Origin: Microthrixaceae bacterium
Lineage (GTDB): Bacteria; Actinomycetota; Acidimicrobiia; Acidimicrobiales; Microtrichaceae
DNA length: 64,000 nucleotides
Reading direction: 5' to 3'
Assembly: GCA_023957975.1 (NCBI GenBank)
Contig: JAMLGM010000003.1
Location: 12,024-76,023, forward strand
Shown: one piece after another, positions 1 through 64,000 of the stretch
Position numbering within the stretch: the stretch's first letter is position 1
Layout: each line of letters begins with the position of its first letter
Translations under genes and position numbers: made by a program
The notes under the pieces: generated by a model
The model's database searches: none
Told to the model about the DNA's origin: nothing
The model's input: only the letters and a program-made list of their open reading frames with translations

Positions 1-1147
1 CGCGCGCCTCCCGGTAGGCGGCGAGCAAGGCTCTCAACTCGCGCATCAGGGATTGTTGGTGGTCGTCGGTGACGGCGCCGGCGACGCGAGAGACCGAGTC
101 GAGCACCTCGATGGTGGGGAAGTGGCCCTGCGATGCCAGTGACCGCGACAACGTGACGTGCCCATCGAGGATCGAGCGCGCAGTATCTCCGACCGGATCG
201 TTCATGTCGTCACCCTCGACGAGCACGGTGTACAGGCCGGTGATGCTGCCGTGCTCGGCCGCGCCGGCGCGTTCGAGCAGCTTCGGGAGCAGGCCGAACA
301 TCGAAGGTGGATAGCCGCGCGTGGCCGGAACCTCGCCTGCGGCAAGTCCGATTTCACGCTGGGCCATGGCGAATCGGGTGAGGCTGTCCATCATCAGGTT
401 GACGTTCTTGCCCTGGTCGCGGAACCACTCCGCGATTCGGGTGGCGACGAATGCCGCACGCTTGCGGACCAAGGCGGGTTGATCCGAGGTGGCGACGACG
501 ACGACGGCGCGCTGCAGTCCCTCCGGGCCGAGATCGTGTTCGATGAATTCGCGCACCTCGCGGCCGCGTTCGCCGATCAGCGCCAACACGGAGACGTCGG
601 CTTCGGTGCCTCGGATGATCATCGACAGCAGCGATGACTTGCCGACACCGGAGCCGGCCATGATTCCGATTCGCTGGCCGCGGCCGCACGGCACGAGGGT
701 GTCGAGTGCACGAACTCCGAGGTGCTGCGGTTGGCGCACGAGGGCACGTCGCAACGGATGCGGCGGCTCGGCGTCCACGTCGACGTGGGCGAGGGCATCG
801 AGCGAGGGGCCGTCGTCGAGGGGCACGCCCATTCCGTCGAGGACCCGGCCGAGCAATTCGAACCCGACCGGCACTCCGGGCGCGGCGGCGTCGATGCGTG
901 CCGGGGTGCCGATCTGCATTCCGCGAAGCTCGCCGAGGGGCATGCCGATCGGGCCGTGTTCGCCGAGCGCGACGATCTCTCCGAGCACTCCCGGGTGGTC
1001 GCCGAGCCGGACCATGTCGCCGATCGCGGCGGGAAGCCCTTCGATCTCGAAGGTGAGCCCGACCACGCGGACGACCCGGCCGGTGACGGTCGGCCTGGCG
1101 GCGTTCAACGCCTTGCGGATTGCGGGGTCGGTCAGAACTGAACTCAT
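1..1147 (-). CDS. fliI: Flagellum-specific ATPase FliI (C-terminus runs off the left edge)
   Basis: Absent from the ORF track because it is open at the window edge. My reverse-strand translation from ATG 1147 reads MSSVLTDPAIRKALNAARPTVTGRVVRVVGLTFEIEG, Walker A GIMAGSGVGKSSLLSMI, then REVREFIEHDLGPEGLQRAVVVVATSDQPALVRKRAAF and RGYPPSMF. ATGA overlap with the fliH stop. Confidence 0.9.
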   Translation of the reverse strand, partial: MSSVLTDPAIRKALNAARPTVTGRVVRVVGLTFEIEGLPAAIGDMVRLGDHPGVLGEIVALGEHGPIGMPLGELRGMQIGTPARIDAAAPGVPVGFELLGRVLDGMGVPLDDGPSLDALAHVDVDAEPPHPLRRALVRQPQHLGVRALDTLVPCGRGQRIGIMAGSGVGKSSLLSMIIRGTEADVSVLALIGERGREVREFIEHDLGPEGLQRAVVVVATSDQPALVRKRAAFVATRIAEWFRDQGKNVNLMMDSLTRFAMAQREIGLAAGEVPATRGYPPSMFGLLPKLLERAGAAEHGSITGLYTVLVEGDDMNDPVGDTARSILDGHVTLSRSLASQGHFPTIEVLDSVSRVAGAVTDDHQQSLMRELRALLAAYREAR

Positions 1148-1779
1148 GGCCGGACCTCGTCGCGGCCGCCCCGGCCACGGGCCAACTCGCGCCGGACGCG
1201 ATCGAGCGCTGGGCCGAGCTGCCCGTCGATCGTGGTGGAACCGACACTCAACACACATCCACCGCGTTCGACGGCGCTGTCTGCGATGAGTGCGATCGGG
1301 CGAGCGTCGAAGACCGGATCGGCGGCGTCGATGGTGGCCAGGTCGTCGGGGTTGAGGTGGGCGGCGACGTCGCCACGGTCGGGTGCGAGGGCCAAGGTGC
1401 GAACGAGCGCATCGCGCCCGGGATCCGCGGCGGTGTCCAACGCGCGACCGATCACCGCCTCGGCAATGGCCATGGCCAGGTCGACCACGTGGGCTCCGAA
1501 CGCTTCAACGCCGGCAACGTCGCGGTGATGCAGGTCCTCGACCGCTTCGGTGAGCGCCGTGAGCGCGTAGGAGATCTGGGGGGTGGCCGCAGTCATGGCC
1601 GCGACACGACCCTCGTCGAGTCCGCGGCGGTACCCCTCGAGGCGCTGGCGTTCGAATTCCGCCTCCATGGCCGTGTCGAGAGCCTCACGGTCGACGACGC
1701 TTTGCGTGCTCATGGCGATGGTCCCGCCGGGCAACGACAGGTCCTCGATGGTCGGGAACGGATCAGTCAACAACATCAT
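1144..1779 (-). CDS. fliH: Flagellar assembly protein FliH
   Basis: 211-aa ORF between fliG and fliI, translationally coupled to fliI (ATGA). The acidic coiled N-half (EAEFERQRLEGYRRGLDEG) and C-half (GGCVLSVGSTTIDGQL) are typical of FliH. Confidence 0.7.
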   Translation of the reverse strand: MMLLTDPFPTIEDLSLPGGTIAMSTQSVVDREALDTAMEAEFERQRLEGYRRGLDEGRVAAMTAATPQISYALTALTEAVEDLHHRDVAGVEAFGAHVVDLAMAIAEAVIGRALDTAADPGRDALVRTLALAPDRGDVAAHLNPDDLATIDAADPVFDARPIALIADSAVERGGCVLSVGSTTIDGQLGPALDRVRRELARGRGGRDEVRP

Positions 1780-2791
1780 CGAGTCCTCGGTTGATCACGA
1801 TGTCGCCGCTGTCTTCAAGGGTGCGGATGACCTTGACGACCTCGGTGCGGGCGAGCGCTACCTCGGCGGCGCGAACGCCTCGGAGCAGGTCGATCTCCTC
1901 CATCAGGTTCTCGGCAGCACGAGAGCTCATGTTCTTCAAGACCTTGGTCTTGGTGGTCTCATCGGCTCCCTTGAGTGCGACGGCGAGACCGCGGGTGTCG
2001 ACCTGGCGCAGGATCTGCTGGACCGCCCGATCGTCGAGGGTGACGATGTCTTCGAACGTGAACAGCTTGGCCCGGACCTCGTCGGCCAATTCGGGATCGA
2101 TCTGTTCGAGCTCCGCGAGCACGACCCGCTCGGTGGCCTTGTCGGAGCGGGTCAACAACGCGATCAAGCCCTCGGCGCCGCCGACCCGTTCTTCTGCGAG
2201 CTCGGCAAGCAGCGTCTGAGCGCGGTCGTGGAGCCGGTGTTCGATGGCGTCGATGGCGGCAGGATTGGTTCGTTCCATCGTCGCGACGCGGATGCCGAGG
2301 TCGCGCTGGGCTTCCTCATCGAACCCGGCGAGGACCCGGGCGGCGCGTTCAGGGCGCAGGTGGGCCAGCACGACGGCGACCGTCTGAGGATGTTCGTCGG
2401 CGAGCATCGACACGAGGGTCTCGATCTCGAACGGTGCGAGAAACCCGAACCGGCCGTGTTCGACCCGTCCGAACAGTTCCGCAGCGGCGATCGGACCGAG
2501 CGACAACTCGATGAGCTCGCGGACATCCTGGTGGGTGACCCTGACGTCGCCGCGTTGGCGTTCCGCGGTGCGAGCGAAGTCATCGATCACCCCGTCGATC
2601 GTCGGAGCGGTCACATAGCCGACCCGCTCAAGTTCTCGGGCGACCGCCGCGACGTCTTCGGTCGACAGCTCGCGCAACACGCGGGCAGCTCGTTGCCGGT
2701 CGAGGCTCATGATGAACACGGCGACCTTCTGCACGCCGCTGAGTCCGTCGATTCCATCAAAGCCGTCGACGGACGGCATCGTTGCGGTCAT
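1763..2791 (-). CDS. fliG: Flagellar motor switch protein FliG
   Basis: The translation carries FliG hallmarks (GVQKVAVFIMSL, EDIVTLDDRAVQQILRQVD, LAVALKGADE, MSSRAAENLMEEI). Start chosen at ATG 2791, which forms an ATGA overlap with the fliF stop. The ORF track extends to 2821. Confidence 0.9.
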   Translation of the reverse strand: MTATMPSVDGFDGIDGLSGVQKVAVFIMSLDRQRAARVLRELSTEDVAAVARELERVGYVTAPTIDGVIDDFARTAERQRGDVRVTHQDVRELIELSLGPIAAAELFGRVEHGRFGFLAPFEIETLVSMLADEHPQTVAVVLAHLRPERAARVLAGFDEEAQRDLGIRVATMERTNPAAIDAIEHRLHDRAQTLLAELAEERVGGAEGLIALLTRSDKATERVVLAELEQIDPELADEVRAKLFTFEDIVTLDDRAVQQILRQVDTRGLAVALKGADETTKTKVLKNMSSRAAENLMEEIDLLRGVRAAEVALARTEVVKVIRTLEDSGDIVINRGLDDVVD

Positions 2792-4476
2792 CGCGGGGTC
2801 TCGCGTCGATCGCCAAGCCACGACCGCAACAGGTCGGCGACTTCGTCGGGTTGGTTGTCGATGAGGTCACCGAGCGCCTCGCGTCGGCCGGTCGGATCGA
2901 TCGACCGCGAGGTCGCCTCGCTGGAGGCGGCGTCGAGCGCGGCGCTTACGGCGACCAACTCGCCGGGGCCGTCCTCGCGGTCGCTGCCCCCATATCCCTC
3001 GACGAGGTCCCGCTCGCTGGTGGGGAGCTCGCGGGTCATCATCTCGATCGGTTCGAGCGTCAGGTTCTTGCGCTTGCGGCGGCGCAGCACGAAGCCGATT
3101 ACGGCCACAGCAGCAACCCCGGCGACGGCGTACATCCAGATCGGGGTGGCGGTCGGTTCGTCGCCGTTCTCGCGAAATGCCAGTTCCTCGCGCATCGATT
3201 CCGTTGCGGTCTGGTCGAGCTTGAGCCGCGAGATCGCAACGGTGTCGCCACGGTCCGGATCCAAGCCGGCCGCGGCGGAAACCAGCGTCTGAACTTCGGT
3301 GATCTGGTCGGGGCCGATCGCATCCTCGTCGAGGACGACGGCGACCGACAGGCGATTGATCGCCCCGGGGGCCTTGGAGGTCTCCTCGACGACCTTGTCG
3401 ACGGCGTTGTTCACCTGCCGTTCGTCGAGTTGGTACCCTCCGGAGCCGTCGGTCGGGGAGTTGGTCCCTTCGGCCGAACCCTCGGTCCCGAGGACTCCGG
3501 CGGCATTGTCGCCAGCCCCGGAGCCCGAGTAGTTCTCGCTCCTCGTCGATTCGTTGATCGCCAGCGCCTGGCCAGGCACGATCGTCGACGGTGGTGCGTA
3601 GGACTCCGACACCGACTTCGATGAGTCGAAGTCCAGGTCGGCGGCGACGGTGACGCTGGCATGGCCCTCGCCGACGATCTTGGCCAGCATCGACTCGATC
3701 GATCCGGCAAGCGAGGTTTCGTACGCCGCGGTCGTTTCCTGGTTGTCGACCCCGCCACCCCCGGTGCCCACCGGCCCGTTGGGGGAGGCGAGCACGCGCC
3801 CCTCGGCGTCGGTGACGGTGACGTCGCTCGGATCGAGGTTCTCAATCGCGCCCGAAACGAGGTTCACGACCGCTTGGACCTGGCTGCCAGACAACGAGGA
3901 ATTACCTTCGGTCTTGACCATGACCGAACCGGTCGCGGCCTGGTGGTCGAGTGCGAACGTGCTGTTCTTCGGGAGCGCGAGATGGACGGTTGCGGCGACG
4001 ACGCCGTCGATCGACTCGATCGTGGTGGCGAGTTCGCCTTCCATCGCCCGTTGGTAGTTGACGTGTTGACTGAACTCGGAGCTGGTCAGGTCGGTGTTGT
4101 CGAGGATCCCGTATCCGACCTTGCCGGAACCCGGGAGGTCGACCGAGGCGACGTCGATCCGCGTCTGATACACACGATCCTTTGGCACCATGATGGTCGA
4201 GCCTCCGCCGGCGAGTTCGTACGGAACGCCGAGCGAGTCGAGTTGTGCGGTGATGGCCTGGGCGTCCTCGGCGACCAGGTTGGTCATGAGCGGCGCGAAC
4301 TCGGTCTTGTTGCCGAAGACGCTCATCGCCAGGACGCCGATCACCACCAGCGCCGCCGCGGCGCCCATCATGGCGCGCTGTCCCGGGGAGAACGCGGCCA
4401 GCGAGTCGGTGGCCTTGGCGTTCCAACCGGCAAGCCCTGCGGAGCTTTCGGCGTTGGGATTCATCGTGTCGACCAT
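2788..4476 (-). CDS. fliF: Flagellar M-ring protein FliF
   Basis: 562 aa. N-terminal TM segment, then LVAEDAQAITAQLDSLGVPYEL, YQRAMEGELATTIESIDGV, a second TM near the C-terminus and an acidic tail. Sits in the fliE-fliF-fliG order. Confidence 0.9.
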   Translation of the reverse strand: MVDTMNPNAESSAGLAGWNAKATDSLAAFSPGQRAMMGAAAALVVIGVLAMSVFGNKTEFAPLMTNLVAEDAQAITAQLDSLGVPYELAGGGSTIMVPKDRVYQTRIDVASVDLPGSGKVGYGILDNTDLTSSEFSQHVNYQRAMEGELATTIESIDGVVAATVHLALPKNSTFALDHQAATGSVMVKTEGNSSLSGSQVQAVVNLVSGAIENLDPSDVTVTDAEGRVLASPNGPVGTGGGGVDNQETTAAYETSLAGSIESMLAKIVGEGHASVTVAADLDFDSSKSVSESYAPPSTIVPGQALAINESTRSENYSGSGAGDNAAGVLGTEGSAEGTNSPTDGSGGYQLDERQVNNAVDKVVEETSKAPGAINRLSVAVVLDEDAIGPDQITEVQTLVSAAAGLDPDRGDTVAISRLKLDQTATESMREELAFRENGDEPTATPIWMYAVAGVAAVAVIGFVLRRRKRKNLTLEPIEMMTRELPTSERDLVEGYGGSDREDGPGELVAVSAALDAASSEATSRSIDPTGRREALGDLIDNQPDEVADLLRSWLGDRRETPR

Positions 4477-4481
4477 CTACC

Positions 4482-4802
4482 TCAGACCTGCATTCTCATG
4501 ATCTCGTTGAACGCCTCGAGCGCCTTGTTGCGCACGGCGACGGTCAACTGGGTGCTGAGCTGCGCTTCGGTCGCAGCCATCATGTAGTCCTCGATGCTCT
4601 GCAGATTGCCGGTCGCAGCGTCGCGGGCGAGCTGGTCGGCGTAGAGGTGCTGATCGTTGAGGCTGTTCAGCGCGCCGGAGATCGCGGTGTCGAACCCCTC
4701 GGCCCCGCTGGAGCGGGTCGACAGGTTCGAGTCGGTCGGGGTCGCGACCGGGGCGACCGTGGCACTGGACAGTCCGGCGGAGACGGGGCTGATGATCGCC
4801 AC
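4482..4802 (-). CDS. fliE: Flagellar hook-basal body complex protein FliE
   Basis: 106 aa, position between flgC and fliF, C-terminal LTVAVRNKALEAFNEIMRMQV typical of FliE. Confidence 0.8.
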   Translation of the reverse strand: MAIISPVSAGLSSATVAPVATPTDSNLSTRSSGAEGFDTAISGALNSLNDQHLYADQLARDAATGNLQSIEDYMMAATEAQLSTQLTVAVRNKALEAFNEIMRMQV

Positions 4803-4804
4803 GG

Positions 4805-5236
4805 CTACTTACCGATCTCGAGTGCTCGAAGGTACGAATCGCGAGCCCGCTCGAACACCGAGGTGTTCACCTGGTACGCGCGTTGGGCGATGATCATGTT
4901 GGTCATCTGTTCGCCGAGGTCGACGTTCGGCAAACGCACGAGACCCTCTTCGTTGGCGAGTGGATGATCGGGCTGATACGCGAGGATCCCCTCCGGGTCG
5001 TTCTCGACGATGCGACTCACCGAGGTCCCCCGACCGATCTGGCCGCGCACACCGTGGCCGGAGCCAGGTCGCGATTGTGCGACGACGTACTTCGACTCGT
5101 ACGCGTTCTCGTCCATTCCACGCACGGTCGACACGTTGGCGACGTTGTCGGCGATGGCGTCGAGCCACACCTTGTAGGTGCTCATCCCCGAGGCCGCGAC
5201 CCCGAGTGCGGAAAACATTGCGCCCATCGCCATCAC
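4805..5236 (-). CDS. flgC: Flagellar basal-body rod protein FlgC
   Basis: 143 aa with SGMSTYKVWLDAIADNVANVST and IIAQRAYQVNTSVF rod-protein motifs. ATGA overlap with the flgB stop. Confidence 0.9.
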   Translation of the reverse strand: MMAMGAMFSALGVAASGMSTYKVWLDAIADNVANVSTVRGMDENAYESKYVVAQSRPGSGHGVRGQIGRGTSVSRIVENDPEGILAYQPDHPLANEEGLVRLPNVDLGEQMTNMIIAQRAYQVNTSVFERARDSYLRALEIGK

Positions 5237-5577
5237 CCCGTAATCACGGTGCGCAACAGGCCGTACTTGGCGTTCGCAGCGGAGATCAGAAGCTGCTGGC
5301 TCAACGCCGTCTCGGTGAGCGAGGTGATCTCGCGTTCGAGTTGCACGTTGTTGCCGTTGGGCAGCGGAGCGTCGTTGGTGAAGGTGGTCGTGGCCCGCGC
5401 CGTCTGCGGAGTGCCGGCGTCGACCGCCCGGGTGAGCTGCGACTCGAAATCGACGCGTCGGGCGCGGTAGCCGGGAGTCTCGACGTTCGCGATGGCGTCC
5501 TCGTGTTGGGACTTGCGCAGGTTCAGGCCACGCAGCCCCGATCCGAGGGTTTCGAGGGTGAGGTCGCTGATCATCAC
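5233..5577 (-). CDS. flgB: Flagellar basal-body rod protein FlgB
   Basis: 114 aa, HEDAIANVETPGYRARRVDFE motif, first gene of the flgB-fliI run. Confidence 0.85.
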   Translation of the reverse strand: MMISDLTLETLGSGLRGLNLRKSQHEDAIANVETPGYRARRVDFESQLTRAVDAGTPQTARATTTFTNDAPLPNGNNVQLEREITSLTETALSQQLLISAANAKYGLLRTVITG

Positions 5578-5707
5578 ACGATCCTCGATCGGGATCGCGT
5601 TGATGCAGCGCAGTCGGTGCGCAGGGAACGCGGAATCATCAGATCTCCAACAAGTGGTCCGTCGCCGGTCCCTGGCGAGTGACGTGAGCGCTCCGTTGCT
5701 CCGACTT

Positions 5708-5734
5708 CTATCGGCACCCCGAAGCGCAATCTGA
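5708..5734 (-). promoter_or_regulatory. Putative sigma-28 (FliA/WhiG)-type promoter of the flgB-fliI operon
   Basis: The minus strand reads CCTCAG-15 nt-GCCGATAG (TCAG = 5734..5731, GCCGATAG = 5715..5708), about 130 nt upstream of the flgB ATG. Same geometry as three other sites in the window. Confidence 0.45.
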
Positions 5735-5843
5735 GGAGATCAGCGCGGATCTGTAGAAAAACCCGACGGTCGACCCATGATCGACCATCGGTGGTGGGTC
5801 TCGCGGCCCAGCGGTCGGCGAGATGAGGTTGGCCAGCGTACTT

Positions 5844-6185
5844 CTAGGCCGAGGTGTCGAGTCGGCTGGGTTCCGGGCTGGAGTGGGCCCAGCGCCGCGG
5901 TCCGCGAGACGTGGTCCCGCGCAGTTCGGAGTCGATCTCGCAGAGTCGTGAACGGCACAAGGTGGTGACGTGCCCGATGCGTTCGACGACCAGGTTCGCG
6001 AGTTCGGTGAGCTCCTCGGGGATGGGGCCGAGCTCCACCGGAAGACGCTGCGGCGAGACCGACTCGTAGTCTCCGGCATCGATGTCGGAGAGGATCGCCG
6101 AGAGCTCGCGCCGCCACGATGCCGCCGCTTCAGTCGGATCGTTCGTCGGCACGGTCACGGGTCCCACCTCGCACTTCACCGTCAT
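5844..6185 (-). CDS. Hypothetical protein translationally coupled to fliS (possible flagellar chaperone or accessory protein)
   Basis: Start taken at the internal ATG 6185 (MTVKCEVGPV...), which forms an ATGA overlap with the fliS stop at 6182-6184. 113 aa, no family recognised. Confidence 0.4.
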   Translation of the reverse strand: MTVKCEVGPVTVPTNDPTEAAASWRRELSAILSDIDAGDYESVSPQRLPVELGPIPEELTELANLVVERIGHVTTLCRSRLCEIDSELRGTTSRGPRRWAHSSPEPSRLDTSA

Positions 6186-6703
6186 CGCTGCGCGGCAGGG
6201 CCGCCGGCCATCACCGAGTTCGCGGCCTGCTCCCAGGCGTCGCAGAGCGGTTCGATGTGCGATCGGCACTCGCGAACCGTTGCAGCGTCTTTGGTCATGT
6301 TGGCGTCGAGGAGTCGGCGGTACAGGTACTCATAGAGTGCGCCGAGTTGTTCGGCCGCAGCCCAGGCGTCGCGATCGAGCGCCTCGTCGAGGGCCAACAC
6401 GATGTCCTGGGCGTGCTGGAGATTCCGGCTCGTCGCCTCGAAGTCTCGATCCGCGATGCCCGCTTCGGCCGCGACGAGGTCCCGACACAGCCGTTGATAC
6501 AACGCCACCAGCAGTTGCGGTTTGGACATCGTCGCCTGGCCATCGCGCGCGTAGCGGGCCCGCGCCGCAGCCACCTTCGTCGTGCTGCTTGGCGGAGTCG
6601 GAAGTGGCGCAGCAGCACGCTCGAGCGGCAACAGCGTTTGCGATGTGTGGCCAGCGGTGGGCAGTGCGGGAGCGGTCGGGTGCTGGACGGGGGCGAGAGG
6701 CAT
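6182..6703 (-). CDS. fliS: Flagellar export chaperone FliS (with a P/A/T-rich N-terminal extension)
   Basis: The core RYARDGQATMSKPQLLVALYQRLCRDLVAAEAGI...HAQDIVLALDEAL matches the FliS helical-bundle pattern. Located downstream of fliD. Confidence 0.8.
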   Translation of the reverse strand: MPLAPVQHPTAPALPTAGHTSQTLLPLERAAAPLPTPPSSTTKVAAARARYARDGQATMSKPQLLVALYQRLCRDLVAAEAGIADRDFEATSRNLQHAQDIVLALDEALDRDAWAAAEQLGALYEYLYRRLLDANMTKDAATVRECRSHIEPLCDAWEQAANSVMAGGPAAQR

Positions 6704-6729
6704 TCGGTCGAGTCCTAGGGCGTGCAGGG

Positions 6730-8634
6730 CTACTTGGAATTGTTCGAATTGAGCCCAGCGGTCATCGACGAGACCATCGAGCCGGTTGCGTTCATCGAGC
6801 TGAGCAACGTCTCGAGCGCCGCGAACTGCGCCTTGAGGCGAAGCTCGCGGGCGTCGAGCCGGATCTGGTATTGGTCGATCGACTTCTGGAAGTTGGTGAT
6901 CTGAGTTTCACGGGAATTCTTCGCCTTGGCGAGGTAGCCGAACTCCTTGTCGACGGCGTTGTTCACCGCGCCGAGCAGGCGTTGGGCGATACCCGGCTCG
7001 TAGGTGAGGTCGAATGTGCCCGCTTGAGTGGTGCGTACCGACAGACCGCTGAGTTGCCCATTCGTGGTGGCCAGCGACAACGTCTGGCCGACGCCGGTGG
7101 CGCTTTGGCCGTTGATGGTTCCGATGACGTCGGTTCCCGATGCCGAGGTGTAGGAGGGGCTGCCGGCGATGTCATCCCAGCTGACATCGAATGACGTGCC
7201 GCTTCCGTAGGCGTTCGAACGGATCTCGATGCCGCCGCCGCTGGCAGTCGCCTGGAGTGCGAAACCGCCCACTTGGAGCTTCGTGTTCAGCGAACCCGCC
7301 AGCGTGGCCGCATCGGCGGGTCCGTTTGTCAGATCGATGTCGTTGCCGGCGCCGTAGCCGACCGCCATGACGATTTCGACCCCGTTCAGTTTGACCCGGA
7401 TGGTCGCCGGGTTGGTGATCGGAACCTGTCCCACCATGCCCAGCTGGCTCGCCTGGGTGGCGGCCTGGGTGACGACCACCTGGTGGCTGCCCGCTGCGAG
7501 GAGCGCTCCGGCGGACGTGAGCGACACGGCGCTGGATGCAGATCCGCCGCTGGTGGCCGAGGAACCCTGGACGAACAGGCGCTCGACCGCGGTCGGGTCG
7601 GCGTTGTAGGCGGAGAGAAACTTGGCCTCGTCGAACTGGACGGCGCCGTTGCGGTCGACGGAGATTCCGGCGGCCCCCGCCGAGCCCAGCGGAGATTGAG
7701 CGACGGCGTCGGTCAACGCTCGCGTGAGCGCCTGGGTGGCCTGGCGCGCAGCGGCATCGCCCGACAGCGTGGATCCGCGGGAGGTGGCGGCGTTGAACGC
7801 CGTCTGCTTCTTGATCTCGGCCAGGGCGTCGTTGACCGAAGTGGCGAGCGCCTTGACCCGCTCGGCCAGCGCCTTGCCATCGCGCTCGACCGAGATGGTG
7901 ACCGCTTCGTTCGACACCGCCTTCGCGGTGATCGTGATGCCCGAGACGAGCTCGGAGAAGGTGTTGGTGCTCGAGGTCACGCTATAGGCGTTGGCGCCTT
8001 CGCCGATCGTGAGCTGGGCGTCTCTGCCTTGGGACGTGACGGCTGCACCGTAGGCGGCGTCGAGCCCTGCGAGATCGAAGGTGGATGCCGCCCCGGAGGA
8101 GGCGGAGGACATCTGGAGGCGGAATCCGGATCCGGTGTTGACCACGGTGGCACGCACCCCGAGCCCAGCGTTGTTGACCGCCGAGGCGATCTCGTCGATC
8201 GATCCGGAACCCACCGAAAGGCTGGTCGTGGTGCCTGCGACGGTGAGCGAGATGGTGCTCGAACCTCCGGTGGTCATCGACGTGGTTCGATCGGCCACCT
8301 GGGCGCTGGTGAGGGTGTGGGCGGCGGCGAGTTGGGAGACGGTGAAGGTGAGCGACCCTGCCGCGGTCGTCGCTCCGCTGGAGACCTGGGCGGTGGCGAG
8401 GGCGATGTTCGACGAGGTGGTGGCGCTCAACGACCAGTCGTTGGTGCGGTCGAGGTTGTTCGCGGCGGTCGTCACCGCGGTCATTTTGGTCAGGATGGAG
8501 TTGTAGGCGTCGATCGCCGACTGCGCCTTGGCCTGGCGCGCCTCCATCTGGTTGACCGGGATCCGCTCGATCGCCATCAGGCTGGTGATGATTTTGGCGG
8601 TGTCGAGACCGCTGGCCAGACCGTCAATCGCCAT
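6730..8634 (-). CDS. fliD: Flagellar filament cap protein FliD (hook-associated protein 2)
   Basis: 634 aa. N-terminus MAIDGLASGLDTAKIITSLMAIERIPVNQMEARQ and C-terminus QYQIRLDARELRLKAQFAALETLLSSM are typical FliD termini. Confidence 0.85.
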   Translation of the reverse strand: MAIDGLASGLDTAKIITSLMAIERIPVNQMEARQAKAQSAIDAYNSILTKMTAVTTAANNLDRTNDWSLSATTSSNIALATAQVSSGATTAAGSLTFTVSQLAAAHTLTSAQVADRTTSMTTGGSSTISLTVAGTTTSLSVGSGSIDEIASAVNNAGLGVRATVVNTGSGFRLQMSSASSGAASTFDLAGLDAAYGAAVTSQGRDAQLTIGEGANAYSVTSSTNTFSELVSGITITAKAVSNEAVTISVERDGKALAERVKALATSVNDALAEIKKQTAFNAATSRGSTLSGDAAARQATQALTRALTDAVAQSPLGSAGAAGISVDRNGAVQFDEAKFLSAYNADPTAVERLFVQGSSATSGGSASSAVSLTSAGALLAAGSHQVVVTQAATQASQLGMVGQVPITNPATIRVKLNGVEIVMAVGYGAGNDIDLTNGPADAATLAGSLNTKLQVGGFALQATASGGGIEIRSNAYGSGTSFDVSWDDIAGSPSYTSASGTDVIGTINGQSATGVGQTLSLATTNGQLSGLSVRTTQAGTFDLTYEPGIAQRLLGAVNNAVDKEFGYLAKAKNSRETQITNFQKSIDQYQIRLDARELRLKAQFAALETLLSSMNATGSMVSSMTAGLNSNNSK

Positions 8635-8661
8635 GGCGGGCCACCTTTCGTGGGTGAGCGC

Positions 8662-8698
8662 CTACGGGATGCGAGGCACCATGTCTCGCATCCCGTAG
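8662..8698 (-). terminator. Stem-loop between fliC and fliD (terminator or attenuator)
   Basis: Perfect 14-bp inverted repeat ctacgggatgcgag (8662-8675) / ctcgcatcccgtag (8685-8698) with a 9-nt loop, 12 nt after the fliC stop. No U-tract follows. Confidence 0.5.
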
Positions 8699-8709
8699 TG
8701 CTGGTGGGG

Positions 8710-9531
8710 TTACTGCAGGAGGCTGAGCACCGACTGGCTGAGGCTGTTGGCCTGGCCGAGCATGGAGGTTCCGGCCTGCATGAGGACCTGGTTCTTGGTG
8801 AAGTTGGTCATTTCGGAGGCCATGTCGACGTCGCGGATGCGTGACTCCGAGGACACGAGGTTCTCGGTGGTGACCTGCAGGTTGTTGATGACCGATTCGA
8901 AGCGGTTCTGGGTGGCGCCGAGCTTGCCGCGTTCGGTCGACACGGTGGTGATGGCCGTATCGAGTGCGGTGATCGCCGCCGCCGGTCCGCCAGCGGCGGT
9001 GAGGTCGAGGGTGGAAATCGCCAGCGCCCCGGCCCCGGTGCCCATGTTGGCGACTCCGACCGTGATGGTGTCGCCATTGTTGGCGCCGACCTGGAAGACC
9101 CGACCGGTGAAGGTGCCGTCGAGCAGCGCCTGGGAACCGAACTTGGTCTTGGTGGCGATGTCGTTGATCTGGGTCCGCAACTCGGCGAACTCGGCCTGGT
9201 TGGCGGCGATCGCTGCGGTGTCCATGGTGCCGGTGTTGGCGGCGCCGACGGCGAGGTCGCGCATGCGGTTCAGCATGGAGTGGACCTCGGTGAGCGCACC
9301 TTCAGCGGTCTGTGCGACCGAGATGCCGTCTTGGGCGTTGCGGGTGGCCTGCTTGAGTCCGGAGATCTGGGCTCGCAGGTTCTGGGAGATGACCAGGCCT
9401 GCGGCGTCGTCCGCCGCGCGGTTGATGCGGAAACCCGAGGAGAGCTTTTCGAGGCTCTTGCCCATCGAGGTGTTCGTGCTGGACAGGTTGCGCCAGGCGT
9501 TGAAGGCGGCGACGTTGTTGTTGATACGCAT
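8710..9531 (-). CDS. fliC: Flagellin FliC
   Basis: Start set at ATG 9531 (MRINNNVAAFNAWRNLSSTNTSMGKSLEKLSSGFRINRAADDAAGL), preceded by GGAGGA. C-terminus MTNFTKNQVLMQAGTSMLGQANSLSQSVLSLLQ. 273 aa. The ORF-track extension to 9819 is upstream read-through. Confidence 0.95.
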   Translation of the reverse strand: MRINNNVAAFNAWRNLSSTNTSMGKSLEKLSSGFRINRAADDAAGLVISQNLRAQISGLKQATRNAQDGISVAQTAEGALTEVHSMLNRMRDLAVGAANTGTMDTAAIAANQAEFAELRTQINDIATKTKFGSQALLDGTFTGRVFQVGANNGDTITVGVANMGTGAGALAISTLDLTAAGGPAAAITALDTAITTVSTERGKLGATQNRFESVINNLQVTTENLVSSESRIRDVDMASEMTNFTKNQVLMQAGTSMLGQANSLSQSVLSLLQ

Positions 9532-9537
9532 GGTTGT

Positions 9538-9586
9538 CCAATCCTCCGTGATTGGGTGTGGTGGAGCGGCCACGCTCCTCGTGGCC
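9538..9586 (-). promoter_or_regulatory. Two GGA-loop hairpins in the fliC 5' leader (candidate CsrA binding sites, the second covering the SD)
   Basis: The minus strand reads GGCCACG-AGGAG-CGTGGCC (9586..9568) and CCAATC-ACGGAG-GATTGG (9555..9538). The SD GGAGGA lies at 9547..9542, 10 nt before the ATG. Confidence 0.5.
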
Positions 9587-9617
9587 GTTGTCGGCTCGGG
9601 TCGAGTCGGCAGGTGAT

Positions 9618-9644
9618 GTATCGGCCGGCGGCCGCCGGTTCTGA
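9618..9644 (-). promoter_or_regulatory. Putative sigma-28-type promoter of fliC
   Basis: The minus strand reads CTTCAG-15 nt-GCCGATAC (TCAG = 9644..9641, GCCGATAC = 9625..9618), about 85 nt upstream of the fliC ATG. Confidence 0.5.
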
Positions 9645-9745
9645 AGCACTCATCCGAGAAATCGAACGGTTGAGTCGCCCGACCCGGCTGAGGCGACGGT
9701 CGTGGGTCCGACGGCCCTCGCCCGATTGCAGAGGTCGCCGATCGC

Positions 9746-9772
9746 TCAGGTTCTGACCGAGCTGGCCGATAA
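9746..9772 (+). promoter_or_regulatory. Putative sigma-28-type promoter of flgN-flgK-flgL
   Basis: The plus strand reads GCTCAG-15 nt-GCCGATAA (TCAG 9746-9749, GCCGATAA 9765-9772). The -10 ends 7 nt before the flgN ATG at 9780, which implies a leaderless or near-leaderless mRNA. Confidence 0.45.
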
Positions 9773-9779
9773 CGACACC

Positions 9780-10310
9780 ATGACTGTTGCCGACAACACG
9801 ACGACCGACATTGCCGCATCGCTCGACGAGCTGTCGCGCGTGTTGTGGAGACAGCGCGAACTCATCGAGCTGCTCGACTACCGCCTCGAGGTGCAACGGC
9901 TCGTGCTCATGGGCGGCCGACCCGACCACCTCCAGCGTGCACTCGGCGACGTGGAGACGGCGATGGACGAGATCCGCCGATTGGAGCGCAACCGCGACCT
10001 CGTCGTACGCGAATGTGCCGGTCGAATCGGTCTCGCACCAGATGCGACACTGTCGATGCTCAAAGATTCCGTTGCCGAACCGTGGTCCAGTCGACTCGCC
10101 GAGCACCAGAACGCATTGCTGGCGCTCGTGGCGGCGACCGAACGCAACGCTGCGGCCAATCGCGAGATCGCAGCGCAGGGGGCTGCGGAGACCCGAGGGG
10201 TGATCGATGAGATCACCGGCACCCCGTCGTTGTCCGGTTACGGCCCCAACGGAACCCGAAACAGCGGTGGTGGCCTCAGCCGTCCGGCGTTGATCGATCG
10301 GGAGGTTTGA
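9780..10310 (+). CDS. flgN: FlgN-like flagellar export chaperone
   Basis: Start at the internal ATG 9780 (MTVADNTTTDIAASLDELSRVLWRQRELIELLDYRLEVQRLVL). Helical protein of about 176 aa directly upstream of flgK-flgL. Confidence 0.55.
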   Translation: MTVADNTTTDIAASLDELSRVLWRQRELIELLDYRLEVQRLVLMGGRPDHLQRALGDVETAMDEIRRLERNRDLVVRECAGRIGLAPDATLSMLKDSVAEPWSSRLAEHQNALLALVAATERNAAANREIAAQGAAETRGVIDEITGTPSLSGYGPNGTRNSGGGLSRPALIDREV

Positions 10311-10311
10311 G

Positions 10312-11733
10312 ATGTCGACATTCGGCGGACTCAACACGGCGGTCAGCGGGCTCAATGCGCACAAGCGCTCCATCGAGGTCATCGGCCACAACGTCGCCAA
10401 CGTCAACACCGAAGGGTTTTCGCGGCGACAGGTCGTGCTCGAGCCGTCGGTCGGTCTGCGGACCGCGTCGAGGCACAACACGGGATTCTCCTGGTCGAAC
10501 CTCGGGGTGAACATCGCGACGGTTCACCGGGTGCGCGACGCCTTCCTCGACGCTCGCGCCCGTTCGAGCGCGGCCGGATCGTCGGAGGCCAACAAGCTGA
10601 CCGAGGTGCTCGGCACGCTCGAAGCAGCGATGCCCGAACCAGGTGACAACGGGTTGAACACCAAGCTCGCCAACTTCTGGAACGCGTTCTCAGATGCGGC
10701 GAACCAGCCGGGGGCCACCCCTCAACGCACGAGCGTGTTGGCCCAGGGGGAGTCGTTGGCGACCGGGATCCGAAACGCTGCGGAGAGCCTCCAGGTCGCT
10801 CACGACAACTATTCGAGGGAGCTGGGCGATGTGATCGCCGAGGTGAACTCGCTCAGCGATCAGGTGGCAGACCTCAACAGCCAGATTCGACAGTCCACGA
10901 TCTCGGGCATGAACGCGGCGGACATGATGGACCAGCGCGACGTATTGATCGATCGACTTGCCGCGTTGACCGGAGCGACGACACGTCCGGGCGAGTACAA
11001 CCAGACGACCGTGGTACTCGGAGGTAGCACTCTCGTGTCCGGAGAGTTACGCGAACACCTCGCCGTACGCGAGATCGGTCCGCTCAACCCCCCGCTCAAC
11101 AACCTCGACCCGCAGATGACCCAGGTGCAGTGGGCCCGTGACGGTTATGCGGCAGCGTCGCTCGGCGGCACGACCGGCGGCATCGTTGCAGCATTGAACG
11201 ACGTCATTCCGCGCTACATGAATGAACTCGACACCGTCGCTCAGACACTGATCTCCACGGTCAACGCACAACACCAACTCGGCGAGGGCCAAGACGCCGT
11301 CTCCGGCCGGAACTTCTTCGACGTCAGCGGCCCGGGGCCGGTCTCCAAGCGGATCATGTTGAGCTCCGACGTCGCCGGGCAGCCGCAGAACATCGCGTTG
11401 GCGGCATCGGGAGGCGGTGCCCTCGACGGGTCGAACGGGTACGCGCTCGCGGCGCTCATGACCTCCGCTACCGGCGCCAACGCGTCGTATGAATCGATGC
11501 TCGGTCGACTCGGGATCGAGGGGCAGGCCGCCGCTTCCCGGGCGGAGACCCAGGACCAGTTCGCACAACAGACCGAAACCCAACGTACGTCGGTGGCCGG
11601 GGTCAACGTCGATGAGGAGATGACCAACCTCATGATGTCCCAGCGCGCCTATGAGGCATCCGCGCGGATGCTGACCGCCATCGACGAACTGCTCGACGTT
11701 TTGATCAACCGCACCGGCATCGTCGGACGTTAG
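10312..11733 (+). CDS. flgK: Flagellar hook-associated protein 1 FlgK
   Basis: N-terminus MSTFGGLNTAVSGLNAHKRSIEVIGHNVANVNTEGFSRRQV and C-terminus EEMTNLMMSQRAYEASARMLTAIDELL. Confidence 0.9.
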   Translation: MSTFGGLNTAVSGLNAHKRSIEVIGHNVANVNTEGFSRRQVVLEPSVGLRTASRHNTGFSWSNLGVNIATVHRVRDAFLDARARSSAAGSSEANKLTEVLGTLEAAMPEPGDNGLNTKLANFWNAFSDAANQPGATPQRTSVLAQGESLATGIRNAAESLQVAHDNYSRELGDVIAEVNSLSDQVADLNSQIRQSTISGMNAADMMDQRDVLIDRLAALTGATTRPGEYNQTTVVLGGSTLVSGELREHLAVREIGPLNPPLNNLDPQMTQVQWARDGYAAASLGGTTGGIVAALNDVIPRYMNELDTVAQTLISTVNAQHQLGEGQDAVSGRNFFDVSGPGPVSKRIMLSSDVAGQPQNIALAASGGGALDGSNGYALAALMTSATGANASYESMLGRLGIEGQAAASRAETQDQFAQQTETQRTSVAGVNVDEEMTNLMMSQRAYEASARMLTAIDELLDVLINRTGIVGR

Positions 11734-11744
11734 GAGCCCATCTC

Positions 11745-12644
11745 ATGATGACCAGAGTCGCAACCTACGGCGGATCACGGTCGACGTTGGCGAACATCCA
11801 GCGGTCGTTCGTCCGCCTCGACCGCGCCCAGGAACAGGTCGTGACCGGCAAACGTGTTAACCGGGTGTCGGACAACCCGACCGACGGGGTGTCGTCGGTG
11901 ATCAATCGAACCCTGTTGAAGCGCCTCGAGCAATACGAGCGCAACGCAACCGAAGCCGACGCCTGGCTGCTCGCCAACGATTCGGCCCTCGCCGACAGTG
12001 CGACCAGCCTGATCTCGGCTCGCAGCCGACTCGTGCAGGTCGGTGGTGCGCCGGACGCCGTCGCTCGAAAGGCCATCGCCGACGAACTCCGTGCGACGGC
12101 GGAGACGATGATCGGAACGGCGAATGCGACCAAGGCCGGCCGCCAGATCTTCTCGGGAACTGCGGATGTCGCGACCGCGTACGCCCTCGATGGCTCATAT
12201 CTCGGCAACGCGACGCCGGTCACGATTCCGGTGTTCGATTCGATCGCCATCCGGGTCGACCGCACGGGTCCGGAGGTGTTTGGGGTCTACGACGCCGGCG
12301 ACCCCTCGGCGGGCAACATCTTCCAACAGCTTCGGTGGATGGCCGATGAGATCGAGGCGGGCAACGTGGCGGTGGCGGCCTCCGGGCTCGGCACGATCGA
12401 CCACGCGCTCGAACGCCTCGCGACCGCTCAGGTGGAGCTCGGAACACGCCACGCGCAACTCGAATCCATTCAGGCGAACATCGCCGGATCGAAGGTTTCG
12501 ACCACGGCTGCGATCTCCAAGAACGAGGACGTCGATGCCGCCGAGGCGATCATGAACTGGCGCACACGCCAAAGCGCTTATGAGTCGGCGTTGAAGGTCT
12601 CCGCTCAGACGATGCAACAGAGCCTGCTCGACTTCATTCGCTAG
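11745..12644 (+). CDS. flgL: Flagellar hook-associated protein 3 FlgL
   Basis: 299 aa. LDRAQEQVVTGKRVNRVSDNPTDG is a flagellin-N-like motif. C-terminus NWRTRQSAYESALKVSAQTMQQSLLDFI. Confidence 0.85.
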   Translation: MMTRVATYGGSRSTLANIQRSFVRLDRAQEQVVTGKRVNRVSDNPTDGVSSVINRTLLKRLEQYERNATEADAWLLANDSALADSATSLISARSRLVQVGGAPDAVARKAIADELRATAETMIGTANATKAGRQIFSGTADVATAYALDGSYLGNATPVTIPVFDSIAIRVDRTGPEVFGVYDAGDPSAGNIFQQLRWMADEIEAGNVAVAASGLGTIDHALERLATAQVELGTRHAQLESIQANIAGSKVSTTAAISKNEDVDAAEAIMNWRTRQSAYESALKVSAQTMQQSLLDFIR

Positions 12645-12652
12645 GCGACTGC

Positions 12653-12679
12653 TCATCTCTGCGGCGGCGCCGCCGATAG
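12653..12679 (+). promoter_or_regulatory. Putative sigma-28-type promoter in front of fliR-flhB-flhA
   Basis: The plus strand reads GCTCAT-15 nt-GCCGATAG (TCAT 12653-12656, GCCGATAG 12672-12679), in the 83-nt gap between the flgL stop and the fliR GTG. Confidence 0.4.
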
Positions 12680-12727
12680 TGAGGTGATGTCCGAGACGGT
12701 CGACTGCGCATCGTCGGCGAGGCCGCC

Positions 12728-13495
12728 GTGCGGTTGAGCCTCGACCCTCAGTTCTTCCTCGCGTTCATGTACGCCATGATCCGCTGCAGCGCGTGGTTGT
12801 TTCTCGCACCGCCGTTGCGCGGCAACGCCCCGGTCATGGTCCGGTCGGGGCTCGCGATGTCGCTCGGGCTGGTGATGGCGCCACGGCTCCTCAACGGCCC
12901 AGAGCCACTCGAGACCGATCTCGGTTCGATCCTGGCCGGGACGCTGCACAACGCCGTGATCGGCCTGGTGCTGGCGTTCGTCGTGTTCATGTTGTTCAGC
13001 GCCGTCTCCGCGGCGGGATCGATGATCGATACCTTCTCGACCCTGAGCTCCGCCCAGCTGTTCGACCCGATGCAGGCCGCGGCCGCCGGCCCGGTCAGTC
13101 GGCTCTACCAGATCCTCGGCACCGCGATGCTGTTCGCGACCAACGGCCACCTCATCTTGTTCGAGGGACTAGCGCGCACCTTCGATCTGTCGCCGGTGGA
13201 CGGATTGAGCTTCGAGCGGATCGGGGCCGTGGTCACCTCGGACCTTCAGACCTTCCTCCTCGCCGCGATGCAGATCGCCGCACCGATTCTGATCGCGTTG
13301 TTCCTCACCGAGATCCTCCTGGGTCTCGCATCGCGGGCCGCACCGAAACTCAACATCATGGCCATCGGCTTCGGGGTGAAGACGCTGGTGACGTTCATGC
13401 TGTTGGGGGCCGCGCTGCCGCTGGTGGCCTACTTCACCGGGCAACTCCTCCAGAAGTCGCTGGGCTCGATGAGCGCGATCGTGGGCGGAGGCTGA
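12728..13495 (+). CDS. fliR: Flagellar export gate protein FliR
   Basis: 255-aa polytopic membrane protein, FLAFMYAMIRCSAWLFLAPPL and later TM segments typical of FliR. GTG start with GAGG 5 nt upstream. Confidence 0.8.
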   Translation: MRLSLDPQFFLAFMYAMIRCSAWLFLAPPLRGNAPVMVRSGLAMSLGLVMAPRLLNGPEPLETDLGSILAGTLHNAVIGLVLAFVVFMLFSAVSAAGSMIDTFSTLSSAQLFDPMQAAAAGPVSRLYQILGTAMLFATNGHLILFEGLARTFDLSPVDGLSFERIGAVVTSDLQTFLLAAMQIAAPILIALFLTEILLGLASRAAPKLNIMAIGFGVKTLVTFMLLGAALPLVAYFTGQLLQKSLGSMSAIVGGG

Positions 13496-13496
13496 C

Positions 13497-14678
13497 GTGG
13501 CGGGAGGTGACAAGCATTCAAAGACCGAGGCCCCGACACAGAAGCGCAAGAAGGAGGCCCGCAAGGACGGACAGGTCATCCGCTCGGAGGACTTTGTCAC
13601 CTGGGCTTCGGTGCTGGTTGCCACGATGGTCATGCCCATGCTGGTCCGCAACGGTTCCAACGCGGCACGAGATGCGCTGGCGATGATGTTGCAGGTGGCC
13701 CGCCGCCCTGATGAAGGGGTGCTTGTGAGTTCGGTGGGCGAGGTCATGACCTCGACGCTGGGCGCCATCATGCCGACGGTGGTGATCATGATGGTCATCG
13801 CCGTCGTCGGCAACATGGCCCAGGTCGGCCTCTTGCTCACCGGTAAACCGTTGAGGCCGAAATTCGATCGTCTGAATCCGCTCAAAGGGTTCAAACGAAT
13901 GTTCTCCGTGCAAAGCGTCTGGGGAACGATCACCGCGCTGCTGAAGCTCACGGTGATCGTCGCGGTTGCCTACACGACGCTGCGTTCGTCGATTGCGGAG
14001 TTGGTCGCAGCATCTCCCCGGTCGATCTCCTCGCTGCTCGCCGAGGCTGCCTCGATGTCGATCTCCCTGGTTCGCACGATCGCCATCGCCGCGCTCCTGC
14101 TCGCAGCGTTCGACTACGCGTTCCAACGTTGGAAGCAGTACCGCGACATGCGGATGACGAAACAGGAGATCAAACAGGAGAGCCGGGATTCCGAAGGCGA
14201 TCCGCACGTGAAGGGTCGACAGCGCCAGCTGCGCATGCAGGCGTCGCGCAACCGAATGTTGGCCGCCATCAAAGATGCGAACGTCGTCATCACCAACCCG
14301 ACCCACGTGGCGATCGCCATCGAATACAAGGCGTCCTACGGCGTCCCTCGCGTCGTGGCACGAGGGGTCGACGCGTTGGCGATGAAGATCAAAGCGGAGG
14401 CGGCGACCCACAACATTCCTCAGGTCGAGTCGCGGCCCTTGGCCCGAACGCTCTACGCGCTGTGTCGTGTGGGAGAGGAGATCCCGCCGGAGTTGTATCA
14501 GGCCGTTGCGACGGTGTTGGCGTTCATCCAGCGCCTTTCCGATGCGCAGAGGACCTACGTATCGACCTTCGACCTTCACGTGCCGGACTCCTGGAGCGCA
14601 GACGGCGTGACGCCCGAGCGCGTCTCGCCGACGCGTCGCAAGATGTTGGAGCGACAGGCGGCCAAACATGCGACGTGA
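13497..14678 (+). CDS. flhB: Flagellar export protein FlhB
   Basis: N-terminus GDKHSKTEAPTQKRKKEARKDGQVIRSED, four TM segments, NPTH autocleavage motif (VVITNPTHVAIAIEY). Confidence 0.9.
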   Translation: MAGGDKHSKTEAPTQKRKKEARKDGQVIRSEDFVTWASVLVATMVMPMLVRNGSNAARDALAMMLQVARRPDEGVLVSSVGEVMTSTLGAIMPTVVIMMVIAVVGNMAQVGLLLTGKPLRPKFDRLNPLKGFKRMFSVQSVWGTITALLKLTVIVAVAYTTLRSSIAELVAASPRSISSLLAEAASMSISLVRTIAIAALLLAAFDYAFQRWKQYRDMRMTKQEIKQESRDSEGDPHVKGRQRQLRMQASRNRMLAAIKDANVVITNPTHVAIAIEYKASYGVPRVVARGVDALAMKIKAEAATHNIPQVESRPLARTLYALCRVGEEIPPELYQAVATVLAFIQRLSDAQRTYVSTFDLHVPDSWSADGVTPERVSPTRRKMLERQAAKHAT

Positions 14679-14807
14679 GCGGGTCCCTGGGTCGGGTGGC
14701 CCAGGAAATCATCGCGACCGCCTCAAGAATCCCGGCGAGTTGCCGAAGGGAAAGGACCTTCATGACGAAGGCGATGACCCGGCACGGAGGCCGTTGCGCG
14801 GACGCAG

Positions 14808-16901
14808 ATGCGTCCGATTCGTTTGGCACGCACGGGAGCATTCGTGAAGGAAAACAAGCTCGGCCTCGGCGCAGCAGCCTTCCCGTTCGCCGTCATCGCC
14901 GTCGTGGCGCTCATGGTGCTGCCGATTCCGACGCATCTGCTCGACGTGTTGTTGGCCTTCAACCTGGGCCTCGCCATGTTGATGTTGTTGGCGTCGTTGA
15001 ACGTCAAGCGGGCGCTCGACTTCTCGGCGTTCCCATCGCTGCTGCTCATCGCCACCCTGTTCCGCCTCGGCCTGAACGTCAGCACCTCACGGCTGATCCT
15101 CTCGCACGGGGATGCAGGCGAGGTCATCGAAGCATTCGGCAACTTCGTCGTCGGTGGCTCACTCGTCGTCGGCCTCGTCGTGTTCTTCATCCTGGTGATC
15201 ATCCAGTTCGTCGTCATCACCAACGGTGCCACCCGCGTTGCCGAGGTCGCCGCCCGGTTCACCCTCGACGCGATGCCCGGCAAGCAGATGGCGATCGACG
15301 CCGACCTCAACGCCGGGGTCATCGACGACGACGAGGCGCGGCGACGGCGCGAGGATGTCGCCGGAGAGTCCGACTTCTACGGCGCGATGGACGGTGCGTC
15401 GAAGTTCGTCAAGGGCGACGCCATCGCCGCGGTGATCATCACCGCGGTCAACCTCATCGGCGGACTGCTGGTAGGTGTTCTCCAAAAGGGCATGGACGTC
15501 GGCGATGCGGTGAGCACCTACTCGTTGCTCACCGTCGGCGACGGCCTTGTGTCGCAGATCCCTGCACTGTTGGTGTCGATTTCCTCGGGTCTGATCATCA
15601 CCCGAGCAGCGAGCAGCGGCGACCTCGGTAGCGATGTGATGGCGCAGTTCGCCCGTCAGCATCAGGCGTTGCTGATCGGTGGCGTCTCCCTCATCGCCAT
15701 GGGCTTGGTGCCCGGGCTGCCGACCCTGCCGTTCTTCGTCGTCGGAGGGCTGCTGGTTGTTCTGTCTCGCAGGATGTCCGCCGCTGCCGATGCATCGGAC
15801 CGGGCGGCCGCCGAGGCTCCGGCCCACCTCGAAGAGGAGGCCGATCCGAACTCGCCGGCCGAACTGACCCGGGCACTGCGCGTTGAACCGATCGGGCTGG
15901 AGCTGTCGATCGACCTGGTCGACCTCGTCGATCCCGGGTCGAACGGCGACCTGTTGGACCGGGTGCAGGCGCTTCGTCGAAAGCTCGTCGAGGAACTGGG
16001 CATCGTCATTCCGCCGGTGAGGACGCGTGACAACGTCGAGCTCGACCTCGGGACCTACGTGATACGGATTCACGGGGTGGAAGTGGCGCGAGGGATCGCC
16101 CCTGCGGGCAAGCTTCTCGTGATCGCCGACGACCTCAGCGTGTTCCCCGGTATGGAAGTGCTCGAACCCGTCTTCGGGCTTCCATCGAAGTGGGTGGGGC
16201 CAGAGCTGCGGTCGATGGCCGAAGCGATGGGCGCCACCGTCATCGACCGTTCGTCGGTGATCACGACCCATCTGGCCGAGGTGGCTCGCGAGCACGCCCC
16301 CGAGCTGTTGAGCCGCCAAGATGTCAAGACCCTCGTCGACCTGGTCCGCTCGACCGACAGCGCCGTGGTCGAGGACCTGATGGCCGCGGGGGTGAGCCTC
16401 GCCGAGACCCAGCAGGTACTCATGAGTCTGCTCGCCGAACAGGTTCCGATCCGGGATCTGTCGCGGATCCTCGAGGTCATCAGCGAGCGTTCGCGTCTGA
16501 CCCGCGATACCGAGTTGTTGGTCGAGGCCGTGCGTCAATCGCTGGGCCCGGCGATCTGCGCGTCGAACGCCCGCAACGGTCACCTCGCGGTCATCACCCT
16601 CGACCCGCTCATCGAACAGGGGTTGCTGGGGTCGCTGCAACGCAACGAGACAGGGTCGTTCCTCGCCCTCGACCCCGACACCGCGTCGCGGGTCGGCCAA
16701 GCGATCATGAGCCAGCTTCGCAGTGCCGAACAACTCGGCCATGAACCGGTGCTCGTCTGTGCGCCGAGTCTACGGCCCGCCATGCGAAGCTTCCTCGCCC
16801 GGACCATTCCTCACATGCCGGTGTTGTCCTATGAAGAACTCGCCGATCACCTCACGATCGACGCGCTCGGCTCGGTGACCCTGGAGGCCAGCAATGCATG
16901 A
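14808..16901 (+). CDS. flhA: Flagellar export protein FlhA
   Basis: 697 aa. ATRVAEVAARFTLDAMPGKQMAIDADL and GAMDGASKFVKGDAIA motifs, followed by a large cytoplasmic C-domain. Confidence 0.95.
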   Translation: MRPIRLARTGAFVKENKLGLGAAAFPFAVIAVVALMVLPIPTHLLDVLLAFNLGLAMLMLLASLNVKRALDFSAFPSLLLIATLFRLGLNVSTSRLILSHGDAGEVIEAFGNFVVGGSLVVGLVVFFILVIIQFVVITNGATRVAEVAARFTLDAMPGKQMAIDADLNAGVIDDDEARRRREDVAGESDFYGAMDGASKFVKGDAIAAVIITAVNLIGGLLVGVLQKGMDVGDAVSTYSLLTVGDGLVSQIPALLVSISSGLIITRAASSGDLGSDVMAQFARQHQALLIGGVSLIAMGLVPGLPTLPFFVVGGLLVVLSRRMSAAADASDRAAAEAPAHLEEEADPNSPAELTRALRVEPIGLELSIDLVDLVDPGSNGDLLDRVQALRRKLVEELGIVIPPVRTRDNVELDLGTYVIRIHGVEVARGIAPAGKLLVIADDLSVFPGMEVLEPVFGLPSKWVGPELRSMAEAMGATVIDRSSVITTHLAEVAREHAPELLSRQDVKTLVDLVRSTDSAVVEDLMAAGVSLAETQQVLMSLLAEQVPIRDLSRILEVISERSRLTRDTELLVEAVRQSLGPAICASNARNGHLAVITLDPLIEQGLLGSLQRNETGSFLALDPDTASRVGQAIMSQLRSAEQLGHEPVLVCAPSLRPAMRSFLARTIPHMPVLSYEELADHLTIDALGSVTLEASNA

Positions 16902-18348
16902 CCAAGCGCTCCTCGATATCGAAGGAGTCGCCGACCCCGAGGTGTCGACCCGATATCTGCAGTACGAGGGGTTCCCACTCGAAGCGGTGCTCGCCCGGGT
17001 CACGGCCGAACACGGGCCGTCCGCCACGATCACCGCGGCCGAACGCGTGCGGCGCGGCGGCGTTCGTGGCTTCTTCGCCCGCGAGGTGTTCCAGGTGGTC
17101 GTCGCCGTGCCCGACGACGCGGAGATCGATCCCGAGGACGTCGACGGTGCGCTGGGTCTCGAACTCGGGGAATCGGCTGAGTTCGGCGACGATCTCGTCG
17201 AGGAGGACTCCGAGCCGATCGACCTCACCGTGGGAGCCTTCGCGACCGATCAGCGCGTCGGTGGTCCGCAGGACGACGAGCTGTGGGCGTTGCTCGCGGC
17301 GCCGTTGCCGCGGGACCCAGAGCCTCGCGCTGCGGATCGTCGAGGGCAGCCGGGCTCCACCGTCGTCCCCCCGCCGTATCCGGGTGCGCCCGGCACCCCA
17401 ACCGACCCACACCTGATCCGACTCGCGCCGCCGCCGCCTCGCTGGCCGTCGACCCACCAGGAACCGCTGGTCGACGCCGTGGTTGAACCGGTGGTCGAGG
17501 CGGGGGTGGCCTCGCTGCCCTTCGTCGTCGACGTCGTCGAATCCGAAGCGATCCTCGCCGAACTGGTGCAACCGCTGAAGTCGCTCGGACCGATCGCCTC
17601 GACGACGCTCGTCGCCGGCCCGGCCCGCCGGTCGGGAGTCGAGTCGATCGCCGAACCCCGCGCCGAGGTCGTACGCGCCGAAGCGGTGCGTCATGCCAAA
17701 GCAGCGTTTCGGGCGAGTGAACCGTCACGCCCAGTCGTTTCGTCCCGTGCCGGCGGGCCCGAGGTGGACCTGTCGGCCATGCTGGGAGCCCTCGAGACCT
17801 CACTCGTAGCGGTTCCCGCACCGCCTGCGGCCGGGGTCATAGCGCTCGTCGGCGACCTCGCGGAAATCATCACCGCTGCGCAGAGCCTGGCGCGGCATCT
17901 GGGGGTGGCGGCCCACGATGTGCACGTTGTCGCTCGCGGTGCGTCGGCTTCGCCGGTCCTCGGCGTGGTCCGGCCACGCTCCGACGCGGCACGAAACCCG
18001 CAGAACCGGACCCTCGTCGCCATCGAACTGGCGGCCGGCCGCGACGGGCACGAGTGGACGCGCTCGGCGTTGGCAGCCCTCGATCCTCGTCAGATTCGAT
18101 TCGTCGCCGACGCTCGTCGGTATCTTTCCCATCAGCATTTCAGCGTTGCCGCGGTGGGAGGGGTCGACGTGGTCGACCTGAGTGGGGTTGGGGCGCTTGC
18201 CGAACCCGCCGATGCTCTGGCACTTGGTGTGCCGGTCGCGACCATCGACGGGCGCGGGGCAACCCCCGAAATGTGGGCGGCAGTGTTGCTGGCCCATCGC
18301 TGTTCACAACGACAAGGCACCACCTGGAGTGGTGCGGAGGATGAGTAG
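16894..18348 (+). CDS. FlhF-like protein with a degenerate (P-loop-less) SRP-GTPase-like C-domain
   Basis: 8-nt overlap with flhA. The N-terminus EAVLARVTAEHGPSATITAAERVRRGGVRGFFAREVFQVVVAV resembles the FlhF N-domain. The C-terminal segments VIALVGDLAEIITAAQSLA, LVAIELAAGRD and VDLSGVG sit where the G1, G3 and TKLD motifs would be, but the GxxGxGKT residues are missing. Confidence 0.4.
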   Translation: MHDQALLDIEGVADPEVSTRYLQYEGFPLEAVLARVTAEHGPSATITAAERVRRGGVRGFFAREVFQVVVAVPDDAEIDPEDVDGALGLELGESAEFGDDLVEEDSEPIDLTVGAFATDQRVGGPQDDELWALLAAPLPRDPEPRAADRRGQPGSTVVPPPYPGAPGTPTDPHLIRLAPPPPRWPSTHQEPLVDAVVEPVVEAGVASLPFVVDVVESEAILAELVQPLKSLGPIASTTLVAGPARRSGVESIAEPRAEVVRAEAVRHAKAAFRASEPSRPVVSSRAGGPEVDLSAMLGALETSLVAVPAPPAAGVIALVGDLAEIITAAQSLARHLGVAAHDVHVVARGASASPVLGVVRPRSDAARNPQNRTLVAIELAAGRDGHEWTRSALAALDPRQIRFVADARRYLSHQHFSVAAVGGVDVVDLSGVGALAEPADALALGVPVATIDGRGATPEMWAAVLLAHRCSQRQGTTWSGAEDE

Positions 18349-18352
18349 TGTC

Positions 18353-18778
18353 ATGAGTGTGTTGGTCCGGTCAGAACGGTTCGGCGATGTCGAGTGTGAC
18401 GATGCTGCAACCGTCGTGTTCCCCGATGGCCTACTCGGCTTCGAGGAAGAACGCGAGTTCGTGGTGATGCCCGCCGACCCGGAGGGTATCTACAGCTGGT
18501 TGCAGTCGACCCGGACGCCGTCGTTGGCATTCCTGACGACGTCTCCGACGTGCTTCTTCGCCGACTATGCGGTCGAGATCGACGACGCGGAGGTGGCGGA
18601 GATCGAGATCCTGGATGAGTCCGAGGCGATGGTGCTGGCGATCGTGACGATCGCCGAGGATCGAGCCACTGCCAACCTGCTCGGCCCTATTGTGGTCAAC
18701 ACCCGGACGCGCCGGGCTCGCCAGGTCGTCCTCGCCGACTCCACCTGGTCGACCAAGGAACTGTTGGGCGAGTTCTAG
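18353..18778 (+). CDS. fliW: Flagellar assembly factor FliW
   Basis: SERFGDVECDDAATVVFPDGLLGFEEEREFVVMP...ANLLGPIVVNTRTRRARQVVL matches the FliW pattern. Start at ATG 18353 (GGAGG at 18336-18340). ATG 18341 is an alternative. Confidence 0.85.
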   Translation: MSVLVRSERFGDVECDDAATVVFPDGLLGFEEEREFVVMPADPEGIYSWLQSTRTPSLAFLTTSPTCFFADYAVEIDDAEVAEIEILDESEAMVLAIVTIAEDRATANLLGPIVVNTRTRRARQVVLADSTWSTKELLGEF

Positions 18779-19003
18779 ATGCTGGTTCTGTCACGTCGGA
18801 CGAACGAATCGATCATCGTCAACGGCAACATCACGATCACGGTGTTGGAGATCCGCGGCGACCACATACGCATCGGGATTGATGCCCCGCGCGAGATCTC
18901 GGTTCATCGCGAAGAGATCCACGCCGAGTTAGCCCGCGCCAACAAGGCAGCGACCGGCTCTCGCGCCGCCGACGTCGCCCGTCTTCCCCGGCCAGGAGTC
19001 TGA
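18779..19003 (+). CDS. csrA: Carbon storage regulator / translational repressor CsrA
   Basis: MLVLSRRTNESIIVNGNITITVLEIRGDHIRIGIDAPREISVHREEIH is the CsrA signature. The ATG directly abuts the fliW TAG. Confidence 0.9.
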   Translation: MLVLSRRTNESIIVNGNITITVLEIRGDHIRIGIDAPREISVHREEIHAELARANKAATGSRAADVARLPRPGV

Positions 19004-19027
19004 CTCGCACGACCCCCGATCCGGCGA

Positions 19028-20161
19028 TTATCCCGGTGTCGCTGGCGGAGGTGTGGCGACCGTCGCCTGGCGAACCGACAGTGCGATGCGGCGCTTGTCG
19101 AGATCGACCGACAGCACTTTGACGACGATGGCCTCGCCGGGGGTGACCAGCTCGTCGGGTCGGTACCCCGGGAGTTCGGACAGCTCGGACAGGTGCACGA
19201 GGCCGACAATCTCGCCGTCGTTGAGTTGGGCGAACACCCCATAGTCGACGAAGCGGGTGACGGTGGCGTGGTGTACCGAGCCGATCTCGAGCGAGGCATA
19301 CGGGTCGGGTTGGCGTCGTCGCAGCGACAACCCGATGCGGCGCTTCGATTTCTGCACCTCGATGACCTCGGTCTCGATCTCATCGCCGACGCTGAGGTAC
19401 TGGGACACCTTTGAGACGCGACCCCATGACACTTCGCTGCGATGCAGAAGGGCGCGGACGCCGTCGATGTCGATGTATGCGCCGTAGTCGAGGAGCTGGG
19501 TGACGCGTCCGGTGACGACATCGCCGACCTTCACCCGCGAAAACACATCGCGTTCGACCTGGCGTCGTTGGCGGCGCAGGTGGTCGCGTCGCGAGACCAC
19601 GACCCGGTCGAGTGCACGGTCGAGCTCAGTGACGATCACCGTGACCTCGGTCCCGACGAGCTTTTCGGGCTCCATTGCCTCGGGATCCTGGGGGCCGTGC
19701 TCGCCGATCATCGAGCTGGGAAGGAACGCCCGAAGCCCGAGGTCGACGAGAAGTCCGCCCTTGATGGTGCGTTCGACAGTGCCCGTGAGCGGCTCGCCCG
19801 ACGCCTTGGCAGCCTCAACGCGTTCCCAGTGGCGCAACTTGCGCGCCCACGAATTGCTCAGCGCGACGCGTTCTCGCGGATCTTCGCGGGCGAGGACTGC
19901 GGCGTCGATCGTCGAACCCGCCGTGGGGACGGGTCGGTCGCGATACTCGCTGCGGGCGATGACGCCGATGCGGCCATCGGCCAACTTCACCTCGATCTCC
20001 GCGTCGTGGACGGCGGTGACGATCACCTCGATCACCCGGCCGACTGTTGAGCCCGGTGCAGGGGTTCGCACACCGGCGGTCGGCGGCGCCGGCGGGTGCT
20101 GCGGTGTTGACCACGACGAGGAGGGCGAAGTCGGCACGTAGTCAGTTTGCCTGAGAGCCAC
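19028..20161 (-). CDS. S1 RNA-binding domain protein (four S1-like repeats)
   Basis: Repeated S1 motifs such as [35 protein letters not shown] and [13 protein letters not shown]. Start uncertain (GTG 20161 or an internal start). Confidence 0.75.
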
Positions 20162-20321
20162 CGAAAATGCGCCGGATTCTCTCTACGGGTACGCGAGCAC
20201 GTACCGACTGCGGAATTTCTTTCGTCTTGGCTCAAGCGGGTGGGATTGGTGCCGAACGGGTTGGGGTGCCCGTGTTGGCGCCCACTACCGAGGCGCTGTC
20301 AACGTCACTGCAGGTGCTCCG

Positions 20322-23300
20322 TTGGAGTTGTCGAGCGCGGGCGGCTACGAGCAGGTCGTGCGTGAGGATCATCCGTCGTCGTATTGGCGTTTGGGCGACG
20401 GCACGACCGCGGACGCGGCCGATGCCTCGACTGCGGGAACCTCGGTGGGTAAGAACCGGGTCGGTCAGTCGACGCTGACGGTTTCGGGGGCGATTGCCGG
20501 TGACCCGAATGGGGCGACGCAGTTCAACGCGTCGGCGTTCGATGTGGCGTCGGGGTTGGTGTCTGGGTCGTCGAGTATCGAGTTGTGGTTCAAGACCGCG
20601 AATCAGGGCGGCCTGATCATGGCGATGAAACCCGATGCTTCGCAGTTCGTGCCGTTGGCCTATGTCGGAACCGACAACAAGTTGCATGCCGGGTTCTGGC
20701 CGATGCCCCAGGTCGTCTCACCGGCAACGGTGACCGACAACCAGTGGCATCACCTCGTGATCTCCTCGGCGTCGACGTCGGTCACGGTGTTCCTCGACGC
20801 CGTGCCGATCGGAATGCAACACGGCGCGCCGAACATGTTGGAGATGACCGCAACCTATTTCGGTACGTCGTTGGAGACGGGGTGGCCCTACAGTCCTGGT
20901 GGTTGGCGCCCGTTGAACGGCGCGTTGGACGAGATCGCGATCTATCCGGGGGCTCTGAGTGGCGTGCAGGTCAAGACGCACTTCGACGCAGCCCGGATCG
21001 GTGTTGTCGACGCCCAGCCGCACCGGATCCGAGTGGACTTCCAAGACAAGGCGGGTACGGCCGCGTTGTCGCTTCGCCAGGGCACACCTGGCGCGACTGC
21101 GGCGTTGGCGAGTTCTCAGTTGAGCCCGCGTTACAACCTGGTGACCAGGACCATTGACCCCGACGGCAAGGTCACAGCGTCGCAGTATGGGGTACCCGAA
21201 CTCGGGATGAAGACCGCCGACATCGTTGATCCGGCAGGGCTGAACCTACGCACCGAATACACCTACGAAGGCGCGTCGTCGGCGAACAAGGCGTTTCGCC
21301 GTCAGCTCACTCGAAAGCTCCCCGCCCTGGTCGGGACCTCGGTGACGCCGACGACCTACAGCTATTACTCCCAAGGCACGAACCCTGCCACCGCGGACAA
21401 TCCGTGCACGGTGCCGGTGGAGGCGATTCCTCAAGGTGGCGCTCAATGGAAGAGCGTTGGTGTCGACCCCGACGGTGCGGGTTCTCAAACCGGCGAGGTG
21501 ATCGAGTCGGTGTATTTCGGCGATGGCCTGGTCGCGGCGACGCGGCGGAGCGCGAACGGCACGACCGATCCGTGGACCTGCTACACCTATGACGGTCGCG
21601 GTCGTCCACTCACGGTGTCGTATCCGGCCTACGGTGGTGCGGTGGCACGTACTGTGACCTACAGCTATCGGGTCGATCCCGACGGTGCCGGGCCGTTGAG
21701 TTCAAGTGTGGCGTCGGTATCGGTGTCGGACGACTCGACAGGTTCGGGTATCTCGTCTCCGACGGTAACGACGACGGTCGACTGGTTGGGTCGCGTCGTT
21801 CGCTATCAGGACGCGCTCGGGGTGGTGACCACCACGACCTATGACCAGGCGAACCGGCCAACAACGGTCACGGCATCGAACGGATACGGGACGGTCGGCT
21901 ACACCTATGACGCTGCGGGGCGCCTGGCAACCCAGACACTGGGAGGCAACGTCATCGCGCAGCCGACCTACAACGGTTCGAGTGGGATGATGACCTCGGT
22001 GTCGTACCCGTCGGGGGCGAACAAGGCCGGCAACGGAACCAGCGGGGCGTTCGGTTTCGATTCGCGAGGTCGCCCCAATGCGATGACCTGGACTGGGCCG
22101 TCGTCGACACTGTTGACCTCATCGGCGGTGACTCGCAGCGCTGGTGGGCGCATCGTGGACCAAACGATCGATGGTGTCGATCCGACGCCGGGCACGGACG
22201 CGTTCACCTATGACGCGGCGGGCCGCCTCACGATCGCCGGGCCGTCGGCGCCAAGCGGTGGTGGGTCGTCTCCGGGGCTGATTCCGCCGTCGGGGACGCG
22301 GGTGAAGGTGCAGCATTCCGGTCAGTGTTTGGACATTCGCAATATCAGTTCGAACAACGGTGAGTATGTCGACCAGTACGGTTGCTATACGTCGGGTGCG
22401 TTGAACCAGGTGTTCGATTTCCTCGATCTCGACGGCACCTGGTTCACGATGAAACCGAAGCATTCAGGGATGTGCATCGGGGTCCCGAACAACACCGCAG
22501 GTTCGTTTGTCCAACAGCAGACATGCAGCGGAGCGACCACCCAGAAGTGGAAGGCGGTGGCGGTCGGTAGCGGCTACCAGTTGGTGAATCAGTCGTCGAA
22601 TCTGTGTGTGGAGGTTCCGGGGTCGTCGATGGCGTATCAGACGGCGACGAAGCAGAACACGTGTGGTACGTCGACGGACACGAACCAGATTTGGCAGTTC
22701 GTCGACCCGGCCACACACGCGACGGTCGCATTCCCGAGCACCGGTGGTGGGTCGTCTCCGGGGCTGATTCCGCCGTCGGGGACGCGGGTGAAGGTGCAGC
22801 ATTCCGGTCAGTGTTTGGACATTCGTAATATCAGTTCGAACAACGGTGAGTATGTCGACCAGTACGGTTGTTTTACGTCGGGCGCGTTGAACCAGGTGTT
22901 CGACTTCGTGTCGTCGGATGGCACTTGGTTCACGATGAAACCGAAGCATTCGGGGATGTGCATCGGCGTGCCGAACAACACCGCAGGTTCGTTTGTGCAA
23001 CAGCAGACGTGTAGTAGTGGTGCCGCGCAGCTGTGGAAGGCGGTGGGGGTCGGTAGCGGCTACCAGTTGGTGAATCAGTCGTCGAATTTGTGTGTGGAGG
23101 TTCCGGGGTCCTCGATGGCGTATCAGACGGCGACGAAGCAGAACACGTGTGGTACGTCGACGGACACGAACCAGATTTGGCAGTTCGTCGACCCGGCCAC
23201 ACACGCGACGGTCGCATTCCCGAGCACCGGTGGTGGGAGCGATGCTCAGGGCTACGACTTCACCTCCAACCAGTCGGGTTCGTGTGCGGTGCCGGCGTCG

Positions 23301-24455
23301 AACTCGGGCCGGAACGGGAACCGGGTGAACCATGTGGTTGGTTCGTTGTCGTTCGGGTCGTGTTATGACTGGGCGGACAAGCTGACGTCGACCACTGAGC
23401 CCGGGTTTACTGGGACGATCGGATACGACTCGCATGGCAACGCGACCACGATCGCCGGCGAAACCCATGGCTATGACGCGACGGATCGTCACCTTGGCAC
23501 GGTGAAGGGTTCGACGACGGTGACGTATCGGCGTGATCCGTTGGATCGAATCGTTGTGCGTACCGAGGCGGTTTCGGGTGGTGCGACTACGACGACGCGT
23601 TATGGGTACGTGGCGGGTGGCGATAGCGGTCAGATGACGTTGTCGTCATCGAACACGTTGATTGAACGCACGATGGTGTTGCCCGGTGGGGTGATCTACA
23701 CGAGCCGTGCGAGCGGTGATGTGTGGTCGTATCCGAACATTCACGGTGATGTCGCGGCGACTGCGACCAGTGCGGGTGTCAGAACCGGTGTGACGGTCGC
23801 GTACGACGCGTTCGGGAATGTCGCGGCTGGTGTGTTGGCGGACAATAGTGACGGGAACTTCGATTACGGCTGGCATGGTCAGGCTCAGCGTCCTGTGGAG
23901 CACGGTGTCGGGTTGGTGTCGGTGATCGAGATGGGTGCGCGCCAGTACATCCCTGCTTTGGGCCGATTTATCGAGAAGGACCCTGTTGAGGGTGGTGTCG
24001 ACAACGACTACACCTACGTCAACGACCCCATCAACATGACCGACCTCACCGGCACCTTCGGTGTACCGAAGTGGGCGAAGAAGATGGTGAAGAAGTACCG
24101 CCATCAGATAATAAACGTTGCTACGGGAGTCGCTGCCGCAGTTGCGGTTGGAGCATGTGCTGGGCTCGTAGTATGCGGTCTGGCGTTGGCGGGAGTCGCT
24201 GCAGCTGGCACAGTCGCGCACTTGAGTTCGGATAGGTTGGCAAGAGATCCTGCCAGGAACTATACGGTACGCCGCGCTTTGGGCGAATCCGTGGTGTCCA
24301 CCCTAACAGGCGGTACGTGCAGGGCCGTTCTGGGGAATGGATGCGGACTCGGAGCTATTAGGAATGGAATCGCCAGAAACTGGCAGGCAGTTGTTGTTGG
24401 GCTTGGTGGTGCGGCATCGGCATGGATGTTGAAATATCGAGGTAAGAGTAGGTGA
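20322..24455 (+). CDS. Rhs/YD-repeat polymorphic toxin: LamG-like N-domain, YD repeats, two inserted ricin-type lectin domains, Rhs core, Gly/Ala-zipper hydrophobic C-terminal tip
   Basis: [16 protein letters not shown]...[12 protein letters not shown] is LamG/concanavalin-like. YD motifs: [35 protein letters not shown]. QxW lectin motifs: TQKWKAV, NQIWQFV. Core end [40 protein letters not shown] (to about 24053). The tip has [26 protein letters not shown] and [15 protein letters not shown] start. No ATG or GTG between the in-frame TAG at 20139 and 20322. Confidence 0.85.
22257..23237 (+). repeat. Tandem 486-bp duplication (two ricin-lectin-domain coding units) inside the rhs gene
   Basis: ggtggtgggtcgtctccggggctgattccgccgtcgggg... 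starts at 22257 and again at 22743 (offset 486 nt = 162 codons). Scattered substitutions, clustered around the DFLDLDG / DFVSSDG and SGATTQKW / SSGAAQLW segments. Confidence 0.9.
22997..24090 (+). repeat. Direct repeat copy 1 (rhs core 3' end) shared with the orphan cassette
   Basis: gcaacagcagacgtgtagtagtggtgccgcgcag... through ...gtaccgaagtgggcgaagaaga matches 25003-26096 at a constant offset of 2006 nt. I saw about a dozen mismatches by eye. Confidence 0.9.
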
Positions 24456-24985
24456 ACGAAGACCATGTAGCGGTCGTCCGATCTGGTGATGATACGATTC
24501 TTCGGTACCCGCGTTCCGGACTTGACGTTAGGATTAGTTCCGACAGGTCCAATCTGTGCTCGGACAAGTCCACTCTTAAAATGAAATCACCGTTCTTCAC
24601 TAGCGACCGAAATCTTGGAATGCGTTCGGTCGATTTCAATTGGAATCTCGATGGTGACGAGGTCGGCAAACGCATCATTGATTTCTGGCCTCGCCCGAAA
24701 AGCCGATTCCTCCAGTTTGGCGCAGAAATATCTACCCAGTTCGCATCAGTAGTGTTTGTCCGGGGCGCTCGGCGATTGGTTAAAATCGGTGCATCCAATC
24801 AGATTTGGGAGATAGACGCCCTCACGCCACCGGAGGCGCTTTGGGTAACTGCATGCCTGATTTGTGAGAATGATAACCTCCACAAACTGCCGTTGCTGCC
24901 ACTGGTAGATATCTTGAATCCGAGGCCTGGTCAGAGGGCACGTATCCCACGTTCCCCTTGGCGATATCAATGGCAATGGGGGTGA
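24452..24985 (+). CDS. Candidate cognate immunity protein of the main Rhs tip (AT-rich, no family recognised)
   Basis: 177-aa ORF whose GTG overlaps the rhs stop (GTGA). About 47% G+C in a 60-nt line I counted. No TM segment. The last 20-30 codons may be read-through. Confidence 0.35.
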
Positions 24986-24991
24986 GTCCAA

Positions 24992-26503
24992 GTGGCGACA
25001 GGGCAACAGCAGACGTGTAGTAGTGGTGCCGCGCAGCTGTGGAAGGCGGTGGGGGTCGGTAGCGGCTACCAGTTGGTGAATCAGTCGTCGAATTTGTGTG
25101 TGGAGGTTCCGGGGTCCTCGATGGCGTATCAGACGGCGACGAAGCAGAACACGTGTGGTACGTCGACGGACACGAACCAGATTTGGCAGTTCGTCGACCC
25201 GGCCACACACGCGACGGTCGCATTCCCGAGCACCGGTGGTGGGAGCGATGCTCAGGGCTACGACTTCACCTCCAACCAGTCGGGTTCGTGTGCGGTGTCG
25301 GCGTCGAGCTCGGGCCGGAACGGGAACCGGGTGAACCATGTGGTTGGTTCGTTGTCGTTCGGGTCGTGTTATGACTGGGCGGACAAGCTGACGTCGACGA
25401 CTGAGCCCGGGTTTACTGGGACGATCGGTTACGACTCGCATGGCAACGCGACCACGATCGCCGGCGAAACCCATGGCTATGACGCGACGGATCGTCACCT
25501 TGGCATGGTGAAGGGTTCGACGACGGTGACGTATCGGCGTGATCCGTTGGATCGAATCGTTGTGCGTACCGAGGCGGTTTCGGGTGGTGCGACTACGACG
25601 ACGCGTTATGGGTACGTGGCGGGTGGCGATAGCGGTCAGATGACGTTGTCGTCATCGAACACGTTGATTGAACGCACGATGGTGTTGCCCGGTGGGGTGA
25701 TCTACACGAGCCGTGCGAGCGGTGATGTGTGGTCGTATCCGAACATTCACGGTGATGTCGCGGCGACTGCGACCAGTGCGGGTGTCAGAACCGGTGTGAC
25801 GGTCGCGTACGACGCGTTCGGGAATGTCGCGGCTGGTGTGTTGGCGGACAATAGCGACGGGAACTTCGATTACGGCTGGCATGGTCAGGCTCAGCGTCCT
25901 GTGGAGCACGGTGTCGGGTTGGTGTCGGTGATCGAGATGGGTGCCCGCCAGTACATTCCTGCTCTGGGCCGATTTATCGAGAAGGACCCTGTTGAGGGCG
26001 GTGTCGACAACGACTACACCTACGTCAACGACCCCATCAACATGACCGACCTCACCGGCACCATCGGTGTACCGAAGTGGGCGAAGAAGATTGTAAAGAA
26101 ATCTGTCAAACTGGCGCGGGCAGCAAGGAATGCTCCCGCGTCGGTCGTTGGATTCGCTGTCGCAAAACGTGGTGGAGGATCGTGCTCTGTAGATCGCGCT
26201 GAGCTAACCATCATATGCACTGGGGTGAAGCGGGGTGCGTTCAATCCACGCGACGCGATCACCTATGGAAACGTAATCATTTCTAAGGAGACCTTGAACA
26301 GCGGCCAGATTCGTCACGAGATGGCACATGTGAACCAGCAGGCATGGATGGGAGACTCCTTTCTCCAGGCATATGGCATAGCAGAAGCGGCTGGATGGGT
26401 ATACTCCAAGGTATCTCGCAGCAAGAAATCAGCTAGCTGTTTCAACGTCTTCGAGCGCAACGCCGATTTTAACAGAGACAACTACTCTTCGTGTCGGAAC
26501 TAA
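24992..26503 (+). CDS. Orphan Rhs C-terminal cassette (partial ricin domain + Rhs core end + HExxH metallopeptidase-like toxin tip)
   Basis: From 25003 it duplicates main-gene residues [16 protein letters not shown]...[10 protein letters not shown], then diverges into a new 147-aa tip containing [11 protein letters not shown]. There is no LamG or N-terminal region, so the listed GTG 24992 is probably not a real independent start. Confidence 0.7.
25003..26096 (+). repeat. Direct repeat copy 2 (orphan cassette)
   Basis: See copy 1. Identity ends a few codons after the shared G-V-P-K-W-A-K-K linker. Confidence 0.9.
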
Positions 26504-27042
26504 TGAAATTGGCATTCGGTCAGGTTCGGGCGCGTCGTTCTCGAATTTATCTGTTGAGCGTTGTACTCGTCTCCAGTTCCTGCGTATGGGGTACTGAAGG
26601 GCATCAATCTATTCCGTTCGTTGTGTCGGGCGATGCGATGAACTACGTCCTGCAGGTACCAATCTGTTCAGGCGACTGGCTGGCAAGCATTGAAGTCGTA
26701 TTGCCAGGACAGACAATAATCCAAGAGGCAAGCGGCAAGCTTGAGGATAATCGGGCCCGATTTCAAGGTATCATGGATGTTTCTATCAACCTCGATGAAG
26801 TCGAGAACGTACCCATCATATCGTCGTTCGATTTAATCAAGAGTTCGAAGAATTACCTGTCCAAAGAGGATAATGGGACTGTGATATTTGTTACCAACGA
26901 GGGGTATGGAGCATCAATTGAACTTGAGGACGTTGCTACTCGCCCGCAACTTTGGTTGCGCAATGATAGCGGAGACTACGATCGGACCGAAGTCGATCAG
27001 GACATACCTAGTGTGATCAGTTCCTGGTGCAGTTCCGACTGA
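26503..27042 (+). CDS. Candidate immunity protein for the HExxH tip, exported or membrane-anchored (signal peptide, possible lipoprotein)
   Basis: TAATG overlap with the orphan stop. [30 protein letters not shown] is a basic n-region plus hydrophobic core plus Cys. About 40% G+C in a line I counted. Confidence 0.5.
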   Translation: MKLAFGQVRARRSRIYLLSVVLVSSSCVWGTEGHQSIPFVVSGDAMNYVLQVPICSGDWLASIEVVLPGQTIIQEASGKLEDNRARFQGIMDVSINLDEVENVPIISSFDLIKSSKNYLSKEDNGTVIFVTNEGYGASIELEDVATRPQLWLRNDSGDYDRTEVDQDIPSVISSWCSSD

Positions 27043-27054
27043 TGCGATCAGGAC

Positions 27055-27324
27055 ATGGTATCGGTGTCGGACGACTCTTCCCGAGGGGGTATCGTGCAAG
27101 TTAGAACGTTGTCCAAGGGCGAGAAGATCGGCTTTGCCATCTTGCTGGCCTCGATAGCTTCTCTTTGGATCGTTGGGAATATCTTCGTTCGGGAGGCTGG
27201 TGGAGAGATCGCTCCTGTCTCGATTGGGCCAACTATGTTGGGTTGCGTCGTGGGGCTTTCCATCGTCCGACTCCAGAAACGAGGCAGGAAGTCTGAGCTT
27301 GGCAATGGCCAGAATAATGAGTAA
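27055..27324 (+). CDS. Small two-TM membrane protein (orphan-immunity candidate)
   Basis: 89 aa. TM segments IGFAILLASIASLWIVGNIF and VSIGPTMLGCVVGLSIV. Starts 12 nt after the preceding stop. C-terminal tail RKSELGNGQNNE is encoded by the repeat module. Confidence 0.45.
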   Translation: MVSVSDDSSRGGIVQVRTLSKGEKIGFAILLASIASLWIVGNIFVREAGGEIAPVSIGPTMLGCVVGLSIVRLQKRGRKSELGNGQNNE

Positions 27325-27370
27325 TCCGAGTGGCTTCGCCCCAGTCGGTGGGTTCCACCACTACCGTGCC
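27288..27370 (+). repeat. About 83-bp 3' module, copy 1
   Basis: gaagtctgagcttggcaatggccagaataatgagtaatccgagtgg... recurs at 27921 (gaagtctgaacttggcaatgaccagaatattgagtaatccgaatgg...), with weaker similarity up to ccaccact(a/g)ccgtg. Confidence 0.75.
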
Positions 27371-27464
27371 CACATCGTGCGCTTCCGGCTGGAAGCACCT
27401 GCCTTTGCAGGCGGTACGAGTGGTGGATCAAAGTCTGCTGGCTGTATGATCGGACGGTAGCGCG

Positions 27465-27929
27465 GTGGAGCGTACTGCTAACGGTGCTCACTTTCGAATG
27501 CGGAACAGGGTGGCATCTTCGATTGGTTCCTTGCTATGGCTCATCCTGGCCGGTGTATTAATGTCTGGACTCGCGATGGGCACGTCTGCCCTGACGATCG
27601 GGTCAGCGTCAATAGGCGTGGTCTTGATCGTCCTAGCTGTCCGTTCAGCTCGCGCTGGATTGACGGTTCGGAGCAACGGAACCATTGTGATGCGTGGCCT
27701 CTTTCGCACCCGAAGTATTCAGAACGACGTACCCATCGACGCCACGGTTATTGCTGAGTTCGGCGGACTGCGGGAGTGGCTTGAAGTCAGCGCTGATGGT
27801 CGATCTGCCAAGGTTGAGGCCCCTCGGTTCATGGGTCGATTCGGGCCCGACCTGGAGGCTGCGGCGACGCTGCTATCCGCCAGCAGGCAAATCCCAAGCG
27901 ATCGACTGCTGGCGAGGAAAGAAGTCTGA
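27465..27929 (+). CDS. Two-TM membrane protein with a soluble C-terminal domain (possibly PH-like)
   Basis: 154 aa. TM segments SIGSLLWLILAGVLMSGLAM and IGSASIGVVLIVLAV. GTG start. The stop falls at the first bases of repeat copy 2. Confidence 0.45.
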   Translation: MERTANGAHFRMRNRVASSIGSLLWLILAGVLMSGLAMGTSALTIGSASIGVVLIVLAVRSARAGLTVRSNGTIVMRGLFRTRSIQNDVPIDATVIAEFGGLREWLEVSADGRSAKVEAPRFMGRFGPDLEAAATLLSASRQIPSDRLLARKEV

Positions 27930-28003
27930 ACTTGGCAATGACCAGAATATTGAGTAATCCGAATGGGCCTGCCACGGTCGCTAGGCTCCACCACTGCCGT
28001 GTC
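27921..28003 (+). repeat. About 83-bp 3' module, copy 2
   Basis: See copy 1. Here the KKSELGNDQNIE-encoding frame is out of frame with the upstream ORF. Confidence 0.75.
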
Positions 28004-28031
28004 TTCACTACTCTAGGAGAGCCGCAGTCCT

Positions 28032-28253
28032 ATGCCTAGCGGTCAAGTATCATTCGGTGTCGTGGTGGTGCTTGGAGTTATACTCGCCGTCGCTAGTGTG
28101 ATTTCTCACATACGAATGGTTCAGGCGGATTCTCCGGGCCGCCTGTTTCGCAGGATACTCGCGGGATTCGTTGACACAGGTGAGGGATTTGCAAACCTGG
28201 TGAGGATATTGATCGGATTAGGCCTGTTGGCGGGCTACGTGTTCAGCAGATAG
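28032..28253 (+). CDS. Small two-TM membrane protein (orphan-immunity candidate)
   Basis: 73 aa. TM segments VSFGVVVVLGVILAVASVISHI and LVRILIGLGLLAGYVF. AT-rich. Confidence 0.4.
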   Translation: MPSGQVSFGVVVVLGVILAVASVISHIRMVQADSPGRLFRRILAGFVDTGEGFANLVRILIGLGLLAGYVFSR

Positions 28254-28386
28254 CTAGATAGGACAGGTAGTCAGGCGACCAATCATATTAACGCGGTGGG
28301 CGTGCGCTGGAGGCAACCAGATCCAGATCGATATTAGTGGATATCGGGCGACTCCATTAATCAAATTCGGCATCGAAGGGCTGGGG

Positions 28387-29229
28387 TTAGTCGAAGACGA
28401 CCGTGCGGTTTGCGTAGGTCAGGATGCGGTGCTCGATGTGGAGTCGCACGGCATCGGCGAGTACTACGACCTCGAGGTCGCCACCCATGCGGATGAGTCG
28501 CTCCGGGTCGTCGCGGTGGCTCACCGGGGTGACGTCTTGGCGGATGATTGGGCCTTGGTCGAGTTCCGCCGTGGCGTAGTGGGCGGTCGCTCCGATGATC
28601 TTCACTCCGCGGTCGTACGCCTGGTGATAGGGCTTTGCCCCGATGAATGCGGGCAGGAACGAGTGGTGGATGTTGATGATGCGGCGCGGATATCGGTCGA
28701 TGATCTCGGGTGGCAGGATCTGCATGTAGCGGGCGAGCACCACGAGGTCGATGTCATGTTCCTCCAGCGCTTGGAGCACCGCGCGCTGTTGGGCCGACTT
28801 GGCGTCTGGGTCGACCGGGAGGTGGAGGAACGGGACCCCGAACTTCTCGGTGATCTCCCGGAAATCGGGGTGATTGGAGATCACCACCGGGATGTCGACG
28901 TTGAGGAGGCCGAGATGATGTCGCGATAACAGGTCGAGCAGGCAGTGACCTTCCTTCGACACCAAGAGCGCCACTCGTTGGCGGTCGGACTCCTCGGCGA
29001 GGGTCCACGACATGCCGAGGCGTTGCGCAAGAAGTGAGAACTCCGTACGGAACGCGTCGTGATCGGCGCCGGGTTCGAGCGTGAACTCGATGCGTTGTAG
29101 GAATAGATCGTGGCGTTGGTCGGCATGCTGGTCGGCGTGGACGATGTTGCCGCCGTGGTCCTGGATGAACCCGCTGGTCGCGGCCACGAGCCCCGGTCCG
29201 TCGGGGCAGGAGAGAAGAAGGATCGTCAT
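28387..29229 (-). CDS. purU: Formyltetrahydrofolate deformylase PurU
   Basis: N-terminal ACT-like LLLSCPDGPGLVAATSGFI, then the formyltransferase core IINIHHSFLPAFIGAKPYHQAYDRGVKIIGATAHY. Confidence 0.9.
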   Translation of the reverse strand: MTILLLSCPDGPGLVAATSGFIQDHGGNIVHADQHADQRHDLFLQRIEFTLEPGADHDAFRTEFSLLAQRLGMSWTLAEESDRQRVALLVSKEGHCLLDLLSRHHLGLLNVDIPVVISNHPDFREITEKFGVPFLHLPVDPDAKSAQQRAVLQALEEHDIDLVVLARYMQILPPEIIDRYPRRIINIHHSFLPAFIGAKPYHQAYDRGVKIIGATAHYATAELDQGPIIRQDVTPVSHRDDPERLIRMGGDLEVVVLADAVRLHIEHRILTYANRTVVFD

Positions 29230-29237
29230 CGATGAAA

Positions 29238-29651
29238 TCAGCCGTAGGTGAGGCGGTCGATCGACCAGTAGGCGCGGAGTGCCTCGACACGTCCGGCGTC
29301 GTCGATCCGGTAGGTGAACACCCCGTCGGTGTGCACGACTAGTCCATCGGCCATCGTCGTCGTAATTCGACCTACGTTGGCCACCTCGTTGCCGGCCTCC
29401 CAGGATTCCTTGATGGTGAAGCGCACCTGGTTCGGGCCGATCACCGTGTCGTAGAAGGCGGCGATCGCCTCCAAACCGCGGTGGCCGTTGCCATCGGGGT
29501 CGAGCGGGGAGGGGCCGATCGGGTCAGCGACCACGGCGTCGGGAGCGAACAGCGACAGCCAGGTCGCTCGGTCCCCGTTCTCGATGGCGGTCATCGAGGC
29601 GACCGACGCGTTGCGCGCCGGGTGGTCGGGAAGTTCGTCGGGGAACTGCAT
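29238..29651 (-). CDS. NTF2-fold protein (SnoaL / ketosteroid-isomerase-like)
   Basis: 137 aa. IENGDRATWLSLFAPDAVVADPIG...VFTYRIDDAGRVEALRAYW is typical of the NTF2-like superfamily. Confidence 0.65.
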   Translation of the reverse strand: MQFPDELPDHPARNASVASMTAIENGDRATWLSLFAPDAVVADPIGPSPLDPDGNGHRGLEAIAAFYDTVIGPNQVRFTIKESWEAGNEVANVGRITTTMADGLVVHTDGVFTYRIDDAGRVEALRAYWSIDRLTYG

Positions 29652-29738
29652 CGGGGGCTCCTTCGGTGAGAATGGGTGGAACAGGGTCAGTCTGTTGACG
29701 GTACCGAACTTCCGAGTCAGCGGGTCGCATCCGAGGTG

Positions 29739-29759
29739 TGACCGGAACGGTTCCGGTCA
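29739..29759. promoter_or_regulatory. Perfect 21-bp palindrome upstream of the helicase gene
   Basis: TGACCGGAAC-G-GTTCCGGTCA, 72 nt upstream of ATG 29831, in the divergent intergenic region. Confidence 0.3.
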
Positions 29760-29830
29760 TGTCGGTGGAGGCTGGCAGACTATTGGGTCCCCTTGCCCCG
29801 ACTCCCGTTCACGGACGCTCACCCACCCCC

Positions 29831-31471
29831 ATGGCGACATCGATCAGGCTTCGGCCCTGGCAAAAAGCTGCGCTCGAAAAGTTGCTCGCGAAGGACGCGG
29901 ACAACTTCCTCGCCGTCGCCACCCCTGGTGCCGGCAAGACGACCTTCGCGCTCACCGTCGCCGCGCAGTACCTGTCCTCGGGGCTTTGCCAGGGGTTGTT
30001 CGTGGTCGCCCCGACCCAGCATCTCAAGGTCCAGTGGGCCGAGGCGGCGCATCGCATCGGCTTACACCTCGACGACGACTGGGCCGCAGCGGACGGCGAA
30101 TTGCCTTCCGACATGCACGGAATCGTGACCACCTATCAGCAGGTGGCGACATCGGGCGCGGTGCTGCGCAAGTTGACCCCCGGCTCGTTCGTCATCCTCG
30201 ACGAGGTACACCACGCCGGCGACGACAAGTCGTGGGGCGAGAGCGTGCTGAATGCGTTCGGCCCGGCGCGCAAGCGACTGTCGTTGTCGGGGACTCCGTT
30301 TCGATCCGATAGTTCGGCCATCCCGTTCGTCGAGTACCACATGGACGAGGCGTTACCCGACTTCGAGTACGGGTATGGCGATGCGCTCAGCGACGGGCGC
30401 GTCGTGCGCCCGGTGTACTTTCCGGCCTACGGCGGGCACATGGAATGGGTCGCCCCCGATGGAAGCGAGATGTCGGCTGGCTTCGACGATGCGCTCGACC
30501 ACCAGAGATCCAACCAGCGACTTCGGGTGGCGCTGTCGCTTGAGGGGCAGTGGCTCACGAAGGTGTTGACCGAAGCCCACGTACAACTGCAGAACATCCG
30601 TCGTACTCATGTGGATGCCGCGGGTCTGGTCATCGCCATGGACCAGGACCATGCCAACGGCATCGCGCGACTCATGAAGTCGCGTTTCGGCATCACCCCG
30701 ACCATCGCGGTGTCCGACGACCCGACCGCCTCGGCGAAGATCGCCAGGTTCGCGGCGTCGAACGATCCGTGGATCATCGCGGTGCGCATGGTGTCCGAAG
30801 GGGTCGACATCCCAAGGTTGCGCGTCGGGGTGTATGCGACAAACACCACCACCGAGTTGTTCTTCCGACAGGTTGTCGGCCGTTTCGTCCGCTGGACGCG
30901 CGGGGTGAAGAACCAGCGAGCATTCCTGTTCCTCCCCGACGATCCACGCCTGCGCCGTTACGCCGCCGAGATCGCCGCGCAGCGGCGTCATTCACTCAAG
31001 AAGCGCCGCGGTGACGACGACACCGACGGCACCGAGTTCGACGACCTCGGTGACGCCGAGCGCGAGGAACAGGGAGGCGAGGAGCAGATGTCGCTGTTCG
31101 CCGTCATCTCGGCGGTCGCCGAGGAGGCGGAGCTCGCCCCGTCGGTGTTCAGTACAGATCACGGAGACGACTGGGACGACGACGCGGAGGTCGAGCTCGA
31201 CGAGTCGCTGGAGGTGCGCCTCGCGGTACCGCCACCGAGAGGTGCGAGGGGTGCAGCGCCGACGACGAAGACGCGCAAGCATCTGAAAAAGGACCTGCGA
31301 GACGCCAACGCCGAGTTGGTGCGCGAACTCGTGCGCTTTTCCAAGCTCGATCATCGGCAGGTGAACGCGGAACTCAACCGGCTCGCCGGCATTCGCAAGG
31401 TCACCGAGGCGACCGTGGAGCAACTCCAGACCCGCCTCGACCGTGGCGAACGGTGGCTCAAGAAGCTGTAA
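29831..31471 (+). CDS. Superfamily-2 DEAD/DEAH-box helicase (DEVH motif)
   Basis: Start at ATG 29831 (MATSIRLRPWQKAALEKL). Walker A ATPGAGKT, motif II ILDEVHHAG, SGTPFR, and an acidic/basic C-terminal tail. Confidence 0.8.
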   Translation: MATSIRLRPWQKAALEKLLAKDADNFLAVATPGAGKTTFALTVAAQYLSSGLCQGLFVVAPTQHLKVQWAEAAHRIGLHLDDDWAAADGELPSDMHGIVTTYQQVATSGAVLRKLTPGSFVILDEVHHAGDDKSWGESVLNAFGPARKRLSLSGTPFRSDSSAIPFVEYHMDEALPDFEYGYGDALSDGRVVRPVYFPAYGGHMEWVAPDGSEMSAGFDDALDHQRSNQRLRVALSLEGQWLTKVLTEAHVQLQNIRRTHVDAAGLVIAMDQDHANGIARLMKSRFGITPTIAVSDDPTASAKIARFAASNDPWIIAVRMVSEGVDIPRLRVGVYATNTTTELFFRQVVGRFVRWTRGVKNQRAFLFLPDDPRLRRYAAEIAAQRRHSLKKRRGDDDTDGTEFDDLGDAEREEQGGEEQMSLFAVISAVAEEAELAPSVFSTDHGDDWDDDAEVELDESLEVRLAVPPPRGARGAAPTTKTRKHLKKDLRDANAELVRELVRFSKLDHRQVNAELNRLAGIRKVTEATVEQLQTRLDRGERWLKKL

Positions 31472-31484
31472 CGGACCTCGGTGT

Positions 31485-31598
31485 TCAGCAGTACCAGAGC
31501 GAGTCGTCGTGGCGGTGGTGATCCCTCGCGATCGCGTAGCGGGCGATCAGCGTTGCGAGCAACGCGCTGAGTGTGGTGGTTCCGAGCTTTCTGGCCAT
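31485..31598 (-). CDS. Possible 37-aa small protein
   Basis: MARKLGTTTLSALLATLIARYAIARDHHRHDDSLWYC, preceded by AGGAGGGGAC on the minus strand. It is the tail of a long shadow ORF. No homology can be judged. Confidence 0.25.
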   Translation of the reverse strand: MARKLGTTTLSALLATLIARYAIARDHHRHDDSLWYC

Positions 31599-31746
31599 GT
31601 CCCCTCCTCGGTTCGGTCCCCTTGGGTTGGTGTAAAGGACGGGTCGCGCCGGCACAAGTGACGCTTCGATGTCAATTTGGCGACGAAACGGCTCGGTCCT
31701 GGCCGAAGCGGATCGAAACGTACCGGGATGGCGGGTCGGTTTGTGC

Positions 31747-31771
31747 CAGTGTTGGCAACTCGCCAACACTG
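31747..31771 (+). promoter_or_regulatory. 10-bp-stem hairpin or palindrome immediately before the ABC1-kinase start codon
   Basis: CAGTGTTGGC-aactc-GCCAACACTG ends 5 nt before ATG 31777. Confidence 0.3.
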
Positions 31772-31776
31772 CTCCC

Positions 31777-33276
31777 ATGACTGAACGTGTCGGTGAAGCG
31801 ACGGCCTCCGGCGGAGCGGGCCTACGGGTCTTTCCTCGATATCTCCCGCCGGCCAAGCGCGGCGCCATCGCCCGGCGCGCCGCACAGATCGGTTGGGTCG
31901 CGACGAAGCACTTCGGGCCGCTCGGTGTGCGCAGCGCGATGGGTCGTGCGCTCAAGCGCGAGGTCGCTCCGGATGCCTTCGCCCGTCCTCTGCGCAAGAC
32001 CTTCGAGGAGTTGGGAACGACGTTCATGAAGTTCGGCCAGCTCGTCGGATCGTCGCCCGGGGTGTTCGGCGAAGAGGTCGCGGCCGAGTTCCGATCCTGT
32101 CTCGACACCGGGCCGGTCGTGGCCTTCGACGAGGTGCGTCGCGTGATCGAGTCCGAACTCGGGATGCACCTCGACGAGGCGTTCGCGACCTTCGATCCCG
32201 ATCCGATCGGTCGTGCATCGATCGCGGTCGTTCACCGCGCCACGTTGCACGACGGCACCGACGTGGCCGTCAAAGTGCTGCGGCCGGGAATCGAAGAACG
32301 CGTCGCGGTCGACATGGATCTGTTCGAGCCGCTGTTGACCCTCGCGGCGCGCACGACGGGGGAGTACGCGGCGGGGCAGCTGGTGCAGATGTTCGACGGG
32401 TTCCGGCTGCAGCTCGGCGAGGAGCTCGACTTGCGCAACGAGGCCCGGGCGATTCGCCACATGCAGGGGCTGTTGGGGGTGGTCGACCTACCGCTTGTGA
32501 CCGTGCCCACGACCTATGAGAACTTCAGCGGTGCTCGGGTGTTGACCATGGAATTCTTCGACGGTGTTCCCGTCGATGACCTCGAACGCATCGCGGAGTA
32601 CGGGTTCGATCCGGCGCCGGTCGTTACCCAGACGGTCAAGGGGTTCCTCATGACCGCAGTACGGTGGGGGTTCTTCCACGGAGACGTCCACGCCGGGAAC
32701 CTCCTGTTGTTGCGCGACGGCCGTGTGGCGGTGATCGATTGGGGCATTTGTGGTCGCCTCGACGCCGACACGCACCATTTTTTCCGGCGCATCTGCGAGG
32801 CGGGCCTCGGCGACGACACGGCGTGGGCCGATATCGCAGCGCACACGATCAAGCAGTACGGAGCCCTGCTTGAAGAGGGTCTCGGCATGGGCCACGACGA
32901 CGTGACGGCGTTCATGAAGCTGACCCTCGAACCGCTGCTGCGGGCGCCATTCGGTGAGGTGTCGCTCGTGGCGATCCTGAATGCTCCACAGGCGAAGGTG
33001 GCAGAGGCGAAGGGGCTGGAGGTCGAGCGTCGGAGCGTGCGCTCTGTCCTCAAGCGTTTCCGGGAACAGCGCAAGTTGCGCCTGATGGCCGAGGCCGAGG
33101 GCATCATCGAGAGCGACTTCGAACGTGGCCTGTTCCTGTTGACCAAGGCGCTGATGTATTTCGAGCGCTACGGAAAGATGTACATGAACGACGTCAGCAT
33201 CTTCGGCGACGAGGAGTTCTTCCGCGCCGCGCTCGACGCCCCGGTTGAGACGCTGCGCGAGGTGAACGGTCGGTAG
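31777..33276 (+). CDS. ABC1/UbiB (AarF) family atypical kinase
   Basis: FMKFGQLVGSSPGVFGEEV, ASIAVVHRATLHDGTDVAVKVLRPGI, FFHGDVHAGNLLLLRDGRVAVIDWG. Start at the internal ATG 31777. Confidence 0.85.
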   Translation: MTERVGEATASGGAGLRVFPRYLPPAKRGAIARRAAQIGWVATKHFGPLGVRSAMGRALKREVAPDAFARPLRKTFEELGTTFMKFGQLVGSSPGVFGEEVAAEFRSCLDTGPVVAFDEVRRVIESELGMHLDEAFATFDPDPIGRASIAVVHRATLHDGTDVAVKVLRPGIEERVAVDMDLFEPLLTLAARTTGEYAAGQLVQMFDGFRLQLGEELDLRNEARAIRHMQGLLGVVDLPLVTVPTTYENFSGARVLTMEFFDGVPVDDLERIAEYGFDPAPVVTQTVKGFLMTAVRWGFFHGDVHAGNLLLLRDGRVAVIDWGICGRLDADTHHFFRRICEAGLGDDTAWADIAAHTIKQYGALLEEGLGMGHDDVTAFMKLTLEPLLRAPFGEVSLVAILNAPQAKVAEAKGLEVERRSVRSVLKRFREQRKLRLMAEAEGIIESDFERGLFLLTKALMYFERYGKMYMNDVSIFGDEEFFRAALDAPVETLREVNGR

Positions 33277-33300
33277 CTCAGGGACGGAATCCAGGCGACC

Positions 33301-33332
33301 CATTTAGAAAGTGACTTGTCACTTTCTAAATG
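33301..33332. promoter_or_regulatory. AT-rich 32-bp palindrome (likely TetR operator and promoter)
   Basis: CATTTAGAAAGTGAC-TT-GTCACTTTCTAAATG has perfect 15-bp arms. It overlaps the first candidate ATG (33330) of the TetR gene. Confidence 0.6.
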
Positions 33333-33953
33333 GGGGCGTACGGTGAGGCCATGGTCTCCGCCTCCACTGGAACTCGACGCACCCAGGCCGAACGTCGCGA
33401 GGCGACGCGCTCCGCGATCCTCAACGCCTCGCTCGAACAGCTCCTCGACGGAGGACTCTCGGGCTTCACCACAACCGAGGTCTGTCGGCGTGCCGGGGTC
33501 AGCCAGGGGGCGTTGTTCAAGCACTTCGACTCAAAGTCCGCGCTGCTCGCCGCAGTCATCGAACACCTCTTTGAGGCGCTGCGTGACGACTACGAGGTGG
33601 CGTTCGTCGAACTCGGCGACGCCGCCCAGCCGGCGCACGGCGTCGACCTGTTGTGGGCGCGCATGTTCGACCCCCGCCTTGGCGCCGGATTCGAGCTCTA
33701 CACCGCAGCGCGCAGCGATGCCGATCTGCGCGCCGCACTCGAGCCGGTCGTGTCGTCCCACTGCCAGCGGATCCACGAGCTCGCCGCCGGCCTACTCCCC
33801 GAGATCGACCCCCAGCGCCTCGCCCCGCTCGTCGACTTGGCGATCCTGTCGATCCAGGGGCTGGTGCTGAACCAGATGGCCGCTCCGGACCCCGGTCAGG
33901 TGGAGCGACTTCGCAACATGTTGGACGAGCTCGTCGAGTTCGTCGTTTCGTAA
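33330..33953 (+). CDS. TetR family transcriptional regulator
   Basis: HTH region RREATRSAILNASLEQLLDGGLSGFTTTEVCRRAGVSQGALFKHFDSK. ATG 33351 is an alternative start. Confidence 0.85.
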   Translation: MGAYGEAMVSASTGTRRTQAERREATRSAILNASLEQLLDGGLSGFTTTEVCRRAGVSQGALFKHFDSKSALLAAVIEHLFEALRDDYEVAFVELGDAAQPAHGVDLLWARMFDPRLGAGFELYTAARSDADLRAALEPVVSSHCQRIHELAAGLLPEIDPQRLAPLVDLAILSIQGLVLNQMAAPDPGQVERLRNMLDELVEFVVS

Positions 33954-33972
33954 CGGACCAGAGGGGGGAACC

Positions 33973-34887
33973 GTGTTGGAGGAACTGATGAACCCGGCGG
34001 TGCTGGCGATTCCGCTGTACTTCGCACTGATGTGGTGGGAGGTGCGTGCGTTGAAACGCCAGCGACGTGAGGGCCGCGACGTGTTGGGATACGACCGACG
34101 AGACGCCTCGGCGAGCATCCGCCTCGGGGTGGTGTCACTCGTGAGCGTCGGTGCGTTGAACGTGGTGTCGCTGCTGTTGTCGCAGTGGCTGTGGCAGTTC
34201 CGCCTCATCGACCTCGGCACGGGTGTTGCCGCGTGGGTTGTCGCCATGATCGGGTGGGACTTCGCCTACTACTGGCTGCATCGCTTTGAGCATCAGTCGC
34301 GACTGTTATGGGCGGCGCACGTCAATCATCACTCCAGCGAGTACTACAACCTGTCGACCGCGCTGCGTCAGGCGCTGCTGCCGGTTGCGGCGATCGTGTT
34401 CTTCCCGCCGCTCGCCCTCATCGGGGTTCGCCCGTGGATCATCGCGGTGTCGGGCGGGTTCAACCTCGTCTACCAGTACTGGATCCATACCGAGGCGATC
34501 GACAAGCTGCCGCGTTGGTTCGAGTTCGTGTTCAACACGCCGTCGCATCATCGAGTCCACCACGGCAGCCAACGCCAGTACCTCGACCGTAACCACGGCG
34601 GCATCCTCATCATCTGGGACCGCATGTTCGGTACCTTCCAAGCCGAGGGCGAACGGGTCCGTTACGGACTGACCAAGAACATCCACTCGTACTCGTTGTG
34701 GACGATCTTCAGCCACGAACTCGTTGCGATCTGGCACGACGTCGGTTCGACGCGGTCGTGGCGTGAGCGGTGGAACTACACCTTTGCCGGTCCGGGGTGG
34801 AAGCCACCGAGACTAGGGGGCGCTCAGTCGAGCGCGAACGCCTCGGCAATGCCGGCCGCTCCGAGCTCCCAGGTCGGTGGCCGGTAG
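33973..34887 (+). CDS. Fatty acid hydroxylase / sterol desaturase superfamily membrane protein
   Basis: Histidine boxes HRFEH, HVNHH and HHRVHH with several TM segments. Confidence 0.8.
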   Translation: MLEELMNPAVLAIPLYFALMWWEVRALKRQRREGRDVLGYDRRDASASIRLGVVSLVSVGALNVVSLLLSQWLWQFRLIDLGTGVAAWVVAMIGWDFAYYWLHRFEHQSRLLWAAHVNHHSSEYYNLSTALRQALLPVAAIVFFPPLALIGVRPWIIAVSGGFNLVYQYWIHTEAIDKLPRWFEFVFNTPSHHRVHHGSQRQYLDRNHGGILIIWDRMFGTFQAEGERVRYGLTKNIHSYSLWTIFSHELVAIWHDVGSTRSWRERWNYTFAGPGWKPPRLGGAQSSANASAMPAAPSSQVGGR

Positions 34888-36182
34888 TCGACCAGAGCCG
34901 CCCTCATCGCCTCATAGTGGGCGTGGTCGCGGTAGGCGCGCCGGATCAAGGCGACCAACTCGTCGAGGTCGACCGGATCGAAGTACTCGGCGTAGGTGCC
35001 GCCCGCCTCGGGCAACGAGCCCCCGCTCGAACTCAACGTCGGCACCCCGTTGCCGAGGGCCTCGATCACCGGAGTGCCGTAGCCCTCATAGAACGCCGGT
35101 TGAACGGCCAGGTACGCGTGGCGAAACAGCGCGTTGAGCAACGTGTCGTCGACTTTGTCGAGCCAGCGGAACCGTCCGCCGTGATCCGGGTGGCTGCGCA
35201 TGCGGTCCTGCAACTCGTCGGTCATCCAACCCGCCTTGCCGACGAAGACCACCGACAGGTCATCGATTTCGTCACGAAGGGTGTCGTAGGCGCGGATCAA
35301 CAGGTCGTGGTTCTTGCGGGGCTCGACGGTGGCGACGCTCAGGATGTACCGGCCAGGCGGTGCCTCTGGGGGGCGCGCAAGGTCGGCGTCGGCGCGTTTG
35401 AAGTTGGCTCCCATGGTGATGATCGGCACCTCGAGCCGTCGCTGGACCCCCTCGGCCTCGGCGACGGCGAGCAGGTCGCGCCGGCTGCACTCCGAGATGG
35501 CGATGAACTTCTCGGAGTAGGTCAGGTGCGCCTGCATGAACGAGGTGAACAGCCGGATCTGCCCGGCGTCGAACCAGTCGTGGAACAAGAACGGCATGAC
35601 GTCGGCCACCAGCACCGCGGTGTGCACGCCGCGGTTGCGCAGCCACGGCAACAACTCGCTGCGGTGCGGCACGTTGTGCCAAGCGGCCTCGAGGTCGAAG
35701 AACCACGACTCGTCGGGCCACTCGTCGATGCGCAGCGCGCCGTGGGCGGCCGGGTGGTTGCGGAGGCGACGTCGGCGCGCGAGTTCCTCGCGCGCCGATG
35801 TCGCCGCCCGCGTGCGAATGAGTCGCCGCCCGAACCGCTTGAGCGAGGCAGGGAGCGGATCGGCGAGCGTTGCAAGGCGCGAGCGTGGGGGATCGGGTCG
35901 AGGGACGAAGTGGGCGAACGCGTCGAGCTCGGCGGTGGTGAGGTGGCGAAAGGTCTCGCACTCCGAACACCACAGCACCGGGATATACCGCACCGGACCG
36001 TCGAGTTGCATGAGACGACCGAGCATCTCGCGGGTGTGTCGTTGAAACCCGGTGATGTAGTTGACCGCCAGGGTATTGGTGACCTCGACGAAAACCGTGC
36101 GCCGAGGCATCGCGTCGGACCCGGTTTCGAAGGCCTGGTCGGGGATCTGGTCGGGGATCTGGTCGCGGTGGTCCTCGGTCAT
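34824..36182 (-). CDS. Glycosyltransferase (GT-B, family 1/4-like)
   Basis: C-terminal motif AFYEGYGTPVIEALGNGVPTLSSSGGSLPEAGG. Start at ATG 36182 (ATGA overlap with the upstream gene stop). Confidence 0.7.
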   Translation of the reverse strand: MTEDHRDQIPDQIPDQAFETGSDAMPRRTVFVEVTNTLAVNYITGFQRHTREMLGRLMQLDGPVRYIPVLWCSECETFRHLTTAELDAFAHFVPRPDPPRSRLATLADPLPASLKRFGRRLIRTRAATSAREELARRRRLRNHPAAHGALRIDEWPDESWFFDLEAAWHNVPHRSELLPWLRNRGVHTAVLVADVMPFLFHDWFDAGQIRLFTSFMQAHLTYSEKFIAISECSRRDLLAVAEAEGVQRRLEVPIITMGANFKRADADLARPPEAPPGRYILSVATVEPRKNHDLLIRAYDTLRDEIDDLSVVFVGKAGWMTDELQDRMRSHPDHGGRFRWLDKVDDTLLNALFRHAYLAVQPAFYEGYGTPVIEALGNGVPTLSSSGGSLPEAGGTYAEYFDPVDLDELVALIRRAYRDHAHYEAMRAALVDYRPPTWELGAAGIAEAFALD

Positions 36183-37462
36183 GATGGCGTCGACTCTACG
36201 ACGAGGGCAGCGAACCGATCGGCGATGACCCGCCAGTCGCAATTGGCCTCGACGTAGTTGCGGCCGGCGAGGACCCGCTCGTTGCCATCCTCGCTCAACA
36301 GTGCGTCGAGGCCGGCGGCCAGTGAACCGACCGATGTCGTCATCACCCCAGCGGCCTCGGGGTCGATGCCACGGGTGCCGACGGTGGTCGACAGCACCGG
36401 GAGCCCGGCGGCCAGGTAGGTGAAGAGCTTGAGGTTCGATCCGCTTCCGCCCCCCATCGGGTTGAGCGCGACCGTGGAGCTGGTCAGCAACAGCTCCAGC
36501 AGGTCGTCGCCGACGGCTCCGATCGCATGGACGTTCGGAGGCAGGTTGGCGAGGCCGAGCCGGGTCGAGTGGTCGCCGGCAAGGACGAAGTCGACGCCGG
36601 GAACCTGGCGGGCCAGCGAGACGATGTGGCGTCCGGCCTCGATGTTCGGCAGGTGCCCCGAGCCGACGAACAGTGCGACCGGTCGGTTCCGCTCGAGGCC
36701 GAGGTGCGGATCGAGGAGCTGTCGGCGAGCGACGCGGGCGGTTCCGACGATGAATTCGATGTCGCCGGTATCGACCCCGTTGGGGATGACCTCGGTGGTC
36801 GCATCGATCCGGTAGCGGGCCGACAGCGTGCGCAGGTCGACCTCGGTGGTCGTCGTCACCAGCACCGAGCCTTCACTCGCTCGACGTTCGAGGTCGTCGA
36901 CCCAACGTTCCAGCCAACGGCCACCGACGGTGTGGCGGGGAAGGATCGTGGCCTTCAGCTCAACCTCGTCGTTGTGGGAGTCGTACACGGTCGCGATCCC
37001 CGACGCGAGCGTGTCGATCGCGTCGATGAGGTAGGGCTGCACGGCGATGGCGGCACAGGCCTGGTCGAGCGCTCGGGTTGCCACCTCGGTGAACCCGGAG
37101 ATTCCCGGCCACATCAGGCCGCTTGCGATGTCGGTGATCGACACGTCGCCGGTGACGAGGCGCAACTCGGTTTCGCGCCGGGCTGCGCCGTGGTCGATGA
37201 GGACGCAGTGTTCGGTGACCCGATCGCTGAGCGTGTGGTCGCCGGCCAGGTCGGGGTTGGTCGTCAGGCTGACGATGGTGACCTCGGTGTCCTCGCGGCG
37301 TCCCAGCCCATCGGCCAGGTACCAACCCCGGAGTTGCCCGCCGCCGCGGCGGGGATGGATGGGGTAGGTGCTGAACGCTGCGATACGGCGTGGAGATCGC
37401 ACCGCAGGGGTCGACGCCGGGGTTCTCGCCGGTCGCGGAACCGAGGTGACGACATCGGTCAT
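36179..37462 (-). CDS. Glycosyltransferase (GT-B fold)
   Basis: LFVGSGHLPNIEAGRHIV...LNPMGGGSGSNLKLFTYLAAGLPVLST. Start uncertain (ATG 37462 or GTG 37588). The ORF-track start at 37804 overlaps the aminotransferase gene. Confidence 0.6.
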   Translation of the reverse strand: MTDVVTSVPRPARTPASTPAVRSPRRIAAFSTYPIHPRRGGGQLRGWYLADGLGRREDTEVTIVSLTTNPDLAGDHTLSDRVTEHCVLIDHGAARRETELRLVTGDVSITDIASGLMWPGISGFTEVATRALDQACAAIAVQPYLIDAIDTLASGIATVYDSHNDEVELKATILPRHTVGGRWLERWVDDLERRASEGSVLVTTTTEVDLRTLSARYRIDATTEVIPNGVDTGDIEFIVGTARVARRQLLDPHLGLERNRPVALFVGSGHLPNIEAGRHIVSLARQVPGVDFVLAGDHSTRLGLANLPPNVHAIGAVGDDLLELLLTSSTVALNPMGGGSGSNLKLFTYLAAGLPVLSTTVGTRGIDPEAAGVMTTSVGSLAAGLDALLSEDGNERVLAGRNYVEANCDWRVIADRFAALVVESTPS

Positions 37463-37580
37463 GTACTGCGGAATCGAACGGTTGAGCGCAACCGCCCGCG
37501 CCTTGGCCACGCCGCGTCGCGCCGCCCGCAGTCCGTCGGCGATGGTGCCCTCACCGCGGCGCAGCGCGTCGAACGACGAC

Positions 37581-38738
37581 CTATCCACGTCGGTTCGCCC
37601 AGGTGCGGAGCCGCTCGCAGCCTTCGGTGACGTCCTCTGTCGAACCGGCGAAGGACCACCGGACCCAGCGGTGCCCGTCGCGGTGATCGAAATCGACCCC
37701 GGGCGCTGCGGCCACACCGATCTCGGCCAGCCACCGTTGCACCAGTTCGAAGCTGTCGATCCCCCAGTGGTCGACGCGGCCGTAGGCATAAAAGGCGCCG
37801 TCACACGGGGCGACGTCTTCGACGCCGAGGTCGCTCAGCGCCGCGAGCAGAATGCGGCGGTTGTGCGCGTAGCGCTCGACCCGTGCATCGAGCACCGCGA
37901 CGTCGTCGAATGCGGCGATCGCGATGTGTTGGGCGAGGGTTGGCGGCGACAGATACGCGTGCTGGCTCAGCCGGTCGACGGCGTCGATCAGCGGTGCCGG
38001 TCCGAGCATCCAACCGAGCCGCCATCCGGTCATACAGAAGTATTTCGAGAAGCTCCCGATCACGATCGCGGATTCGTCGCCGCCAGCAGAGGGGGCCGGT
38101 CGATCGAAGGTGATTCCGTGATACAGCTCGTCCGCGATGAGCTGAACCCCGCGATCCCGGCACCACTGCGCCAGTTGTCGGAGCTGTTCGGGGTCGTACT
38201 GGGTGCCGGTCGGGTTCGCCGGGCTGGCGACGAACACCCCATCGATCGGGGCGACACCCGAGCCGATCAAACGGTCGAGCTGCTCGGCGCCAAGGACGAA
38301 CCCGTCCGCCGCTCCACACGGCACCGGAACCCCGATCAGGCCGAGCGCGGCGATGAGCTGGGGGTAACAGGGATACCCGGGTACCGCATAGGCAATCCGC
38401 TGTCCCGGGTCGAAACGGGCCAGCAGCGCCAACATGACCGCCCCGGAGGCCCCGGCGGTGACGGCGATGCGCCCCGGGTCGGTTTCGAGGCCGTAGCGCT
38501 CGTGATACCACCCAGCGATCCGCTCGCGAAGCGCGGTGATGCCAAGTGCCGGCGTGTAGCCCAGAGCGTCGCCCGATGCGAGCAACTCCTGAGCCCGTGC
38601 CACCGCCGAGGGCGGGGCGCCGTCGCTCGGCTGGCCCACCTCGAGATGCACCACGTCTCCGCGCGCCGCTGCGGCAGCGACCACCTCCATGACATGGAAC
38701 GGTTCAACGCCGGAGCGGGCGGAGACGTGATGGCTCAT
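37581..38738 (-). CDS. Pyridoxal-phosphate-dependent aminotransferase (class I/II)
   Basis: LGYTPALGITALRERIAGWY, PGYPCY, and SFSKYFCMTGWRLGW (the PLP-lysine motif). Confidence 0.85.
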   Translation of the reverse strand: MSHHVSARSGVEPFHVMEVVAAAAARGDVVHLEVGQPSDGAPPSAVARAQELLASGDALGYTPALGITALRERIAGWYHERYGLETDPGRIAVTAGASGAVMLALLARFDPGQRIAYAVPGYPCYPQLIAALGLIGVPVPCGAADGFVLGAEQLDRLIGSGVAPIDGVFVASPANPTGTQYDPEQLRQLAQWCRDRGVQLIADELYHGITFDRPAPSAGGDESAIVIGSFSKYFCMTGWRLGWMLGPAPLIDAVDRLSQHAYLSPPTLAQHIAIAAFDDVAVLDARVERYAHNRRILLAALSDLGVEDVAPCDGAFYAYGRVDHWGIDSFELVQRWLAEIGVAAAPGVDFDHRDGHRWVRWSFAGSTEDVTEGCERLRTWANRRG

Positions 38739-38747
38739 CGTCGGGTG

Positions 38748-39494
38748 TCAGTCGGTGATCCCGATACTCGCCGCCTTCGTTAGATCGACGAAACGGTCCA
38801 ATTCGGACGAGTCGAGCGCCTCATAGGCCAACGAAACGATGCGGTTGGTGGTGCGCTCGATGGCCTCCATCGTTTCGCCGAGTTGGGAGACGTCGGGGTA
38901 AGGCTCGGCGTAGCCGAACAACTGGGCGTTGGGAACACCACCCGTGTGCAACACGGCATCGAGCGGCTCGACCCCGGCGGCGGTGACGGCCACGAGGTGG
39001 GCGCCTCCGCGCAGCTCACGCAGCGCGGTGAGCAACACCATGGCGGCGCCCTTCGCATCGTCGGTCGACACCGACGCTGCGGCCTTTTGCCACCCGGCAA
39101 ACAGCGGGAACCCAGCGGTTGGGCCGGCGGCCACGACGCGGGCGCTCAACTCGGCCAGCTCCGCGTAGTCGATGTCGGCGCCGAAGTGGTTGCGACCCCA
39201 TTTCGCGCAGGCCGCCAGGTATTCGCGCGAGGCCTGGCTCGCCGCCATCACCGAGGTGCCGCTCGCCCACATCAACTCGACGACGGCCGGCGGGAAGAAC
39301 CCGAAGGCCGCTGCCGCCACTGCGGGCTCGACGTCGCCGAGCATCCCGCCGCGGCCAACGAAGTAGAAATCCATGCCGTGGAACCCGTGGTCGGCGTCGC
39401 CTGCGGCGTAGACGGCGGGGTCAAGCATGAACCTCGCGCCGATGTTGGCGACGGATCGTGCGCTTCGTTCAGTGGCTTCGAATGCGGTGGTCAT
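38748..39494 (-). CDS. Conserved hypothetical protein
   Basis: 248-aa ORF with ordinary composition and codon-position GC bias. No family recognised. Confidence 0.5.
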   Translation of the reverse strand: MTTAFEATERSARSVANIGARFMLDPAVYAAGDADHGFHGMDFYFVGRGGMLGDVEPAVAAAAFGFFPPAVVELMWASGTSVMAASQASREYLAACAKWGRNHFGADIDYAELAELSARVVAAGPTAGFPLFAGWQKAAASVSTDDAKGAAMVLLTALRELRGGAHLVAVTAAGVEPLDAVLHTGGVPNAQLFGYAEPYPDVSQLGETMEAIERTTNRIVSLAYEALDSSELDRFVDLTKAASIGITD

Positions 39495-39501
39495 CGTCGC
39501 C

Positions 39502-40698
39502 CTACTTCGCCACGATCACGGATGAACCGTGACCGAACAGTCCCTGGTTGGCGGTGATGCCGACCTTGGCCCCCTCGACCTGACGCCCTTCGGCCTGGCC
39601 GCGCAGCTGCCAGGTGAGCTCACACACCTGAGCGATCGCCTGGGCCGGAACCGCCTCGCCGAAACAGGCCAGGCCGCCCGAAGGGTTCACCACGACGCGT
39701 CCACCGAAGGTGGTCTCGCCGTCGCGCAGCAGTTTCGACGCCTCGCCCTCCGCGCAGAACCCGAGGTCCTCGTACCAGTCGAGTTCGAGCGCGGCCGACA
39801 GGTCGTAGACCTCGGCGACGTCGATGTCTTCGGGGCCGATGCCGGCCTGTTCGTAGGCGGCGTGGCCGATGTCTTGTTTGAACGTGCGCTGTGGAATCGG
39901 CAGACCCGCGGCCGAGTCGGTCGCAAAGTGCGGCATCTCGATGATCGTGTTGGGGAAGGTCGGCGTCACCGTCGACACGCCCTTGATGACCGGGTTGTCG
40001 GACTTCGAGTGCTTGGCCGCCCACTCCTTGGAGGCCAAGATGAGCGCCGCGCCGCCGTCGGAGGTCGCGCAGATGTGCAGGAGGCGCAGGGGATCGGCCA
40101 CCATCGGCGAGGCCTGAACCTCTTCGAGGGTGAACTCCTTGCGATAGCGCGCGTACGGGTTGTTGAGACCGTGGCGCGCGTTCTTGATCTTCACCTGCGC
40201 GAAGTCCTCGTCGGTCGCCCCGTACAGGTCCATGCGGCGACGCGCATACAGGCCGAAGTAGGTGGGGTTGGTGGCGCCGAGGAGGCGAAAGCGCAGCCAG
40301 TCCGGGTCGTCGCCGCGCTCGCCCTTCGCCGGAGCGAGGAAGCCCTTCGGGGTGGTGTCGGCACCGACGACCAGGGCGACGTCGCACAGTCCGGCCATGA
40401 TGCGCTGACGGGCGGCTTCGATGGCCATGACCCCCGACGCACAGGCGCCGTAGGCCGAGGTCACCGGAATGCCGGTCCAGCCCATCGCCTGGGCGAACGT
40501 CGCGCCGGCCACGTAGCCGGGGTAGCCGTTGCGCATCGTGTCGGCGCCGGCGACGAATTGGATGTCGCGGTAGTCGATGTCGGCGTCTGCGACCGCGTCA
40601 CGGATCGCTGCGACGCCGTACTCGACGAAGTTGCGGCCCCACTTGCCCCACGGGTGCATCCCCGCTCCGATGATGACGACCTCGTCGACTGCCATCAC
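39502..40698 (-). CDS. Thiolase-like / lipid-transfer (SCP-x type) protein
   Basis: VVIIGAGMHPWGKWG, TSAYGACASGVMAIEAA, NPSGGLACFGEAVPAQ. ATGA overlap with the upstream DUF35-type gene. Confidence 0.8.
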   Translation of the reverse strand: MMAVDEVVIIGAGMHPWGKWGRNFVEYGVAAIRDAVADADIDYRDIQFVAGADTMRNGYPGYVAGATFAQAMGWTGIPVTSAYGACASGVMAIEAARQRIMAGLCDVALVVGADTTPKGFLAPAKGERGDDPDWLRFRLLGATNPTYFGLYARRRMDLYGATDEDFAQVKIKNARHGLNNPYARYRKEFTLEEVQASPMVADPLRLLHICATSDGGAALILASKEWAAKHSKSDNPVIKGVSTVTPTFPNTIIEMPHFATDSAAGLPIPQRTFKQDIGHAAYEQAGIGPEDIDVAEVYDLSAALELDWYEDLGFCAEGEASKLLRDGETTFGGRVVVNPSGGLACFGEAVPAQAIAQVCELTWQLRGQAEGRQVEGAKVGITANQGLFGHGSSVIVAK

Positions 40699-41153
40699 TG
40701 ATCACCCTTCTCGCCGGACCAGCCCACGGGCTGCCATTTCCACATCATGTAATCGTTGTCCTCGTCGCTGTAGAGGACGTCGAGGACGAGCTCCATCTGT
40801 GCGCCCACCTTGATGGCCTCGCGGGGAACGTCGGTAGCGACCTGGCCGAGCACCACCATCTGTTCGGCCTCGAGATGCACCGCAGCGATCCAGAACGGTT
40901 CGTAGGGATCGGTCACCGCGATGTAGGGCTCGGGCGGCTGGTAGCCGGCGTTGGTGTAGCTCCACAGGGTGCCGGTGCGGCTCAGGTTGACCTCGACGAG
41001 TTCGCTCGACGCAAACCCCGGGGCTCGCGACATGGTCGTCTCGGGAGGGAAGAAGATGGTGCCGCTGTCGACACACTTGGTGCCGATCAGGCGTGGTTCG
41101 TCATCGAGGGTGAACCACCCGTCGATGGCCGGAACTCGGGTCCGGGGCATCAT
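40695..41153 (-). CDS. OB-fold (DUF35-type) protein partner of the thiolase-like protein
   Basis: Start at ATG 41153 or 41150 (MMPRTRVPAIDGWFTLDDEPRLIGTKC...). The size and pairing with a thiolase-like gene are typical. Confidence 0.65.
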   Translation of the reverse strand: MMPRTRVPAIDGWFTLDDEPRLIGTKCVDSGTIFFPPETTMSRAPGFASSELVEVNLSRTGTLWSYTNAGYQPPEPYIAVTDPYEPFWIAAVHLEAEQMVVLGQVATDVPREAIKVGAQMELVLDVLYSDEDNDYMMWKWQPVGWSGEKGDQ

Positions 41154-41335
41154 TGCCACCTTTCTAGGGGGGAGTACTGCTGGGAGGTGCTGTTGGTCTG
41201 GTTGTCGCTCTGGGCCGAGCGAACGATGGACAGAGGGTACCGCGGCCCCCTCCGGTAGGCGCCAAGTGCAACCGCGCTGAGCCGGTTGATTCAAATGCAT
41301 TCCGGCGTGCCTCATCGCGACGGACCCCCTCTACC

Positions 41336-42055
41336 GTGACGCGCATGATGACCTCTGAGACCCTTCAGGGAACCGGCCTCCAGGGCACCGGTCTCGATTC
41401 CGTGATCGGCATGTACGCGGTCGTGCATCGACTTCGTTCGACGGTGGTGACGCCGCTGGTTGCCGCCGGCCTCGGAGACCCGCTGGTGCGCGCCCCGAAG
41501 CGAGTCCTGGTCTACGGGCCGCCGCAGTGCGGTGTGCGGTTCATCGCCGACTGTCTGGCCGCAGAGCTCGAGGAGATGCCGGGGGTCAGCGTCGCCGTGC
41601 TGCCGTGCCTGGACGACGACCCGTTCACGACCTCGGTGAACGAGGCGGTCGCCATGGCCGCAGGCACCCACACCGTGGTCGTGGCGACGAGCCATCAGCC
41701 ATGGACGCTCGACAGCGAGCTTCTCGATGGGTTCGACCGCACGTGTTTCGTACATCCACCGGATTGGGAGGCACGGCGATTCCGGCTGTGGGAATCGCAC
41801 CTCGGACGCCTCGTCGACACCGATGCGCTCGACAATTTCGTGACGGTCACCGAAGGCTGGTGCGGCACCGACCTTGCGGCCGGGTTCGAATCGGTGGATA
41901 CGTCGGATCTCGACGCCTCGGTCGCAACCGCTCACCAGACGGGCGCTCCGGTGACCGCCCAATGGCTCGATGATGCGGTGCAGCTCATCCGTGAGCGGTC
42001 CGGCGCAGGATTCGACGACCTGAAGTCGTATCTCCAACGCGTACGGCGCTGGTAG
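41336..42055 (+). CDS. AAA+-like protein with degenerate Walker A
   Basis: RVLVYGPPQCGVRFIADCLAAEL replaces GPPGTGKT. VVVATSHQPWTLDSELLDGFDRTCFVHPPDWEARRFRLWESHL resembles the AAA sensor-1 / arginine-finger region. Confidence 0.5.
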   Translation: MTRMMTSETLQGTGLQGTGLDSVIGMYAVVHRLRSTVVTPLVAAGLGDPLVRAPKRVLVYGPPQCGVRFIADCLAAELEEMPGVSVAVLPCLDDDPFTTSVNEAVAMAAGTHTVVVATSHQPWTLDSELLDGFDRTCFVHPPDWEARRFRLWESHLGRLVDTDALDNFVTVTEGWCGTDLAAGFESVDTSDLDASVATAHQTGAPVTAQWLDDAVQLIRERSGAGFDDLKSYLQRVRRW

Positions 42056-42083
42056 CGGCTCCCTCCGGGCCAGGCCGTTGCGG

Positions 42084-42791
42084 TCAGCTCCAGTGCCCGT
42101 GGCCGGGCGAACGTTCGTGGGAACGGTCGGTGATGCGATGGGGCTCGTCGTCTCGCGGTAATACCACGATGTCGTCAGCGCGTTGACGTCGAGCGAACAC
42201 GAACGCCGCACCAGCGACGACGAGCAGTAGGAACGCAATGGCCGTCGCAACGGCCACCGTCCACCAACTCGAGCCGTTGGCGGTGAAGCGCACGGCGAGG
42301 CGAACCGGCTCCGCGCTGTGGGGCTCGGCGTCGGCCTTGGCGATCGTTCGATCGAGGCGGGCACGGCACTCGTCGAGGGAGGAACGCGCCGAGGTCACGG
42401 CATTTTCCCCGAGCTGGTTCGAGACCCGGTCGATGCACCCATCGAGTTCCGCCAGCCCGGACGCGACCGACGGGGCGTCGTCGAAGGAACCGCTGAGATC
42501 GACCTCGGTGCTGGTCACGTCTCCGACCGCGTTGAGCGTGTCGAGCACGGCGTTCAGCTGAGCGGCCGGGACTTGGAAGATGACTTCGGAGGCATCTGCC
42601 CCTCGAGTGTCTTCGGCCCGGATCGATGCTCCCAACTCGGACAGTCGGGCGATCACGATGTTGCGCGATGCCCGAATGTCGTCGCTCTTGAGCGTGACCG
42701 CCGCATCGAAGCGCTGGGAGAACGCGCCGCTCAACACCGCGACCACGACGAGTGAGAGCGGGAACATGATCAGCACGAGCATCCGCTTCAT
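42084..42791 (-). CDS. Membrane-anchored hypothetical protein
   Basis: N-terminal hydrophobic MKRMLVLIMFPLSLVVVAVL and C-terminal TM WWTVAVATAIAFLLLVVAGAAFVF. Confidence 0.5.
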   Translation of the reverse strand: MKRMLVLIMFPLSLVVVAVLSGAFSQRFDAAVTLKSDDIRASRNIVIARLSELGASIRAEDTRGADASEVIFQVPAAQLNAVLDTLNAVGDVTSTEVDLSGSFDDAPSVASGLAELDGCIDRVSNQLGENAVTSARSSLDECRARLDRTIAKADAEPHSAEPVRLAVRFTANGSSWWTVAVATAIAFLLLVVAGAAFVFARRQRADDIVVLPRDDEPHRITDRSHERSPGHGHWS

Positions 42792-42851
42792 CGATTTGAC
42801 ACTACGGCGCCGAGAACCGGCTTCGGCGGACCTCCGTGGTTCGGCGACGGT

Positions 42852-43625
42852 TCAGACGTGGAGGTCGGCGGCGTTGAGGAAGGCGGGGAGTTCGCCTCCG
42901 CCGTGCAACAGCACCTGAGAGCCGTTCGCATAGGCCGCCAGCGGGGATGCGAAGAACACACACGCGTTGGCGACGTCATCCGGGGTGCCCATGCGTCGCA
43001 GCGGGACGGTTGCGGCCACCCTCGCGATGCCCTCGGCGTCGCCGTAGTGAAGCTCAGCCTGGTCGGTTTCGATCAGCCCGCACGTCACGGCATTGACCCG
43101 GACCTTGGGCGCCCATTCGATGGCCAACGAGGTCGTCAGACTCAACAGGCCGGCCTTCGCCGCTCCGTACGCCGCCGTGCCGGGAGATGGCCGGATGCCG
43201 GACACCGAGGTGATGTTGATGATCGTTCCGCCGTCCTGCTGTTTCTGCATCACCGCGTTCGCGGCGGTTGCGAGATACAGCGGGGCGAGCAGGTTGAGCT
43301 TGATGATCGACTCGCTGAATCGGGGTGAGGCGTCGGCGGCATTGACGTGTGGACTTCCGCCGGCGTTGTTGATCGCGATGTCGAGGCGTCCGAAGCGTTC
43401 CACGGTCGCATCAACGAATGCCTGCACCTGTTCGGGGTCGCGCACGTCGCAGGCGAAGAACGCGGCGCTTCGATCTCCCGATGTCGGCAGCGATTCGGGT
43501 TCGCTTCGGCCACAGGTCATCACCTGCGCGCCGAGTGCCAGGAACCGCTCGACGATCGTGCGGCCGATGCCCTTCGTGCCGCCGGTGACGACGGCGACCT
43601 TACCCGTGAAGTCGATGCTCTCCAT
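42852..43625 (-). CDS. Short-chain dehydrogenase/reductase (SDR)
   Basis: Start at ATG 43625 (MESIDFTGKVAVVTGGTKGIGRT), catalytic YGAAKAG. The upstream part of the 447-aa track ORF is a shadow. Confidence 0.85.
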   Translation of the reverse strand: MESIDFTGKVAVVTGGTKGIGRTIVERFLALGAQVMTCGRSEPESLPTSGDRSAAFFACDVRDPEQVQAFVDATVERFGRLDIAINNAGGSPHVNAADASPRFSESIIKLNLLAPLYLATAANAVMQKQQDGGTIINITSVSGIRPSPGTAAYGAAKAGLLSLTTSLAIEWAPKVRVNAVTCGLIETDQAELHYGDAEGIARVAATVPLRRMGTPDDVANACVFFASPLAAYANGSQVLLHGGGELPAFLNAADLHV

Positions 43626-43748
43626 GGGGGCGAGGGTATCGAGGCTTCCGCGGGCGGGTGAAACCTGTTCTAGATCTCCGGGTCTCGGGTCGGGAACAAT
43701 GGGGTGACCATTCCACCACCCGGCCGTCGCGGCCGATGAGGAGATTTC

Positions 43749-44507
43749 GTGCCTATTACGTGCACCATCACCGACGGCATCGCCGAGATCGTCATGGACA
43801 ACCCGCCAGTCAACGCGCTCACCGTCGCCGGCTGGTTCGAACTCGGCGAGGTGATCACCGCCGCCGGGCGCGACCCCGAAGTCGGCGCCGTCATCCTGCG
43901 CGCCGAAGGCAAGGGATGGAACGCCGGGGTCGACATCAAAGAGATGCAGAACACCGAGGGGTTCGACGCGTTGATCGGTGCGAACCGCGGCTGTTACGCA
44001 GCGTTTGCCGCCGTCTATGAGTGCGAGGTGCCGGTGATCGCTGCGGTGCACGATTTCTGTCTGGGCGGCGGCATCGGCCTCGTGGGCAATGCCGACATCA
44101 TCGTCGCAGCCGAAGGCACCCGGTTCGGGCTTCCCGAGGTGAACCAGGGAGCCCTCGGCGCCGCCACCCACCTTGCCCGTCTCGTGCCGCAGCACAAGAT
44201 GCGCGAGATGGTCTATACGGCGCTGCCGGTCGATGCCCAGTACCTGGCCGACTACGGCTCGGTGACCCGCGTCGTGCCGCTCGAGGAACTGCGCGACGCG
44301 GCCTTTGAGATCGCCCGGGTGATCTGCACCAAGTCGCGGCTCGTGATCCGCCGTGCCAAGGAATCGCTCAATGCGATCGACCCCGTCGACGTGAAGCGGT
44401 CGTACCGCTTCGAACAGGGTTTCACCTTCGAACTCAACCTGTCGGGCGTGTCCGACGAGGCCCGTGACGCGTTCGTGGAAAAGCGCGACGCGTCCTATTC
44501 GAAGTAA
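43749..44507 (+). CDS. Enoyl-CoA hydratase/isomerase (crotonase family, EchA20-like context)
   Basis: IAEIVMDNPPVNAL, GKGWNAGVDIKEM, HDFCLGGGIGL. GTG start. Confidence 0.8.
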   Translation: MPITCTITDGIAEIVMDNPPVNALTVAGWFELGEVITAAGRDPEVGAVILRAEGKGWNAGVDIKEMQNTEGFDALIGANRGCYAAFAAVYECEVPVIAAVHDFCLGGGIGLVGNADIIVAAEGTRFGLPEVNQGALGAATHLARLVPQHKMREMVYTALPVDAQYLADYGSVTRVVPLEELRDAAFEIARVICTKSRLVIRRAKESLNAIDPVDVKRSYRFEQGFTFELNLSGVSDEARDAFVEKRDASYSK

Positions 44508-44530
44508 CGCGGCAGCCTCGGCGGGCGAAT

Positions 44531-44571
44531 AACGCGTTGAGGGCGGCCGCAGTGGCCGCCCTCAACGCGTT
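44531..44571. terminator. Bidirectional stem-loop between convergent genes
   Basis: Perfect 18-bp arms aacgcgttgagggcggcc / ggccgccctcaacgcgtt with a 5-nt loop, 24 nt after the hydratase stop and 17 nt from the convergent lipoprotein stop. Confidence 0.6.
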
Positions 44572-44587
44572 TCAGCTCAGCTGTGAC

Positions 44588-45175
44588 CTACTCGGCCGCG
44601 CATTGGGCGCCGAGTCGTGTGTTGAGTTCGGTCTGCGCGGCGACGTATTCCTCGTTGGCCAACATCGTCGGCCCGTGATCGACATAAGCGGCGACATCGA
44701 GGTCGTCGGCGGTCGCCTCGGCTTCGATCTCATCGGCGAGCTTCGCGATGGCTTCGCGGGTCTCGGGCGTCAGCCCCTCGGTCAGCTCCCCGAGGCGCCG
44801 GTAGGTCTGGGCGAAGAACTTGCCCGCAGCGCGGGCTCCGGCCTCATCGGTCGGGGACAACGACTGCTCCGACACCGTGAGCTCGACAACCTCGCAGGCA
44901 TCAGTAGCCGCCTCGAGTTGGGCCGTCGACTCATCGATCCAGGCGAGAAGCGCGGTGCTGTTCTCGGCCTCCTGTTCGGGAGACAGCGTTGTCGTCGGCA
45001 GTTCTTCGGTTGACTCGGTGGTTGCGCCGTCGTCGCCGTTGGCCGATGCGGACGTCGTGGTGGTCGCATCAGGCTTGTCGGAGTTGTCGTCGGATCCGCC
45101 GCAGGCGCTGGACAGGAGCAGTGCGGCGGCGACGGCGGTGGTGGCGGCCGCCCGGATCGTGCGGGAGGTGAACAT
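44588..45175 (-). CDS. Putative lipoprotein
   Basis: MFTSRTIRAAATTAVAAALLLSSACGG is a signal peptide plus lipobox. Followed by a low-complexity T/D/E-rich linker. Confidence 0.6.
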   Translation of the reverse strand: MFTSRTIRAAATTAVAAALLLSSACGGSDDNSDKPDATTTTSASANGDDGATTESTEELPTTTLSPEQEAENSTALLAWIDESTAQLEAATDACEVVELTVSEQSLSPTDEAGARAAGKFFAQTYRRLGELTEGLTPETREAIAKLADEIEAEATADDLDVAAYVDHGPTMLANEEYVAAQTELNTRLGAQCAAE

Positions 45176-45281
45176 CGGGGTCCTTTCGAGATGGGTGCTC
45201 TCGCGAGCCTCTTCACCCTACGGAGTGCCGGCGTGATCGACGCGCCATGGCCTCTCAGGTGCTCAGGCGGCACCCCTGTGA

Positions 45282-46298
45282 TCAGGTGGTCGGATCGCTG
45301 ATCTTCACGACGGTCTTGCCGATGTTGGCACCGGTGAACAGTCCGTTGAGGGCCTCCACGGAATGCTCGAGACCGTCGAAGATCTGTGCTCGGTAGGTGA
45401 GCCGTCCGGCGGCGTGCAGGTCGTTGAGCGCGGCGAACGCCTCGTCGAAGCGATGCCACTGGTGCAGCGTGTTGAACCCCTGCATCGATGCCGTGCGCGA
45501 CAGCAGGTTCGTGTAGTTCGCGGGTCCGGCGTGTTCGCCGGTCAGGTAGGACGAGATGACCCCGCACAGGGCGATGCGCCCGTTGTCGTTGATCCGCCCG
45601 AGCACGGCATCGAGGACCGGACCTCCAACGTTGTCGAAGAATCCGTCGACTCGGCCGGGGCACGCTTCGCGCAGCGCCGCTGCGAGGTCATCGCCGCGGT
45701 AGTCGACGCACTCGTCGAAGCCGAACTCGTCAACGACGACGCGGCACTTCTCCGGGCCTCCAGCGATGCCGACGACCCGCGCCCCGGAGGCCTTGGCGAT
45801 CTGTCCGGCGAGCGAGCCGGTCGCGCCCGCCGCTGCGGACACGACGATCGTTTCACCGGGCTGGGGTTTCACGATGTCGGTCATGCCGAAGTAGGCGGTT
45901 GCCCCGGTCGACCCGAAGACCGCCAACATGGCGAGCTGGTCGACGACTCCGGGGATGACCGTGGTGTAGAGGTCGTCGCGGACCACGACGTAGTCCTGGA
46001 ACCCCGACAGTGTCGTGACGACGTCGCCGACCTTGTAGGCGTCACATCGAGTGGCGACGACTTCGCCGACCCCGGCCGCCCGGATCGCCTCACCGATCTG
46101 CACCGGCGGCAGGTAGCCCGGGCGGTCGTCCAACCAGGTGCGCACCGCGGCGTCGATGCCGACATAGGTGGTTCGCGCGAGCGCCTCGCCGTCGGCGAGC
46201 TCGGGTGCCGGGGCGGTGATCAGCTCGGTGTCGTCGGGGCCGACCATGCCCACGGGGCGGCGGCGCAGCACGATCTGGCGGTTGTCGCGGGGTTCCAT
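45282..46298 (-). CDS. NADP-dependent oxidoreductase (medium-chain dehydrogenase/reductase, alkenal/enone reductase-like)
   Basis: IVLRRRPVGMVGPDDTELI and VVSAAAGATGSLAGQIAK nucleotide-binding motif. Confidence 0.8.
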   Translation of the reverse strand: MEPRDNRQIVLRRRPVGMVGPDDTELITAPAPELADGEALARTTYVGIDAAVRTWLDDRPGYLPPVQIGEAIRAAGVGEVVATRCDAYKVGDVVTTLSGFQDYVVVRDDLYTTVIPGVVDQLAMLAVFGSTGATAYFGMTDIVKPQPGETIVVSAAAGATGSLAGQIAKASGARVVGIAGGPEKCRVVVDEFGFDECVDYRGDDLAAALREACPGRVDGFFDNVGGPVLDAVLGRINDNGRIALCGVISSYLTGEHAGPANYTNLLSRTASMQGFNTLHQWHRFDEAFAALNDLHAAGRLTYRAQIFDGLEHSVEALNGLFTGANIGKTVVKISDPTT

Positions 46299-46361
46299 TC
46301 GGCCGACGCTATCGGCCGCGCCGAGTCCGAGGGGCGGCCTCGTGCGCGTGGGCGACAGTCG

Positions 46362-47423
46362 TCAGCGTGGGCGAATGTCGAGGGTCACCGACAGGCAAAG
46401 GTGGTCCGACAGCGATCCGGCGGGACCGCCCCGTGCGTCGCGTCCGCCGAAGGCCCAACGTCGTGGTCGTTCAGCGGTGATGACGGCGCCGGGCCGGGCT
46501 GAACCGGGCGGGGCGAACCACAGGTAGTCGATCCGTTCGCCGGCGGTCGGCGACCGGTCGCCGTCGAGGTCCAGGACGCGATCGCGATCCTCGGGGTCGG
46601 GCGGAAGACCTGACGGGTGGTCGAAGGTGCACGTGTGGCCCGGCCCGACGCCGGCGTTGGCCCAGAGGTCGCTCACGCCGAGCGGCTCCAGGATCTTGCA
46701 CATGTCGACATAGCGCTCGGTCGGATCGCCGAGCCGGGGATCGCGGTCGTGCGCCGAGACGTTGAAGTCGCCGGCGAGCACGAGGGCGGCGTCGTCACGG
46801 CGGTGTTCGTCGATGAACTCGACCAGCTCGCGAAGCTGGCCGAGGCGAACCCGGTGGTGCCGGGCGGTGTTGTTGGCTCCCGGGATCGGGAACAGGTCGC
46901 CACCCGCGAACAGATGGGTCGACACGACGTCGATGGATGCCGAGATTTCGGTGGCCGACGTCGCGGCCGTGACGCCTTCGGGTGTGTCCCGAACGACGTC
47001 GAGTTGAACCATCAGCGCTCCCTTCGTCGCGAACGTGTCGGAGTCTCGAAGATCACCACCCGAGCGGTAGACGAGTTGGGAACTCCCAGCGACGCGCAGT
47101 CGGCGTTCGTCGACGAGCGTGGCGAGACCGCTGCCGGTGAAGCGACGCCGGGCCCGTCGCGGACCCGCCATGAGCCGCATCCCACCCAGCCGTGCGGCAA
47201 CCGCCGCCTGTTCGCTGTCCTCGAACGCCTCGGCGAGTGCGATCACATCAAACCGGTCGCGCAGCGCCTCGCCGGTGAGCTCCGCACGCCGTTCGACGTC
47301 GGGAGCGAAGACCCGGTCGCTCCAGGGCAGGTGTGGTCCGCCGGGCCACACGCGAGGTGCCAACAGCCACGTGTTCCAGAAGGCCAGCCGCAGCTGCACA
47401 GAGGTCGTATGCGCTTGGGCCAT
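46362..47423 (-). CDS. Endonuclease/exonuclease/phosphatase (EEP) family protein
   Basis: FWNTWLL, IALAEAFE, DVVSTHLFAG, SLSDHLCLSVTLD. Start at the internal ATG 47423. Confidence 0.65.
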   Translation of the reverse strand: MAQAHTTSVQLRLAFWNTWLLAPRVWPGGPHLPWSDRVFAPDVERRAELTGEALRDRFDVIALAEAFEDSEQAAVAARLGGMRLMAGPRRARRRFTGSGLATLVDERRLRVAGSSQLVYRSGGDLRDSDTFATKGALMVQLDVVRDTPEGVTAATSATEISASIDVVSTHLFAGGDLFPIPGANNTARHHRVRLGQLRELVEFIDEHRRDDAALVLAGDFNVSAHDRDPRLGDPTERYVDMCKILEPLGVSDLWANAGVGPGHTCTFDHPSGLPPDPEDRDRVLDLDGDRSPTAGERIDYLWFAPPGSARPGAVITAERPRRWAFGGRDARGGPAGSLSDHLCLSVTLDIRPR

Positions 47424-47597
47424 CACGCAGCAGGGTACCGCTCGTGGCCGGCCGAGCAGCCGGCAACGCCCCACGTCGCCTCGCGTATCGACGCCAAGTG
47501 AGGAGGTGCCCTACGGTGGCGGGCGCTTGATGCGCTCGACGCGCTGGTTCGCGCGGGACACCATCGGGCGCCCGACCATGACCAACGATCCACGAGG

Positions 47598-48476
47598 ATG
47601 CCAATGGCCATTCCCGACAAGCGCCTGACCGAGGCGGACGTGGTGAGCGAACTTCGAGATGGCATGACCATCGGTATCGGAGGATGGGGTTCGCGCCGCA
47701 AGCCGATGTCGCTCGTGCGCGAGATTCTGCGCAGCGACCTGAAGGACCTCACCGTCGTCTCCTACGGCGGACCCGATCTCGGCATGTTGTGCCGCGAGGG
47801 CAAGGTCGCCAAGGCGATCTACGGCTTCGTCTCGCTCGACTCCATTCCGCTCGAGCCACATTTCCGCAACGCCCGCCAGAACGGCACGGTCGAGGTGGAA
47901 GAGCTCGACGAGGGAATGCTGTTGCTGGGTCTGCAGGCGGCGGCGTGGCGGGTACCGTTCCTGCCCACCCGCGCGGGCATGGGGTCGGACCTTCCCCGCG
48001 TGATGCCGCGGTTCAAGACGGTGCGTTCGCCGTACCCCCAGGCCGATGGCAGCGAAGGCGAGGAGCTGTTGGCCATGCCGGCGCTCGAACTCGACGTCGC
48101 GCTGATCCACATGAACCGGGGCGATCAGGGCGGCAACGGCCAGTTCCTGAACCAGGACCTGTTCATGGACGACTGGATGGCGCTGGCAGCGGACAAGACC
48201 TTCATGTCGGTGGAACAGATCGTGCCGACCGAGGACTTCCCGAAGTACGGCTCGATCCACACCCAGCGAATCAACCGTCTCATGACGACCGGTGTCGTCG
48301 AGCGGGCCGGTGCAGCGCACTTCACCGAATGCCCGCCGGACTACGCGCGCGACGAGGCGTTCCAGAAGGAGTACGCGGCATCCGCCAAGTCCGATGAGGC
48401 GTGGGCCGACTTCAAGACCAAGTATCTGGATGTCTCCGAAGCGGAGTACCAGCAACTCGTGGGGGTGGCCCGATGA
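47598..48476 (+). CDS. ipdA: CoA-transferase alpha subunit, IpdA-like (steroid ring C/D opening)
   Basis: DGMTIGIGGWGSRRKPMSLVREILRSDLKDLTVVSYGGPDLG and DEGMLLLGLQAAAWRVPFLPTRAG closely follow the mycobacterial IpdA pattern as I recall it. ATGA-coupled to the beta subunit. Confidence 0.7.
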   Translation: MPMAIPDKRLTEADVVSELRDGMTIGIGGWGSRRKPMSLVREILRSDLKDLTVVSYGGPDLGMLCREGKVAKAIYGFVSLDSIPLEPHFRNARQNGTVEVEELDEGMLLLGLQAAAWRVPFLPTRAGMGSDLPRVMPRFKTVRSPYPQADGSEGEELLAMPALELDVALIHMNRGDQGGNGQFLNQDLFMDDWMALAADKTFMSVEQIVPTEDFPKYGSIHTQRINRLMTTGVVERAGAAHFTECPPDYARDEAFQKEYAASAKSDEAWADFKTKYLDVSEAEYQQLVGVAR

Positions 48477-49276
48477 GCACGACGAGCACGACGACGAGTT
48501 CCGAGATTCTCGACGGCCCGCCCACCCGCGCCGAGGTCTGCGTGGTCGCGGTCGCCGAGGCGTTCCGTGGTGACGGCGAGCGGCTGTGCAACCCGATCGG
48601 CACCATTCCGATGGTGGGCGGGCGCCTCGCTCGCGAGACCTTCGAGCCCGACCTGGTCATGACCGATGGCTTCGGTGCGTTCGCCGCGAACCCGCTTCCG
48701 CCCGGGGCCGACCCGGCAGACGCGGTCGTCGAGGCGTACAACCCGTACGCCAACATGTTCACGGTGTTGTGGAACGGCAAGCGCCACGTGATGATGGGCG
48801 CGACGCAGGTCGACATCTGGGGCAACCAGAACATCGCCTGCATCGGCGATTGGCACAAGCCCCGCAATCAGCTCCTCGGGTTCCGAGGGGCGCCGGGCAA
48901 CACGATTCATCACACGACGAGCTATTGGGTGCCGAACCACAATCCGAAGGTGTTCGTGCCTGCCGTCGACGTCGTGTGCGGCATCGGCTACGACCGAGCC
49001 CGCGAACTCGGTCCGGTGGCGTCCCGTTTCCACGAGATCCGCCGCGTCGTGTCGAACCTCGGCGTGTTCGACTTCGAGACCCCCGACAACCGCATGCGGC
49101 TGCGTTCCTTGCACCCCGGCGTCACCGTCGACGAGGTCGTGGCGGCCACGGGATTCGAGCTGGTCATTCCGGACGACGTCGCGGAGTCGCGCATGCCGAC
49201 CGACGAGGAGATCCGCCTGATTCGCGAGGTCATCGACCCGCGCGGGCTTCGTGAGAAGGAAGTGCCGAACCCGTGA
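48473..49276 (+). CDS. ipdB: CoA-transferase beta subunit, IpdB-like
   Basis: Start at ATG 48473 (MSTTSTTTSSEILDGPPTRAEVCVVAVAEAFRGDGE). Coupled on both sides (ATGA, GTGA). Confidence 0.65.
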   Translation: MSTTSTTTSSEILDGPPTRAEVCVVAVAEAFRGDGERLCNPIGTIPMVGGRLARETFEPDLVMTDGFGAFAANPLPPGADPADAVVEAYNPYANMFTVLWNGKRHVMMGATQVDIWGNQNIACIGDWHKPRNQLLGFRGAPGNTIHHTTSYWVPNHNPKVFVPAVDVVCGIGYDRARELGPVASRFHEIRRVVSNLGVFDFETPDNRMRLRSLHPGVTVDEVVAATGFELVIPDDVAESRMPTDEEIRLIREVIDPRGLREKEVPNP

Positions 49277-50361
49277 GCGAGCCGCAGGGTTCCGCTCGGC
49301 CGGCAGCGCTGTCGACCGCGGTCTGTGAGCTATTCGGGACGCGGTACCCGATCGTGCAGACCGGTATGGGCTGGGTGTCGGGCGCCAGGTTGACCGCAGC
49401 GACGTGCGCAGCGGGCGGGTTGGGCATCCTGGCCTCGGCCACGATGACGTTGCCCGAACTGCGCACCGCGATCGCGAAGGTCAAGGAGCGCACGTCGAAC
49501 CCGTTCGGCGTGAACATGTTGCCGAACCAGTCCGATCTGTCCGAGCGCATCGACCTGCTCGTCGCCGAGGGCGCCCGGGTCGCGTCGTTCGCCGGCGCCC
49601 CCTCGGCCGATGTCGTGGCTCGGCTCAATGACGCCGGCATCGTGTCGATCGTGACGGTCGGGGCGAAGCGTCATGCCGAAAAGATGGTCAAGATCGGCGT
49701 CAGCGTGTTGATCGCACAGGGAGGCGAGGGCGGCGGACACACCGGCTCGACCCCGACGTCGCTGTTGTTGCCGGCCGTGGTCGACGCGACCGAGCGGTCC
49801 GGGGTTCCGGTGCTCGGCGCCGGCGGTTATTACGACGGCCGCGGCCTGGTGGCGGCGCTCGCCTATGGCGCCCAGGGCATCGCCATGGGAACCCGGTTCC
49901 TGTTGACCCGGGAATCGCATGTGCCCGACCACGTGAAGTCGATCTACGTCGACACCCCCGTGACCGGCACCGTGGTGACCGAGGCGATCGACGGTGCCCC
50001 GCAGCGGGTCATTCGCACCGAGATGATCGACCGCATCGAACGCAAGCCGGGCTTTGCTCAGTTCCCGGTGGCGGCGAAGAACGCGTTGGCGTTCGCCAAG
50101 CTGTCGGGAACGCCGCTGAAGGACCTGCTCAAGTCGGGCCTCGAGATGCGCAAGACGCAGGATCTGACGTGGGCTCAGATGGCGCTCGCCGCGAATGCGC
50201 CGATGATGACCCGCGCTGGAGTGGTCGACGGCAAGGTCGAGGCCGGTATCTTGCCGACCGGTCAGGTCGTCGGAGCGATCGACGAGTTGCCGAGTGTCGA
50301 GGAGTTGCTTGAGCGCATCATGGACGAGGCGGCGGCGACACTGCGTCGTCTAGGGGCCTGA
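49273..50361 (+). CDS. Nitronate monooxygenase-family FMN oxidoreductase (IpdC-like context)
   Basis: RYPIVQTGMGWVSGARL and LIAQGGEGGGHTGS motifs. Position directly after the ipdAB-like pair. Confidence 0.75.
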   Translation: MSEPQGSARPAALSTAVCELFGTRYPIVQTGMGWVSGARLTAATCAAGGLGILASATMTLPELRTAIAKVKERTSNPFGVNMLPNQSDLSERIDLLVAEGARVASFAGAPSADVVARLNDAGIVSIVTVGAKRHAEKMVKIGVSVLIAQGGEGGGHTGSTPTSLLLPAVVDATERSGVPVLGAGGYYDGRGLVAALAYGAQGIAMGTRFLLTRESHVPDHVKSIYVDTPVTGTVVTEAIDGAPQRVIRTEMIDRIERKPGFAQFPVAAKNALAFAKLSGTPLKDLLKSGLEMRKTQDLTWAQMALAANAPMMTRAGVVDGKVEAGILPTGQVVGAIDELPSVEELLERIMDEAAATLRRLGA

Positions 50362-50370
50362 CTCCATTTC

Positions 50371-50385
50371 CTGACGATCCGTCAG
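50371..50385. promoter_or_regulatory. CTGAC-N5-GTCAG palindrome, site A
   Basis: catttcCTGACgatccGTCAGaaatg, ending 8 nt before ATG 50393 of an acyl-CoA dehydrogenase gene. Confidence 0.4.
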
Positions 50386-50392
50386 AAATGTC

Positions 50393-51598
50393 ATGATGGC
50401 GGGCGTGGATCTGACCTGGACTTCCGACGAGCAGGCCTTCCGGGACGAAGCCCGCGCCTGGCTCGAAGCAAACGTTCCCAACCCGCCGTTGCCGAGCGGC
50501 GATACCGCTGAGGGGTTCGCTCTCCATCTGGAATGGGAGACGAAGCTCTTCGAGAGCCGCTGGGCCGCGGTGTCGTGGCCGACCGAATACGGCGGGCGCG
50601 CGGCGAGCCTGTGGGAGTGGCTGATCTTCGAGGAGGAGTACTACCGCGTCGGAGCTCCCCAGCGGGTCACCCAGAACGGCATCTTCCTGCTGGCGCCCAC
50701 CATCTTCGAGTTCGGCACCCAGGCCCAGCAGGACTATTACCTGCCGCGCATGGCAGCCGGGATCGACCTGTGGGCCCAGGGATGGTCCGAGCCCAACGCA
50801 GGTTCCGACCTCGCGGGTCTCACCTCCAAGGCGGTGCGCGACGAAGAGAACGGCGGCTGGCGGCTGTACGGCCAAAAGACCTGGACCACCCGCGGAGCAT
50901 TCTGTAACTACCTGTTCGGGCTGTTCCGCACCGATCCCGACTCCGAGCGCCACAAGGGCCTCACCTACCTGCTCGTGCCGCTCGACGCCGAGGGTGTGAC
51001 CGTGCGCGGGTTCGGCCGCCTCGACGGAGACGAAGGGTTCGCCGAGGTGTTCTTCGACGGTGCCTTCGTGCCCGACGGCGACTCCGATCCGGTCAACGGC
51101 GGGGTGCTCGGCGAGGTCGGCAACGGCTGGGGTGTTGCGATGGCGACCACCGGGTCCGAGCGAGGGTTGACCCTGCGTTCCCCGGGGCGGTTCACCGCTG
51201 CTGCGGCCCGGCTGGTGCAGCTCTACCGTGAGCGTGGTGGGACGGTCGACGACCCGGGCGTGCGCGACGCCGTCGTGCAGGCATGGATGGACGCCGAGGC
51301 CTATGCGCTGTACACGCTGAGCGATGTGACCGGCATCGTCGAGGGCAACGCACCGGGGGCGCGCAGTTCGCTCAACAAGATCTTCTGGTCCGAACTCGAC
51401 GTGCGGTTGCACGAGGCGTCGCTTCGCCTGCTGGGCGGCGAGGCCGAACTCGAGGAGTGGGGCCCTGCGGGCGAGCAGGTCGAGAACCCCTGGTTGAAGG
51501 GGTATCAGTTCTCGCTGTCAGGTCCCATCTACGCCGGAACGAATGAGATCCAGCGCAACATCGTCGCCGAGCGTGTGCTCGGGCTGCCGCGGAAGTAG
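50393..51598 (+). CDS. Acyl-CoA dehydrogenase (large subunit of a likely two-gene pair)
   Basis: GWSEPNAGSDLAGLTSKAV, GQKTWTTRG and the C-terminal YAGTNEIQRNIVAERVLGLP motifs. Confidence 0.85.
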   Translation: MMAGVDLTWTSDEQAFRDEARAWLEANVPNPPLPSGDTAEGFALHLEWETKLFESRWAAVSWPTEYGGRAASLWEWLIFEEEYYRVGAPQRVTQNGIFLLAPTIFEFGTQAQQDYYLPRMAAGIDLWAQGWSEPNAGSDLAGLTSKAVRDEENGGWRLYGQKTWTTRGAFCNYLFGLFRTDPDSERHKGLTYLLVPLDAEGVTVRGFGRLDGDEGFAEVFFDGAFVPDGDSDPVNGGVLGEVGNGWGVAMATTGSERGLTLRSPGRFTAAAARLVQLYRERGGTVDDPGVRDAVVQAWMDAEAYALYTLSDVTGIVEGNAPGARSSLNKIFWSELDVRLHEASLRLLGGEAELEEWGPAGEQVENPWLKGYQFSLSGPIYAGTNEIQRNIVAERVLGLPRK

Positions 51599-51607
51599 GT
51601 CGTCACC

Positions 51608-52615
51608 ATGCAATTCGCCTTCACCCCCGAACAGATCGAATTCGCCGACGTCGTGGCAGATCTCCTCGCCAAGGAGTGCTCGCCCGAACAATTGCGTGTC
51701 GCCTGGGATAACGAGTCGGGGACGATCCCCGGCCTGTGGGATCGTCTCGTTGAGATGGGCGTGCCTGGGCTGTTGGCCCCCGAAGGTCTCGGCGGGTTCG
51801 GTCTCACCGAGCTCGACCTCGTGCGCATCAGCTACGAGGCGGGACGCGTTGCGTTGCCGGAGCCGTTGAGCGCGACCGCGGGCGTGGTCATTCCTGCGTT
51901 GCGCGATCATGCGCAAAGCGACGATGCCGAGCGCTGGATCGCAGCGATTCTCGGCGGCGAGGCACAGGTCGCGCTGGGCCTCGCTCGCAACCCGTTCGTC
52001 TTGAACGCATCGGCCGCGCAGACGTTCTTGCTCGAGGCCGACGATGGGCTGCATCTCGTCGACGCCGATGCGGTCGAGTTCGCGCCTGAAACCTCGGTGG
52101 ATCACAGCCGTCGTCCGTTTCGTGTGGAGTGGACCCCCTCCGACGCGACCCGACTGGCCAACGCCGAGGTTGCGGCGGCAGAGGCGAACACCCGCTCGGC
52201 GTTGTTCAGCGCAGCCGAACTGTTGGGGCTCGCCGAGACGATGTTGTCGCTCACCACGGGATACGTCGCCGAGCGTAAGCAGTTCGGCGTGCCGATCGGG
52301 TCGTTCCAGGCGATCAAGCACCACTGCGCCAACGCGCTACTGAAGCTCGAGTTCGCGAAGCCGCTCGTGTGGCGCGCCGCCTACTCGTTGGCCACCGGTG
52401 ACGCCGACGGGGCAGTCCACGTGTCGATGGCCAAGGCCGCCGCGTCGGACGCCGCAGATGTCGTGGGTCGCATCGCGATGCAGTGCCACGGCGGCATCGC
52501 CTACACGGTCGAGTACGACCTTCACCTGTACCTGAAGCGGTCGTGGGCACTGATCGCTCAGGACGGAAACGCTGCGGCGCATCGTCGCCGCGTCGCAGAC
52601 GCCGTGCTGGGCTGA
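51608..52615 (+). CDS. Acyl-CoA dehydrogenase family protein (short subunit)
   Basis: 335 aa. ERKQFGVPIGSFQAIKHHCAN and HGGIAYTVEYDLHLYLKR. Adjacent to the 401-aa ACAD, as in alpha2beta2 steroid ACADs. Confidence 0.8.
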   Translation: MQFAFTPEQIEFADVVADLLAKECSPEQLRVAWDNESGTIPGLWDRLVEMGVPGLLAPEGLGGFGLTELDLVRISYEAGRVALPEPLSATAGVVIPALRDHAQSDDAERWIAAILGGEAQVALGLARNPFVLNASAAQTFLLEADDGLHLVDADAVEFAPETSVDHSRRPFRVEWTPSDATRLANAEVAAAEANTRSALFSAAELLGLAETMLSLTTGYVAERKQFGVPIGSFQAIKHHCANALLKLEFAKPLVWRAAYSLATGDADGAVHVSMAKAAASDAADVVGRIAMQCHGGIAYTVEYDLHLYLKRSWALIAQDGNAAAHRRRVADAVLG

Positions 52616-52618
52616 CGA

Positions 52619-52770
52619 CCTCGGTCTCGCCCTCGGTCTCGCACCGGTCCTGCCCACAGTTCAACTGTGGGCAACGCGGGTCACCTGTCGGCCGGTTCTG
52701 CCCACAGTTCAACTGTGGGCAGGGCGGCGGAACTGTGGGCAGGGCGGCCGAACTGTGGGCGGGGCGGTGG
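52619..52770. repeat. Repeat-only intergenic region: 12-mer x2, 23-nt palindrome x2 (48-nt period), 20-mer x3
   Basis: CCTCGGTCTCGC at 52619 and 52631. TGCCCACAGTTcAACTGTGGGCA at 52651-52673 and 52699-52721. AACTGTGGGC(A/G)GGGCGG(C/T)(G/C)G at 52711, 52731 and 52751. Confidence 0.85.
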
Positions 52771-52774
52771 CGAT

Positions 52775-53671
52775 CTACGCCTCACGCACGGCGCGCACGA
52801 TGTGCGCGTTGGCGTGGAACTTCACCCCGTGCCCATCGAAGCGGGGGGCGAGTGCGTCGGAGAGCAACTGGCGTGCCTCCTCGCGCCGATCTGCCACCAG
52901 GGGGCTGAGCGACGATGCGCCCAAGACGAACTCGACGACCTCGGCGAGGCTGCCGGGCCCTCCCAGATACAGCGGGTCATCGACGACTTCGAAGGTGACG
53001 TCGCTCCAACCGGCGGCCTCGAGAATCGACTCGACGCGGTCCTGGTCTGCGAAGGAGAAGGGCCCGGGGGCATCGGCCGGAGACGGTTCCGGAAGCGGTG
53101 CGATCGGAGCCAACGCAACCGCAGGCACCGACATCCACTCGTTCGAACTCGCGGGTCCCCAACAGGCGAACCCGAGCCGGCCCCGGTCGCGAACCATCGC
53201 AGCGAGGTTGGCGAAGGCGGCGATCGGGTCGTCGAAGAACATGACACCAAAGCGGCTGACGACCACGTCGGCGAGTTCGGTCAGAGGCGTCATCGTCTGC
53301 ACGTCGGCCTCAACGAATTCCACGTTGGTCAACCCGGTGCGCTCCTGTTCGTGGCGAGCGCGTTCCAACATCGGACCGGACACGTCGACGCCGATGACGT
53401 ACCCGGTCGGCCCGACGGCACGAGCCGCTTCGAAGGTGGTGGCACCAGCGCCGCATCCGACGTCGATCGCCCGATCCCCCGGCAGCGGCGCCGCCGCACC
53501 AACAGCGAGCAACGAGTAACGCTCAAGTTGGAGGTCGTAGCGTTCGGCGCTGTCGGCCCAGGCTTTGCCGCGATCACCGCTCCAGAAGTCGATCTGTTCC
53601 TTGTTCGGGCTCGAGTCGTTCCCGGTCGGCGTGTTCGCAGAGGGATTATTCGCAGAGGGGTTGGTCGCCAT
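52775..53671 (-). CDS. Class I SAM-dependent methyltransferase
   Basis: Start at ATG 53671 (MATNPSANNPSANTPTGN...). SAM motif AIDVGCGAGATT, then VVSRFGVMFFDDP. Confidence 0.8.
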   Translation of the reverse strand: MATNPSANNPSANTPTGNDSSPNKEQIDFWSGDRGKAWADSAERYDLQLERYSLLAVGAAAPLPGDRAIDVGCGAGATTFEAARAVGPTGYVIGVDVSGPMLERARHEQERTGLTNVEFVEADVQTMTPLTELADVVVSRFGVMFFDDPIAAFANLAAMVRDRGRLGFACWGPASSNEWMSVPAVALAPIAPLPEPSPADAPGPFSFADQDRVESILEAAGWSDVTFEVVDDPLYLGGPGSLAEVVEFVLGASSLSPLVADRREEARQLLSDALAPRFDGHGVKFHANAHIVRAVREA

Positions 53672-53734
53672 ACAGACAGCTTGGCAGACATCGGGTTGTG
53701 GTCGGCTTCGACCCCGCCGCGGCGAAGGCGTAAC

Positions 53735-53749
53735 CTGACACAACGTCAG
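53735..53749. promoter_or_regulatory. CTGAC-N5-GTCAG palindrome, site B
   Basis: taacCTGACacaacGTCAGatatc in the divergent region between the methyltransferase and thiolase genes, 26 nt before ATG 53775. Confidence 0.4.
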
Positions 53750-53774
53750 ATATCGCGTTCGAGAAAGGCCCGAG

Positions 53775-54923
53775 ATGGCTGAGGCATACATCATCGACAC
53801 CCTGCGTACCCCGGTCGGAAAGCGTGGCGGCTCGCTGTCCCAGGTGCATCCGGCCGATCTCGGTGCGTTCACGCTGAAGACGCTCGTCGAACGCACGGGG
53901 ATCGACCCGTCCGCCGTGGATGATGTGGTGATGGGGTGTCTCGACACCATCGGCCCGCAGGCCGGCGATATCGGCCGTACCGCGTGGCTCGCGGCGGGCC
54001 TCCCTGAGGCCGTTCCCGGGGTGACGATCGACCGTCAGTGCGGTTCGTCCCAGCAAGCCGTGCACTTCGCTGCACAGGGGGTCATGAGCGGCACCCAGGA
54101 CCTGGTCGTCGCGGCGGGCGTGCAGAACATGTCGATGATTCCGATCAGCTCCGCCATGACCGTCGCCGAACCGATGGGCTTCACCGACCCGTTCAGTGGC
54201 TCGACCGGCTGGGTCGATCGCTACGGCACCCAGGAGGTGAGCCAGTTCCGCGGCGCCGAACTCATCGCCGAGAAGTGGGAGATCTCCCGCGAGGACATGG
54301 AGGGGTTCGCGATCGAGTCGCACACCCGGGCGATCCGGGCGCGCGAGGAGGGTCGCTTCGACGCAGAGATCGTCGAGTTCAACGGCCTTTCCCACGATGA
54401 GGGTCCTCGCGAGCCGAACGTCGACAAGATCCGCTCGCTGCAGACCCTGGTCGAAGGCGGACGCATCACCGCGGCGGTGGCCTCGCAGATTTCCGATGCT
54501 TCGGCCGCAATGTTGATCGCGTCGGAGCAGGCGGTGAAGGACCACAACCTCACCCCCCGCGCTCGGATCCACCATCTTTCGGTGCGTGCGGATGACCCGA
54601 TCTTCATGCTGTCGGCCCCGATTCCCGCGACGCGCTATGCGCTCGACAAGGCGGGGATGTCGCTCGACGACATCGACCTCGTCGAGATCAACGAGGCGTT
54701 CGCGTCGGTGGTGTTGGCCTGGGCGAAGGAGCTCGACGCGGACCTGTCGAAGGTGAACGTCAACGGTGGAGCGATCGCGCTCGGGCACCCGCTCGGTGCC
54801 ACCGGGGTGCGGCTCATGACCACAATGCTGAACGAACTCGAACGCACCGGCGGTCGTTACGGGCTGCAGACCATGTGTGAGGGCGGCGGACAGGCCAACG
54901 TCACCATCATCGAGCGCCTCTAG
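53775..54923 (+). CDS. Acetyl-CoA C-acyltransferase (thiolase)
   Basis: AYIIDTLRTPVGKRGG, DRQCGSSQQAV (active-site Cys), NVNGGAIALGHPLGATG, MCEGGGQA. Confidence 0.9.
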   Translation: MAEAYIIDTLRTPVGKRGGSLSQVHPADLGAFTLKTLVERTGIDPSAVDDVVMGCLDTIGPQAGDIGRTAWLAAGLPEAVPGVTIDRQCGSSQQAVHFAAQGVMSGTQDLVVAAGVQNMSMIPISSAMTVAEPMGFTDPFSGSTGWVDRYGTQEVSQFRGAELIAEKWEISREDMEGFAIESHTRAIRAREEGRFDAEIVEFNGLSHDEGPREPNVDKIRSLQTLVEGGRITAAVASQISDASAAMLIASEQAVKDHNLTPRARIHHLSVRADDPIFMLSAPIPATRYALDKAGMSLDDIDLVEINEAFASVVLAWAKELDADLSKVNVNGGAIALGHPLGATGVRLMTTMLNELERTGGRYGLQTMCEGGGQANVTIIERL

Positions 54924-54942
54924 GCATCGCCGGAGACGACCC

Positions 54943-56175
54943 GTGAATTTCGACGACACCCCCGAGGAAGCGGCGTTTCGCGCCGAGGTGCAAGCGTTCC
55001 TCGCCGCGAACGCCAAGCCGAAGGCCGGGGACGAGACCGACTGGTCGCGCAACGGAGCCTCGACCGACCACGCCGTCGCCGAGGACTATCGGCGTCGGTG
55101 CCGCGAGTGGCAGCGCACGCTGTACGACAACGGTTGGGCGGGAATCGCCTGGCCGAAGGCGTTCGGTGGTCGGGGAGGCAACGCGTCCCAGCAGATCATC
55201 TTCAACCAGGAACTCGCGAAGTACGACGCGACGAGTGGCTTCATCGGTGCGGCCCAGGCGCTTGTGGGCCCGGCGATCATGGCCTTCGGCACCCCGGAGC
55301 AACAGCAGCGCTACCTGCCTCCGCTGCTGAGTGGCGAGGAGTCGTGGTGCCAGCTCTTCAGCGAGCCGGAGGCCGGTAGCGACCTGGCGACGCTGGGCGC
55401 GCGTGCCGTGCTCGACGGCGACGAGTGGGTCGTGAACGGCCAAAAGCTGTGGAACAGCTCCGCGCAACACGCGGATTTCGGCATCCTCATCTGCCGGACC
55501 AACCCCGACGTTCCCAAGCACGCGGGCATCACCTACTTCATCGTCGACATGCGCACCCCGGGCATCGAGGTGCGTCCGCTCATTCAGGCACAGGGCGTCG
55601 CGCACTTCAACGAGGTGTTCTTCAGCGACGTTCGCATTCCGGCGGCCAATGTCGTCGGGGCGGTGAACGACGGCTGGAAGGTCACCAAGGTGACGCTGCG
55701 CAGCGAGAGTTCGATGATCTCCGGCGGTGGTCAGGCCTCAACGTTCGTCAACGTGTTGGCGACGATCCGCCGAACCGGCAGGGACACCGATCCGCTGGTG
55801 CGACAGGAACTCGCCAAGGTGTGGTCGAATGAGCAGATCCTGCGGTACCTCTCGATGCGCATGCAGACGGCGGTGATGACGGGTCGCAAGGATCTGGCGC
55901 TGCACGGGTCGTTGCTGAAGAACTTCTTCACCCGCAGCTTCACCCATCGCGCCACCCTCGCCCTGGACTGCGAGGGGCCGGAGGGCATGTTGACCGGAGC
56001 CGATGCCGAGGGCGACGGATTCTGGCAATACCAGTGCATCAACCAGTTCGCCTCCAAGATCGGCGGCGGAACCGAGGAAGTTCATCGCAACAACCTCGCC
56101 GAGCAGGCACTCGGGTTGCCCCGCGAGGCGTCGGCCGATGTCGACACCCCGTGGAATCAACTCCGTCGAAGCTGA
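54943..56175 (+). CDS. Acyl-CoA dehydrogenase
   Basis: GTG 54943 (VNFDDTPEEAAFRAEV) with GGAGA upstream. FSEPEAGSDLATL, GQKLWNSSA, GGGTEEVHRNNLAEQALGLP. Confidence 0.85.
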   Translation: MNFDDTPEEAAFRAEVQAFLAANAKPKAGDETDWSRNGASTDHAVAEDYRRRCREWQRTLYDNGWAGIAWPKAFGGRGGNASQQIIFNQELAKYDATSGFIGAAQALVGPAIMAFGTPEQQQRYLPPLLSGEESWCQLFSEPEAGSDLATLGARAVLDGDEWVVNGQKLWNSSAQHADFGILICRTNPDVPKHAGITYFIVDMRTPGIEVRPLIQAQGVAHFNEVFFSDVRIPAANVVGAVNDGWKVTKVTLRSESSMISGGGQASTFVNVLATIRRTGRDTDPLVRQELAKVWSNEQILRYLSMRMQTAVMTGRKDLALHGSLLKNFFTRSFTHRATLALDCEGPEGMLTGADAEGDGFWQYQCINQFASKIGGGTEEVHRNNLAEQALGLPREASADVDTPWNQLRRS

Positions 56176-56299
56176 CGACGTCGCGCACTGGCGGCGCTGG
56201 TATCTCGGTGACCTGAGGATCCCCGATCGCGCTCTGGGGCGTCACTAGCATTTCAACCCGTGAGTCGTCGGTGGTTCCTGGCGTTCGAGGTGCGCTGAC

Positions 56300-58243
56300 A
56301 TGGCGACGCTGTCCGACATTGTCGCGGTCGAGGCCGAATTCACGGCACTGCTCAACAATCCTCGTCGAAGCCTGTCGCGTTTCGCCGAGGTCAGCCTCGA
56401 CTTCGGACAGATGTTGGCCGAACCCGACCCTCATCGGGCACTCGAGGCGCTGTCGCTAGCGATCGAGACGTTGCGCAATCCTCCGGCGGAGCCGGAGATT
56501 CCGGTCGCGCTGGGGCTGCTGAGGACGATGCGTTCGGTCGCGGCACGGCTCGGTGAAGCGGATCACGAACTCGATGCGATCGGCCGTGAAGGGCGGATCC
56601 TCGACGGCGGTCTCGTCGAAATCGCCCCCGGCGAACGCGAGGCGCTGTGGCAGCGGGCCGCTGCGGTCCGATTCGGCGAAGGCGACGTGGCCGCGGGATT
56701 TGGGGAGTTGATGGAGGGTTTGCGCTGGAGCGGCCCCGTCGGCATCGAGCCGCTCACAACCGACTTGTTGATCGCGGTTCGGCGCACACAGCTTCCGGCG
56801 GAACTGCTCAACGATCTCATCGAGTTGTGGTTTGAGATTCGCCGCGAACGAGCCGGAGATGCCTACGGGCCGTGGTGCCTCGTCGCGCTCGGTGCGCTGC
56901 AGCTCACGGCGGGGGACACGATCACCGCACAGATGTACATGCGCCAGGCCGACAAGATGTTCGGAAACGAACAGCGCCCGGCGCTCGCCGCATTGGTCGG
57001 CGGTTGGGTTGCGTTGTCTGCAGACGATGCCCCGACGGCGCTGAACCGGTTCGTGAGTGCGTCCCAGGCGCCCGGTGGCGATGCTCGAATTCGACTGTTG
57101 GCCGCGGCCGGACTGGGTGAGGCGTTGGTTGCGCTCGGGCGCGTCGACGAGGCCCGCAAGCCGCTCAACGAGGCGATCGCGTATGACGTCGGCGATCCGA
57201 ACACCGTCGCCCGGAGCCACGAACTGCTGTCGGAGATCGCTGCTGGTGAGGGGAGATACGAGGACGCGTACCAGCACCTGACCGTGGCCCGTCGTCTCGA
57301 ACAGCCGATGGTGGTGCATTCCACACCGCAGCGTGTGCACGGGGTGCCGACCGAGCTCGACTTGCGTGACCGTTCGGAACCGATCGTGTTGCCGTCGTCG
57401 CCGCTGCGCACCGCGAGCGAGGAGATCGCGGCGCACGCCCGCTCGGTCGAGCGTGCGGCGCGCGAGGCCTCCGCTGCCGCAGGGTTGGACGCGACGTTGG
57501 AGATGCACCTGTCGCCAATCCTGGAGAACGCGTCGGGCGACGTGCGGGCGGCCTTGGCGGTGATGTGGCTGGTGCACCCCGACGGTGCAGCGATTCCCGC
57601 GGCGACCTTGTCCGAACGCGAGGAGCTTCGTCGGCAGCTGGCGCTGCACACGCTGCGGCGTGGGTGCCGCTCTCTCGCGACGTGGGCATCCGACCTCATG
57701 ATGGTCATCGATCTGTCCGAGATCTCGGTGACCTCGGAACTTGTCGAGGCGGTCGAAACACAGTTGCGCGAGTCCGGGGCCGACGCTTCGCGTCTCGTGG
57801 TGCTGTTGTCCGGGCTGCGGCTGCTTCGTTCGTCTGAACGTTCGGCGGTCGTCGACGGCCTTCGCGACCTTGGGGTGAGGCTCGGGATCACGGGGCTCGG
57901 CTCGTCATTCGACTCGACCGAGGAGTTGTTGTCGTGGGGGGTCGACCTGGTGGTGATCGACGACGAGGTGTTGTCGCTCGCCGACCGTGGGCGCGCCCAG
58001 CGCGTGGTGGCCACCGTCTCGGCACTGGCGAATGGGTTCGGATTCGATCTGCTCGCTACGGGCGTCGGTAATGAGGAATCGTTCGCCCGCCAGGTTGGTG
58101 CCGGGTGCCACGCTGCGGTCGGGCCTCACGTCGGCCCGGCACTGTCGGAGGCGGCCTTTCGTCACCAGCACCTCATCGACACGGCCATCGATTCCGCGAT
58201 CGGATCCGTGGCTGGCGCGGTTGCGGGGTCGGCGCTGCCCTGA
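56300..58243 (+). CDS. Helical-repeat protein with a C-terminal degenerate EAL-like domain
   Basis: The C-terminal approximately 250 aa align by eye to the EAL fold, but the catalytic positions are replaced: LVVLLSG for ExTE, LGITGLGSSF for DDFGTGYS, VVIDDEV for KIDRSF, ATGVGN for AEGVE, AAVGPHVGPAL for QGyxfxxP. Confidence 0.45.
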   Translation: MATLSDIVAVEAEFTALLNNPRRSLSRFAEVSLDFGQMLAEPDPHRALEALSLAIETLRNPPAEPEIPVALGLLRTMRSVAARLGEADHELDAIGREGRILDGGLVEIAPGEREALWQRAAAVRFGEGDVAAGFGELMEGLRWSGPVGIEPLTTDLLIAVRRTQLPAELLNDLIELWFEIRRERAGDAYGPWCLVALGALQLTAGDTITAQMYMRQADKMFGNEQRPALAALVGGWVALSADDAPTALNRFVSASQAPGGDARIRLLAAAGLGEALVALGRVDEARKPLNEAIAYDVGDPNTVARSHELLSEIAAGEGRYEDAYQHLTVARRLEQPMVVHSTPQRVHGVPTELDLRDRSEPIVLPSSPLRTASEEIAAHARSVERAAREASAAAGLDATLEMHLSPILENASGDVRAALAVMWLVHPDGAAIPAATLSEREELRRQLALHTLRRGCRSLATWASDLMMVIDLSEISVTSELVEAVETQLRESGADASRLVVLLSGLRLLRSSERSAVVDGLRDLGVRLGITGLGSSFDSTEELLSWGVDLVVIDDEVLSLADRGRAQRVVATVSALANGFGFDLLATGVGNEESFARQVGAGCHAAVGPHVGPALSEAAFRHQHLIDTAIDSAIGSVAGAVAGSALP

Positions 58244-58246
58244 GCG

Positions 58247-59080
58247 CTAACCGGCGATCAGCGCGGCCTGCTCGTCGAGGGTGACGAGTACCTCATCGCG
58301 GCCGGCCGACGGAACTCGAAAGACACATTCGGTCACCCCGATGTGTTCGAAATGGTCGAGTTTTTCGGGGCTGGGAATCGAACCGAAGGGCACGATCTCC
58401 ATGTCGTCGGGATTGCGTCCGGCCTCGGTCATCGCCTGGCGGAACGTGGCGATGTTCTCGGTGAGCCCGGCGCCGCCGATCGGGATCCAGCCGTCGCCGT
58501 ACTCGGCGATGTGCGCAAACAGTTTCGGCCCGGCGCCGCCGCCCAACAGCACGGGCACCTCGGTCTGGGGCTTGGGCCAGGCCCAGCTTTCGGCGAGGTG
58601 GGAGTAGGTGCCCTCATAGGCGGCCACCTCGTCGCGCCACAGCGAACGCATCGTCAACATGTGGTCGCGCATGTGTGCCCGACGGGTCCGGTAGTCGACT
58701 CCGTGGCTGTTCATCTCGTCTTCGTTCCAGCCGAAGCCCACGCCGAAACAGAATCGTCCGTTCGACAGGTTCTGCAGGGTGGCGATCGCCTTGGCGGTGA
58801 CGATCGGTTCGCGCTGGGCCGGCAGCATCACGCCGGTGCCGAGGCGAATCGTTGTGGTCAACGCCGCGGCTGCCGCTAGGGCGACGAGTGGATCGAGCGT
58901 GCGTTTGTACTCCTCCTTGAGTTCCGCATCTCCCGTCGGCGGAGCCGTCTTGCGGCTGACCGGAATGTGGGTGTGTTCGGGGATGTAGATCGAGTCGAAC
59001 CCGCGGACCTCAGCCTCGACCGCCAACTCGTGCACCGGCATCGAACGGTCGGTTGCGAACATGGTCACCCCGTAGCGCAT
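58247..59080 (-). CDS. LLM-class (luciferase-like) F420-dependent oxidoreductase
   Basis: MRYGVTMFATDRSM, FDSIYIPEHTHIP, RFCFGVGFGWNEDE are typical of the mycobacterial F420-dependent LLM family. Confidence 0.8.
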   Translation of the reverse strand: MRYGVTMFATDRSMPVHELAVEAEVRGFDSIYIPEHTHIPVSRKTAPPTGDAELKEEYKRTLDPLVALAAAAALTTTIRLGTGVMLPAQREPIVTAKAIATLQNLSNGRFCFGVGFGWNEDEMNSHGVDYRTRRAHMRDHMLTMRSLWRDEVAAYEGTYSHLAESWAWPKPQTEVPVLLGGGAGPKLFAHIAEYGDGWIPIGGAGLTENIATFRQAMTEAGRNPDDMEIVPFGSIPSPEKLDHFEHIGVTECVFRVPSAGRDEVLVTLDEQAALIAG

Positions 59081-59152
59081 GGTCGCAGGCTACCGAAAAC
59101 TGGACAGGTGTCCAACTCTGTTCACGGGAGCGGTGTTCGGTGATCAGAAAAT

Positions 59153-59167
59153 GTGACGGATCGTCAG
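59153..59167. promoter_or_regulatory. (C/G)TGAC-N5-GTCAG palindrome, site C
   Basis: aaaatgTGACggatcGTCAGaaacc in the divergent region between the LLM oxidoreductase and SDR genes. The outermost left base mismatches. Confidence 0.35.
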
Positions 59168-59241
59168 AAACCGGCGAAACTGGACCGCACCACGCTGGAA
59201 GAACCGCAGCGGTCGTGCATCGAGGAGAGACAGGGACACAC

Positions 59242-60150
59242 ATGAGCGGCATCGTCGAAGGAAGAATCGTCATCGTCACCGGCGCGGGGCGCGGACTTGG
59301 CCGGGCCCACGCCCTGGCCTTCGCCGCGGAGGGCGCCAAGGTTGTCGTCAACGACATCGGTGCCGAACAAGACGGCAGCGGTGGTTCGCTCTCGCCGGCA
59401 CAGGAGGTCGTCGACACGATCGCTGCGGCGGGTGGTGAGGCGGTGGTGAACGGCGATGACGTGTCCTCCGACGAGGGAGCGCAGCGACTCATCGACTCCA
59501 CGATCGAGCGCTTCGGCGGACTCGATGTCGTGTTGAACAATGCTGGCATCGTGCGTGACCGGATGTTCACCAATGCCACCGTGGACGAGTGGGACGCGGT
59601 GATGGCGGTGCACCTTCGCGGCCACTTCCTGCCTTCGAAGTATGCGTCGCTCTACTGGAAGAACGAGGCGAAGGAAGGCCGCCAGCGTGCGGCGCGCATC
59701 ATCAACACCAGCTCCGGCGCCGGGCTGATGGGGTCGATCGCCCAGGCCGCCTACTCGGCGGCCAAGGGTGGCATCGCCTCGCTCACGCTTGTGCAGGCCG
59801 CCGAGCTTGGCCGCTACGGCATCACCGCCAACGCGTTGGCGCCGTCGGCTCGCACGCGGATGACCGAGCAGGCCTTCGCCGACATGATGGCCGAGGTCGC
59901 CGAGGGTGAATTCGACGCGATGGACCCGGCGAACGTGTCGCCGGCACTCGTGTGGTTGGGATCGGAACAGTCGAGCCACGTCACCGGTCGGATGTTCGAG
60001 CTCGAGGGTGGCAAGATCGGCATCGCCCAGGGCTGGATGCACGGCCCGACCATCGATAAGGGCGCGAAGTGGGATCCGGCCGAGGTTGGCGATGCGGTCG
60101 ACAAGCTGCTCGCTGAGGCGGTCGCTCCGACTCCCGTCTACGGGGCTTGA
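59242..60150 (+). CDS. Short-chain dehydrogenase/reductase (SDR)
   Basis: Start at ATG 59242 (MSGIVEGRIVIVTGAGRGLGRAHA), NNAGI, catalytic YSAAKGG. Confidence 0.85.
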   Translation: MSGIVEGRIVIVTGAGRGLGRAHALAFAAEGAKVVVNDIGAEQDGSGGSLSPAQEVVDTIAAAGGEAVVNGDDVSSDEGAQRLIDSTIERFGGLDVVLNNAGIVRDRMFTNATVDEWDAVMAVHLRGHFLPSKYASLYWKNEAKEGRQRAARIINTSSGAGLMGSIAQAAYSAAKGGIASLTLVQAAELGRYGITANALAPSARTRMTEQAFADMMAEVAEGEFDAMDPANVSPALVWLGSEQSSHVTGRMFELEGGKIGIAQGWMHGPTIDKGAKWDPAEVGDAVDKLLAEAVAPTPVYGA

Positions 60151-60209
60151 GCTCGTCCACCTCCACACATTGTGAGCCGCCGGCGAGCCCTGTGCGCCAT
60201 GATGGGCCG

Positions 60210-61175
60210 ATGAGGTCGACCAGACCATCCCGACGTCGCACCGAATCCGTCGTCGTGTTGGCGCTGGCCGCCTCGTTGTCGCTCGCAGCGTGCAGTGCTG
60301 GCGATGACGCGTCAACCGCCGCCGTGTCGGCCGATGGCGCATCGGGCGCATCGGGCGCGTCCGGTGAATCCACCGAGCGTTATGGCGGGCTCGCGATGGT
60401 GTACGAGGCTGATGGAGGCGTGCCGCAGTTGTGTGCGTTCGTCAGCGCCGACACACCTCAGCCGTGCACGGGGATCGACCTGATCGACTGGTCGTGGGAT
60501 CTCGTCGACGACGAACAATCCGACGGCGACCAGACCTGGGGAACCGCTGTCGTCGTCGGCACCTTCGAGGGTGCCGCGCTTCGCGTGAGTAACGCCGGAC
60601 CTCCGGAATGGGGCTGGAGGTTGCCCTCCACCGGCTCGTCTGCGGTCGGTGCCGATGCCGGTGTCGATGCACGACAGCGGTGTGAGCCGCCGGCCGGAGG
60701 GTGGGCGGTCGTCGACTCGGCCAAGGCCTCGACGCTGGCGTGGGAGGCCGCACACGCGTATGTCGAAGCGGCCCCGGACTTCGCCTACTCGTGGACTGAG
60801 CCGGCAGCGGTGTCGGCGCCCTTGGACTTCTACGGCTATGAGGCGACCGCAGGTGTGTGGCACATCACGTTCACCGACAACGTGGCGGGGTACGAGACGG
60901 TGTTGCGTTCCATGTGGGGTGGCCCCATCTGCGTCACCCGAGCCGACTACTCCAAGGTCGAGTTGGAAACGCTGAGCGAGTCGATCGCGTCCGACGTTCC
61001 GGACGCATTCTCCGTGGTCGCCGATGGCGTGTCCGGGACGGTCATCGTGCAGACCTGGTTCGATCGCGGACTGGGTGATGAACTGCGCGGCAAGCACGGC
61101 GATGCGATCGTGGTGGACCCGGTGATGGTCCCGCTCGCTACGGACTTCGTCGTGCCCGACGACTTCTACAGGTAG
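60210..61175 (+). CDS. Putative secreted lipoprotein, function unknown
   Basis: Start at ATG 60210 (MRSTRPSRRRTESVVVLALAASLSLAACSAGDD) with a lipobox. GASGASGAS low-complexity stretch. Confidence 0.55.
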   Translation: MRSTRPSRRRTESVVVLALAASLSLAACSAGDDASTAAVSADGASGASGASGESTERYGGLAMVYEADGGVPQLCAFVSADTPQPCTGIDLIDWSWDLVDDEQSDGDQTWGTAVVVGTFEGAALRVSNAGPPEWGWRLPSTGSSAVGADAGVDARQRCEPPAGGWAVVDSAKASTLAWEAAHAYVEAAPDFAYSWTEPAAVSAPLDFYGYEATAGVWHITFTDNVAGYETVLRSMWGGPICVTRADYSKVELETLSESIASDVPDAFSVVADGVSGTVIVQTWFDRGLGDELRGKHGDAIVVDPVMVPLATDFVVPDDFYR

Positions 61176-61182
61176 GGATGCC

Positions 61183-61818
61183 GTGCGGGTCTACGAAAAG
61201 CGGCCATCCGGGTTGGCGGTCGGCGACCTTCGCTCGTACGCGGCGACCCATCCGGGCGAGGCGGTATTCGCCGTCGTTCGAACCTTTGTGGGGCTGGCCA
61301 TGTTCGCGTTCTTCAACACGAGGCTGGGAGTCGTACTGTTCTTTGTCGGCCTGGCGTTGTTGGCATCGACGGTGCCCTTTGTTCGGCGAGTCGCCGACGC
61401 GGCGATGATCCGTCCGTGTCTGGTGCTGTCGAACCGGCCGAAATGGGACGGAGTCTCGCGTCGCGTGTGGGAGTTGGATGCCGGTGATGTGGACCTCGTG
61501 GCGGTGGCGGGTGCGCTCAGCTCGGCGCTCGACGGTGAACTCGGCGAGTCCATCGCAGCGTTCGAAGAACTCGGAGAGTTCCGCGGCGATGTCCGCAACG
61601 CCGTGCTGTCGGCCGAGGCCCACGCGCCGGGTCAGGTCGCGTGGGCCGTCAGCGGCGCCGTCTCGATCATCCCCGGTCGCGAGTCCGACGGCGTGTGGCT
61701 TCGCCTCGAACGTGTCGACCACGACAACGACGCCTCAAAGCTGAAGGTCACCGTGGTGTCGAACGAAGGACCGGCGACCGCCGCACTGGCCACAGCCGCG
61801 GTCAAAGTCGCCGCTTAA
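61183..61818 (+). CDS. Hypothetical membrane protein
   Basis: GTG start. Two TM segments (FAVVRTFVGLAMFAFF, VVLFFVGLALLASTV). No family recognised. Confidence 0.45.
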   Translation: MRVYEKRPSGLAVGDLRSYAATHPGEAVFAVVRTFVGLAMFAFFNTRLGVVLFFVGLALLASTVPFVRRVADAAMIRPCLVLSNRPKWDGVSRRVWELDAGDVDLVAVAGALSSALDGELGESIAAFEELGEFRGDVRNAVLSAEAHAPGQVAWAVSGAVSIIPGRESDGVWLRLERVDHDNDASKLKVTVVSNEGPATAALATAAVKVAA

Positions 61819-61849
61819 CGAGACGAATCCTCCCGCGCCGACCCGGCGC

Positions 61850-62998
61850 TCAGATACCGAGCGACTTGCCGATGATCTCCTTCATGATCTCGGTCGTGCC
61901 ACCGTAAATCGTCGTGATCCGTGCATCGAGGTACGAGCGGGCGATCGGGTATTCGAGCATGTAGCCGTATCCACCGTGCAACTGCAGGCAGGTATCCATC
62001 GTCCGCTTCTGCAACTCGGTGGTCCACCATTTGGCCTTGGCGGCGTCGACCCCGTCGAGTTCGCCCCTGCTGAGGTCCTCGATGCAACGATCGACGAAGC
62101 ACTGGGCGATATCGATCTCGGTGCGCAGTTCGGCGAGCTTGAACCGGCTGTTCTGGAAGGTGCCGATCGGCTTGCCGAACGCCGTGCGTTCCTTGACGTA
62201 GTCGAGCGTCCATCCGAGCGCTGCCTCCGATGAGGCCAACGCGTAGATCGCGATGTTCATCCGCTCCTGAGCGAGCTTGTCGACCAGATGCAGGAAGCCG
62301 TGGCCTTCGATGCCCAGCAGGTTCTCCGCCGGAACCCGCACGTCGTTGAAGAACAACTCGGCGGTGTCTTGCGAGTGCAGACCGATCTTGTCGAGGTTGC
62401 GACCGCGTTCGAACCCTTCCATCCCGCGCTCGATCACGAGCAGCGACATGCCCTTGTGTTTCTGGGTCGGGTCGGTCTTGACGGCAGTGATGATGAGATC
62501 GGCGTTGATCCCGTTGGTGATGAAGGTCTTCGATCCGTTGACGATGTAGGAGTCGCCGTCGCGAATGGCGGTGGTGGACATCGATGCCAGGTCCGACCCG
62601 ATGCCCGGTTCGGTCATCGCGATTGCCGTGATGAATTCACCCGAGCAGATGCCAGGCAACCAGCGCTGCTTCTGCTCCTCGGTGCCGAGGGTGCGGAAAT
62701 ACGGCACACAGATGTCGTTGTGCAACGTCAGGCCGATTCCCGAACCATTGAACCCGGCGTAGGCCAGTTCCTCGCCGAGGGCCATGTTGTAGAGGAAGTC
62801 GGTCGCCCCGCCGCCGCCGTACTCCTCTTCGACGTCCATGCCCAAGAAGCCGTTCGCGCCCGCCTTGGTGAACAGCTCTCGAGGGGTGATGCCGGCAAGC
62901 TCCCATTCTTCGTAGTAAGGGGCGATCTCGCGCTCGGCGAACTGGCGAATCGCCTCGCGGAACAGGTCGTGTTCTTCGGTGAAGAGTGTTCGGCGCAC
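61850..62998 (-). CDS. Acyl-CoA dehydrogenase
   Basis: GTG 62998 (VRRTLFTEEHDLFREAIRQFAE) with GGAG upstream. AMTEPGIGSDLASM, GSKTFITNG, YGGTTEIMKEIIGK. The longer track ORF to 63214 is upstream read-through. Confidence 0.9.
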   Translation of the reverse strand: MRRTLFTEEHDLFREAIRQFAEREIAPYYEEWELAGITPRELFTKAGANGFLGMDVEEEYGGGGATDFLYNMALGEELAYAGFNGSGIGLTLHNDICVPYFRTLGTEEQKQRWLPGICSGEFITAIAMTEPGIGSDLASMSTTAIRDGDSYIVNGSKTFITNGINADLIITAVKTDPTQKHKGMSLLVIERGMEGFERGRNLDKIGLHSQDTAELFFNDVRVPAENLLGIEGHGFLHLVDKLAQERMNIAIYALASSEAALGWTLDYVKERTAFGKPIGTFQNSRFKLAELRTEIDIAQCFVDRCIEDLSRGELDGVDAAKAKWWTTELQKRTMDTCLQLHGGYGYMLEYPIARSYLDARITTIYGGTTEIMKEIIGKSLGI

Positions 62999-63155
62999 GA
63001 GGTGGCTCCAGGGGGTCGTGGCGATCCTTCGGGATCGTGGTTCTCGCGTACTGCGGCACAGATTCTTCTCCGTGGCTGTCGAAATTGCGAAGTCGAAGGC
63101 TCCCTCATCTCTGACGCTGGCAAACTGGATCGCCGACCGAGCGCCAGGAGACCAT

Positions 63156-64000
63156 GTGCCCGATCTCAAACCGACCACTCCGGAAGCGCTGCTCAGCGAG
63201 GTCGAACGCTTCATCGCGGACGAGGTCGTTCCGCTCGAAGTTCAAGAGGGTGGCAATCTGCACCACGCCTCGGAGGAGTTCCGGCGCAGTCTCCAAGCGG
63301 CGGCGCGCGCACGCGGCCTGCTGGCCCCCCACGTGTCGAGGGAATTCGGCGGTCATGGCCTCGGACTCGTCGAGCGGGCACCGGTGTTCGAGGCGGCCGG
63401 CTACTCGTTGTTCGGGCCGTTGGCCATCAACATCGCGGCCCCCGACGAGGGCAACATGCACCTGTTGGAAATGGTCGCGACCGAGGAGCAGAAGCAGGTC
63501 TATCTTGTGCCGCTGGCCGCCGGAGAAATCCGCTCGGCGTTTGCGATGACCGAACCTGCGCCGGGTGCCGGCTCGGACCCGTCGATGCTGCGTACCTCGG
63601 CAGTCCCGGTGAACGGTGGATGGCGCATCGACGGGCACAAGTGGTTCATCACCGGCGCGACCGGCGCATCGTTCTTCATCTGCATGGCGCGCACGGGTGA
63701 TTCGGGATCGGCCGCCACGATGTTCCTCGTCGACGCGGACCATCCAGGCGTGCGGGTCAAGCGCAGCATCGACACCCTCGACGAAGGGATGATCGGCGGT
63801 CACGGCGAGGTGGTCTTCGACAACTGCGTCGTCGGCGAGGCGGCCGTATTGGGGGAGGTGGACGCCGGCTTTCGCTATGCGCAGGTTCGACTGGGGCCGG
63901 CGCGGCTCACCCACTGCATGCGTTGGCTGGGAATCGCCACTCGAAGTCACCACATCGCGCTCGACCGGGCGCTCGACCGCATGGCGTTCGGCAAACATCT
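63156..64000 (+). CDS. Acyl-CoA dehydrogenase (runs off the right edge)
   Basis: Absent from the track (open-ended). My translation from GTG 63156 (AGGAG 5 nt upstream) reads VPDLKPTTPEALLSEVERFIADEVVPLE...AFAMTEPAPGAGSDPSML...GHKWFITGA...RLGPARLTHCMRWLG. Confidence 0.85.
   Translation, partial: MPDLKPTTPEALLSEVERFIADEVVPLEVQEGGNLHHASEEFRRSLQAAARARGLLAPHVSREFGGHGLGLVERAPVFEAAGYSLFGPLAINIAAPDEGNMHLLEMVATEEQKQVYLVPLAAGEIRSAFAMTEPAPGAGSDPSMLRTSAVPVNGGWRIDGHKWFITGATGASFFICMARTGDSGSAATMFLVDADHPGVRVKRSIDTLDEGMIGGHGEVVFDNCVVGEAAVLGEVDAGFRYAQVRLGPARLTHCMRWLGIATRSHHIALDRALDRMAFGKH

Follow-up and report, generated by a model that had tools for sequence, protein, structure and literature searches.

Predicted sigma-28-type promoters precede early and late flagellar operons alike in a Microthrixaceae bacterium

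Results

Predicted promoters of the flagellar operons

Four sites of the form TCAK-N15-GCCGATA, found in a 64,000-nt stretch of DNA from a Microthrixaceae bacterium (the window), very probably act as promoters of the FliA/WhiG (sigma-28) type known from actinobacteria, and both early and late flagellar operons would be transcribed from them. On the minus strand, P1 (5708..5735; core match 5734..5709) reads CTCAG-N15-GCCGATAG with the flank CCTCAG and is the predicted promoter of the operon that begins flgB-flgC-fliE-fliF-fliG-fliH-fliI, and P2 (9618..9645; core match 9644..9619) reads TTCAG-N15-GCCGATAC with the flank CTTCAG and is the predicted fliC promoter. On the plus strand, P3 (9745..9772; core match 9746..9771) reads CTCAG-N15-GCCGATAA with the flank GCTCAG ahead of flgN-flgK-flgL, and P4 (12652..12679; core match 12653..12678) reads CTCAT-N15-GCCGATAG with the flank GCTCAT ahead of fliR-flhB-flhA, each as the predicted promoter. 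The initial annotation had placed the four sites here with these flanking bases and a constant 15-nt spacer. Sequence reads and a pattern search returned exactly four matches in the window, with the flanks as quoted and 15 nt in 4/4. The window expectation for the pattern, from 100 dinucleotide shuffles, was 0.02, and 0/100 shuffles reached four.

The gene assignments behind the sites were confirmed by Pfam. The early genes flgB (5233-5577), flgC, fliE, fliF, fliG, fliH and fliI occupy 2..5577 on the minus strand; the left edge of the window truncates fliI, and the operon continues beyond it toward fliL. The late operon (5844..9531, minus strand) holds fliC (8710-9531), fliD (6730-8634), fliS (6182-6703) and, in the ORF listing, a further, unassigned reading frame of 5844-6269 at its longest. 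On the plus strand lie flgN (9780-10310), flgK (10312-11733) and flgL (11745-12644), then the export-gate genes (12728..16901) fliR (12728-13495), flhB (13497-14678) and flhA (14808-16901). All four sites were intergenic, each ahead of a flagellar operon. A fifth strong site was found outside the window, ahead of fliM, and all five flagellar sites lay in intergenic DNA, on the coding strand, at most 200 bp 5′ of a start codon.

The -10 half had been assigned to the sigma-28 consensus, and GCCGATA with its CGA core was indeed present in all four sites and in the fliM site; the next base is G, C, A, G and G at P1, P2, P3, P4 and fliM. The -35 half, described earlier as CTCAG-like rather than TAAA, proved CTCA-like: CTCA in 4/5 flagellar sites and TTCA at fliC, 16 nt from GCCGA in 5/5. 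The best explanation, which we hold with high confidence, is that P1-P4 and the fliM site are read by RNA polymerase holoenzyme carrying a sigma factor of the sigma-28 (FliA/WhiG) family, whose region 2 would read GCCGATA and whose region 4.2 would read CTCA, the form that TAAA takes in actinobacterial "WhiG1/FliA" promoters.

With the last A of GCCGATA taken as position 0, the first base of the start codon falls at +132 for P1, +88 for P2, +9 for P3, +50 for P4 and +8 for fliM. P1 thus lies about 130 nt 5′ of the flgB GTG at 5577, and P4 begins 8 nt past the flgL stop. Transcription would be expected to start about 7-9 nt past GCCGATA, so that the leaders predicted for fliR, fliC and flgB measure roughly 40-130 nt. 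The flgN ATG at 9780 follows the P3 GCCGATA by just 8 nt, so that the flgN mRNA is predicted to be leaderless. An intrinsic terminator (5763..5791, minus strand; 13-bp stem and T-tract) closes the fliC-fliD-fliS-orf operon some 30 nt short of the P1 -35, indicating that P1 begins an independent transcription unit. No sigma-70 consensus matches were found in the P1 region; housekeeping promoters of actinobacteria fit the E. coli consensus poorly, so this empty scan is compatible with additional promoters.

Basal-body, export-gate, hook-associated and flagellin operons all carried the same motif, as had been proposed. Because early and late genes throughout the flagellar cluster lie behind these predicted promoters, one promoter type would organise its transcription, not the enterobacterial FlhDC-to-FliA/FlgM tiers. 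The description "flat, single-sigma" stood only in part: there is one promoter type, but the genome has two sigma-28-family genes, and "flat" holds for promoter type only. Ordering is still possible through fliW-csrA and the fliC leader, an A/T-rich tract at fliC, internal promoters, or the sigma-28-type elements that precede the class A sigma gene. Weaker candidate sites were seen ahead of flhA and flbD-motA. One candidate internal promoter in the flhB-flhA gap, CTCAAG-N14-GCCGAAG (14722..14748, plus strand), is not significant alone.

Distribution of the motif in the genome and among relatives

The genome-wide scan with background that the initial annotation had suggested was carried out on 3.6 Mb. 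TCAK-N15-GCCGATA gave 12 matches; with N14 there was 1, and with N16 there were 3. The pattern [CT]TCA-N16-GCCGATA gave 20 matches (Poisson P ~1e-20) with a shoulder of 6 at N17, while spacers of 12, 13, 14, 15, 18, 19 and 20 nt gave 0, 1, 3, 0, 0, 1 and 1; the in-phase controls N13 and N19 thus had 1 match each, and the reversed pattern had 2. About 15-17 of the 20 N16 copies were directly 5′ of genes or ORFs. At least three were coincidences of coding sequence, namely the gyrB start codon, an XerD active-site motif and one match antisense within a gene. The sequence separating the two halves was not conserved.

The same motif was found ahead of about 10 non-flagellar genes. Among them are genes for sigma factors (a sigma-28 paralogue and another member of the sigma-70 family) as well as for a diguanylate cyclase (GGDEF), a histidine kinase, a prepilin peptidase and a TadE-like protein. 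For nine motif copies, the start codon came 7 to 10 nt after the -10, which suggests that these nine targets have leaderless mRNAs.

Other genera of this family keep the fliC, flgN and flgB sites as CTCA-N16/17-(G/T)CCGAT, whereas the surrounding intergenic DNA had otherwise diverged. Six other genera have CTCA-N16/17-(G/T/A)CCGA(T/C) ahead of fliC as the counterpart of P2, and six have (C/T)TCA(G/T)-N15/16-G(C/T)CGAT as that of P3, placed 6-9 nt ahead of the flgN ATG. CTCAT-N15-CTCCGAT was present ahead of flgB in two other genera. The flgL-fliR junction that carries P4 was not found among the relatives examined; in two of them (G023 and G005), fliP-fliR-flhB-flhA are colinear with no P4-like site before fliR. 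Relatives have CTCA-N16-GCCGATG at or slightly upstream of flhA, and the sigma genes encoded in their flagellar clusters have the same motif upstream.

Sigma factors and the order of the programme

Two unlinked genes in the genome scored above the TIGR02479 FliA_WhiG cut-off (273 and 204 bits), and both matched PDB WhiG and FliA chains. No sigma-28-family gene was found on the contig of the window, and the sigma gene that adjoins flgL in the clusters of relatives was absent from the cluster here. The statement that fliA and flgM are missing from the window was borne out. FlgM (PF04316) had no match anywhere in the genome at E <= 1, in agreement with the FlgM loss reported for this actinobacterial lineage. 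One of the two sigma genes encodes a WhiG orthologue (C12:176039-176833; 315 bits to PDB 6PFV_A; 60% identity). A homologue of RsiG (C12:331147-331794; match to 6PFJ_T, E = 4e-16) contains both ExxxSxxRxxx(Q/H)xxxD motifs, the second with H for Q, so that both components of the WhiG2-RsiG c-di-GMP switch are encoded.

The other paralogue, the class A sigma gene (C1:217709-218599), has TTCAG-N15-GCCGATAG 142 nt upstream of its start, and the same element was found upstream of its orthologues in G008, G007, G009 and G013. Upstream of class A genes across genera, this first element (TTCAGG-N14-GCCGATA) is accompanied by a second conserved sigma-28-like element with CTCAAGT and a 17-18 nt spacer. 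Identity of class A to the cluster sigmas of relatives is 39-47%, and to WhiG just 35-37%. The region 4.2 recognition helix of class A, Q-(M/L/I)-(R/K)-x-(E/D), is common to the cluster sigmas, while that of WhiG is Q-I-H-T-K. Since class A has the motif ahead of its own gene and shares this helix, we infer that this unlinked sigma is the most likely reader of the flagellar promoters. It was also found in at least 17 relatives where neither flhA nor fliC was detected, indicating that class A is not a dedicated flagellar sigma.

The programme could be tiered otherwise than by promoter class, with WhiG/RsiG/c-di-GMP acting on class A, class A on the flagellar operons, and further order set by FliW-CsrA, promoter strength and internal promoters. 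This is a real possibility, though we lean somewhat away from it. The two conserved elements upstream of class A genes speak for it, as do the weaker candidate sites before flhA and flbD-motA and an A/T-rich tract 10-25 nt upstream of the fliC -35, present in all genera examined. The genes fliW (18182-18778, plus strand; Pfam FliW) and csrA (18779-19003, plus strand; Pfam CsrA) adjoin the cluster. The predicted fliC 5′ leader (9532..9611, minus strand; about 80 nt) folds in prediction into two hairpins with the loops AGGAG and ACGGAGGA, the second of which is the Shine-Dalgarno sequence, a predicted CsrA-type two-site architecture; inspection by eye showed similar hairpin-loop GGA and Shine-Dalgarno motifs in the corresponding leaders of relatives. 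Together, fliW-csrA and this leader suggest a post-transcriptional tier, and any ordering of assembly may act at that level, through FliW-CsrA on the fliC leader. The layout is that of the B. subtilis FliW-CsrA-flagellin switch, with adjacent fliW and csrA next to the flagellar cluster and two GGA motifs in hairpin loops of the flagellin leader, the second over the Shine-Dalgarno sequence; the B. subtilis switch acts atop a SigA/SigD two-tier programme with FlgM, and the one here is a prediction. Against a tiered programme, its support is drawn from sequence throughout, and loss of the export gate in Actinoplanes missouriensis left flagellar transcript levels unchanged (PMC13083903), which speaks against a checkpoint on transcription in the nearest system studied.

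A combined history can be proposed only tentatively: the cluster sigma was lost, class A, self-activating and family-wide, runs the regulon below a WhiG-RsiG-c-di-GMP switch, and P4 was gained. Class A would then co-regulate flagella with the pilus genes, diguanylate cyclase, kinase and other sigma factor. A rearrangement would have detached fliR-flhB-flhA, and the flgL-fliR junction would then have acquired P4 as a further promoter of this type. If true, this would be a worked example of sigma-factor hand-over and promoter gain in a conserved machine.

Alternatively, the WhiG orthologue (WhiG2 clade), gated by RsiG and c-di-GMP, might be the main or sole reader of the promoters, with class A irrelevant; flagellar transcription would then be directly controlled by c-di-GMP. 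We regard this as rather unlikely. Both partners are encoded, the -10 is the canonical GCCGATA and a GGDEF gene lies within the regulon. Moreover, homologues of WhiG1 and of WhiG2 alike can complement an S. venezuelae whiG mutant; they have conserved DNA-contact residues and are reported to recognise similar promoters (Denis et al., PMC13595943). However, the presence of WhiG2 correlates only weakly with flagellar clusters (r = 0.14, versus 0.84 for WhiG1; PMC13595943), and its reported -35 is T(A/C)AA, while the five flagellar sites all have TCA(G/T); the cluster sigmas of relatives, the presumed readers of equivalent promoters there, also have a region 4.2 like that of class A and unlike that of WhiG. 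That the motif instead serves a DNA-binding regulator as its operator, or is a similarity due to chance or to repeats, is very improbable: regulator sites can in principle be bipartite and nothing more specific favours it, while the -10 half is a sigma-28 signature, the fixed 7-10 nt to the start codon at nine genes suits transcription start sites, the motif is placed strand-specifically upstream of genes, the bases between its halves vary and its enrichment is well above expectation.

Comparison with known flagellar systems

The CTCA -35 is no oddity: it equals that of the published actinobacterial WhiG1/FliA consensus CTCA-N16-17-GCCGA. The WhiG1 consensus is given as CTCA-N16-17-GCCGAACT, and the merged WhiG search consensus as -35 xT(C/A)Ax and -10 GCCGA (PMC13595943 and preprint).

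In A. missouriensis, 11/11 flagellar transcription units use FliA1/FliA2 promoters, without a hook-basal-body checkpoint (PMC13083903); the FliA1/FliA2-dependent promoters are credited to Jang et al. (2016) and Hashiguchi et al. (2020), as cited in PMC13083903 and PMC13595943. As here, the CTCA -35 lies 16-17 nt from a GCCGA -10, early and late units share one promoter type, FlgM is missing and more than one sigma-28 paralogue is present; a hook-basal-body checkpoint on transcription, absent in Actinoplanes, would be lacking here too. The present case differs in its -10, GCCGATA(G) instead of GCCGAACT, in its 5 strong units (5-7 in all) against 11, in the lack of a sigma-28-family gene on the flagellar contig, in the many targets predicted to be leaderless, and in the organism, a unicellular-type, apparently uncultured MAG and not a sporangium former.

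The search consensus of the WhiG1/WhiG2 regulons (Denis et al. 2026, mSystems, PMC13595943) fits all sites here. That study predicts several WhiG sites within actinobacterial flagellar clusters, with WhiG genes among the targets and diguanylate cyclase and type IV pilus genes as common ones; the sites and targets here are alike, and in both a WhiG2 with an RsiG partner stands beside a second clade without one. While 62% of WhiG1 genes in that study are in or near a flagellar cluster, the cluster copy is missing here, and class A also occurs in relatives without detected flagellar genes. Acidimicrobiia and Microthrixaceae go unmentioned in that study. Because the layout has already been described in Actinoplanes and predicted across Actinomycetota, the present cluster is a good new example and not a new type of system. 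New details are the missing cluster sigma, the two unlinked sigma-28 paralogues, class A with its own motif, the absence of FlgM and, as a suggestion, the fliW-csrA tier.

The enterobacterial three-tier cascade (FlhDC, FliA/FlgM, class 3) was also compared and rejected: FlgM is absent from the genome, and in place of a distinct early promoter class, the flgB, fliM and fliR operons share their motif with fliC and flgN. No separate early-gene class is apparent here, in contrast to the enterobacterial and Bacillus systems, where FliA/SigD promoters are class 3 or late; the sites here also precede early genes (rod, MS-ring, C-ring and export gate). The -35 differs as well, being TCA(G/T) and not TAAA. 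Nevertheless, TCAx-N15-GCCGATA is in register with TAAA-N15-GCCGATAA of the FliA/SigD promoters, with which it shares sigma family, -10 element and spacing.

Putative flagellar promoter sites and their operons

The window was read directly and searched for TCAK-N15-GCCGATA, the pattern that the initial annotation had placed before four flagellar operons. Exactly four matches were found, with the flanks as quoted there, at 5734..5709 and 9644..9619 (minus strand) and at 9746..9771 and 12653..12678 (plus strand), here called P1 to P4. Dinucleotide shuffles of the window gave a mean of 0.02 matches, and none of 100 shuffles reached four. Pfam agreed with the operon assignments for all named flagellar genes. 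P1 precedes flgB, flgC, fliE, fliF, fliG, fliH and fliI (5577 down to the window edge, minus strand), and P2 precedes fliC (8710-9531, minus strand), followed by fliD and fliS. P3 precedes flgN (ATG at 9780, plus strand), flgK and flgL, and P4 precedes fliR (12728-13495, plus strand), flhB and flhA. All four sites are in inter-operon gaps. A strong intrinsic terminator (5791..5763, minus strand; 13-bp stem plus T-tract) was detected by a terminator scan and closes the fliC-fliD-fliS-orf operon about 30 nt ahead of the P1 -35, indicating that P1 opens its own transcription unit. No sigma-70 consensus promoter was found by a consensus scan between 5400 and 13000; this negative carries little weight, as housekeeping promoters of actinobacteria match that consensus poorly. 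The ORF directly 3′ of fliS (5844-6269, minus strand) has no Pfam match, and its internal ATG overlaps the fliS stop; the slot after fliS is often occupied by a fliT-like chaperone gene.

A fifth strong flagellar site, P5 (CTCAT-N15-GCCGATAG; C22:4185-4211, minus strand), is located 8 nt before fliM on the same contig, outside the window. The minus-strand cluster 5′ of the window carries fliK, flgD, flgE, flbD, motA, motB and fliL, then the fliM promoter and fliM-fliN-fliO-fliP. Weaker candidate sites are present before flhA (window 14722-14748) and before flbD-motA (C22:6811-6837). In the relatives G023 and G005, fliP-fliR-flhB-flhA are colinear. Here the two are apart: fliR comes after flgL on the plus strand, and fliP lies about 24 kb away, at the distal end of the operon on the minus strand. 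P4 occupies the 83-nt flgL/fliR junction (window 12644-12728), which was not seen in the relatives examined. This split points to an inversion or a rearrangement; P4, at the junction so formed, would supply export-gate genes severed from their former operon.

Genome-wide distribution of the motif

The window corresponds to C22:12024-76023 in an assembly of 28 contigs. Across the genome, TCAK-N15-GCCGATA gave 12 matches, compared with one for N14 and three for N16. The K restriction was too narrow. When it was relaxed to [CT]TCA-N16-GCCGATA, 20 matches were obtained in 3.6 Mb and six with N17, while spacers of 12, 13, 14, 15, 18, 19 and 20 gave 0, 1, 3, 0, 0, 1 and 1 (Poisson P ~1e-20 for N16). 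Coding periodicity cannot account for the peak, since spacers 13 and 19, in the same codon phase, gave one match each. About 15-17 of the 20 N16 copies lie directly 5′ of ORFs on the correct strand. At least three were rejected as coding coincidences (the gyrB start codon, the XerD active-site motif and an antisense match), and the copies at C10:9201 and C1:455646 are doubtful. Matches at C23:18104-18130 and at C12:175893-175920, 5′ of the WhiG orthologue, were dropped from the regulon as XerC/XerD-coding coincidences. Here and in the relative G019, the codons for the conserved XerC/XerD motif T-H-(L/M)-L-D-x-G-A-D spell out CTCA-N16-GCCGAT perfectly or nearly so, a recurrent false positive when scanning for this promoter.

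The non-flagellar targets include a sigma-28-family gene and, by Pfam, genes for a GAF-GGDEF diguanylate cyclase, a GAF-HisKA_3 kinase, a type IV prepilin peptidase, a DUF4388 protein and a sigma-70-family factor. A TadE-like protein, named from its own sequence only, has the motif with N17 spacing. The gene of a 2439-aa predicted surface protein (C23:134585-141935, minus strand) is preceded by CTCAA-N15-GCCGATAG with its ATG at +8, and is predicted to be a leaderless member of the flagellar promoter regulon. At nine motif copies the start codon opens 7-10 nt past GCCGATA (flgN, fliM, the peptidase, kinase, cyclase and giant protein genes, and three others). Because this is the expected sigma-28 start distance, nine mRNAs are predicted to be leaderless, and the narrow spread of distances itself argues that the motif sets where transcription begins.

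Conservation among relatives

A fliC match was found in 9 of 40 relatives and flhA in 11 of 40. The gene order flgB... / fliS-fliD-fliC / flgN-flgK-flgL is common to this genome and the relatives G012, G007, G022 and G021, and the fliC-flgN intergenic regions of these four have diverged except for two elements. One, (C/T)TCA(G/T)-N15/16-G(C/T)CGAT, is kept 6-9 nt 5′ of the flgN ATG; the other, CTCA-N16/17-xCCGA(T/C), is kept 5′ of fliC. In G012 and G007, flgB is preceded by a conserved CTCA-type element, as are the cluster-encoded sigma genes. Retention of the motif at fliC, flgN, flgB and the sigma genes indicates that the whole family uses this promoter type, for early as well as late operons.

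The strict pattern [CT]TCA-N16-[GC]CCGA[TA]A had no match in the fliC loci of relatives. When the intergenic regions were read directly, the motif was seen to end in GCCGAT(G/C/T), in some cases with one additional spacer base. The seventh -10 base is A at five of five sites here versus 1 of 20 in relatives (Fisher P = 1e-4). Matches to [CT]TCA-N16-GCCGATA are likewise most numerous here, 20 versus 0-13 in relatives, with about one per genome for the spacer control. Re-tuning of the promoters to a uniform GCCGATA after loss of the cluster sigma was considered, and this link is unsupported because G001, which also has no sigma gene beside flgL, carries GCCGATG and GCCGATC.

The sole A/T-rich tract of the fliC-flgN gap lies 10-25 nt 5′ of the fliC -35, within 9646-9700 on the minus strand (CGATTTCTCGG). 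Relatives' loci (L008-L014) have A/T-rich tracts at the equivalent position (GAAAGTTCG, GAAAAGTTC, GAAGAAATTCG). The tract before the fliC -35 resembles an UP element, which would strengthen transcription from the flagellin promoter.

Candidate sigma factors

Two genes in the genome scored above the FliA_WhiG model cut-off. C12:176039-176833 (plus strand) lies between xerC and rpsB-tsf, a conserved neighbourhood, and matched the Streptomyces WhiG chain of PDB 6PFV with 315 bits and 60% identity; judged by sequence, it is a WhiG orthologue of WhiG2 type. An RsiG homologue (C12:331147-331794, plus strand) matches PDB 6PFJ_T and has both c-di-GMP-binding motifs. CTCAG-N15-GCCGATG overlaps the annotated rsiG ATG. 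The second gene, C1:217709-218599 (class A), is more divergent, with 143 bits to WhiG, and TTCAG-N15-GCCGATAG sits 142 nt 5′ of its start.

A related-locus search with class A returned distant matches only (≤39%), and a search of the relatives' genomes gave three groups: class A, class B and WhiG. About 30 genomes have a class A orthologue (60-81% identity), and in at least 17 of these neither flhA nor fliC was detected. Class B proteins are 38-48% identical to class A, and their genes adjoin or lie near flgL within the flagellar cluster. WhiG orthologues are present in nearly all of the genomes. In relatives a sigma-28-family gene is found beside or near flgL; there is none there in this genome, where the slot is filled by fliR-flhB-flhA, and class B was not found in the assembly (98.8% complete). 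G001 has no sigma gene after flgL. G008 and G023 were set aside as further cases of absence because both assemblies are also without flgK, which makes the absence uninformative.

Class A and class B are nearer each other than either is to WhiG; in both, the region-4.2 helix reads Q-(M/L/I)-(R/K)-x-(E/D), against Q-I-H-T-K in WhiG. By analogy with sigma-70 region 4.2, we infer that the differing helix reads the -35, which would fit a CTCA preference common to classes A and B. A distal element, TTCAGG-N14-GCCGATA, is present 5′ of the class A gene here (C1:217540-217700, plus strand) and in G008, G007, G009 and G013. A proximal element, nearer the gene, is conserved as CTCAAGT(T/C)C, a 17-18 nt spacer and xCCGATA (relatives listed for these upstream elements: G007, G008, G009, G010, G013 and G018). 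The two elements might provide self-activation and input from a second sigma factor.

The sites are best explained as a sigma-28-family regulon with promoters of the actinobacterial CTCA type, an explanation that we consider highly probable. Class A would be the most likely sigma to read them, an assignment in which our confidence is about even. The main alternative is that the WhiG orthologue reads the sites, alone or jointly with another sigma.

Comparison with known actinobacterial systems

Actinobacterial WhiG homologues form two clades: WhiG1, linked to flagellar clusters and without RsiG, and WhiG2, under RsiG and c-di-GMP (Denis et al., 2026, PMC13595943). The merged consensus is -35 xT(C/A)Ax and -10 GCCGA (PMC13595943), and that of WhiG1 from A. 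missouriensis is CTCA-N16-17-GCCGAACT (preprint of PMC13595943). Several predicted sites fall within flagellar clusters, and the predicted targets of WhiG include WhiG genes themselves; genes for diguanylate cyclases and type IV pili are common targets, and Acidimicrobiia and Microthrixaceae are not mentioned (PMC13595943). In A. missouriensis, FliA1/FliA2 promoters control all 11 flagellar transcription units, and FliQ loss leaves flagellar transcript levels unchanged (PMC13083903). Every sequence-level feature of the actinobacterial WhiG1/FliA promoter class was found at this locus, so the seemingly odd -35 is already known, as is a layout with one promoter type. The absence of flgM, first stated for the window, extends to the whole genome, where the gene was not detectable. 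Both flgF/G and FlgM are absent here, which fits the lineage of Zhu et al. (2023).

The initial interpretation was largely right, though not new; its claims of a single sigma and a flat programme are unproven. The finding does not overturn current understanding. It carries a recently recognised rule on actinobacterial flagellar clusters, many sigma-28 promoters of a single type with a CTCA -35 and no FlgM checkpoint, to another actinobacterial lineage. Moderately interesting is the twist that the cluster sigma has been lost and that the paralogue is common to relatives without detected flagellar genes. A missing cluster sigma and two unlinked paralogues, one with RsiG, make this genome useful for studying how sigma-28 specificity is split between paralogues, and also for asking how c-di-GMP might reach motility genes in Actinomycetota. 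The predictions are five strong promoters, a regulon of about 15 sites, several leaderless mRNAs and a CsrA-type flagellin leader.

Chemotaxis and possible post-transcriptional control

The CheW domain (PF01584), the sole chemotaxis domain searched, had no match at E ≤ 0.001 in the assembly, which is 98.8% complete and whose flagellar cluster is full. This organism may be motile and yet have no canonical chemotaxis pathway. Downstream of the cluster, Pfam identified fliW (18182-18778, plus strand) and csrA (18779-19003, plus strand). Fold prediction of the putative fliC leader (9532-9611, minus strand) gave two hairpins with the loops AGGAG and ACGGAGGA, the latter being the Shine-Dalgarno sequence. 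In Bacillus subtilis, flagellin is controlled by CsrA through a leader arranged in this way. The predicted leader together with fliW-csrA matches this Bacillus FliW-CsrA-flagellin architecture, in an actinobacterium without FlgM, and the FliW-CsrA layer could serve as the late checkpoint missing from a programme of a single promoter type. Similar motifs were seen by eye in the fliC leaders of relatives.

What the first reader, a model, noticed from the sequence alone, without database searches (positions are those of the whole stretch)
9538..9586. The fliC leader carries two GGA-loop hairpins, one sequestering the SD, and fliW-csrA lie in the same cluster
On the fliC strand the leader reads GGCCACG-AGGAG-CGTGGCC (7-bp stem, GGA in the loop). 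About 12 nt later comes CCAATC-ACGGAG-GATTGG (6-bp stem, GGA in the loop). The second hairpin contains the SD GGAGGA, 10 nt before the ATG. Two GGA sites with the distal one over the SD is the arrangement by which CsrA represses flagellin (hag) translation in Bacillus subtilis, where FliW antagonises CsrA once flagellin is exported. fliW and csrA are adjacent at 18353-19003. The whole partner-switch circuit therefore appears to be present in this high-GC genome, where to my knowledge CsrA is not a commonly discussed regulator.
Basis: partly seen in the sequence, partly recalled or inferred. Interest (0 to 1): 0.6.

Follow-up and report, generated by a model that had tools for sequence, protein, structure and literature searches.

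The report
CsrA-FliW control of flagellin leader
The flagellin mRNA leader of this activated-sludge actinobacterium carries the two GGA hairpins that the repressor CsrA reads, and fliW and csrA lie nearby, so it is a clear but ordinary example of a known flagellin feedback circuit.

Summary
On the minus strand, a sigma-28-type promoter (9644-9618) is followed by an 8-bp hairpin with loop AGGAG (9587-9567). Eleven nt later comes a 6-bp hairpin with loop ACGGAG (9555-9538). That hairpin holds the SD GGAGGA, 10 nt before the fliC ATG (9531). fliW (18353-18778) and csrA (18779-19003) are adjacent.

A pattern this strong precedes only 19 of 83,872 candidate starts in the genome. The layout is also conserved. 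Among 97 non-redundant actinobacterial flagellin leaders, 83 have CANGGANG at the SD (shuffles 0.9) and 51 have it upstream (shuffles 5.6). The flanking stems differ in sequence but still pair.

CsrA keeps its RNA-binding residues and Asn55. FliW keeps the partner Gln124. In 401 sampled genomes of the phylum, all 52 with flagellin also have fliW and csrA.

This is the known Hag-FliW-CsrA partner switch, described in B. subtilis and C. jejuni. fliW and csrA were already listed for Actinobacteria, but I found no experiments in that phylum. I class it as a new member of a known kind, of low to moderate interest.

Two side leads:
- A hairpin-plus-SD signature lies before fliW itself, but it is not conserved.
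- A CsrA clade without FliW or Asn55 occurs in non-flagellated Solirubrobacterales.

The parts
9618..9644 (-). Sigma-28 (FliA/WhiG)-type promoter: TCAG (9644-9641), N15, GCCGATAC (9625-9618). The predicted TSS is near 9611-9607, which gives a leader of about 78 nt.
   Evidence: Read from the sequence. The same CTCA(A/G)-N15-GCCGAT(A/G) element is visible in relatives' leaders. The genome encodes two FliA/WhiG-family sigma factors above the curated cut-off. The TSS is inferred, not mapped.
9567..9587 (-). Hairpin 1, the upstream CsrA site (BS1-like): CGGCCACG-AGGAG-CGUGGCCG. It has 8 bp, with GGA at 9578-9576 in a 5-nt loop.
   Evidence: -14.7 kcal/mol alone. The loop context CGAGGAGC matches the CANGGANG consensus poorly, unlike most relatives.
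9538..9555 (-). Hairpin 2, the SD-overlapping CsrA site (BS2-like): CCAAUC-ACGGAG-GAUUGG. It has 6 bp, with GGA at 9547-9545 in the loop. UCACGGAGGA matches the consensus (A/U)CANGGANG(U/A).
   Evidence: -5.8 kcal/mol. CANGGANG is present in the SD region of 83 of 97 related leaders.
9542..9547 (-). Shine-Dalgarno GGAGGA, 10 nt upstream of the ATG. Its first four bases are in the loop of hairpin 2 and its last two are in the 3' arm.
   Evidence: P(unpaired) values.
8710..9531 (-). fliC (flagellin, 273 aa), the only flagellin in the genome besides flgL.
   Evidence: Pfam Flagellin_N 1.2e-39 and Flagellin_C 1.9e-29. Genome search.
18353..18778 (+). fliW (141 aa), the antagonist of CsrA and a flagellin-binding protein.
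   Evidence: Pfam FliW 1.1e-34. It aligns to 5dmb_A and 2aj7 at 3e-21 and 1e-22, with Asn108 and Gln124 equivalents kept. Residue roles are from bioRxiv 10.1101/2020.07.02.184341.
18779..19003 (+). csrA (74 aa, with the C-terminal extension of the FliW-regulated type). Its ATG abuts the fliW stop codon.
   Evidence: Pfam CsrA 4.1e-23. PDB matches include 5dmb_D over residues 2-69. L2, L4, R6, R7, V42, R44 and I47 are kept. Asn55 aligns without gaps to Asn55 of a Paenibacillus CsrA. It is the single csrA in the genome.
6182..6703 (-). fliS (flagellin export chaperone), downstream of fliC and fliD. It is the third flagellin partner in the known circuit.
   Evidence: Pfam FliS 1.1e-28. fliD at 6730-8634.

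Best explanation
The fliC 5' leader is a translational operator for CsrA.

A sigma-28-type promoter produces an mRNA with a leader of about 78 nt. A CsrA dimer bridges two GGA motifs that sit 31 nt apart in hairpin loops. The second motif lies inside the Shine-Dalgarno sequence, so bound CsrA blocks the 30S subunit and flagellin is not made.

FliW is encoded with csrA in the same flagellar cluster. It binds either cytoplasmic flagellin or CsrA. While the filament is being exported and cytoplasmic flagellin is low, free FliW captures CsrA through the Asn55/Gln124 contact and fliC is translated. When flagellin accumulates it takes FliW, CsrA is released, and translation stops.

Shown here: the sequence and predicted fold, the presence and key residues of all the proteins, and strong phylum-wide conservation of the two-site leader.

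Inferred from the B. subtilis and C. jejuni systems: CsrA binding, repression, and the partner switch itself.
For: 1. Both hairpins are present and are predicted with GGA in the loops.
2. The pattern is rare. It precedes 2.3e-4 of candidate starts genome-wide, or 1.75e-3 under loose criteria.
3. The layout is conserved in 97 non-redundant actinobacterial flagellin leaders.
   - GGA lies within -20..-4 in 96 of 97.
   - An upstream GGA-loop hairpin with a stem of 6 bp or more occurs in 46, against 8.5 +/- 2.7 in dinucleotide shuffles.
   - An SD-enclosing GGA-loop hairpin with a stem of 5 bp or more occurs in 23, against 3.4 +/- 1.7.
   - The median GGA-GGA spacing is 35 nt; here it is 31 nt.
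4. The loop sequence is under selection, not just the stem. 34% of stem >=6 hairpins in these leaders have GGA in the loop, against 5.5% in the window background. The CsrA consensus core CANGGANG occurs at the SD in 83 of 97 (shuffles 0.9) and upstream in 51 of 97 (shuffles 5.6).
5. Structure is conserved while sequence varies. When the upstream site is picked by motif alone, the flanks outside the motif pair in register in 63% of cells. That compares with 39 +/- 2% when 3' arms are dealt among sequences, and 0.24-0.64 per pair position (mostly 0.3-0.5) when the partner is slid. There are 44 distinct loop-proximal stem sequences.
6. CsrA keeps its RNA-binding residues and Asn55. FliW keeps Gln124 and Asn108.
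7. Co-occurrence is perfect in a sample of 401 genomes of the phylum. The 52 genomes with strong flagellin matches are exactly the 52 with FliW, and all have CsrA.
8. No CsrB-type sRNA was found in the genome, consistent with the FliW-type mode of control.
9. The same two-stem-loop design is experimentally established for C. jejuni flaA (PMC4894983) and B. subtilis hag (PMC13443453).
Against: - There is no experimental or transcript evidence for this organism.
- Hairpin 1 is an atypical site. It has a 5-nt AGGAG loop and the context CGAGGAGC, not CANGGANG.
- A competing pairing can bury the GGA of hairpin 1 in some fold contexts.
- The leaders compared are phylogenetically related, so the shuffle statistics overstate independence.
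- The FliW Pro26-equivalent contact residue is Leu here, and the Bacillales-specific FliW K123-CsrA D41 salt bridge cannot form as such. FliW has Arg at the K123 position, but CsrA has Ser41. The source paper says this pair varies outside Bacillales.
Confidence: 0.85

Rival explanations
1. The hairpins act without CsrA. Hairpin 1 would be a 5' stabiliser of an abundant mRNA, and hairpin 2 a cis-acting brake or thermometer that partly occludes the SD. The GGA motifs would be by-products of a strong SD and of G+C-rich stems.
For: Hairpin 1 is very stable (-14.7 kcal/mol) and lies near the predicted 5' end. Hairpin 2 pairs the last two SD bases. Hairpin 1's loop context is a poor match to the CsrA consensus.
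Against: Across relatives the stems vary while the loop motif is kept. GGA is in 34% of loops against 5.5% in the background. CANGGANG occurs upstream in 51 of 97 leaders against 5.6 expected. The 'CA' before the SD has no known role in ribosome binding, yet CANGGANG is at the SD in 83 of 97. csrA and fliW co-occur with flagellin in 52 of 52 genomes.
Confidence: 0.07
2. CsrA does bind the leader, but its main effect is not translational repression through a FliW partner switch. It might instead control mRNA stability or localisation, or activate translation by opening hairpin 2.
For: In C. jejuni the CsrA-FliW network also controls flaA mRNA localisation (PMC4894983). Hairpin 2 already limits SD access without any protein.
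Against: The second site overlaps the SD, as in every characterised repressed flagellin leader. The invariant CsrA Asn55 / FliW Gln124 couple is kept.
Confidence: 0.06
3. Chance: two GGA-loop hairpins happen to fall in front of fliC in a G+C-rich genome.
For: GGA-loop hairpins are common, at about 1 per kb per strand for stems of 6 bp or more. A permissive genome-wide scan gave 140 two-hairpin hits.
Against: For a pre-specified gene the frequency is 2.3e-4. The same architecture recurs in most flagellin leaders of the phylum, far above shuffles.
Confidence: 0.02

Closest known systems
Bacillus subtilis Hag-FliW-CsrA partner switch (hag leader sites BS1 and BS2; Yakhnin 2007; Mukherjee 2011, 2016; summarised in PMC13443453, PMC6529632 and bioRxiv 10.1101/2020.07.02.184341)
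   Same: - Sigma-D/sigma-28-type promoter.
- Two GGA sites in the leader, with the second over the SD.
- fliW immediately upstream of csrA.
- CsrA with a C-terminal extension and Asn55, and FliW with Gln124.
- fliS present.
- No CsrB-type sRNA.
   Different: - fliW-csrA lie about 9 kb from fliC and on the opposite strand, not directly upstream of it.
- fliW follows a FlhF-like gene rather than flgL.
- The FliW K123 / CsrA D41 salt bridge is not conserved. FliW has Arg at the K123 position, but CsrA has Ser at position 41.
- The upstream site has an AGGAG pentaloop.
Campylobacter jejuni flaA 5' UTR (SL1/SL2) controlled by CsrA and FliW (Dugar et al. 2016, PMC4894983)
   Same: Two short stem-loops each present ANGGA in the loop, and SL2 covers the ribosome-binding site. 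Compensatory stem changes are seen among relatives.
   Different: The leader here is longer (about 78 nt against 45 nt). The organism is high-GC and monoderm. There is no evidence here about mRNA localisation or a wider regulon.
RsmE/CsrA high-affinity hairpin ligands such as the hcnA SD hairpin (PDB 2JPP family; consensus (A/U)CANGGANG(U/A)).
   Same: Hairpin 2 (UCACGGAGGA in a 6-nt loop closed by a stem) matches the consensus and presents the SD GGA in a loop.
   Different: The antagonist here is a protein (FliW), not an sRNA sponge. No CsrB was found in the genome.

Membership tests
CsrA-FliW-flagellin partner switch | CsrA homologue with intact RNA-binding surface (beta1 L2/L4/R6/R7; beta5 V42/R44/I47) | tested here: met
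   Pfam CsrA 4.1e-23 over profile positions 1-51 of 53. Alignment to E. coli CsrA 1y00 shows these residues identical; V40 is Ile. The list of critical residues comes from my knowledge of the E. coli mutagenesis literature.
CsrA-FliW-flagellin partner switch | FliW-regulated type of CsrA: C-terminal extension carrying the invariant Asn55 | tested here: met
   The protein is 74 aa, against 61 aa for E. coli CsrA. It matches 5dmb_D over residues 2-69. A gap-free tblastn alignment to Paenibacillus CsrA puts Asn55 on Asn55.
CsrA-FliW-flagellin partner switch | FliW homologue with the CsrA-contact residues (Gln124 invariant; Asn108) | tested here: met
   Pfam FliW 1.1e-34. Alignment to Geobacillus FliW 5dmb_A shows N108->N and Q124->Q kept, A111->G, K123->R, and the P26/27 equivalent ->L (read).
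CsrA-FliW-flagellin partner switch | fliW and csrA adjacent and embedded in flagellar genes; co-occurrence with flagellin | tested here: met
   fliW 18353-18778 and csrA 18779-19003 lie after flhB, flhA and a FlhF-like ORF. In 401 genomes of the phylum, flagellin, FliW and CsrA coincide in 52 of 52.
CsrA-FliW-flagellin partner switch | Flagellin mRNA leader with at least two GGA sites, one overlapping the SD, within bridging distance for a CsrA dimer | tested here: met
   GGA at 9578-9576 (loop of hairpin 1) and at 9547-9545 (loop of hairpin 2, inside the SD), 31 nt apart. The bridging range of 10-63 nt is recalled from Mercante et al. 2009 and was not retrieved here.
CsrA-FliW-flagellin partner switch | CsrA binds the leader and blocks ribosome binding; FliW relieves this; flagellin titrates FliW | not testable with these tools
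   This needs EMSA, footprinting, toeprinting and genetics.
CsrA-FliW-flagellin partner switch | Absence of the alternative sRNA-sponge system (CsrB/RsmZ type) | tested here: met
   There was no RF00018 match in the whole genome, while the E. coli control was positive. No Rfam family reached gathering score in the window. RsmY, RsmZ and BarA-UvrY were not searched separately.
Rfam-curated cis-regulatory RNA families | Match to an existing covariance model | tested here: not met
   Only a chance-level lncRNA hit at E = 0.048, below the gathering score, on the opposite strand. Nothing reached the gathering score.

The most novel reading that the evidence does not exclude
In this lineage CsrA may control more than flagellin. 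The fliW-csrA pair itself is preceded by the same signature: a 7-bp hairpin with a CUGGA loop at 18317-18335, followed at once by the SD GGAGGA at 18336-18341, 11 nt before the fliW ATG. CsrA could therefore throttle synthesis of its own antagonist and, through translational coupling, of itself. That would add an autoregulatory loop to the partner switch.
Probability: 0.1. Interest if true: 0.45.

Novelty: new member of a known kind. Interest (0 to 1): 0.25.

Why it matters
The finding extends a well-understood post-transcriptional checkpoint, in which flagellin synthesis is matched to export, to Acidimicrobiia/Microthrixaceae, a poorly studied and mostly uncultured group.

It also shows at the RNA level that the two-site CsrA operator is conserved in flagellin leaders across the phylum. 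That fits the view that CsrA-FliW is the ancestral, flagellum-dedicated form of the Csr system.

In practice it gives a ready-made RNA/protein pair for heterologous tests. It also suggests that flagellin leaders could be curated as an RNA family, since no Rfam model matches.

It does not change the current understanding of the system.

Tried and rejected
- A MAFFT alignment of 16 leaders misaligned the hairpins because loops and linkers vary in length. It was not used for pair counting. I used motif-anchored ungapped segments in Python instead.
- A genome-wide search for further CsrA targets was too noisy without gene calls. It gave 140 hits, mostly GTG starts of spurious ORFs in a high-GC genome. 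I used it only to derive a per-start frequency.
- I tested whether the hairpin-plus-SD signature before fliW is conserved, using the regions upstream of fliW in 48 other genomes of the phylum. It is not. Only a few have any GGA-loop hairpin there, and in most of them fliW directly follows flgL.
- The hairpin abutting the flhA start (14794-14807) is judged to be chance, given the background density of 5-bp GGA-loop hairpins (about 2.1 per kb per strand).
A strong 14-bp hairpin exists, but its loop has no GGA.
- Rfam searches gave nothing.
- Mukherjee 2011 (PMC3192257) and Jang 2016 (PMC4966450) are not held.
- The conserved divergent neighbour of the orphan csrA has no Pfam hit and no similarity to FliW.

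Full report
**1. What is there**

Read on the minus strand, the region upstream of the flagellin gene has these elements, in order:
- A sigma-28-type promoter: TCAG (9644-9641), N15, GCCGATAC (9625-9618).
- A small 4-bp hairpin.
- Hairpin 1: CGGCCACG-AGGAG-CGUGGCCG (9587-9567, 8 bp).
- Eleven unpaired nucleotides.
- Hairpin 2: CCAAUC-ACGGAG-GAUUGG (9555-9538, 6 bp).
- The ATG at 9531-9529.

The SD GGAGGA (9547-9542) has its first four bases in the loop of hairpin 2 and lies 10 nt from the ATG. Hairpin 1 extends to 8 bp, and the spacer is 11 nt rather than about 12.

ViennaRNA gives both hairpins in the MFE and the centroid of 9612-9520 (z = -2.1 against shuffles). Alone, the hairpins fold at -14.7 and -5.8 kcal/mol. 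The prediction depends on the boundaries chosen. With 30 nt of coding sequence included, an alternative GGAGCG/CGCUCC pairing (9578-9573 with 9568-9563) can replace hairpin 1. P(hairpin 1) then ranges from 0.23 to 0.98, and P(hairpin 2) from 0.5 to 0.9. Co-transcriptional folding should favour the local hairpins, but this remains a caveat.

**2. The genes**

Pfam confirms the following:
- fliC (8710-9531, minus strand), fliD (6730-8634) and fliS (6182-6703).
- flgN, flgK and flgL on the plus strand.
- flhB and flhA.
- fliW (ORF 18182-18778; the likely start is ATG 18353, preceded by the SD GGAGGA).
- csrA (18779-19003; its ATG abuts the fliW stop codon).

The genome has one csrA and one flagellin besides flgL. 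It has two FliA/WhiG-family sigma factors above the curated cut-off. No CsrB was found.

**3. Is it more than chance?**

GGA-loop hairpins are not rare in this G+C-rich DNA. Those with stems of 6 bp or more occur about once per kb per strand. However, a pair at least as strong as this one, in the right geometry before a start codon, precedes only 19 of 83,872 candidate starts in the genome (2.3e-4). A loose version precedes 1.75e-3. For the one gene where such a pattern is expected in advance, that is well beyond chance.

**4. Relatives**

The nearest flagellins are from Microthrixaceae/Acidimicrobiales MAGs (71% identity or less). Next come other Actinomycetota, then Clostridia. No leader is close enough for a nucleotide alignment, so I compared architecture instead.

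I collected flagellin leaders from the loci, from 46 flagellated genomes of the phylum, and from 29 loci of the same order. This gave 97 non-redundant leaders. The results:
- GGA lies within -20..-4 in 96 of 97.
- An upstream GGA-loop hairpin with a stem of 6 bp or more occurs in 46, against 8.5 +/- 2.7 in dinucleotide shuffles.
- An SD-enclosing GGA-loop hairpin with a stem of 5 bp or more occurs in 23, against 3.4 +/- 1.7.
- The median GGA-to-GGA spacing is 35 nt; in the window it is 31 nt.
- The loop motif itself is selected. 34% of all stem >=6 hairpins in these leaders carry GGA in the loop, against 5.5% in the window background.
- The CsrA/RsmE consensus core CANGGANG is at the SD in 83 of 97 (shuffles 0.9) and upstream in 51 of 97 (shuffles 5.6).
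- When the upstream site is chosen by motif alone, the flanks outside the motif pair in register in 63% of cells. This compares with 39 +/- 2% when 3' arms are dealt among sequences, and lower values in most positions when the partner is slid.
- The stems are diverse, with 44 distinct loop-proximal 5-mers.

In the window's own order, the SD is repeatedly enclosed by hairpins with unrelated stems:
- CCAAUC/GAUUGG in the window.
- CUUAC/GUAAG in G147.
- GCUCUC/GAGAGC in several MAGs.
- GUUCC/GGAAC in G455 and G564.

These sequences are related to one another, so the statistics overstate independence. The effect sizes are nevertheless large.

The window's upstream site is atypical. It has an AGGAG pentaloop in the context CGAGGAGC rather than CA(C/A)GGA(U/C)G.

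**5. The proteins**

CsrA keeps L2, L4, R6, R7, V42, R44 and I47. It also has the C-terminal extension of the FliW-regulated type, and it matches the Geobacillus CsrA of the FliW complex (5dmb_D) over residues 2-69. A gap-free alignment with a Paenibacillus CsrA places Asn55 on Asn55.

Asn55 of CsrA and Gln124 of FliW are described as the invariant contact couple (bioRxiv 10.1101/2020.07.02.184341). The FliW alignment to 5dmb_A shows Gln124 and Asn108 conserved. The K123/D41 salt bridge, which that paper calls Bacillales-specific, is not conserved.

**6. Distribution**

In an even sample of 401 genomes of the phylum:
- CsrA is in 70, FliW in 52, and Flagellin_N in 53, one of which is a weak hit.
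- The 52 FliW genomes are exactly the 52 with strong flagellin matches, and all of them carry CsrA.
- Within the window's own family, the four other sampled genera have no flagellin.

**7. Comparison with what is known**

The design matches three characterised systems:
- C. jejuni flaA, where SL1 and SL2 both carry ANGGA loops, SL2 covers the RBS, and compensatory changes are seen (PMC4894983).
- Related systems in C. difficile, Borrelia and Helicobacter.

FliW and CsrA in Actinobacteria were already listed by Zere et al. 2015 (PMC4682653). They were also among the BLAST query proteins of a 2023 phylum-wide survey of flagellar genes (PMC10746217). I found no experimental work on an actinobacterial CsrA in the held library. 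Notes from this scan report the same circuit in many other genomes, including another actinobacterium. Those notes are leads only.

**8. Verdict**

This is a new member of a known kind.

The mechanism rests on homology and conserved architecture, not on an assay. In it, a CsrA dimer clamps both loops and blocks the SD, and FliW relieves the block when flagellin is being exported.

**9. Side observations**

- A 7-bp hairpin with a CUGGA loop lies immediately before the fliW SD (18317-18341). This suggests autoregulation, but the signature is not conserved upstream of fliW in 48 other genomes.
- Eighteen of the 401 genomes are non-flagellated yet carry a CsrA paralogue with Phe43 and no Asn55. 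Its partners and targets are unknown.
- A 14-bp hairpin follows the fliC stop codon.
- The ORF in the flhF position has no Pfam match.

Noticed in passing
window 18317-18341 (+): A 7-bp hairpin GCACCAC-CUGGA-GUGGUGC (18317-18335, GGA in the loop) is followed at once by the SD GGAGGA (18336-18341), 11 nt before the fliW ATG at 18353. It lies inside the 3' end of the upstream FlhF-like ORF. The layout is the same two-site one as the fliC leader, so CsrA might autoregulate fliW-csrA. It is not conserved upstream of fliW in 48 other genomes of the phylum.
   Followed up: partly
other genomes: L162-L168 (G045, G158, G236, G388, G377, G077, G275); L218-L297: A second CsrA clade occurs in non-flagellated Actinomycetota: 18 of 401 sampled genomes have CsrA but no FliW or flagellin. 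By record titles these are mostly Solirubrobacterales/Solirubrobacteraceae. The RNA-binding residues are kept, but the proteins have Phe43 and lack the FliW-contact Asn55. In 5 of 7 loci a conserved, divergently transcribed ORF of 168-188 aa lies next to csrA. It has no Pfam hit and no similarity to FliW. Flagellated genomes of one family (G145, G311) carry both CsrA types.
   Followed up: partly
window 8662-8698 (-): A very stable 14-bp hairpin (CUACGGGAUGCGAG-ACAUGGUGC-CUCGCAUCCCGUAG) starts 11 nt after the fliC stop codon, and its 3' end is 27 nt from the fliD ATG. The 8625-8725 region folds at -42.5 kcal/mol (z = -3.6). It has no U-tract and no GGA in the loop. It is probably a terminator or processing barrier between fliC and fliD-fliS.
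   Followed up: partly
window 9563-9578 (-): An alternative pairing GGAGCG/CGCUCC overlaps the 3' half of hairpin 1 and would bury the first GGA. It dominates some predicted ensembles when early coding sequence is included. It could be a fold-prediction artefact or a real conformational alternative.
   Followed up: no
window 16894-18348 (+): The 484-aa ORF in the flhF position, overlapping the end of flhA and ending 5 nt before fliW, has no Pfam match at E <= 0.001. An earlier first-reader note describes it as FlhF-like with lost GTPase motifs.
   Followed up: no
window 14794-14807 (+): A 5-bp hairpin UUGCG-CGGA-CGCAG directly abuts the flhA ATG (14808), with no obvious SD. It is judged likely to be chance given the background density of such hairpins.
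   Followed up: no
genome level (G313, G484, G537, G583 against G000): The four other sampled genera of the window's own family have no flagellin, and only 39 of 201 genomes of the order do. Flagella, and with them csrA-fliW, are therefore patchy in this lineage.
   Followed up: no
window 9538-9644 (-) and the related leaders: No Rfam family matches this or any other part of the window, although the two-site flagellin leader is conserved across phyla. It looks like a candidate for curation as an RNA family.
   Followed up: partly

Follow-up and report, generated by a model that had tools for sequence, protein, structure and literature searches.

The Rhs locus of a Microthrixaceae (Acidimicrobiia) bacterium from activated sludge lies within a window of 64,000 nucleotides (the whole stretch of DNA that was analysed), where it is flanked on the left by flagellar genes together with FliW and CsrA, and by an oppositely oriented S1-domain gene, and on the right by purU. 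The ORF positions of the original prediction and every structural detail in it (ORFs, overlaps, core repeat, and two-TM ORFs) were confirmed, and the features are as follows.

20322..24455, + strand: main Rhs gene, 1377 aa, signal peptide absent
20559-20972, + strand: LamG, Laminin_G_3 match
~21069-22255, + strand: YD region 1 of the main Rhs gene
22256..23237, + strand: ricin lectin units, tandem 486-bp duplication, copies 94% identical
23238-24056, + strand: YD region 2 and Rhs core, TIGR03696 at 23802-24053
24057..24452, + strand: tip 1, 132 aa, Gly/Ala-zipper hydrophobic hairpin and C-terminal hydrophobic helix
24452..24985, + strand: ORF177, 177 aa, candidate immunity gene for tip 1
24992..26503, + strand: orphan Rhs cassette, 503-aa ORF
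26063..26500, + strand: tip 2, 146 aa, zincin-like, HExxHxxQ...E, four conserved Cys
26503..27042, + strand: imm2, 179 aa, start at the ATG of TAATG
27055..27324, + strand: ORF89, 89 aa, two TM segments, charged tail
27280..27368, + strand: D3 direct repeat, first copy, 89 nt
27465..27929, + strand: ORF154, 154 aa, two TM segments, soluble C-terminal domain (~85 aa)
27913..28001, + strand: D3 direct repeat, second copy, 89 nt, 82% identical
28032..28253, + strand: ORF73, 73 aa, two TM segments

By direct reading of the sequence, the main Rhs stop and the ORF177 start overlap in GTGA at 24452-24455, with a Shine-Dalgarno-like GAGG motif 9 nt 5' of the ORF177 start, and the orphan stop and the imm2 start overlap in TAATG at 26501-26505; an alternative imm2 start at 26491 gives 183 aa instead of the 179 aa counted from 26503. 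Over 24250-28250 the GC content drops from ~0.65 to 0.48-0.56, and the small ORFs have a GC3 of 0.52-0.62 versus 0.80-0.82 for the flanking genes, while the main gene is host-like (GC3 0.74). The low GC and GC3 across the tips and small ORFs suggest their foreign origin. The idea of an accessory block holds for the 3' content, which varies, but not for the locus itself, which occupies the same chromosomal site (FliW-CsrA-S1 / Rhs / purU) in the window and in all close relatives sampled; as the comparison strains are all at least 95% identical, this conservation refers to close relatives only, a search for more distant ones having found none.

The main Rhs protein is a leaderless 150-kDa product, with neither a signal peptide nor an in-frame start further upstream, in which LamG (Laminin_G_3 at residues 80-217, E 2e-13) is followed by YD region 1, two ricin-type lectin units (residues ~646-972; RicinB_lectin_2, E 5e-44) whose copy number varies among strains, YD region 2, which includes the Rhs core, and tip 1. 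The profiles by which the original prediction proposed to check the locus (RHS_repeat, TIGR03696, Laminin_G_3, and RicinB_lectin_2) all matched; RHS_repeat was found with E 3e-10, YD_repeat_2x with 25.8 bits (cut-off 15.8), and Rhs_assc_core TIGR03696 with 46 bits (cut-off 32.5) at residues 1161-1244 of the main protein and with 47.6 bits at residues 273-356 of the orphan, PF05593, TIGR01643, and TIGR03696 each exceeding their own cut-offs. The core retains both catalytic Asp positions (DPVEG...DLTG). AlphaFold2 models of the shell segments reached pLDDT 70-95, and the 42 best Foldseek matches of the shell model in PDB were shells of Rhs, TcC, teneurin, or SGS1 type (E 4e-21 to 2e-9), with the highest TM-scores (0.53-0.63) for TcC chains. 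The YD repeats sum to only ~650 residues, about as many as in a TcC half-shell. These profile and fold matches support the Rhs/YD polymorphic-toxin reading. A weak match to CDtoxinA (E 2e-5) was also obtained for one region of the main protein. No T6SS, T7SS, or Tc genes were found among the large ORFs of the window examined, in agreement with the original prediction.

Tip 1 contains a Gly/Ala hydrophobic stretch of 40 residues (residues 1262-1302) and predicted helices; no family match was found, and its comparison with PDB chain sequences, which include Tse5 (8cp6), gave none either. The claim that neither tip could be placed still stands for tip 1, which is predicted to be a membrane-active toxin, but not for tip 2. 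The neighbouring ORF177 is considered a candidate immunity gene for tip 1; no homologues were found beyond near-identical copies, and its product is soluble and lacks TM segments, unlike the known immunity proteins to membrane toxins. The Rhs effector Tse5 has a pore-forming tip and an immunity protein with two TM segments (PMC9637101). In a 50%-identical Rhs protein (L004) a Gly-zipper tip stands before a 132-aa ORF in which several TM segments are apparent by eye.

Tip 2 falls into a C-terminal toxin family without a name, with 89 cluster representatives at E<1e-3, in which the domain is C-terminal in 89 of 89 and accompanied by RHS repeats in 13. H85, E86, H89, E131, C41, and C52 are invariant, and Q92, C126, and the terminal Cys nearly so, the Q standing three residues past HExxH and the invariant E further downstream. 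The same HExxHxxQ-E signature is listed for the PVC-metallopeptidase by Zhang et al. 2012 (PMC3482391), while the match of tip 2 to PF13699 (DUF4157) was marginal (12.2 bits versus a threshold of 22). The AlphaFold2 model (pLDDT 93.5) shows strands followed by the HExxH helix; no significant fold match was obtained in PDB, and VgrG2b was not among the 50 best matches listed. Nine other family members (L005-L012, L014) were examined for their next gene, and in all nine its product is an exported protein of 146-171 aa in which two Cys are invariant; eight of these products carry a lipobox and that of L006 a hydrophobic N-terminus without lipobox, which points to tip action outside the cytoplasm. 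The imm2 product has a signal peptide with a lipobox-like VSSSC and two further Cys and is a candidate for extracytoplasmic immunity to tip 2, its homology with the exported partners of other members not being demonstrable (hhalign E 0.34). The tested analogue is the VgrG2b-Cter/PA0261 pair, where a periplasmic HExxH toxin is opposed by an immunity protein dependent on its own signal peptide and on Dsb (PMC6899460).

The three remaining small ORFs (ORF89, ORF154, and ORF73) have two TM-like segments each and are mutually unrelated. As called genes, exact copies of the small ORFs occur on 12-49 public contigs, and in a Microthrixaceae MAG (L001) ORF73 is open and 92% identical, compared with 76-85% for the flanking intergenic DNA. 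Among PHROGs, ORF154 matched the holin family phrog_3428 only below significance (E 0.048), and ORF89 and ORF73 matched none. The first 21 nt of ORF89 are identical to Rhs positions 21716-21736. It is plausible that the downstream ORFs form an immunity array, as the original prediction proposed.

The orphan and the main gene share a gap-free core repeat of 1098 bp (22997-24094 = 25003-26100; 13 mismatches, 98.8% identity), which extends 13 codons past the DLTG motif and whose main-gene copy (22997..24094, + strand) spans the end of the second ricin unit, YD region 2, the Rhs core, and these 13 codons. The tip 1-ORF177-orphan arrangement was seen on at least 8 metagenome contigs; in two near-identical strains the position of tip 1 is taken by a different tip. 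The near-identical metagenome strain L002 equals the window minus 22752-25038, so that its main gene (a 1217-aa open frame) carries one ricin unit and the HExxH tip of the orphan, tip 1 and ORF177 are absent, and from 26503 to 28386 the downstream genes match the window at 100% identity. L001 is 99% identical to the window as far as position 24065, and past this point a different 133-aa tip (tip 3) directly behind the same core motif, two small ORFs, and a more eroded orphan are found; the main frame of 1377 codons is likewise open, and the segment between the two D3 copies is missing, ORF154 being absent. The L002 structure is exactly that expected from recombination between main gene and orphan, and both natural variants, with tip 2 on the main gene and with a third tip, support the description of the orphan as swap-ready. 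Orphan activation through recombination has a precedent (Koskiniemi et al. 2014, PMC3967940).

According to these data the locus is probably an Rhs-family polymorphic toxin system, most likely for competition between close relatives. In the mechanism we propose, the lectins and LamG would bind glycans on the target surface, and the Rhs core would cut the tip free inside the shell. All three tips may act on the cell envelope, in which case none would need cytoplasmic import. Tip 1, and probably also tip 3 of L001, would be a small hydrophobic peptide that inserts into the membrane and dissipates its potential, with ORF177 serving as the putative immunity gene of tip 1; tip 2 would be a zinc metallopeptidase with two stabilising disulfides and an extracytoplasmic target, neutralised by the exported (lipo)protein of the next gene. 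The three two-TM ORFs may be immunity genes remaining from earlier tip replacements, and if so, they would protect against neighbours still carrying those tips.

Lysis cassettes release Tc toxins by the type 10 secretion route, and ORF89, ORF154, and ORF73 might likewise be holin-like factors freeing the leaderless Rhs protein from a lysing or permeabilised subpopulation. The Rhs protein indeed lacks a signal peptide, no secretion partner was found, ORF89 and ORF73 are sized like class II holins with two TM segments, ORF89 has a charged tail, and ORF154 has its weak phrog_3428 match; nevertheless, we regard this as unlikely, because that match is not significant, ORF89 and ORF73 match nothing, neither endolysin nor spanin lies nearby, the three ORFs are unrelated to one another, ORF154 is dispensable in L001, and the modular, variable composition better suits an immunity array.

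A target among eukaryotic grazers (sludge protozoa), or a lectin adhesin role, is suggested by the ricin-type and LamG lectin domains, which are common in toxins against eukaryotic glycans, by the CDtoxinA match, and by the insecticidal TcC proteins giving the best shell TM-scores. However, a small gene stands in tight coupling behind each tip, its product being exported in 9 of 9 other tip 2 family members examined, and self-protection genes imply that the producer itself is sensitive and the target bacterial; together with tip turnover among near-identical strains, a signature of within-species competition, this makes such a role very improbable. Least probable of all is an inactive remnant, shortened from a ~2000-aa PA14-Rhs protein of other Actinomycetota with loss of the signal peptide and part of the shell, and kept only as a recombination hotspot. 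The relatives measure 1800-2400 aa and many have the Sec signal peptides and PA14 that are absent here, and the shell is short, but the 1377-codon frame is open in the window and L001 and host-like in GC3, the 1217-aa frame is open in L002, and the repeated gain of tips and partner genes at the exact core boundary is hard to obtain without functional selection.

For the preferred reading, a toxin system directed at close relatives, the logic of such Rhs systems has been known since 2009-2014, and the stored spare tip and the different tips in sister strains make the locus a clear yet essentially ordinary case of an established type of weapon; its toxin tips are undescribed. WapA of the Gram-positive Bacillus subtilis is a T6SS-independent YD-repeat protein whose C-terminal toxin is polymorphic and has its immunity gene next to it; WapA bears a Sec signal peptide as well as domains that bind the cell wall, and its tips, being tRNases, need cytoplasmic entry. 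The layout with a variable tip and a neighbouring immunity gene is common to both, whereas the present protein is leaderless, carries LamG and internal ricin lectins, and has tips that look envelope-directed.

In Salmonella Typhimurium LT2 a full-length rhs and its immunity gene are followed by a 5'-truncated orphan with core sequence common to the main gene, a different tip, and its own immunity gene, and recombination between the two joins the tip of the orphan to the full-length gene (PMC3967940). The window resembles the "before" state and L002 the "after" state; however, LT2 is a Gram-negative cell with T6SS export and cytoplasmic toxins, while the present locus comes from a member of Actinomycetota, with no export system in view and with tips for which an action on the envelope is predicted, and its swap is inferred from natural variants rather than observed in the laboratory. 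Tse5 (RhsP1)/Tsi5 of Pseudomonas aeruginosa also combines an Rhs shell with a small hydrophobic tip without enzymatic motif, which enters membranes and depolarises cells, and Tsi5 has two TM segments, as in ORF89 and ORF73 (PMC9637101), but Tse5 has a PAAR-like N-terminus for T6SS, and the tip 1 neighbour ORF177 is soluble. VgrG2b-Cter, an HExxH toxin outside the cytoplasm, as predicted for tip 2, is paired with PA0261, whose homologues are lipoproteins (PMC6899460), and the PVC-metallopeptidase (DUF4157, PF13699) has HExxHxxQ...E in common with tip 2 (PMC3482391); the tip 2 family differs in lying below the Pfam threshold for PF13699 and in having four conserved Cys of its own. ABC toxins form a TcB-TcC cocoon (PDB 4igl, 4o9x) with the same YD-repeat shell fold and aspartyl-protease core, while the present locus has no TcB/TcA partner, carries lectins within the shell, and has immunity-type genes behind the tips.

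Apart from a recognisable export module, the locus between the flagellar genes and purU shows everything that defines a polymorphic toxin system of the Rhs type with an orphan cassette. All of the ORF coordinates of the original prediction were reproduced by the ORF list, and domain searches returned the same domain order that had been read by eye, i.e. LamG, YD repeats, two ricin lectins, YD repeats, and Rhs core. The features of the locus and its surroundings are as follows.

Left flank: fliG, fliF, fliD, flagellin, flgK, flgL, fliR, flhB, flhA, then fliW and csrA
Left of the locus, opposite strand: S1-domain gene
20322-24455: main Rhs gene (1377 aa)
Main protein, residues 80-217: Laminin_G_3 (domain search)
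Main protein, residues ~646-972: RicinB_lectin_2, two ricin-type beta-trefoil units (E 5e-44)
Main protein, residues 1161-1244: Rhs-associated core TIGR03696 (46.0 bits, cut-off 32.5)
24057-24452: tip 1, the C-terminal 132 aa of the main protein
24452-24985: ORF177
24992-26503: orphan cassette (503 aa), ending in tip 2 (C-terminal 146 aa)
26503-27042: imm2, candidate immunity gene
27055-27324, 27465-27929, and 28032-28253: ORF89, ORF154, and ORF73
Right flank: purU, SnoaL-like gene, helicase, housekeeping genes

The Rhs/YD reading held in profile searches, where all three models scored over their cut-offs: PF05593 (E 3.4e-10, 40.5 bits versus 22) and TIGR01643 (25.8 bits versus 15.8) for the repeats of the main protein and TIGR03696 for the core, the latter being matched by the orphan ORF as well (47.6 bits versus 32.5). 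A putative two-Asp autoproteolysis motif, with Asp residues 21 apart, marks the predicted cleavage site at the core/toxin boundary. In an AlphaFold2 model of residues 231-1377, built on an alignment of 25 homologues, the YD segments (residues ~270-640 and ~990-1230) are predicted as beta-hairpin repeats with pLDDT 70-95; the overall pLDDT drops to 57.8 owing to poor modelling of the ricin units and the tip, for which the alignment has no depth. The top 42 Foldseek matches of this model were all Rhs, TcC, teneurin, or SGS1 shells (E down to 4e-21), with T6SS Rhs cores (8qja, 8cp6 Tse5, 7q97, 8h8b), teneurins, and TcC as the best ones (E 4e-21 to 1e-12) and with the highest TM-scores for TcC chains (0.53-0.63, target-normalised). 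The main protein is accordingly modelled with the beta-cocoon shell fold of Rhs/YD toxins, and its YD part of ~650 residues is about TcC size, unlike the complete T6SS Rhs shell.

The ricin units (22256-23237) represent a 486-bp tandem duplication with 94% identity, present in two copies in the window and in L001, a contig of another Microthrixaceae MAG, and in one copy in L002, a near-identical metagenome scaffold. Such units within the YD region are uncommon and were found in only 2 near-identical proteins among 82 hits, plus the Microthrixaceae Rhs of locus L009. Beside this last gene, which carries a tip 2 family domain and has a lipoprotein partner, lies an excisionase-like helix-turn-helix gene (L009 2963-3370); the context differs from the window site and is possibly mobile.

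The orphan had been described as a swap-ready cassette repeating ~1.09 kb of the core. DNA self-comparison gave a gapless repeat of 1098 bp with 98.8% identity (22997-24094 versus 25003-26100), which runs from within ricin unit 2 to a point 13 codons past the DLTG motif. On the metagenome contig L017 the orphan is approximately one ricin unit longer (665 aa versus 503 aa). Comparison of the window, L001, and L002 revealed three unrelated tips after the same motif, while the upstream sequence is 97-99% identical. The locus in L001 occupies the same site, from the S1 gene to purU, and the short L002 scaffold covers the purU side only. The three states are as follows.

Window: Rhs (tip 1) - ORF177 - orphan (tip 2) - imm2 - ORF89 - ORF154 - ORF73
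L002: 99.7% identical to the window up to 22752, then continuing as the window from 25039 onward
L001: 99% identical to the window up to 24065, then a third unrelated 133-aa tip (tip 3) and two ORFs (59 and 61 aa)

In L002 the main gene has one ricin unit and terminates with tip 2. Neither tip 1 nor ORF177 is present, and the whole array from imm2 onward shows 100% identity to the window. Ricin unit 1 (22547-22751) is 98.5% identical to the orphan's partial ricin unit (25039-25243), and the L002 structure is exactly the one expected from recombination between them, so that the orphan's tip 2 is found on the main gene, as the swap-ready reading implied. The event could have run either way: an L002-like ancestor gained the tip 1 cassette by insertion, or a window-like ancestor collapsed to the L002 state; whichever the direction, this is the same displacement and activation cycle that was demonstrated experimentally for Rhs in Salmonella (PMC3967940). 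The window-type arrangement occurs on at least 8 metagenome contigs, one of them with the 665-aa orphan, and some of these contigs share the WANG18-named sample series with the L002 type, which makes coexistence of the alleles possible.

In L001 the orphan is reduced to a remnant with the first 277 bp missing and an internal deletion of ~180 bp. The ORF154 module is also absent there, the missing part being exactly the segment between the two copies of an 89-nt direct repeat (27280-27368 and 27913-28001, 82% identical) that brackets this module in the window. Copy 1 of the repeat covers the 3' end of ORF89, and copy 2 encodes the same ending (KSELGN.QN.E), not in the ORF154 frame. Two further genes of L001 are split, flhA (L001 4524-6580) into 2 ORFs and the helicase gene (L001 18268-19904) into 3, both being intact in the window (14808-16901 and 29738-31471, respectively). 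These splits suggest assembly indel errors, and the single-base frameshifts in the L001 orphan may therefore be sequencing errors; its larger deletions are not. Three tip states at one site in near-identical strains make up an unusually clean natural series of Rhs tip replacement outside Proteobacteria.

Neither tip could be placed in the original prediction, which still holds for tip 1 (no Pfam or PDB match), while tip 2 now belongs to an unnamed family. An exhaustive HMMER search with tip 2 detected 89 cluster representatives at E<1e-3, whereas a word-indexed search returned the L001 fragment only. The match is always C-terminal, in host proteins of 96-2503 aa, of which 13 contain RHS repeats and others PA14, CBM96, or DUF6531; the genomes identified so far are Actinomycetota. 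Assignment of tip 2 to eCIS_core/DUF4157 (PF13699) was rejected at 12.2 bits versus the gathering score of 22 (E 0.21), and just 2 of 88 family members match PF13699 at E<=1e-3. The 16 Pfam families matched by these 88 members at the same threshold include no Tox-MPTase, and NCBIfam has no model for the domain; Pfam holds models for Tox-MPTase2-5 and is not known to hold one for Tox-MPTase1.

In an alignment of 44 sequences the residues H85, E86, H89, E131, C41, C52, G69, A134, and Y141 of the tip 2 domain are invariant, and N23, G38, Q92, G97, Y104, C126, N128, G139, and the last Cys are nearly so. The resulting signature HExxHxxQ with a downstream Glu (E131) corresponds to that of the PVC-metallopeptidases according to Zhang et al. 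2012, some versions of which are regarded as toxins (PMC3482391). The AlphaFold2 model of tip 2 (pLDDT 93.5, pTM 0.85) predicts 2 helices and 4 strands, then the HExxH helix and another long helix, with short helices near E131. Foldseek comparison of this model with the PDB gave nothing significant, the best match being the HExxH protease PprI (E 0.54), and the tip 2 profile had no significant match among PDB sequences; in BFVD, phage proteins without a name ranked best (E 1.6e-4, TM 0.72), a phage protein with DUF4157 reaching only E 0.45 and TM 0.57. Judged by its sequence, tip 2 is a member of an unnamed, predicted zincin-like toxin family with a DUF4157-like signature, and an undescribed toxin family can be defined by HExxHxxQ...E and four conserved Cys in ~89 cluster representatives. 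A domain of this family is also present in a 291-aa protein of the Streptomyces boninensis chromosome (L013 2623-3498), with a TM/signal region at its N-terminus and a TM segment at its C-terminus. This protein lacks an Rhs part, and no lipoprotein partner is evident, which indicates that the family is also used outside polymorphic toxins.

The four conserved Cys in a domain of 146 residues suggest disulfides and hence action outside the cytoplasm, with which the gene context of the tip 2 family agrees. The survey of partners covered 9 other loci of the family (L005-L012 and L014) in MAGs of Acidimicrobiia, Microthrixaceae, Actinomycetes, Bifidobacteriaceae, and Actinomycetales. At every one of these loci the toxin gene is overlapped or followed by one for a protein of 146-171 aa, in which the N-terminus is hydrophobic and three residues are invariant, namely an internal Cys, a Trp in an LWxI-like motif, and a C-terminal Cys; a lipobox is present in 8 of the 9 and absent in L006, and Pfam does not cover this partner family. 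Such a conserved exported partner predicts the compartment in which the tip 2 toxin acts. In imm2 an N-region rich in Arg and a hydrophobic core precede VSSSC, with one Cys 24 residues further on and another near the C-terminus; against a profile of the nine partner proteins hhalign gave E 0.34 with both Cys aligned in register. The layout of imm2 is that of the exported partners, a resemblance in architecture that does not amount to homology at this E value. An experimentally tested analogue of the predicted pair is provided by VgrG2b-Cter, a periplasmic HExxH toxin, and its immunity protein PA0261, which depends on its signal peptide and on the Dsb system; in Enterobacteriaceae the PA0261 homologues are lipoproteins (PMC6899460).

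Both ORF overlaps claimed earlier are seen in the sequence, one as TAATG at 26501-26505 and the other as GTGA at 24452-24455, where a GAGG motif stands 9 nt upstream. The ORFs that overlap the two tips in this manner are candidate cognate immunity genes. Across the tips and the small ORFs the GC content falls from ~0.65 to 0.48-0.56, with GC3 of 0.52-0.62 versus 0.80-0.82 for the neighbouring genes.

The hydrophobic Gly/Ala-zipper tip predicted for the main protein was confirmed by hydropathy, in which residues 1262-1302 form an unbroken zipper of ~40 residues. In tip 1 this Gly/Ala-zipper hairpin is followed by 50 polar residues and, at the end, a hydrophobic helix, without a catalytic motif, its helices being predicted at low confidence by AlphaFold2. 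Because of this composition and the lack of a catalytic motif, the best guess is that tip 1 would be a membrane-inserting, depolarising peptide. Two analogies support this guess: Tse5-CT is a pore-forming Rhs effector tip whose immunity protein has two TM segments (PMC9637101), and in L004, a 50%-identical Rhs locus, a Gly-zipper tip is followed by a 132-aa ORF with several TM segments by eye. Although Tse5 (8cp6) is in the PDB, tip 1 matched none of the PDB sequences at E<=10; likewise, nothing significant was found among them with ORF177, tip 3, and imm2. The weak point of the membrane-toxin reading is ORF177, which is soluble and without homologues. It is tightly coupled to tip 1 and found together with it, it has no TM-like segment in hydropathy, so no integral-membrane immunity gene lies beside tip 1, and only near-identical copies were retrieved, a scan of viral contigs giving no match. 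The two-TM ORFs further downstream are also present in L002, which is without tip 1. Tip 3 of L001, which could be assigned to no family either, has a hydrophobic segment at its end; a kinship between tips 1 and 3 via "AIRNG" and the hydrophobic tail was dismissed as chance (BLASTP E 2.2).

ORF89, ORF154, and ORF73, as predicted, each have two TM-like segments in hydropathy, and they are unrelated to one another. Exact copies are annotated as genes on 12-49 public contigs, and ORF73 is 92% identical between the window and L001, where the flanking DNA is 76-85% identical; within the small ORFs there are too few synonymous and non-synonymous changes for a selection test. The most economical reading is that the three are orphan immunity genes. 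The main alternative is a holin-like release function, for which a PHROGs search gave a non-significant holin match for ORF154 but nothing else for the small ORFs. Between 27043 and 28386 no Rhs remnants were found except a 12-residue match at the start of ORF89. In this place a 21-nt exact match connects 21716-21736 (Rhs YD region, peptide VSVSDDS) with 27057-27077 (first codons of ORF89), which may be a scar of earlier rearrangement or recombination.

As for expression of the orphan, a promoter and terminator scan of 20000-28500 found no sigma-70-like site, such a scan being uninformative for a high-GC actinobacterium, so that it speaks neither for nor against the promoterless look given in the original prediction. 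The GTG start at 24992 is preceded by GGGGGTGAG (24968-24991), and the ORF is annotated as a 503-aa gene in public assemblies; according to these facts a truncated protein with tip 2 might be made.

The absent export signal is the single real puzzle of the locus. The earlier claim that partner genes of T6SS, T7SS, and Tc type are lacking stands for the large ORFs examined in the 64-kb window, and no PAAR/VgrG, LXG/WXG, or TcA/TcB partner was recognised in these ORFs and no Sec signal in the main protein. The N-terminus of the main protein has neither a hydrophobic segment nor a signal peptide, and the frame is not extendable upstream, there being no start codon before 20322, whereas in other Actinomycetota many larger relatives of the PA14-Rhs kind have Sec-type signal peptides. 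Immediately upstream the flagellar type III export gate genes (flhA, flhB, fliR) are encoded together with fliW and csrA. It is rather unlikely, though conceivable, that this leaderless lectin Rhs of a Gram-positive-type actinobacterium would use an export route undescribed for Rhs, with the flagellar type III gate and the locus's own holin-like two-TM proteins as candidates, and would deliver envelope-only toxins without an import step, one of them from an unnamed disulfide-bonded zinc metallopeptidase family with exported, mostly lipoprotein, immunity proteins.

The logic of the locus is already textbook, and the locus is nothing categorically new. What sets it apart from known examples is the leaderless LamG N-terminus, the insertion of lectins in a short shell, the envelope-directed look of all three undescribed tips, and, for one tip family, a conserved partner that is exported and in most cases a lipoprotein. 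The closest protein (P0001, 97% identity) comes from a MAG of Microthrixaceae, a family in Acidimicrobiia of the phylum Actinomycetota, and one related contig originates from an activated-sludge metagenome. Since the filamentous bulking organisms of wastewater plants belong to Microthrixaceae, strain-level weapons in this family could affect sludge population dynamics. An exact-sequence look-up of the Rhs and purU proteins of the window gave no match; assemblies break at the repeats. A scan of genome contigs with the S1-domain neighbour found no relative.

Some minor observations concern the rest of the window. Between flhA and fliW lies a 484-aa ORF (16894-18348, GC 0.70-0.72), whose L001 counterpart has no Pfam hit on record and which may be a divergent flagellar regulator of FlhF-like or other type. 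Self-comparison detected two near-perfect intergenic palindromes (33299-33334 and 44531-44571) and a 30-nt direct repeat 48 nt apart (52644-52673 and 52692-52721). A 143-aa ORF on the reverse strand (34306-34737) has GC3 of 0.58 among genes with GC3 >0.8 and may represent another small piece of foreign DNA inserted in the window.
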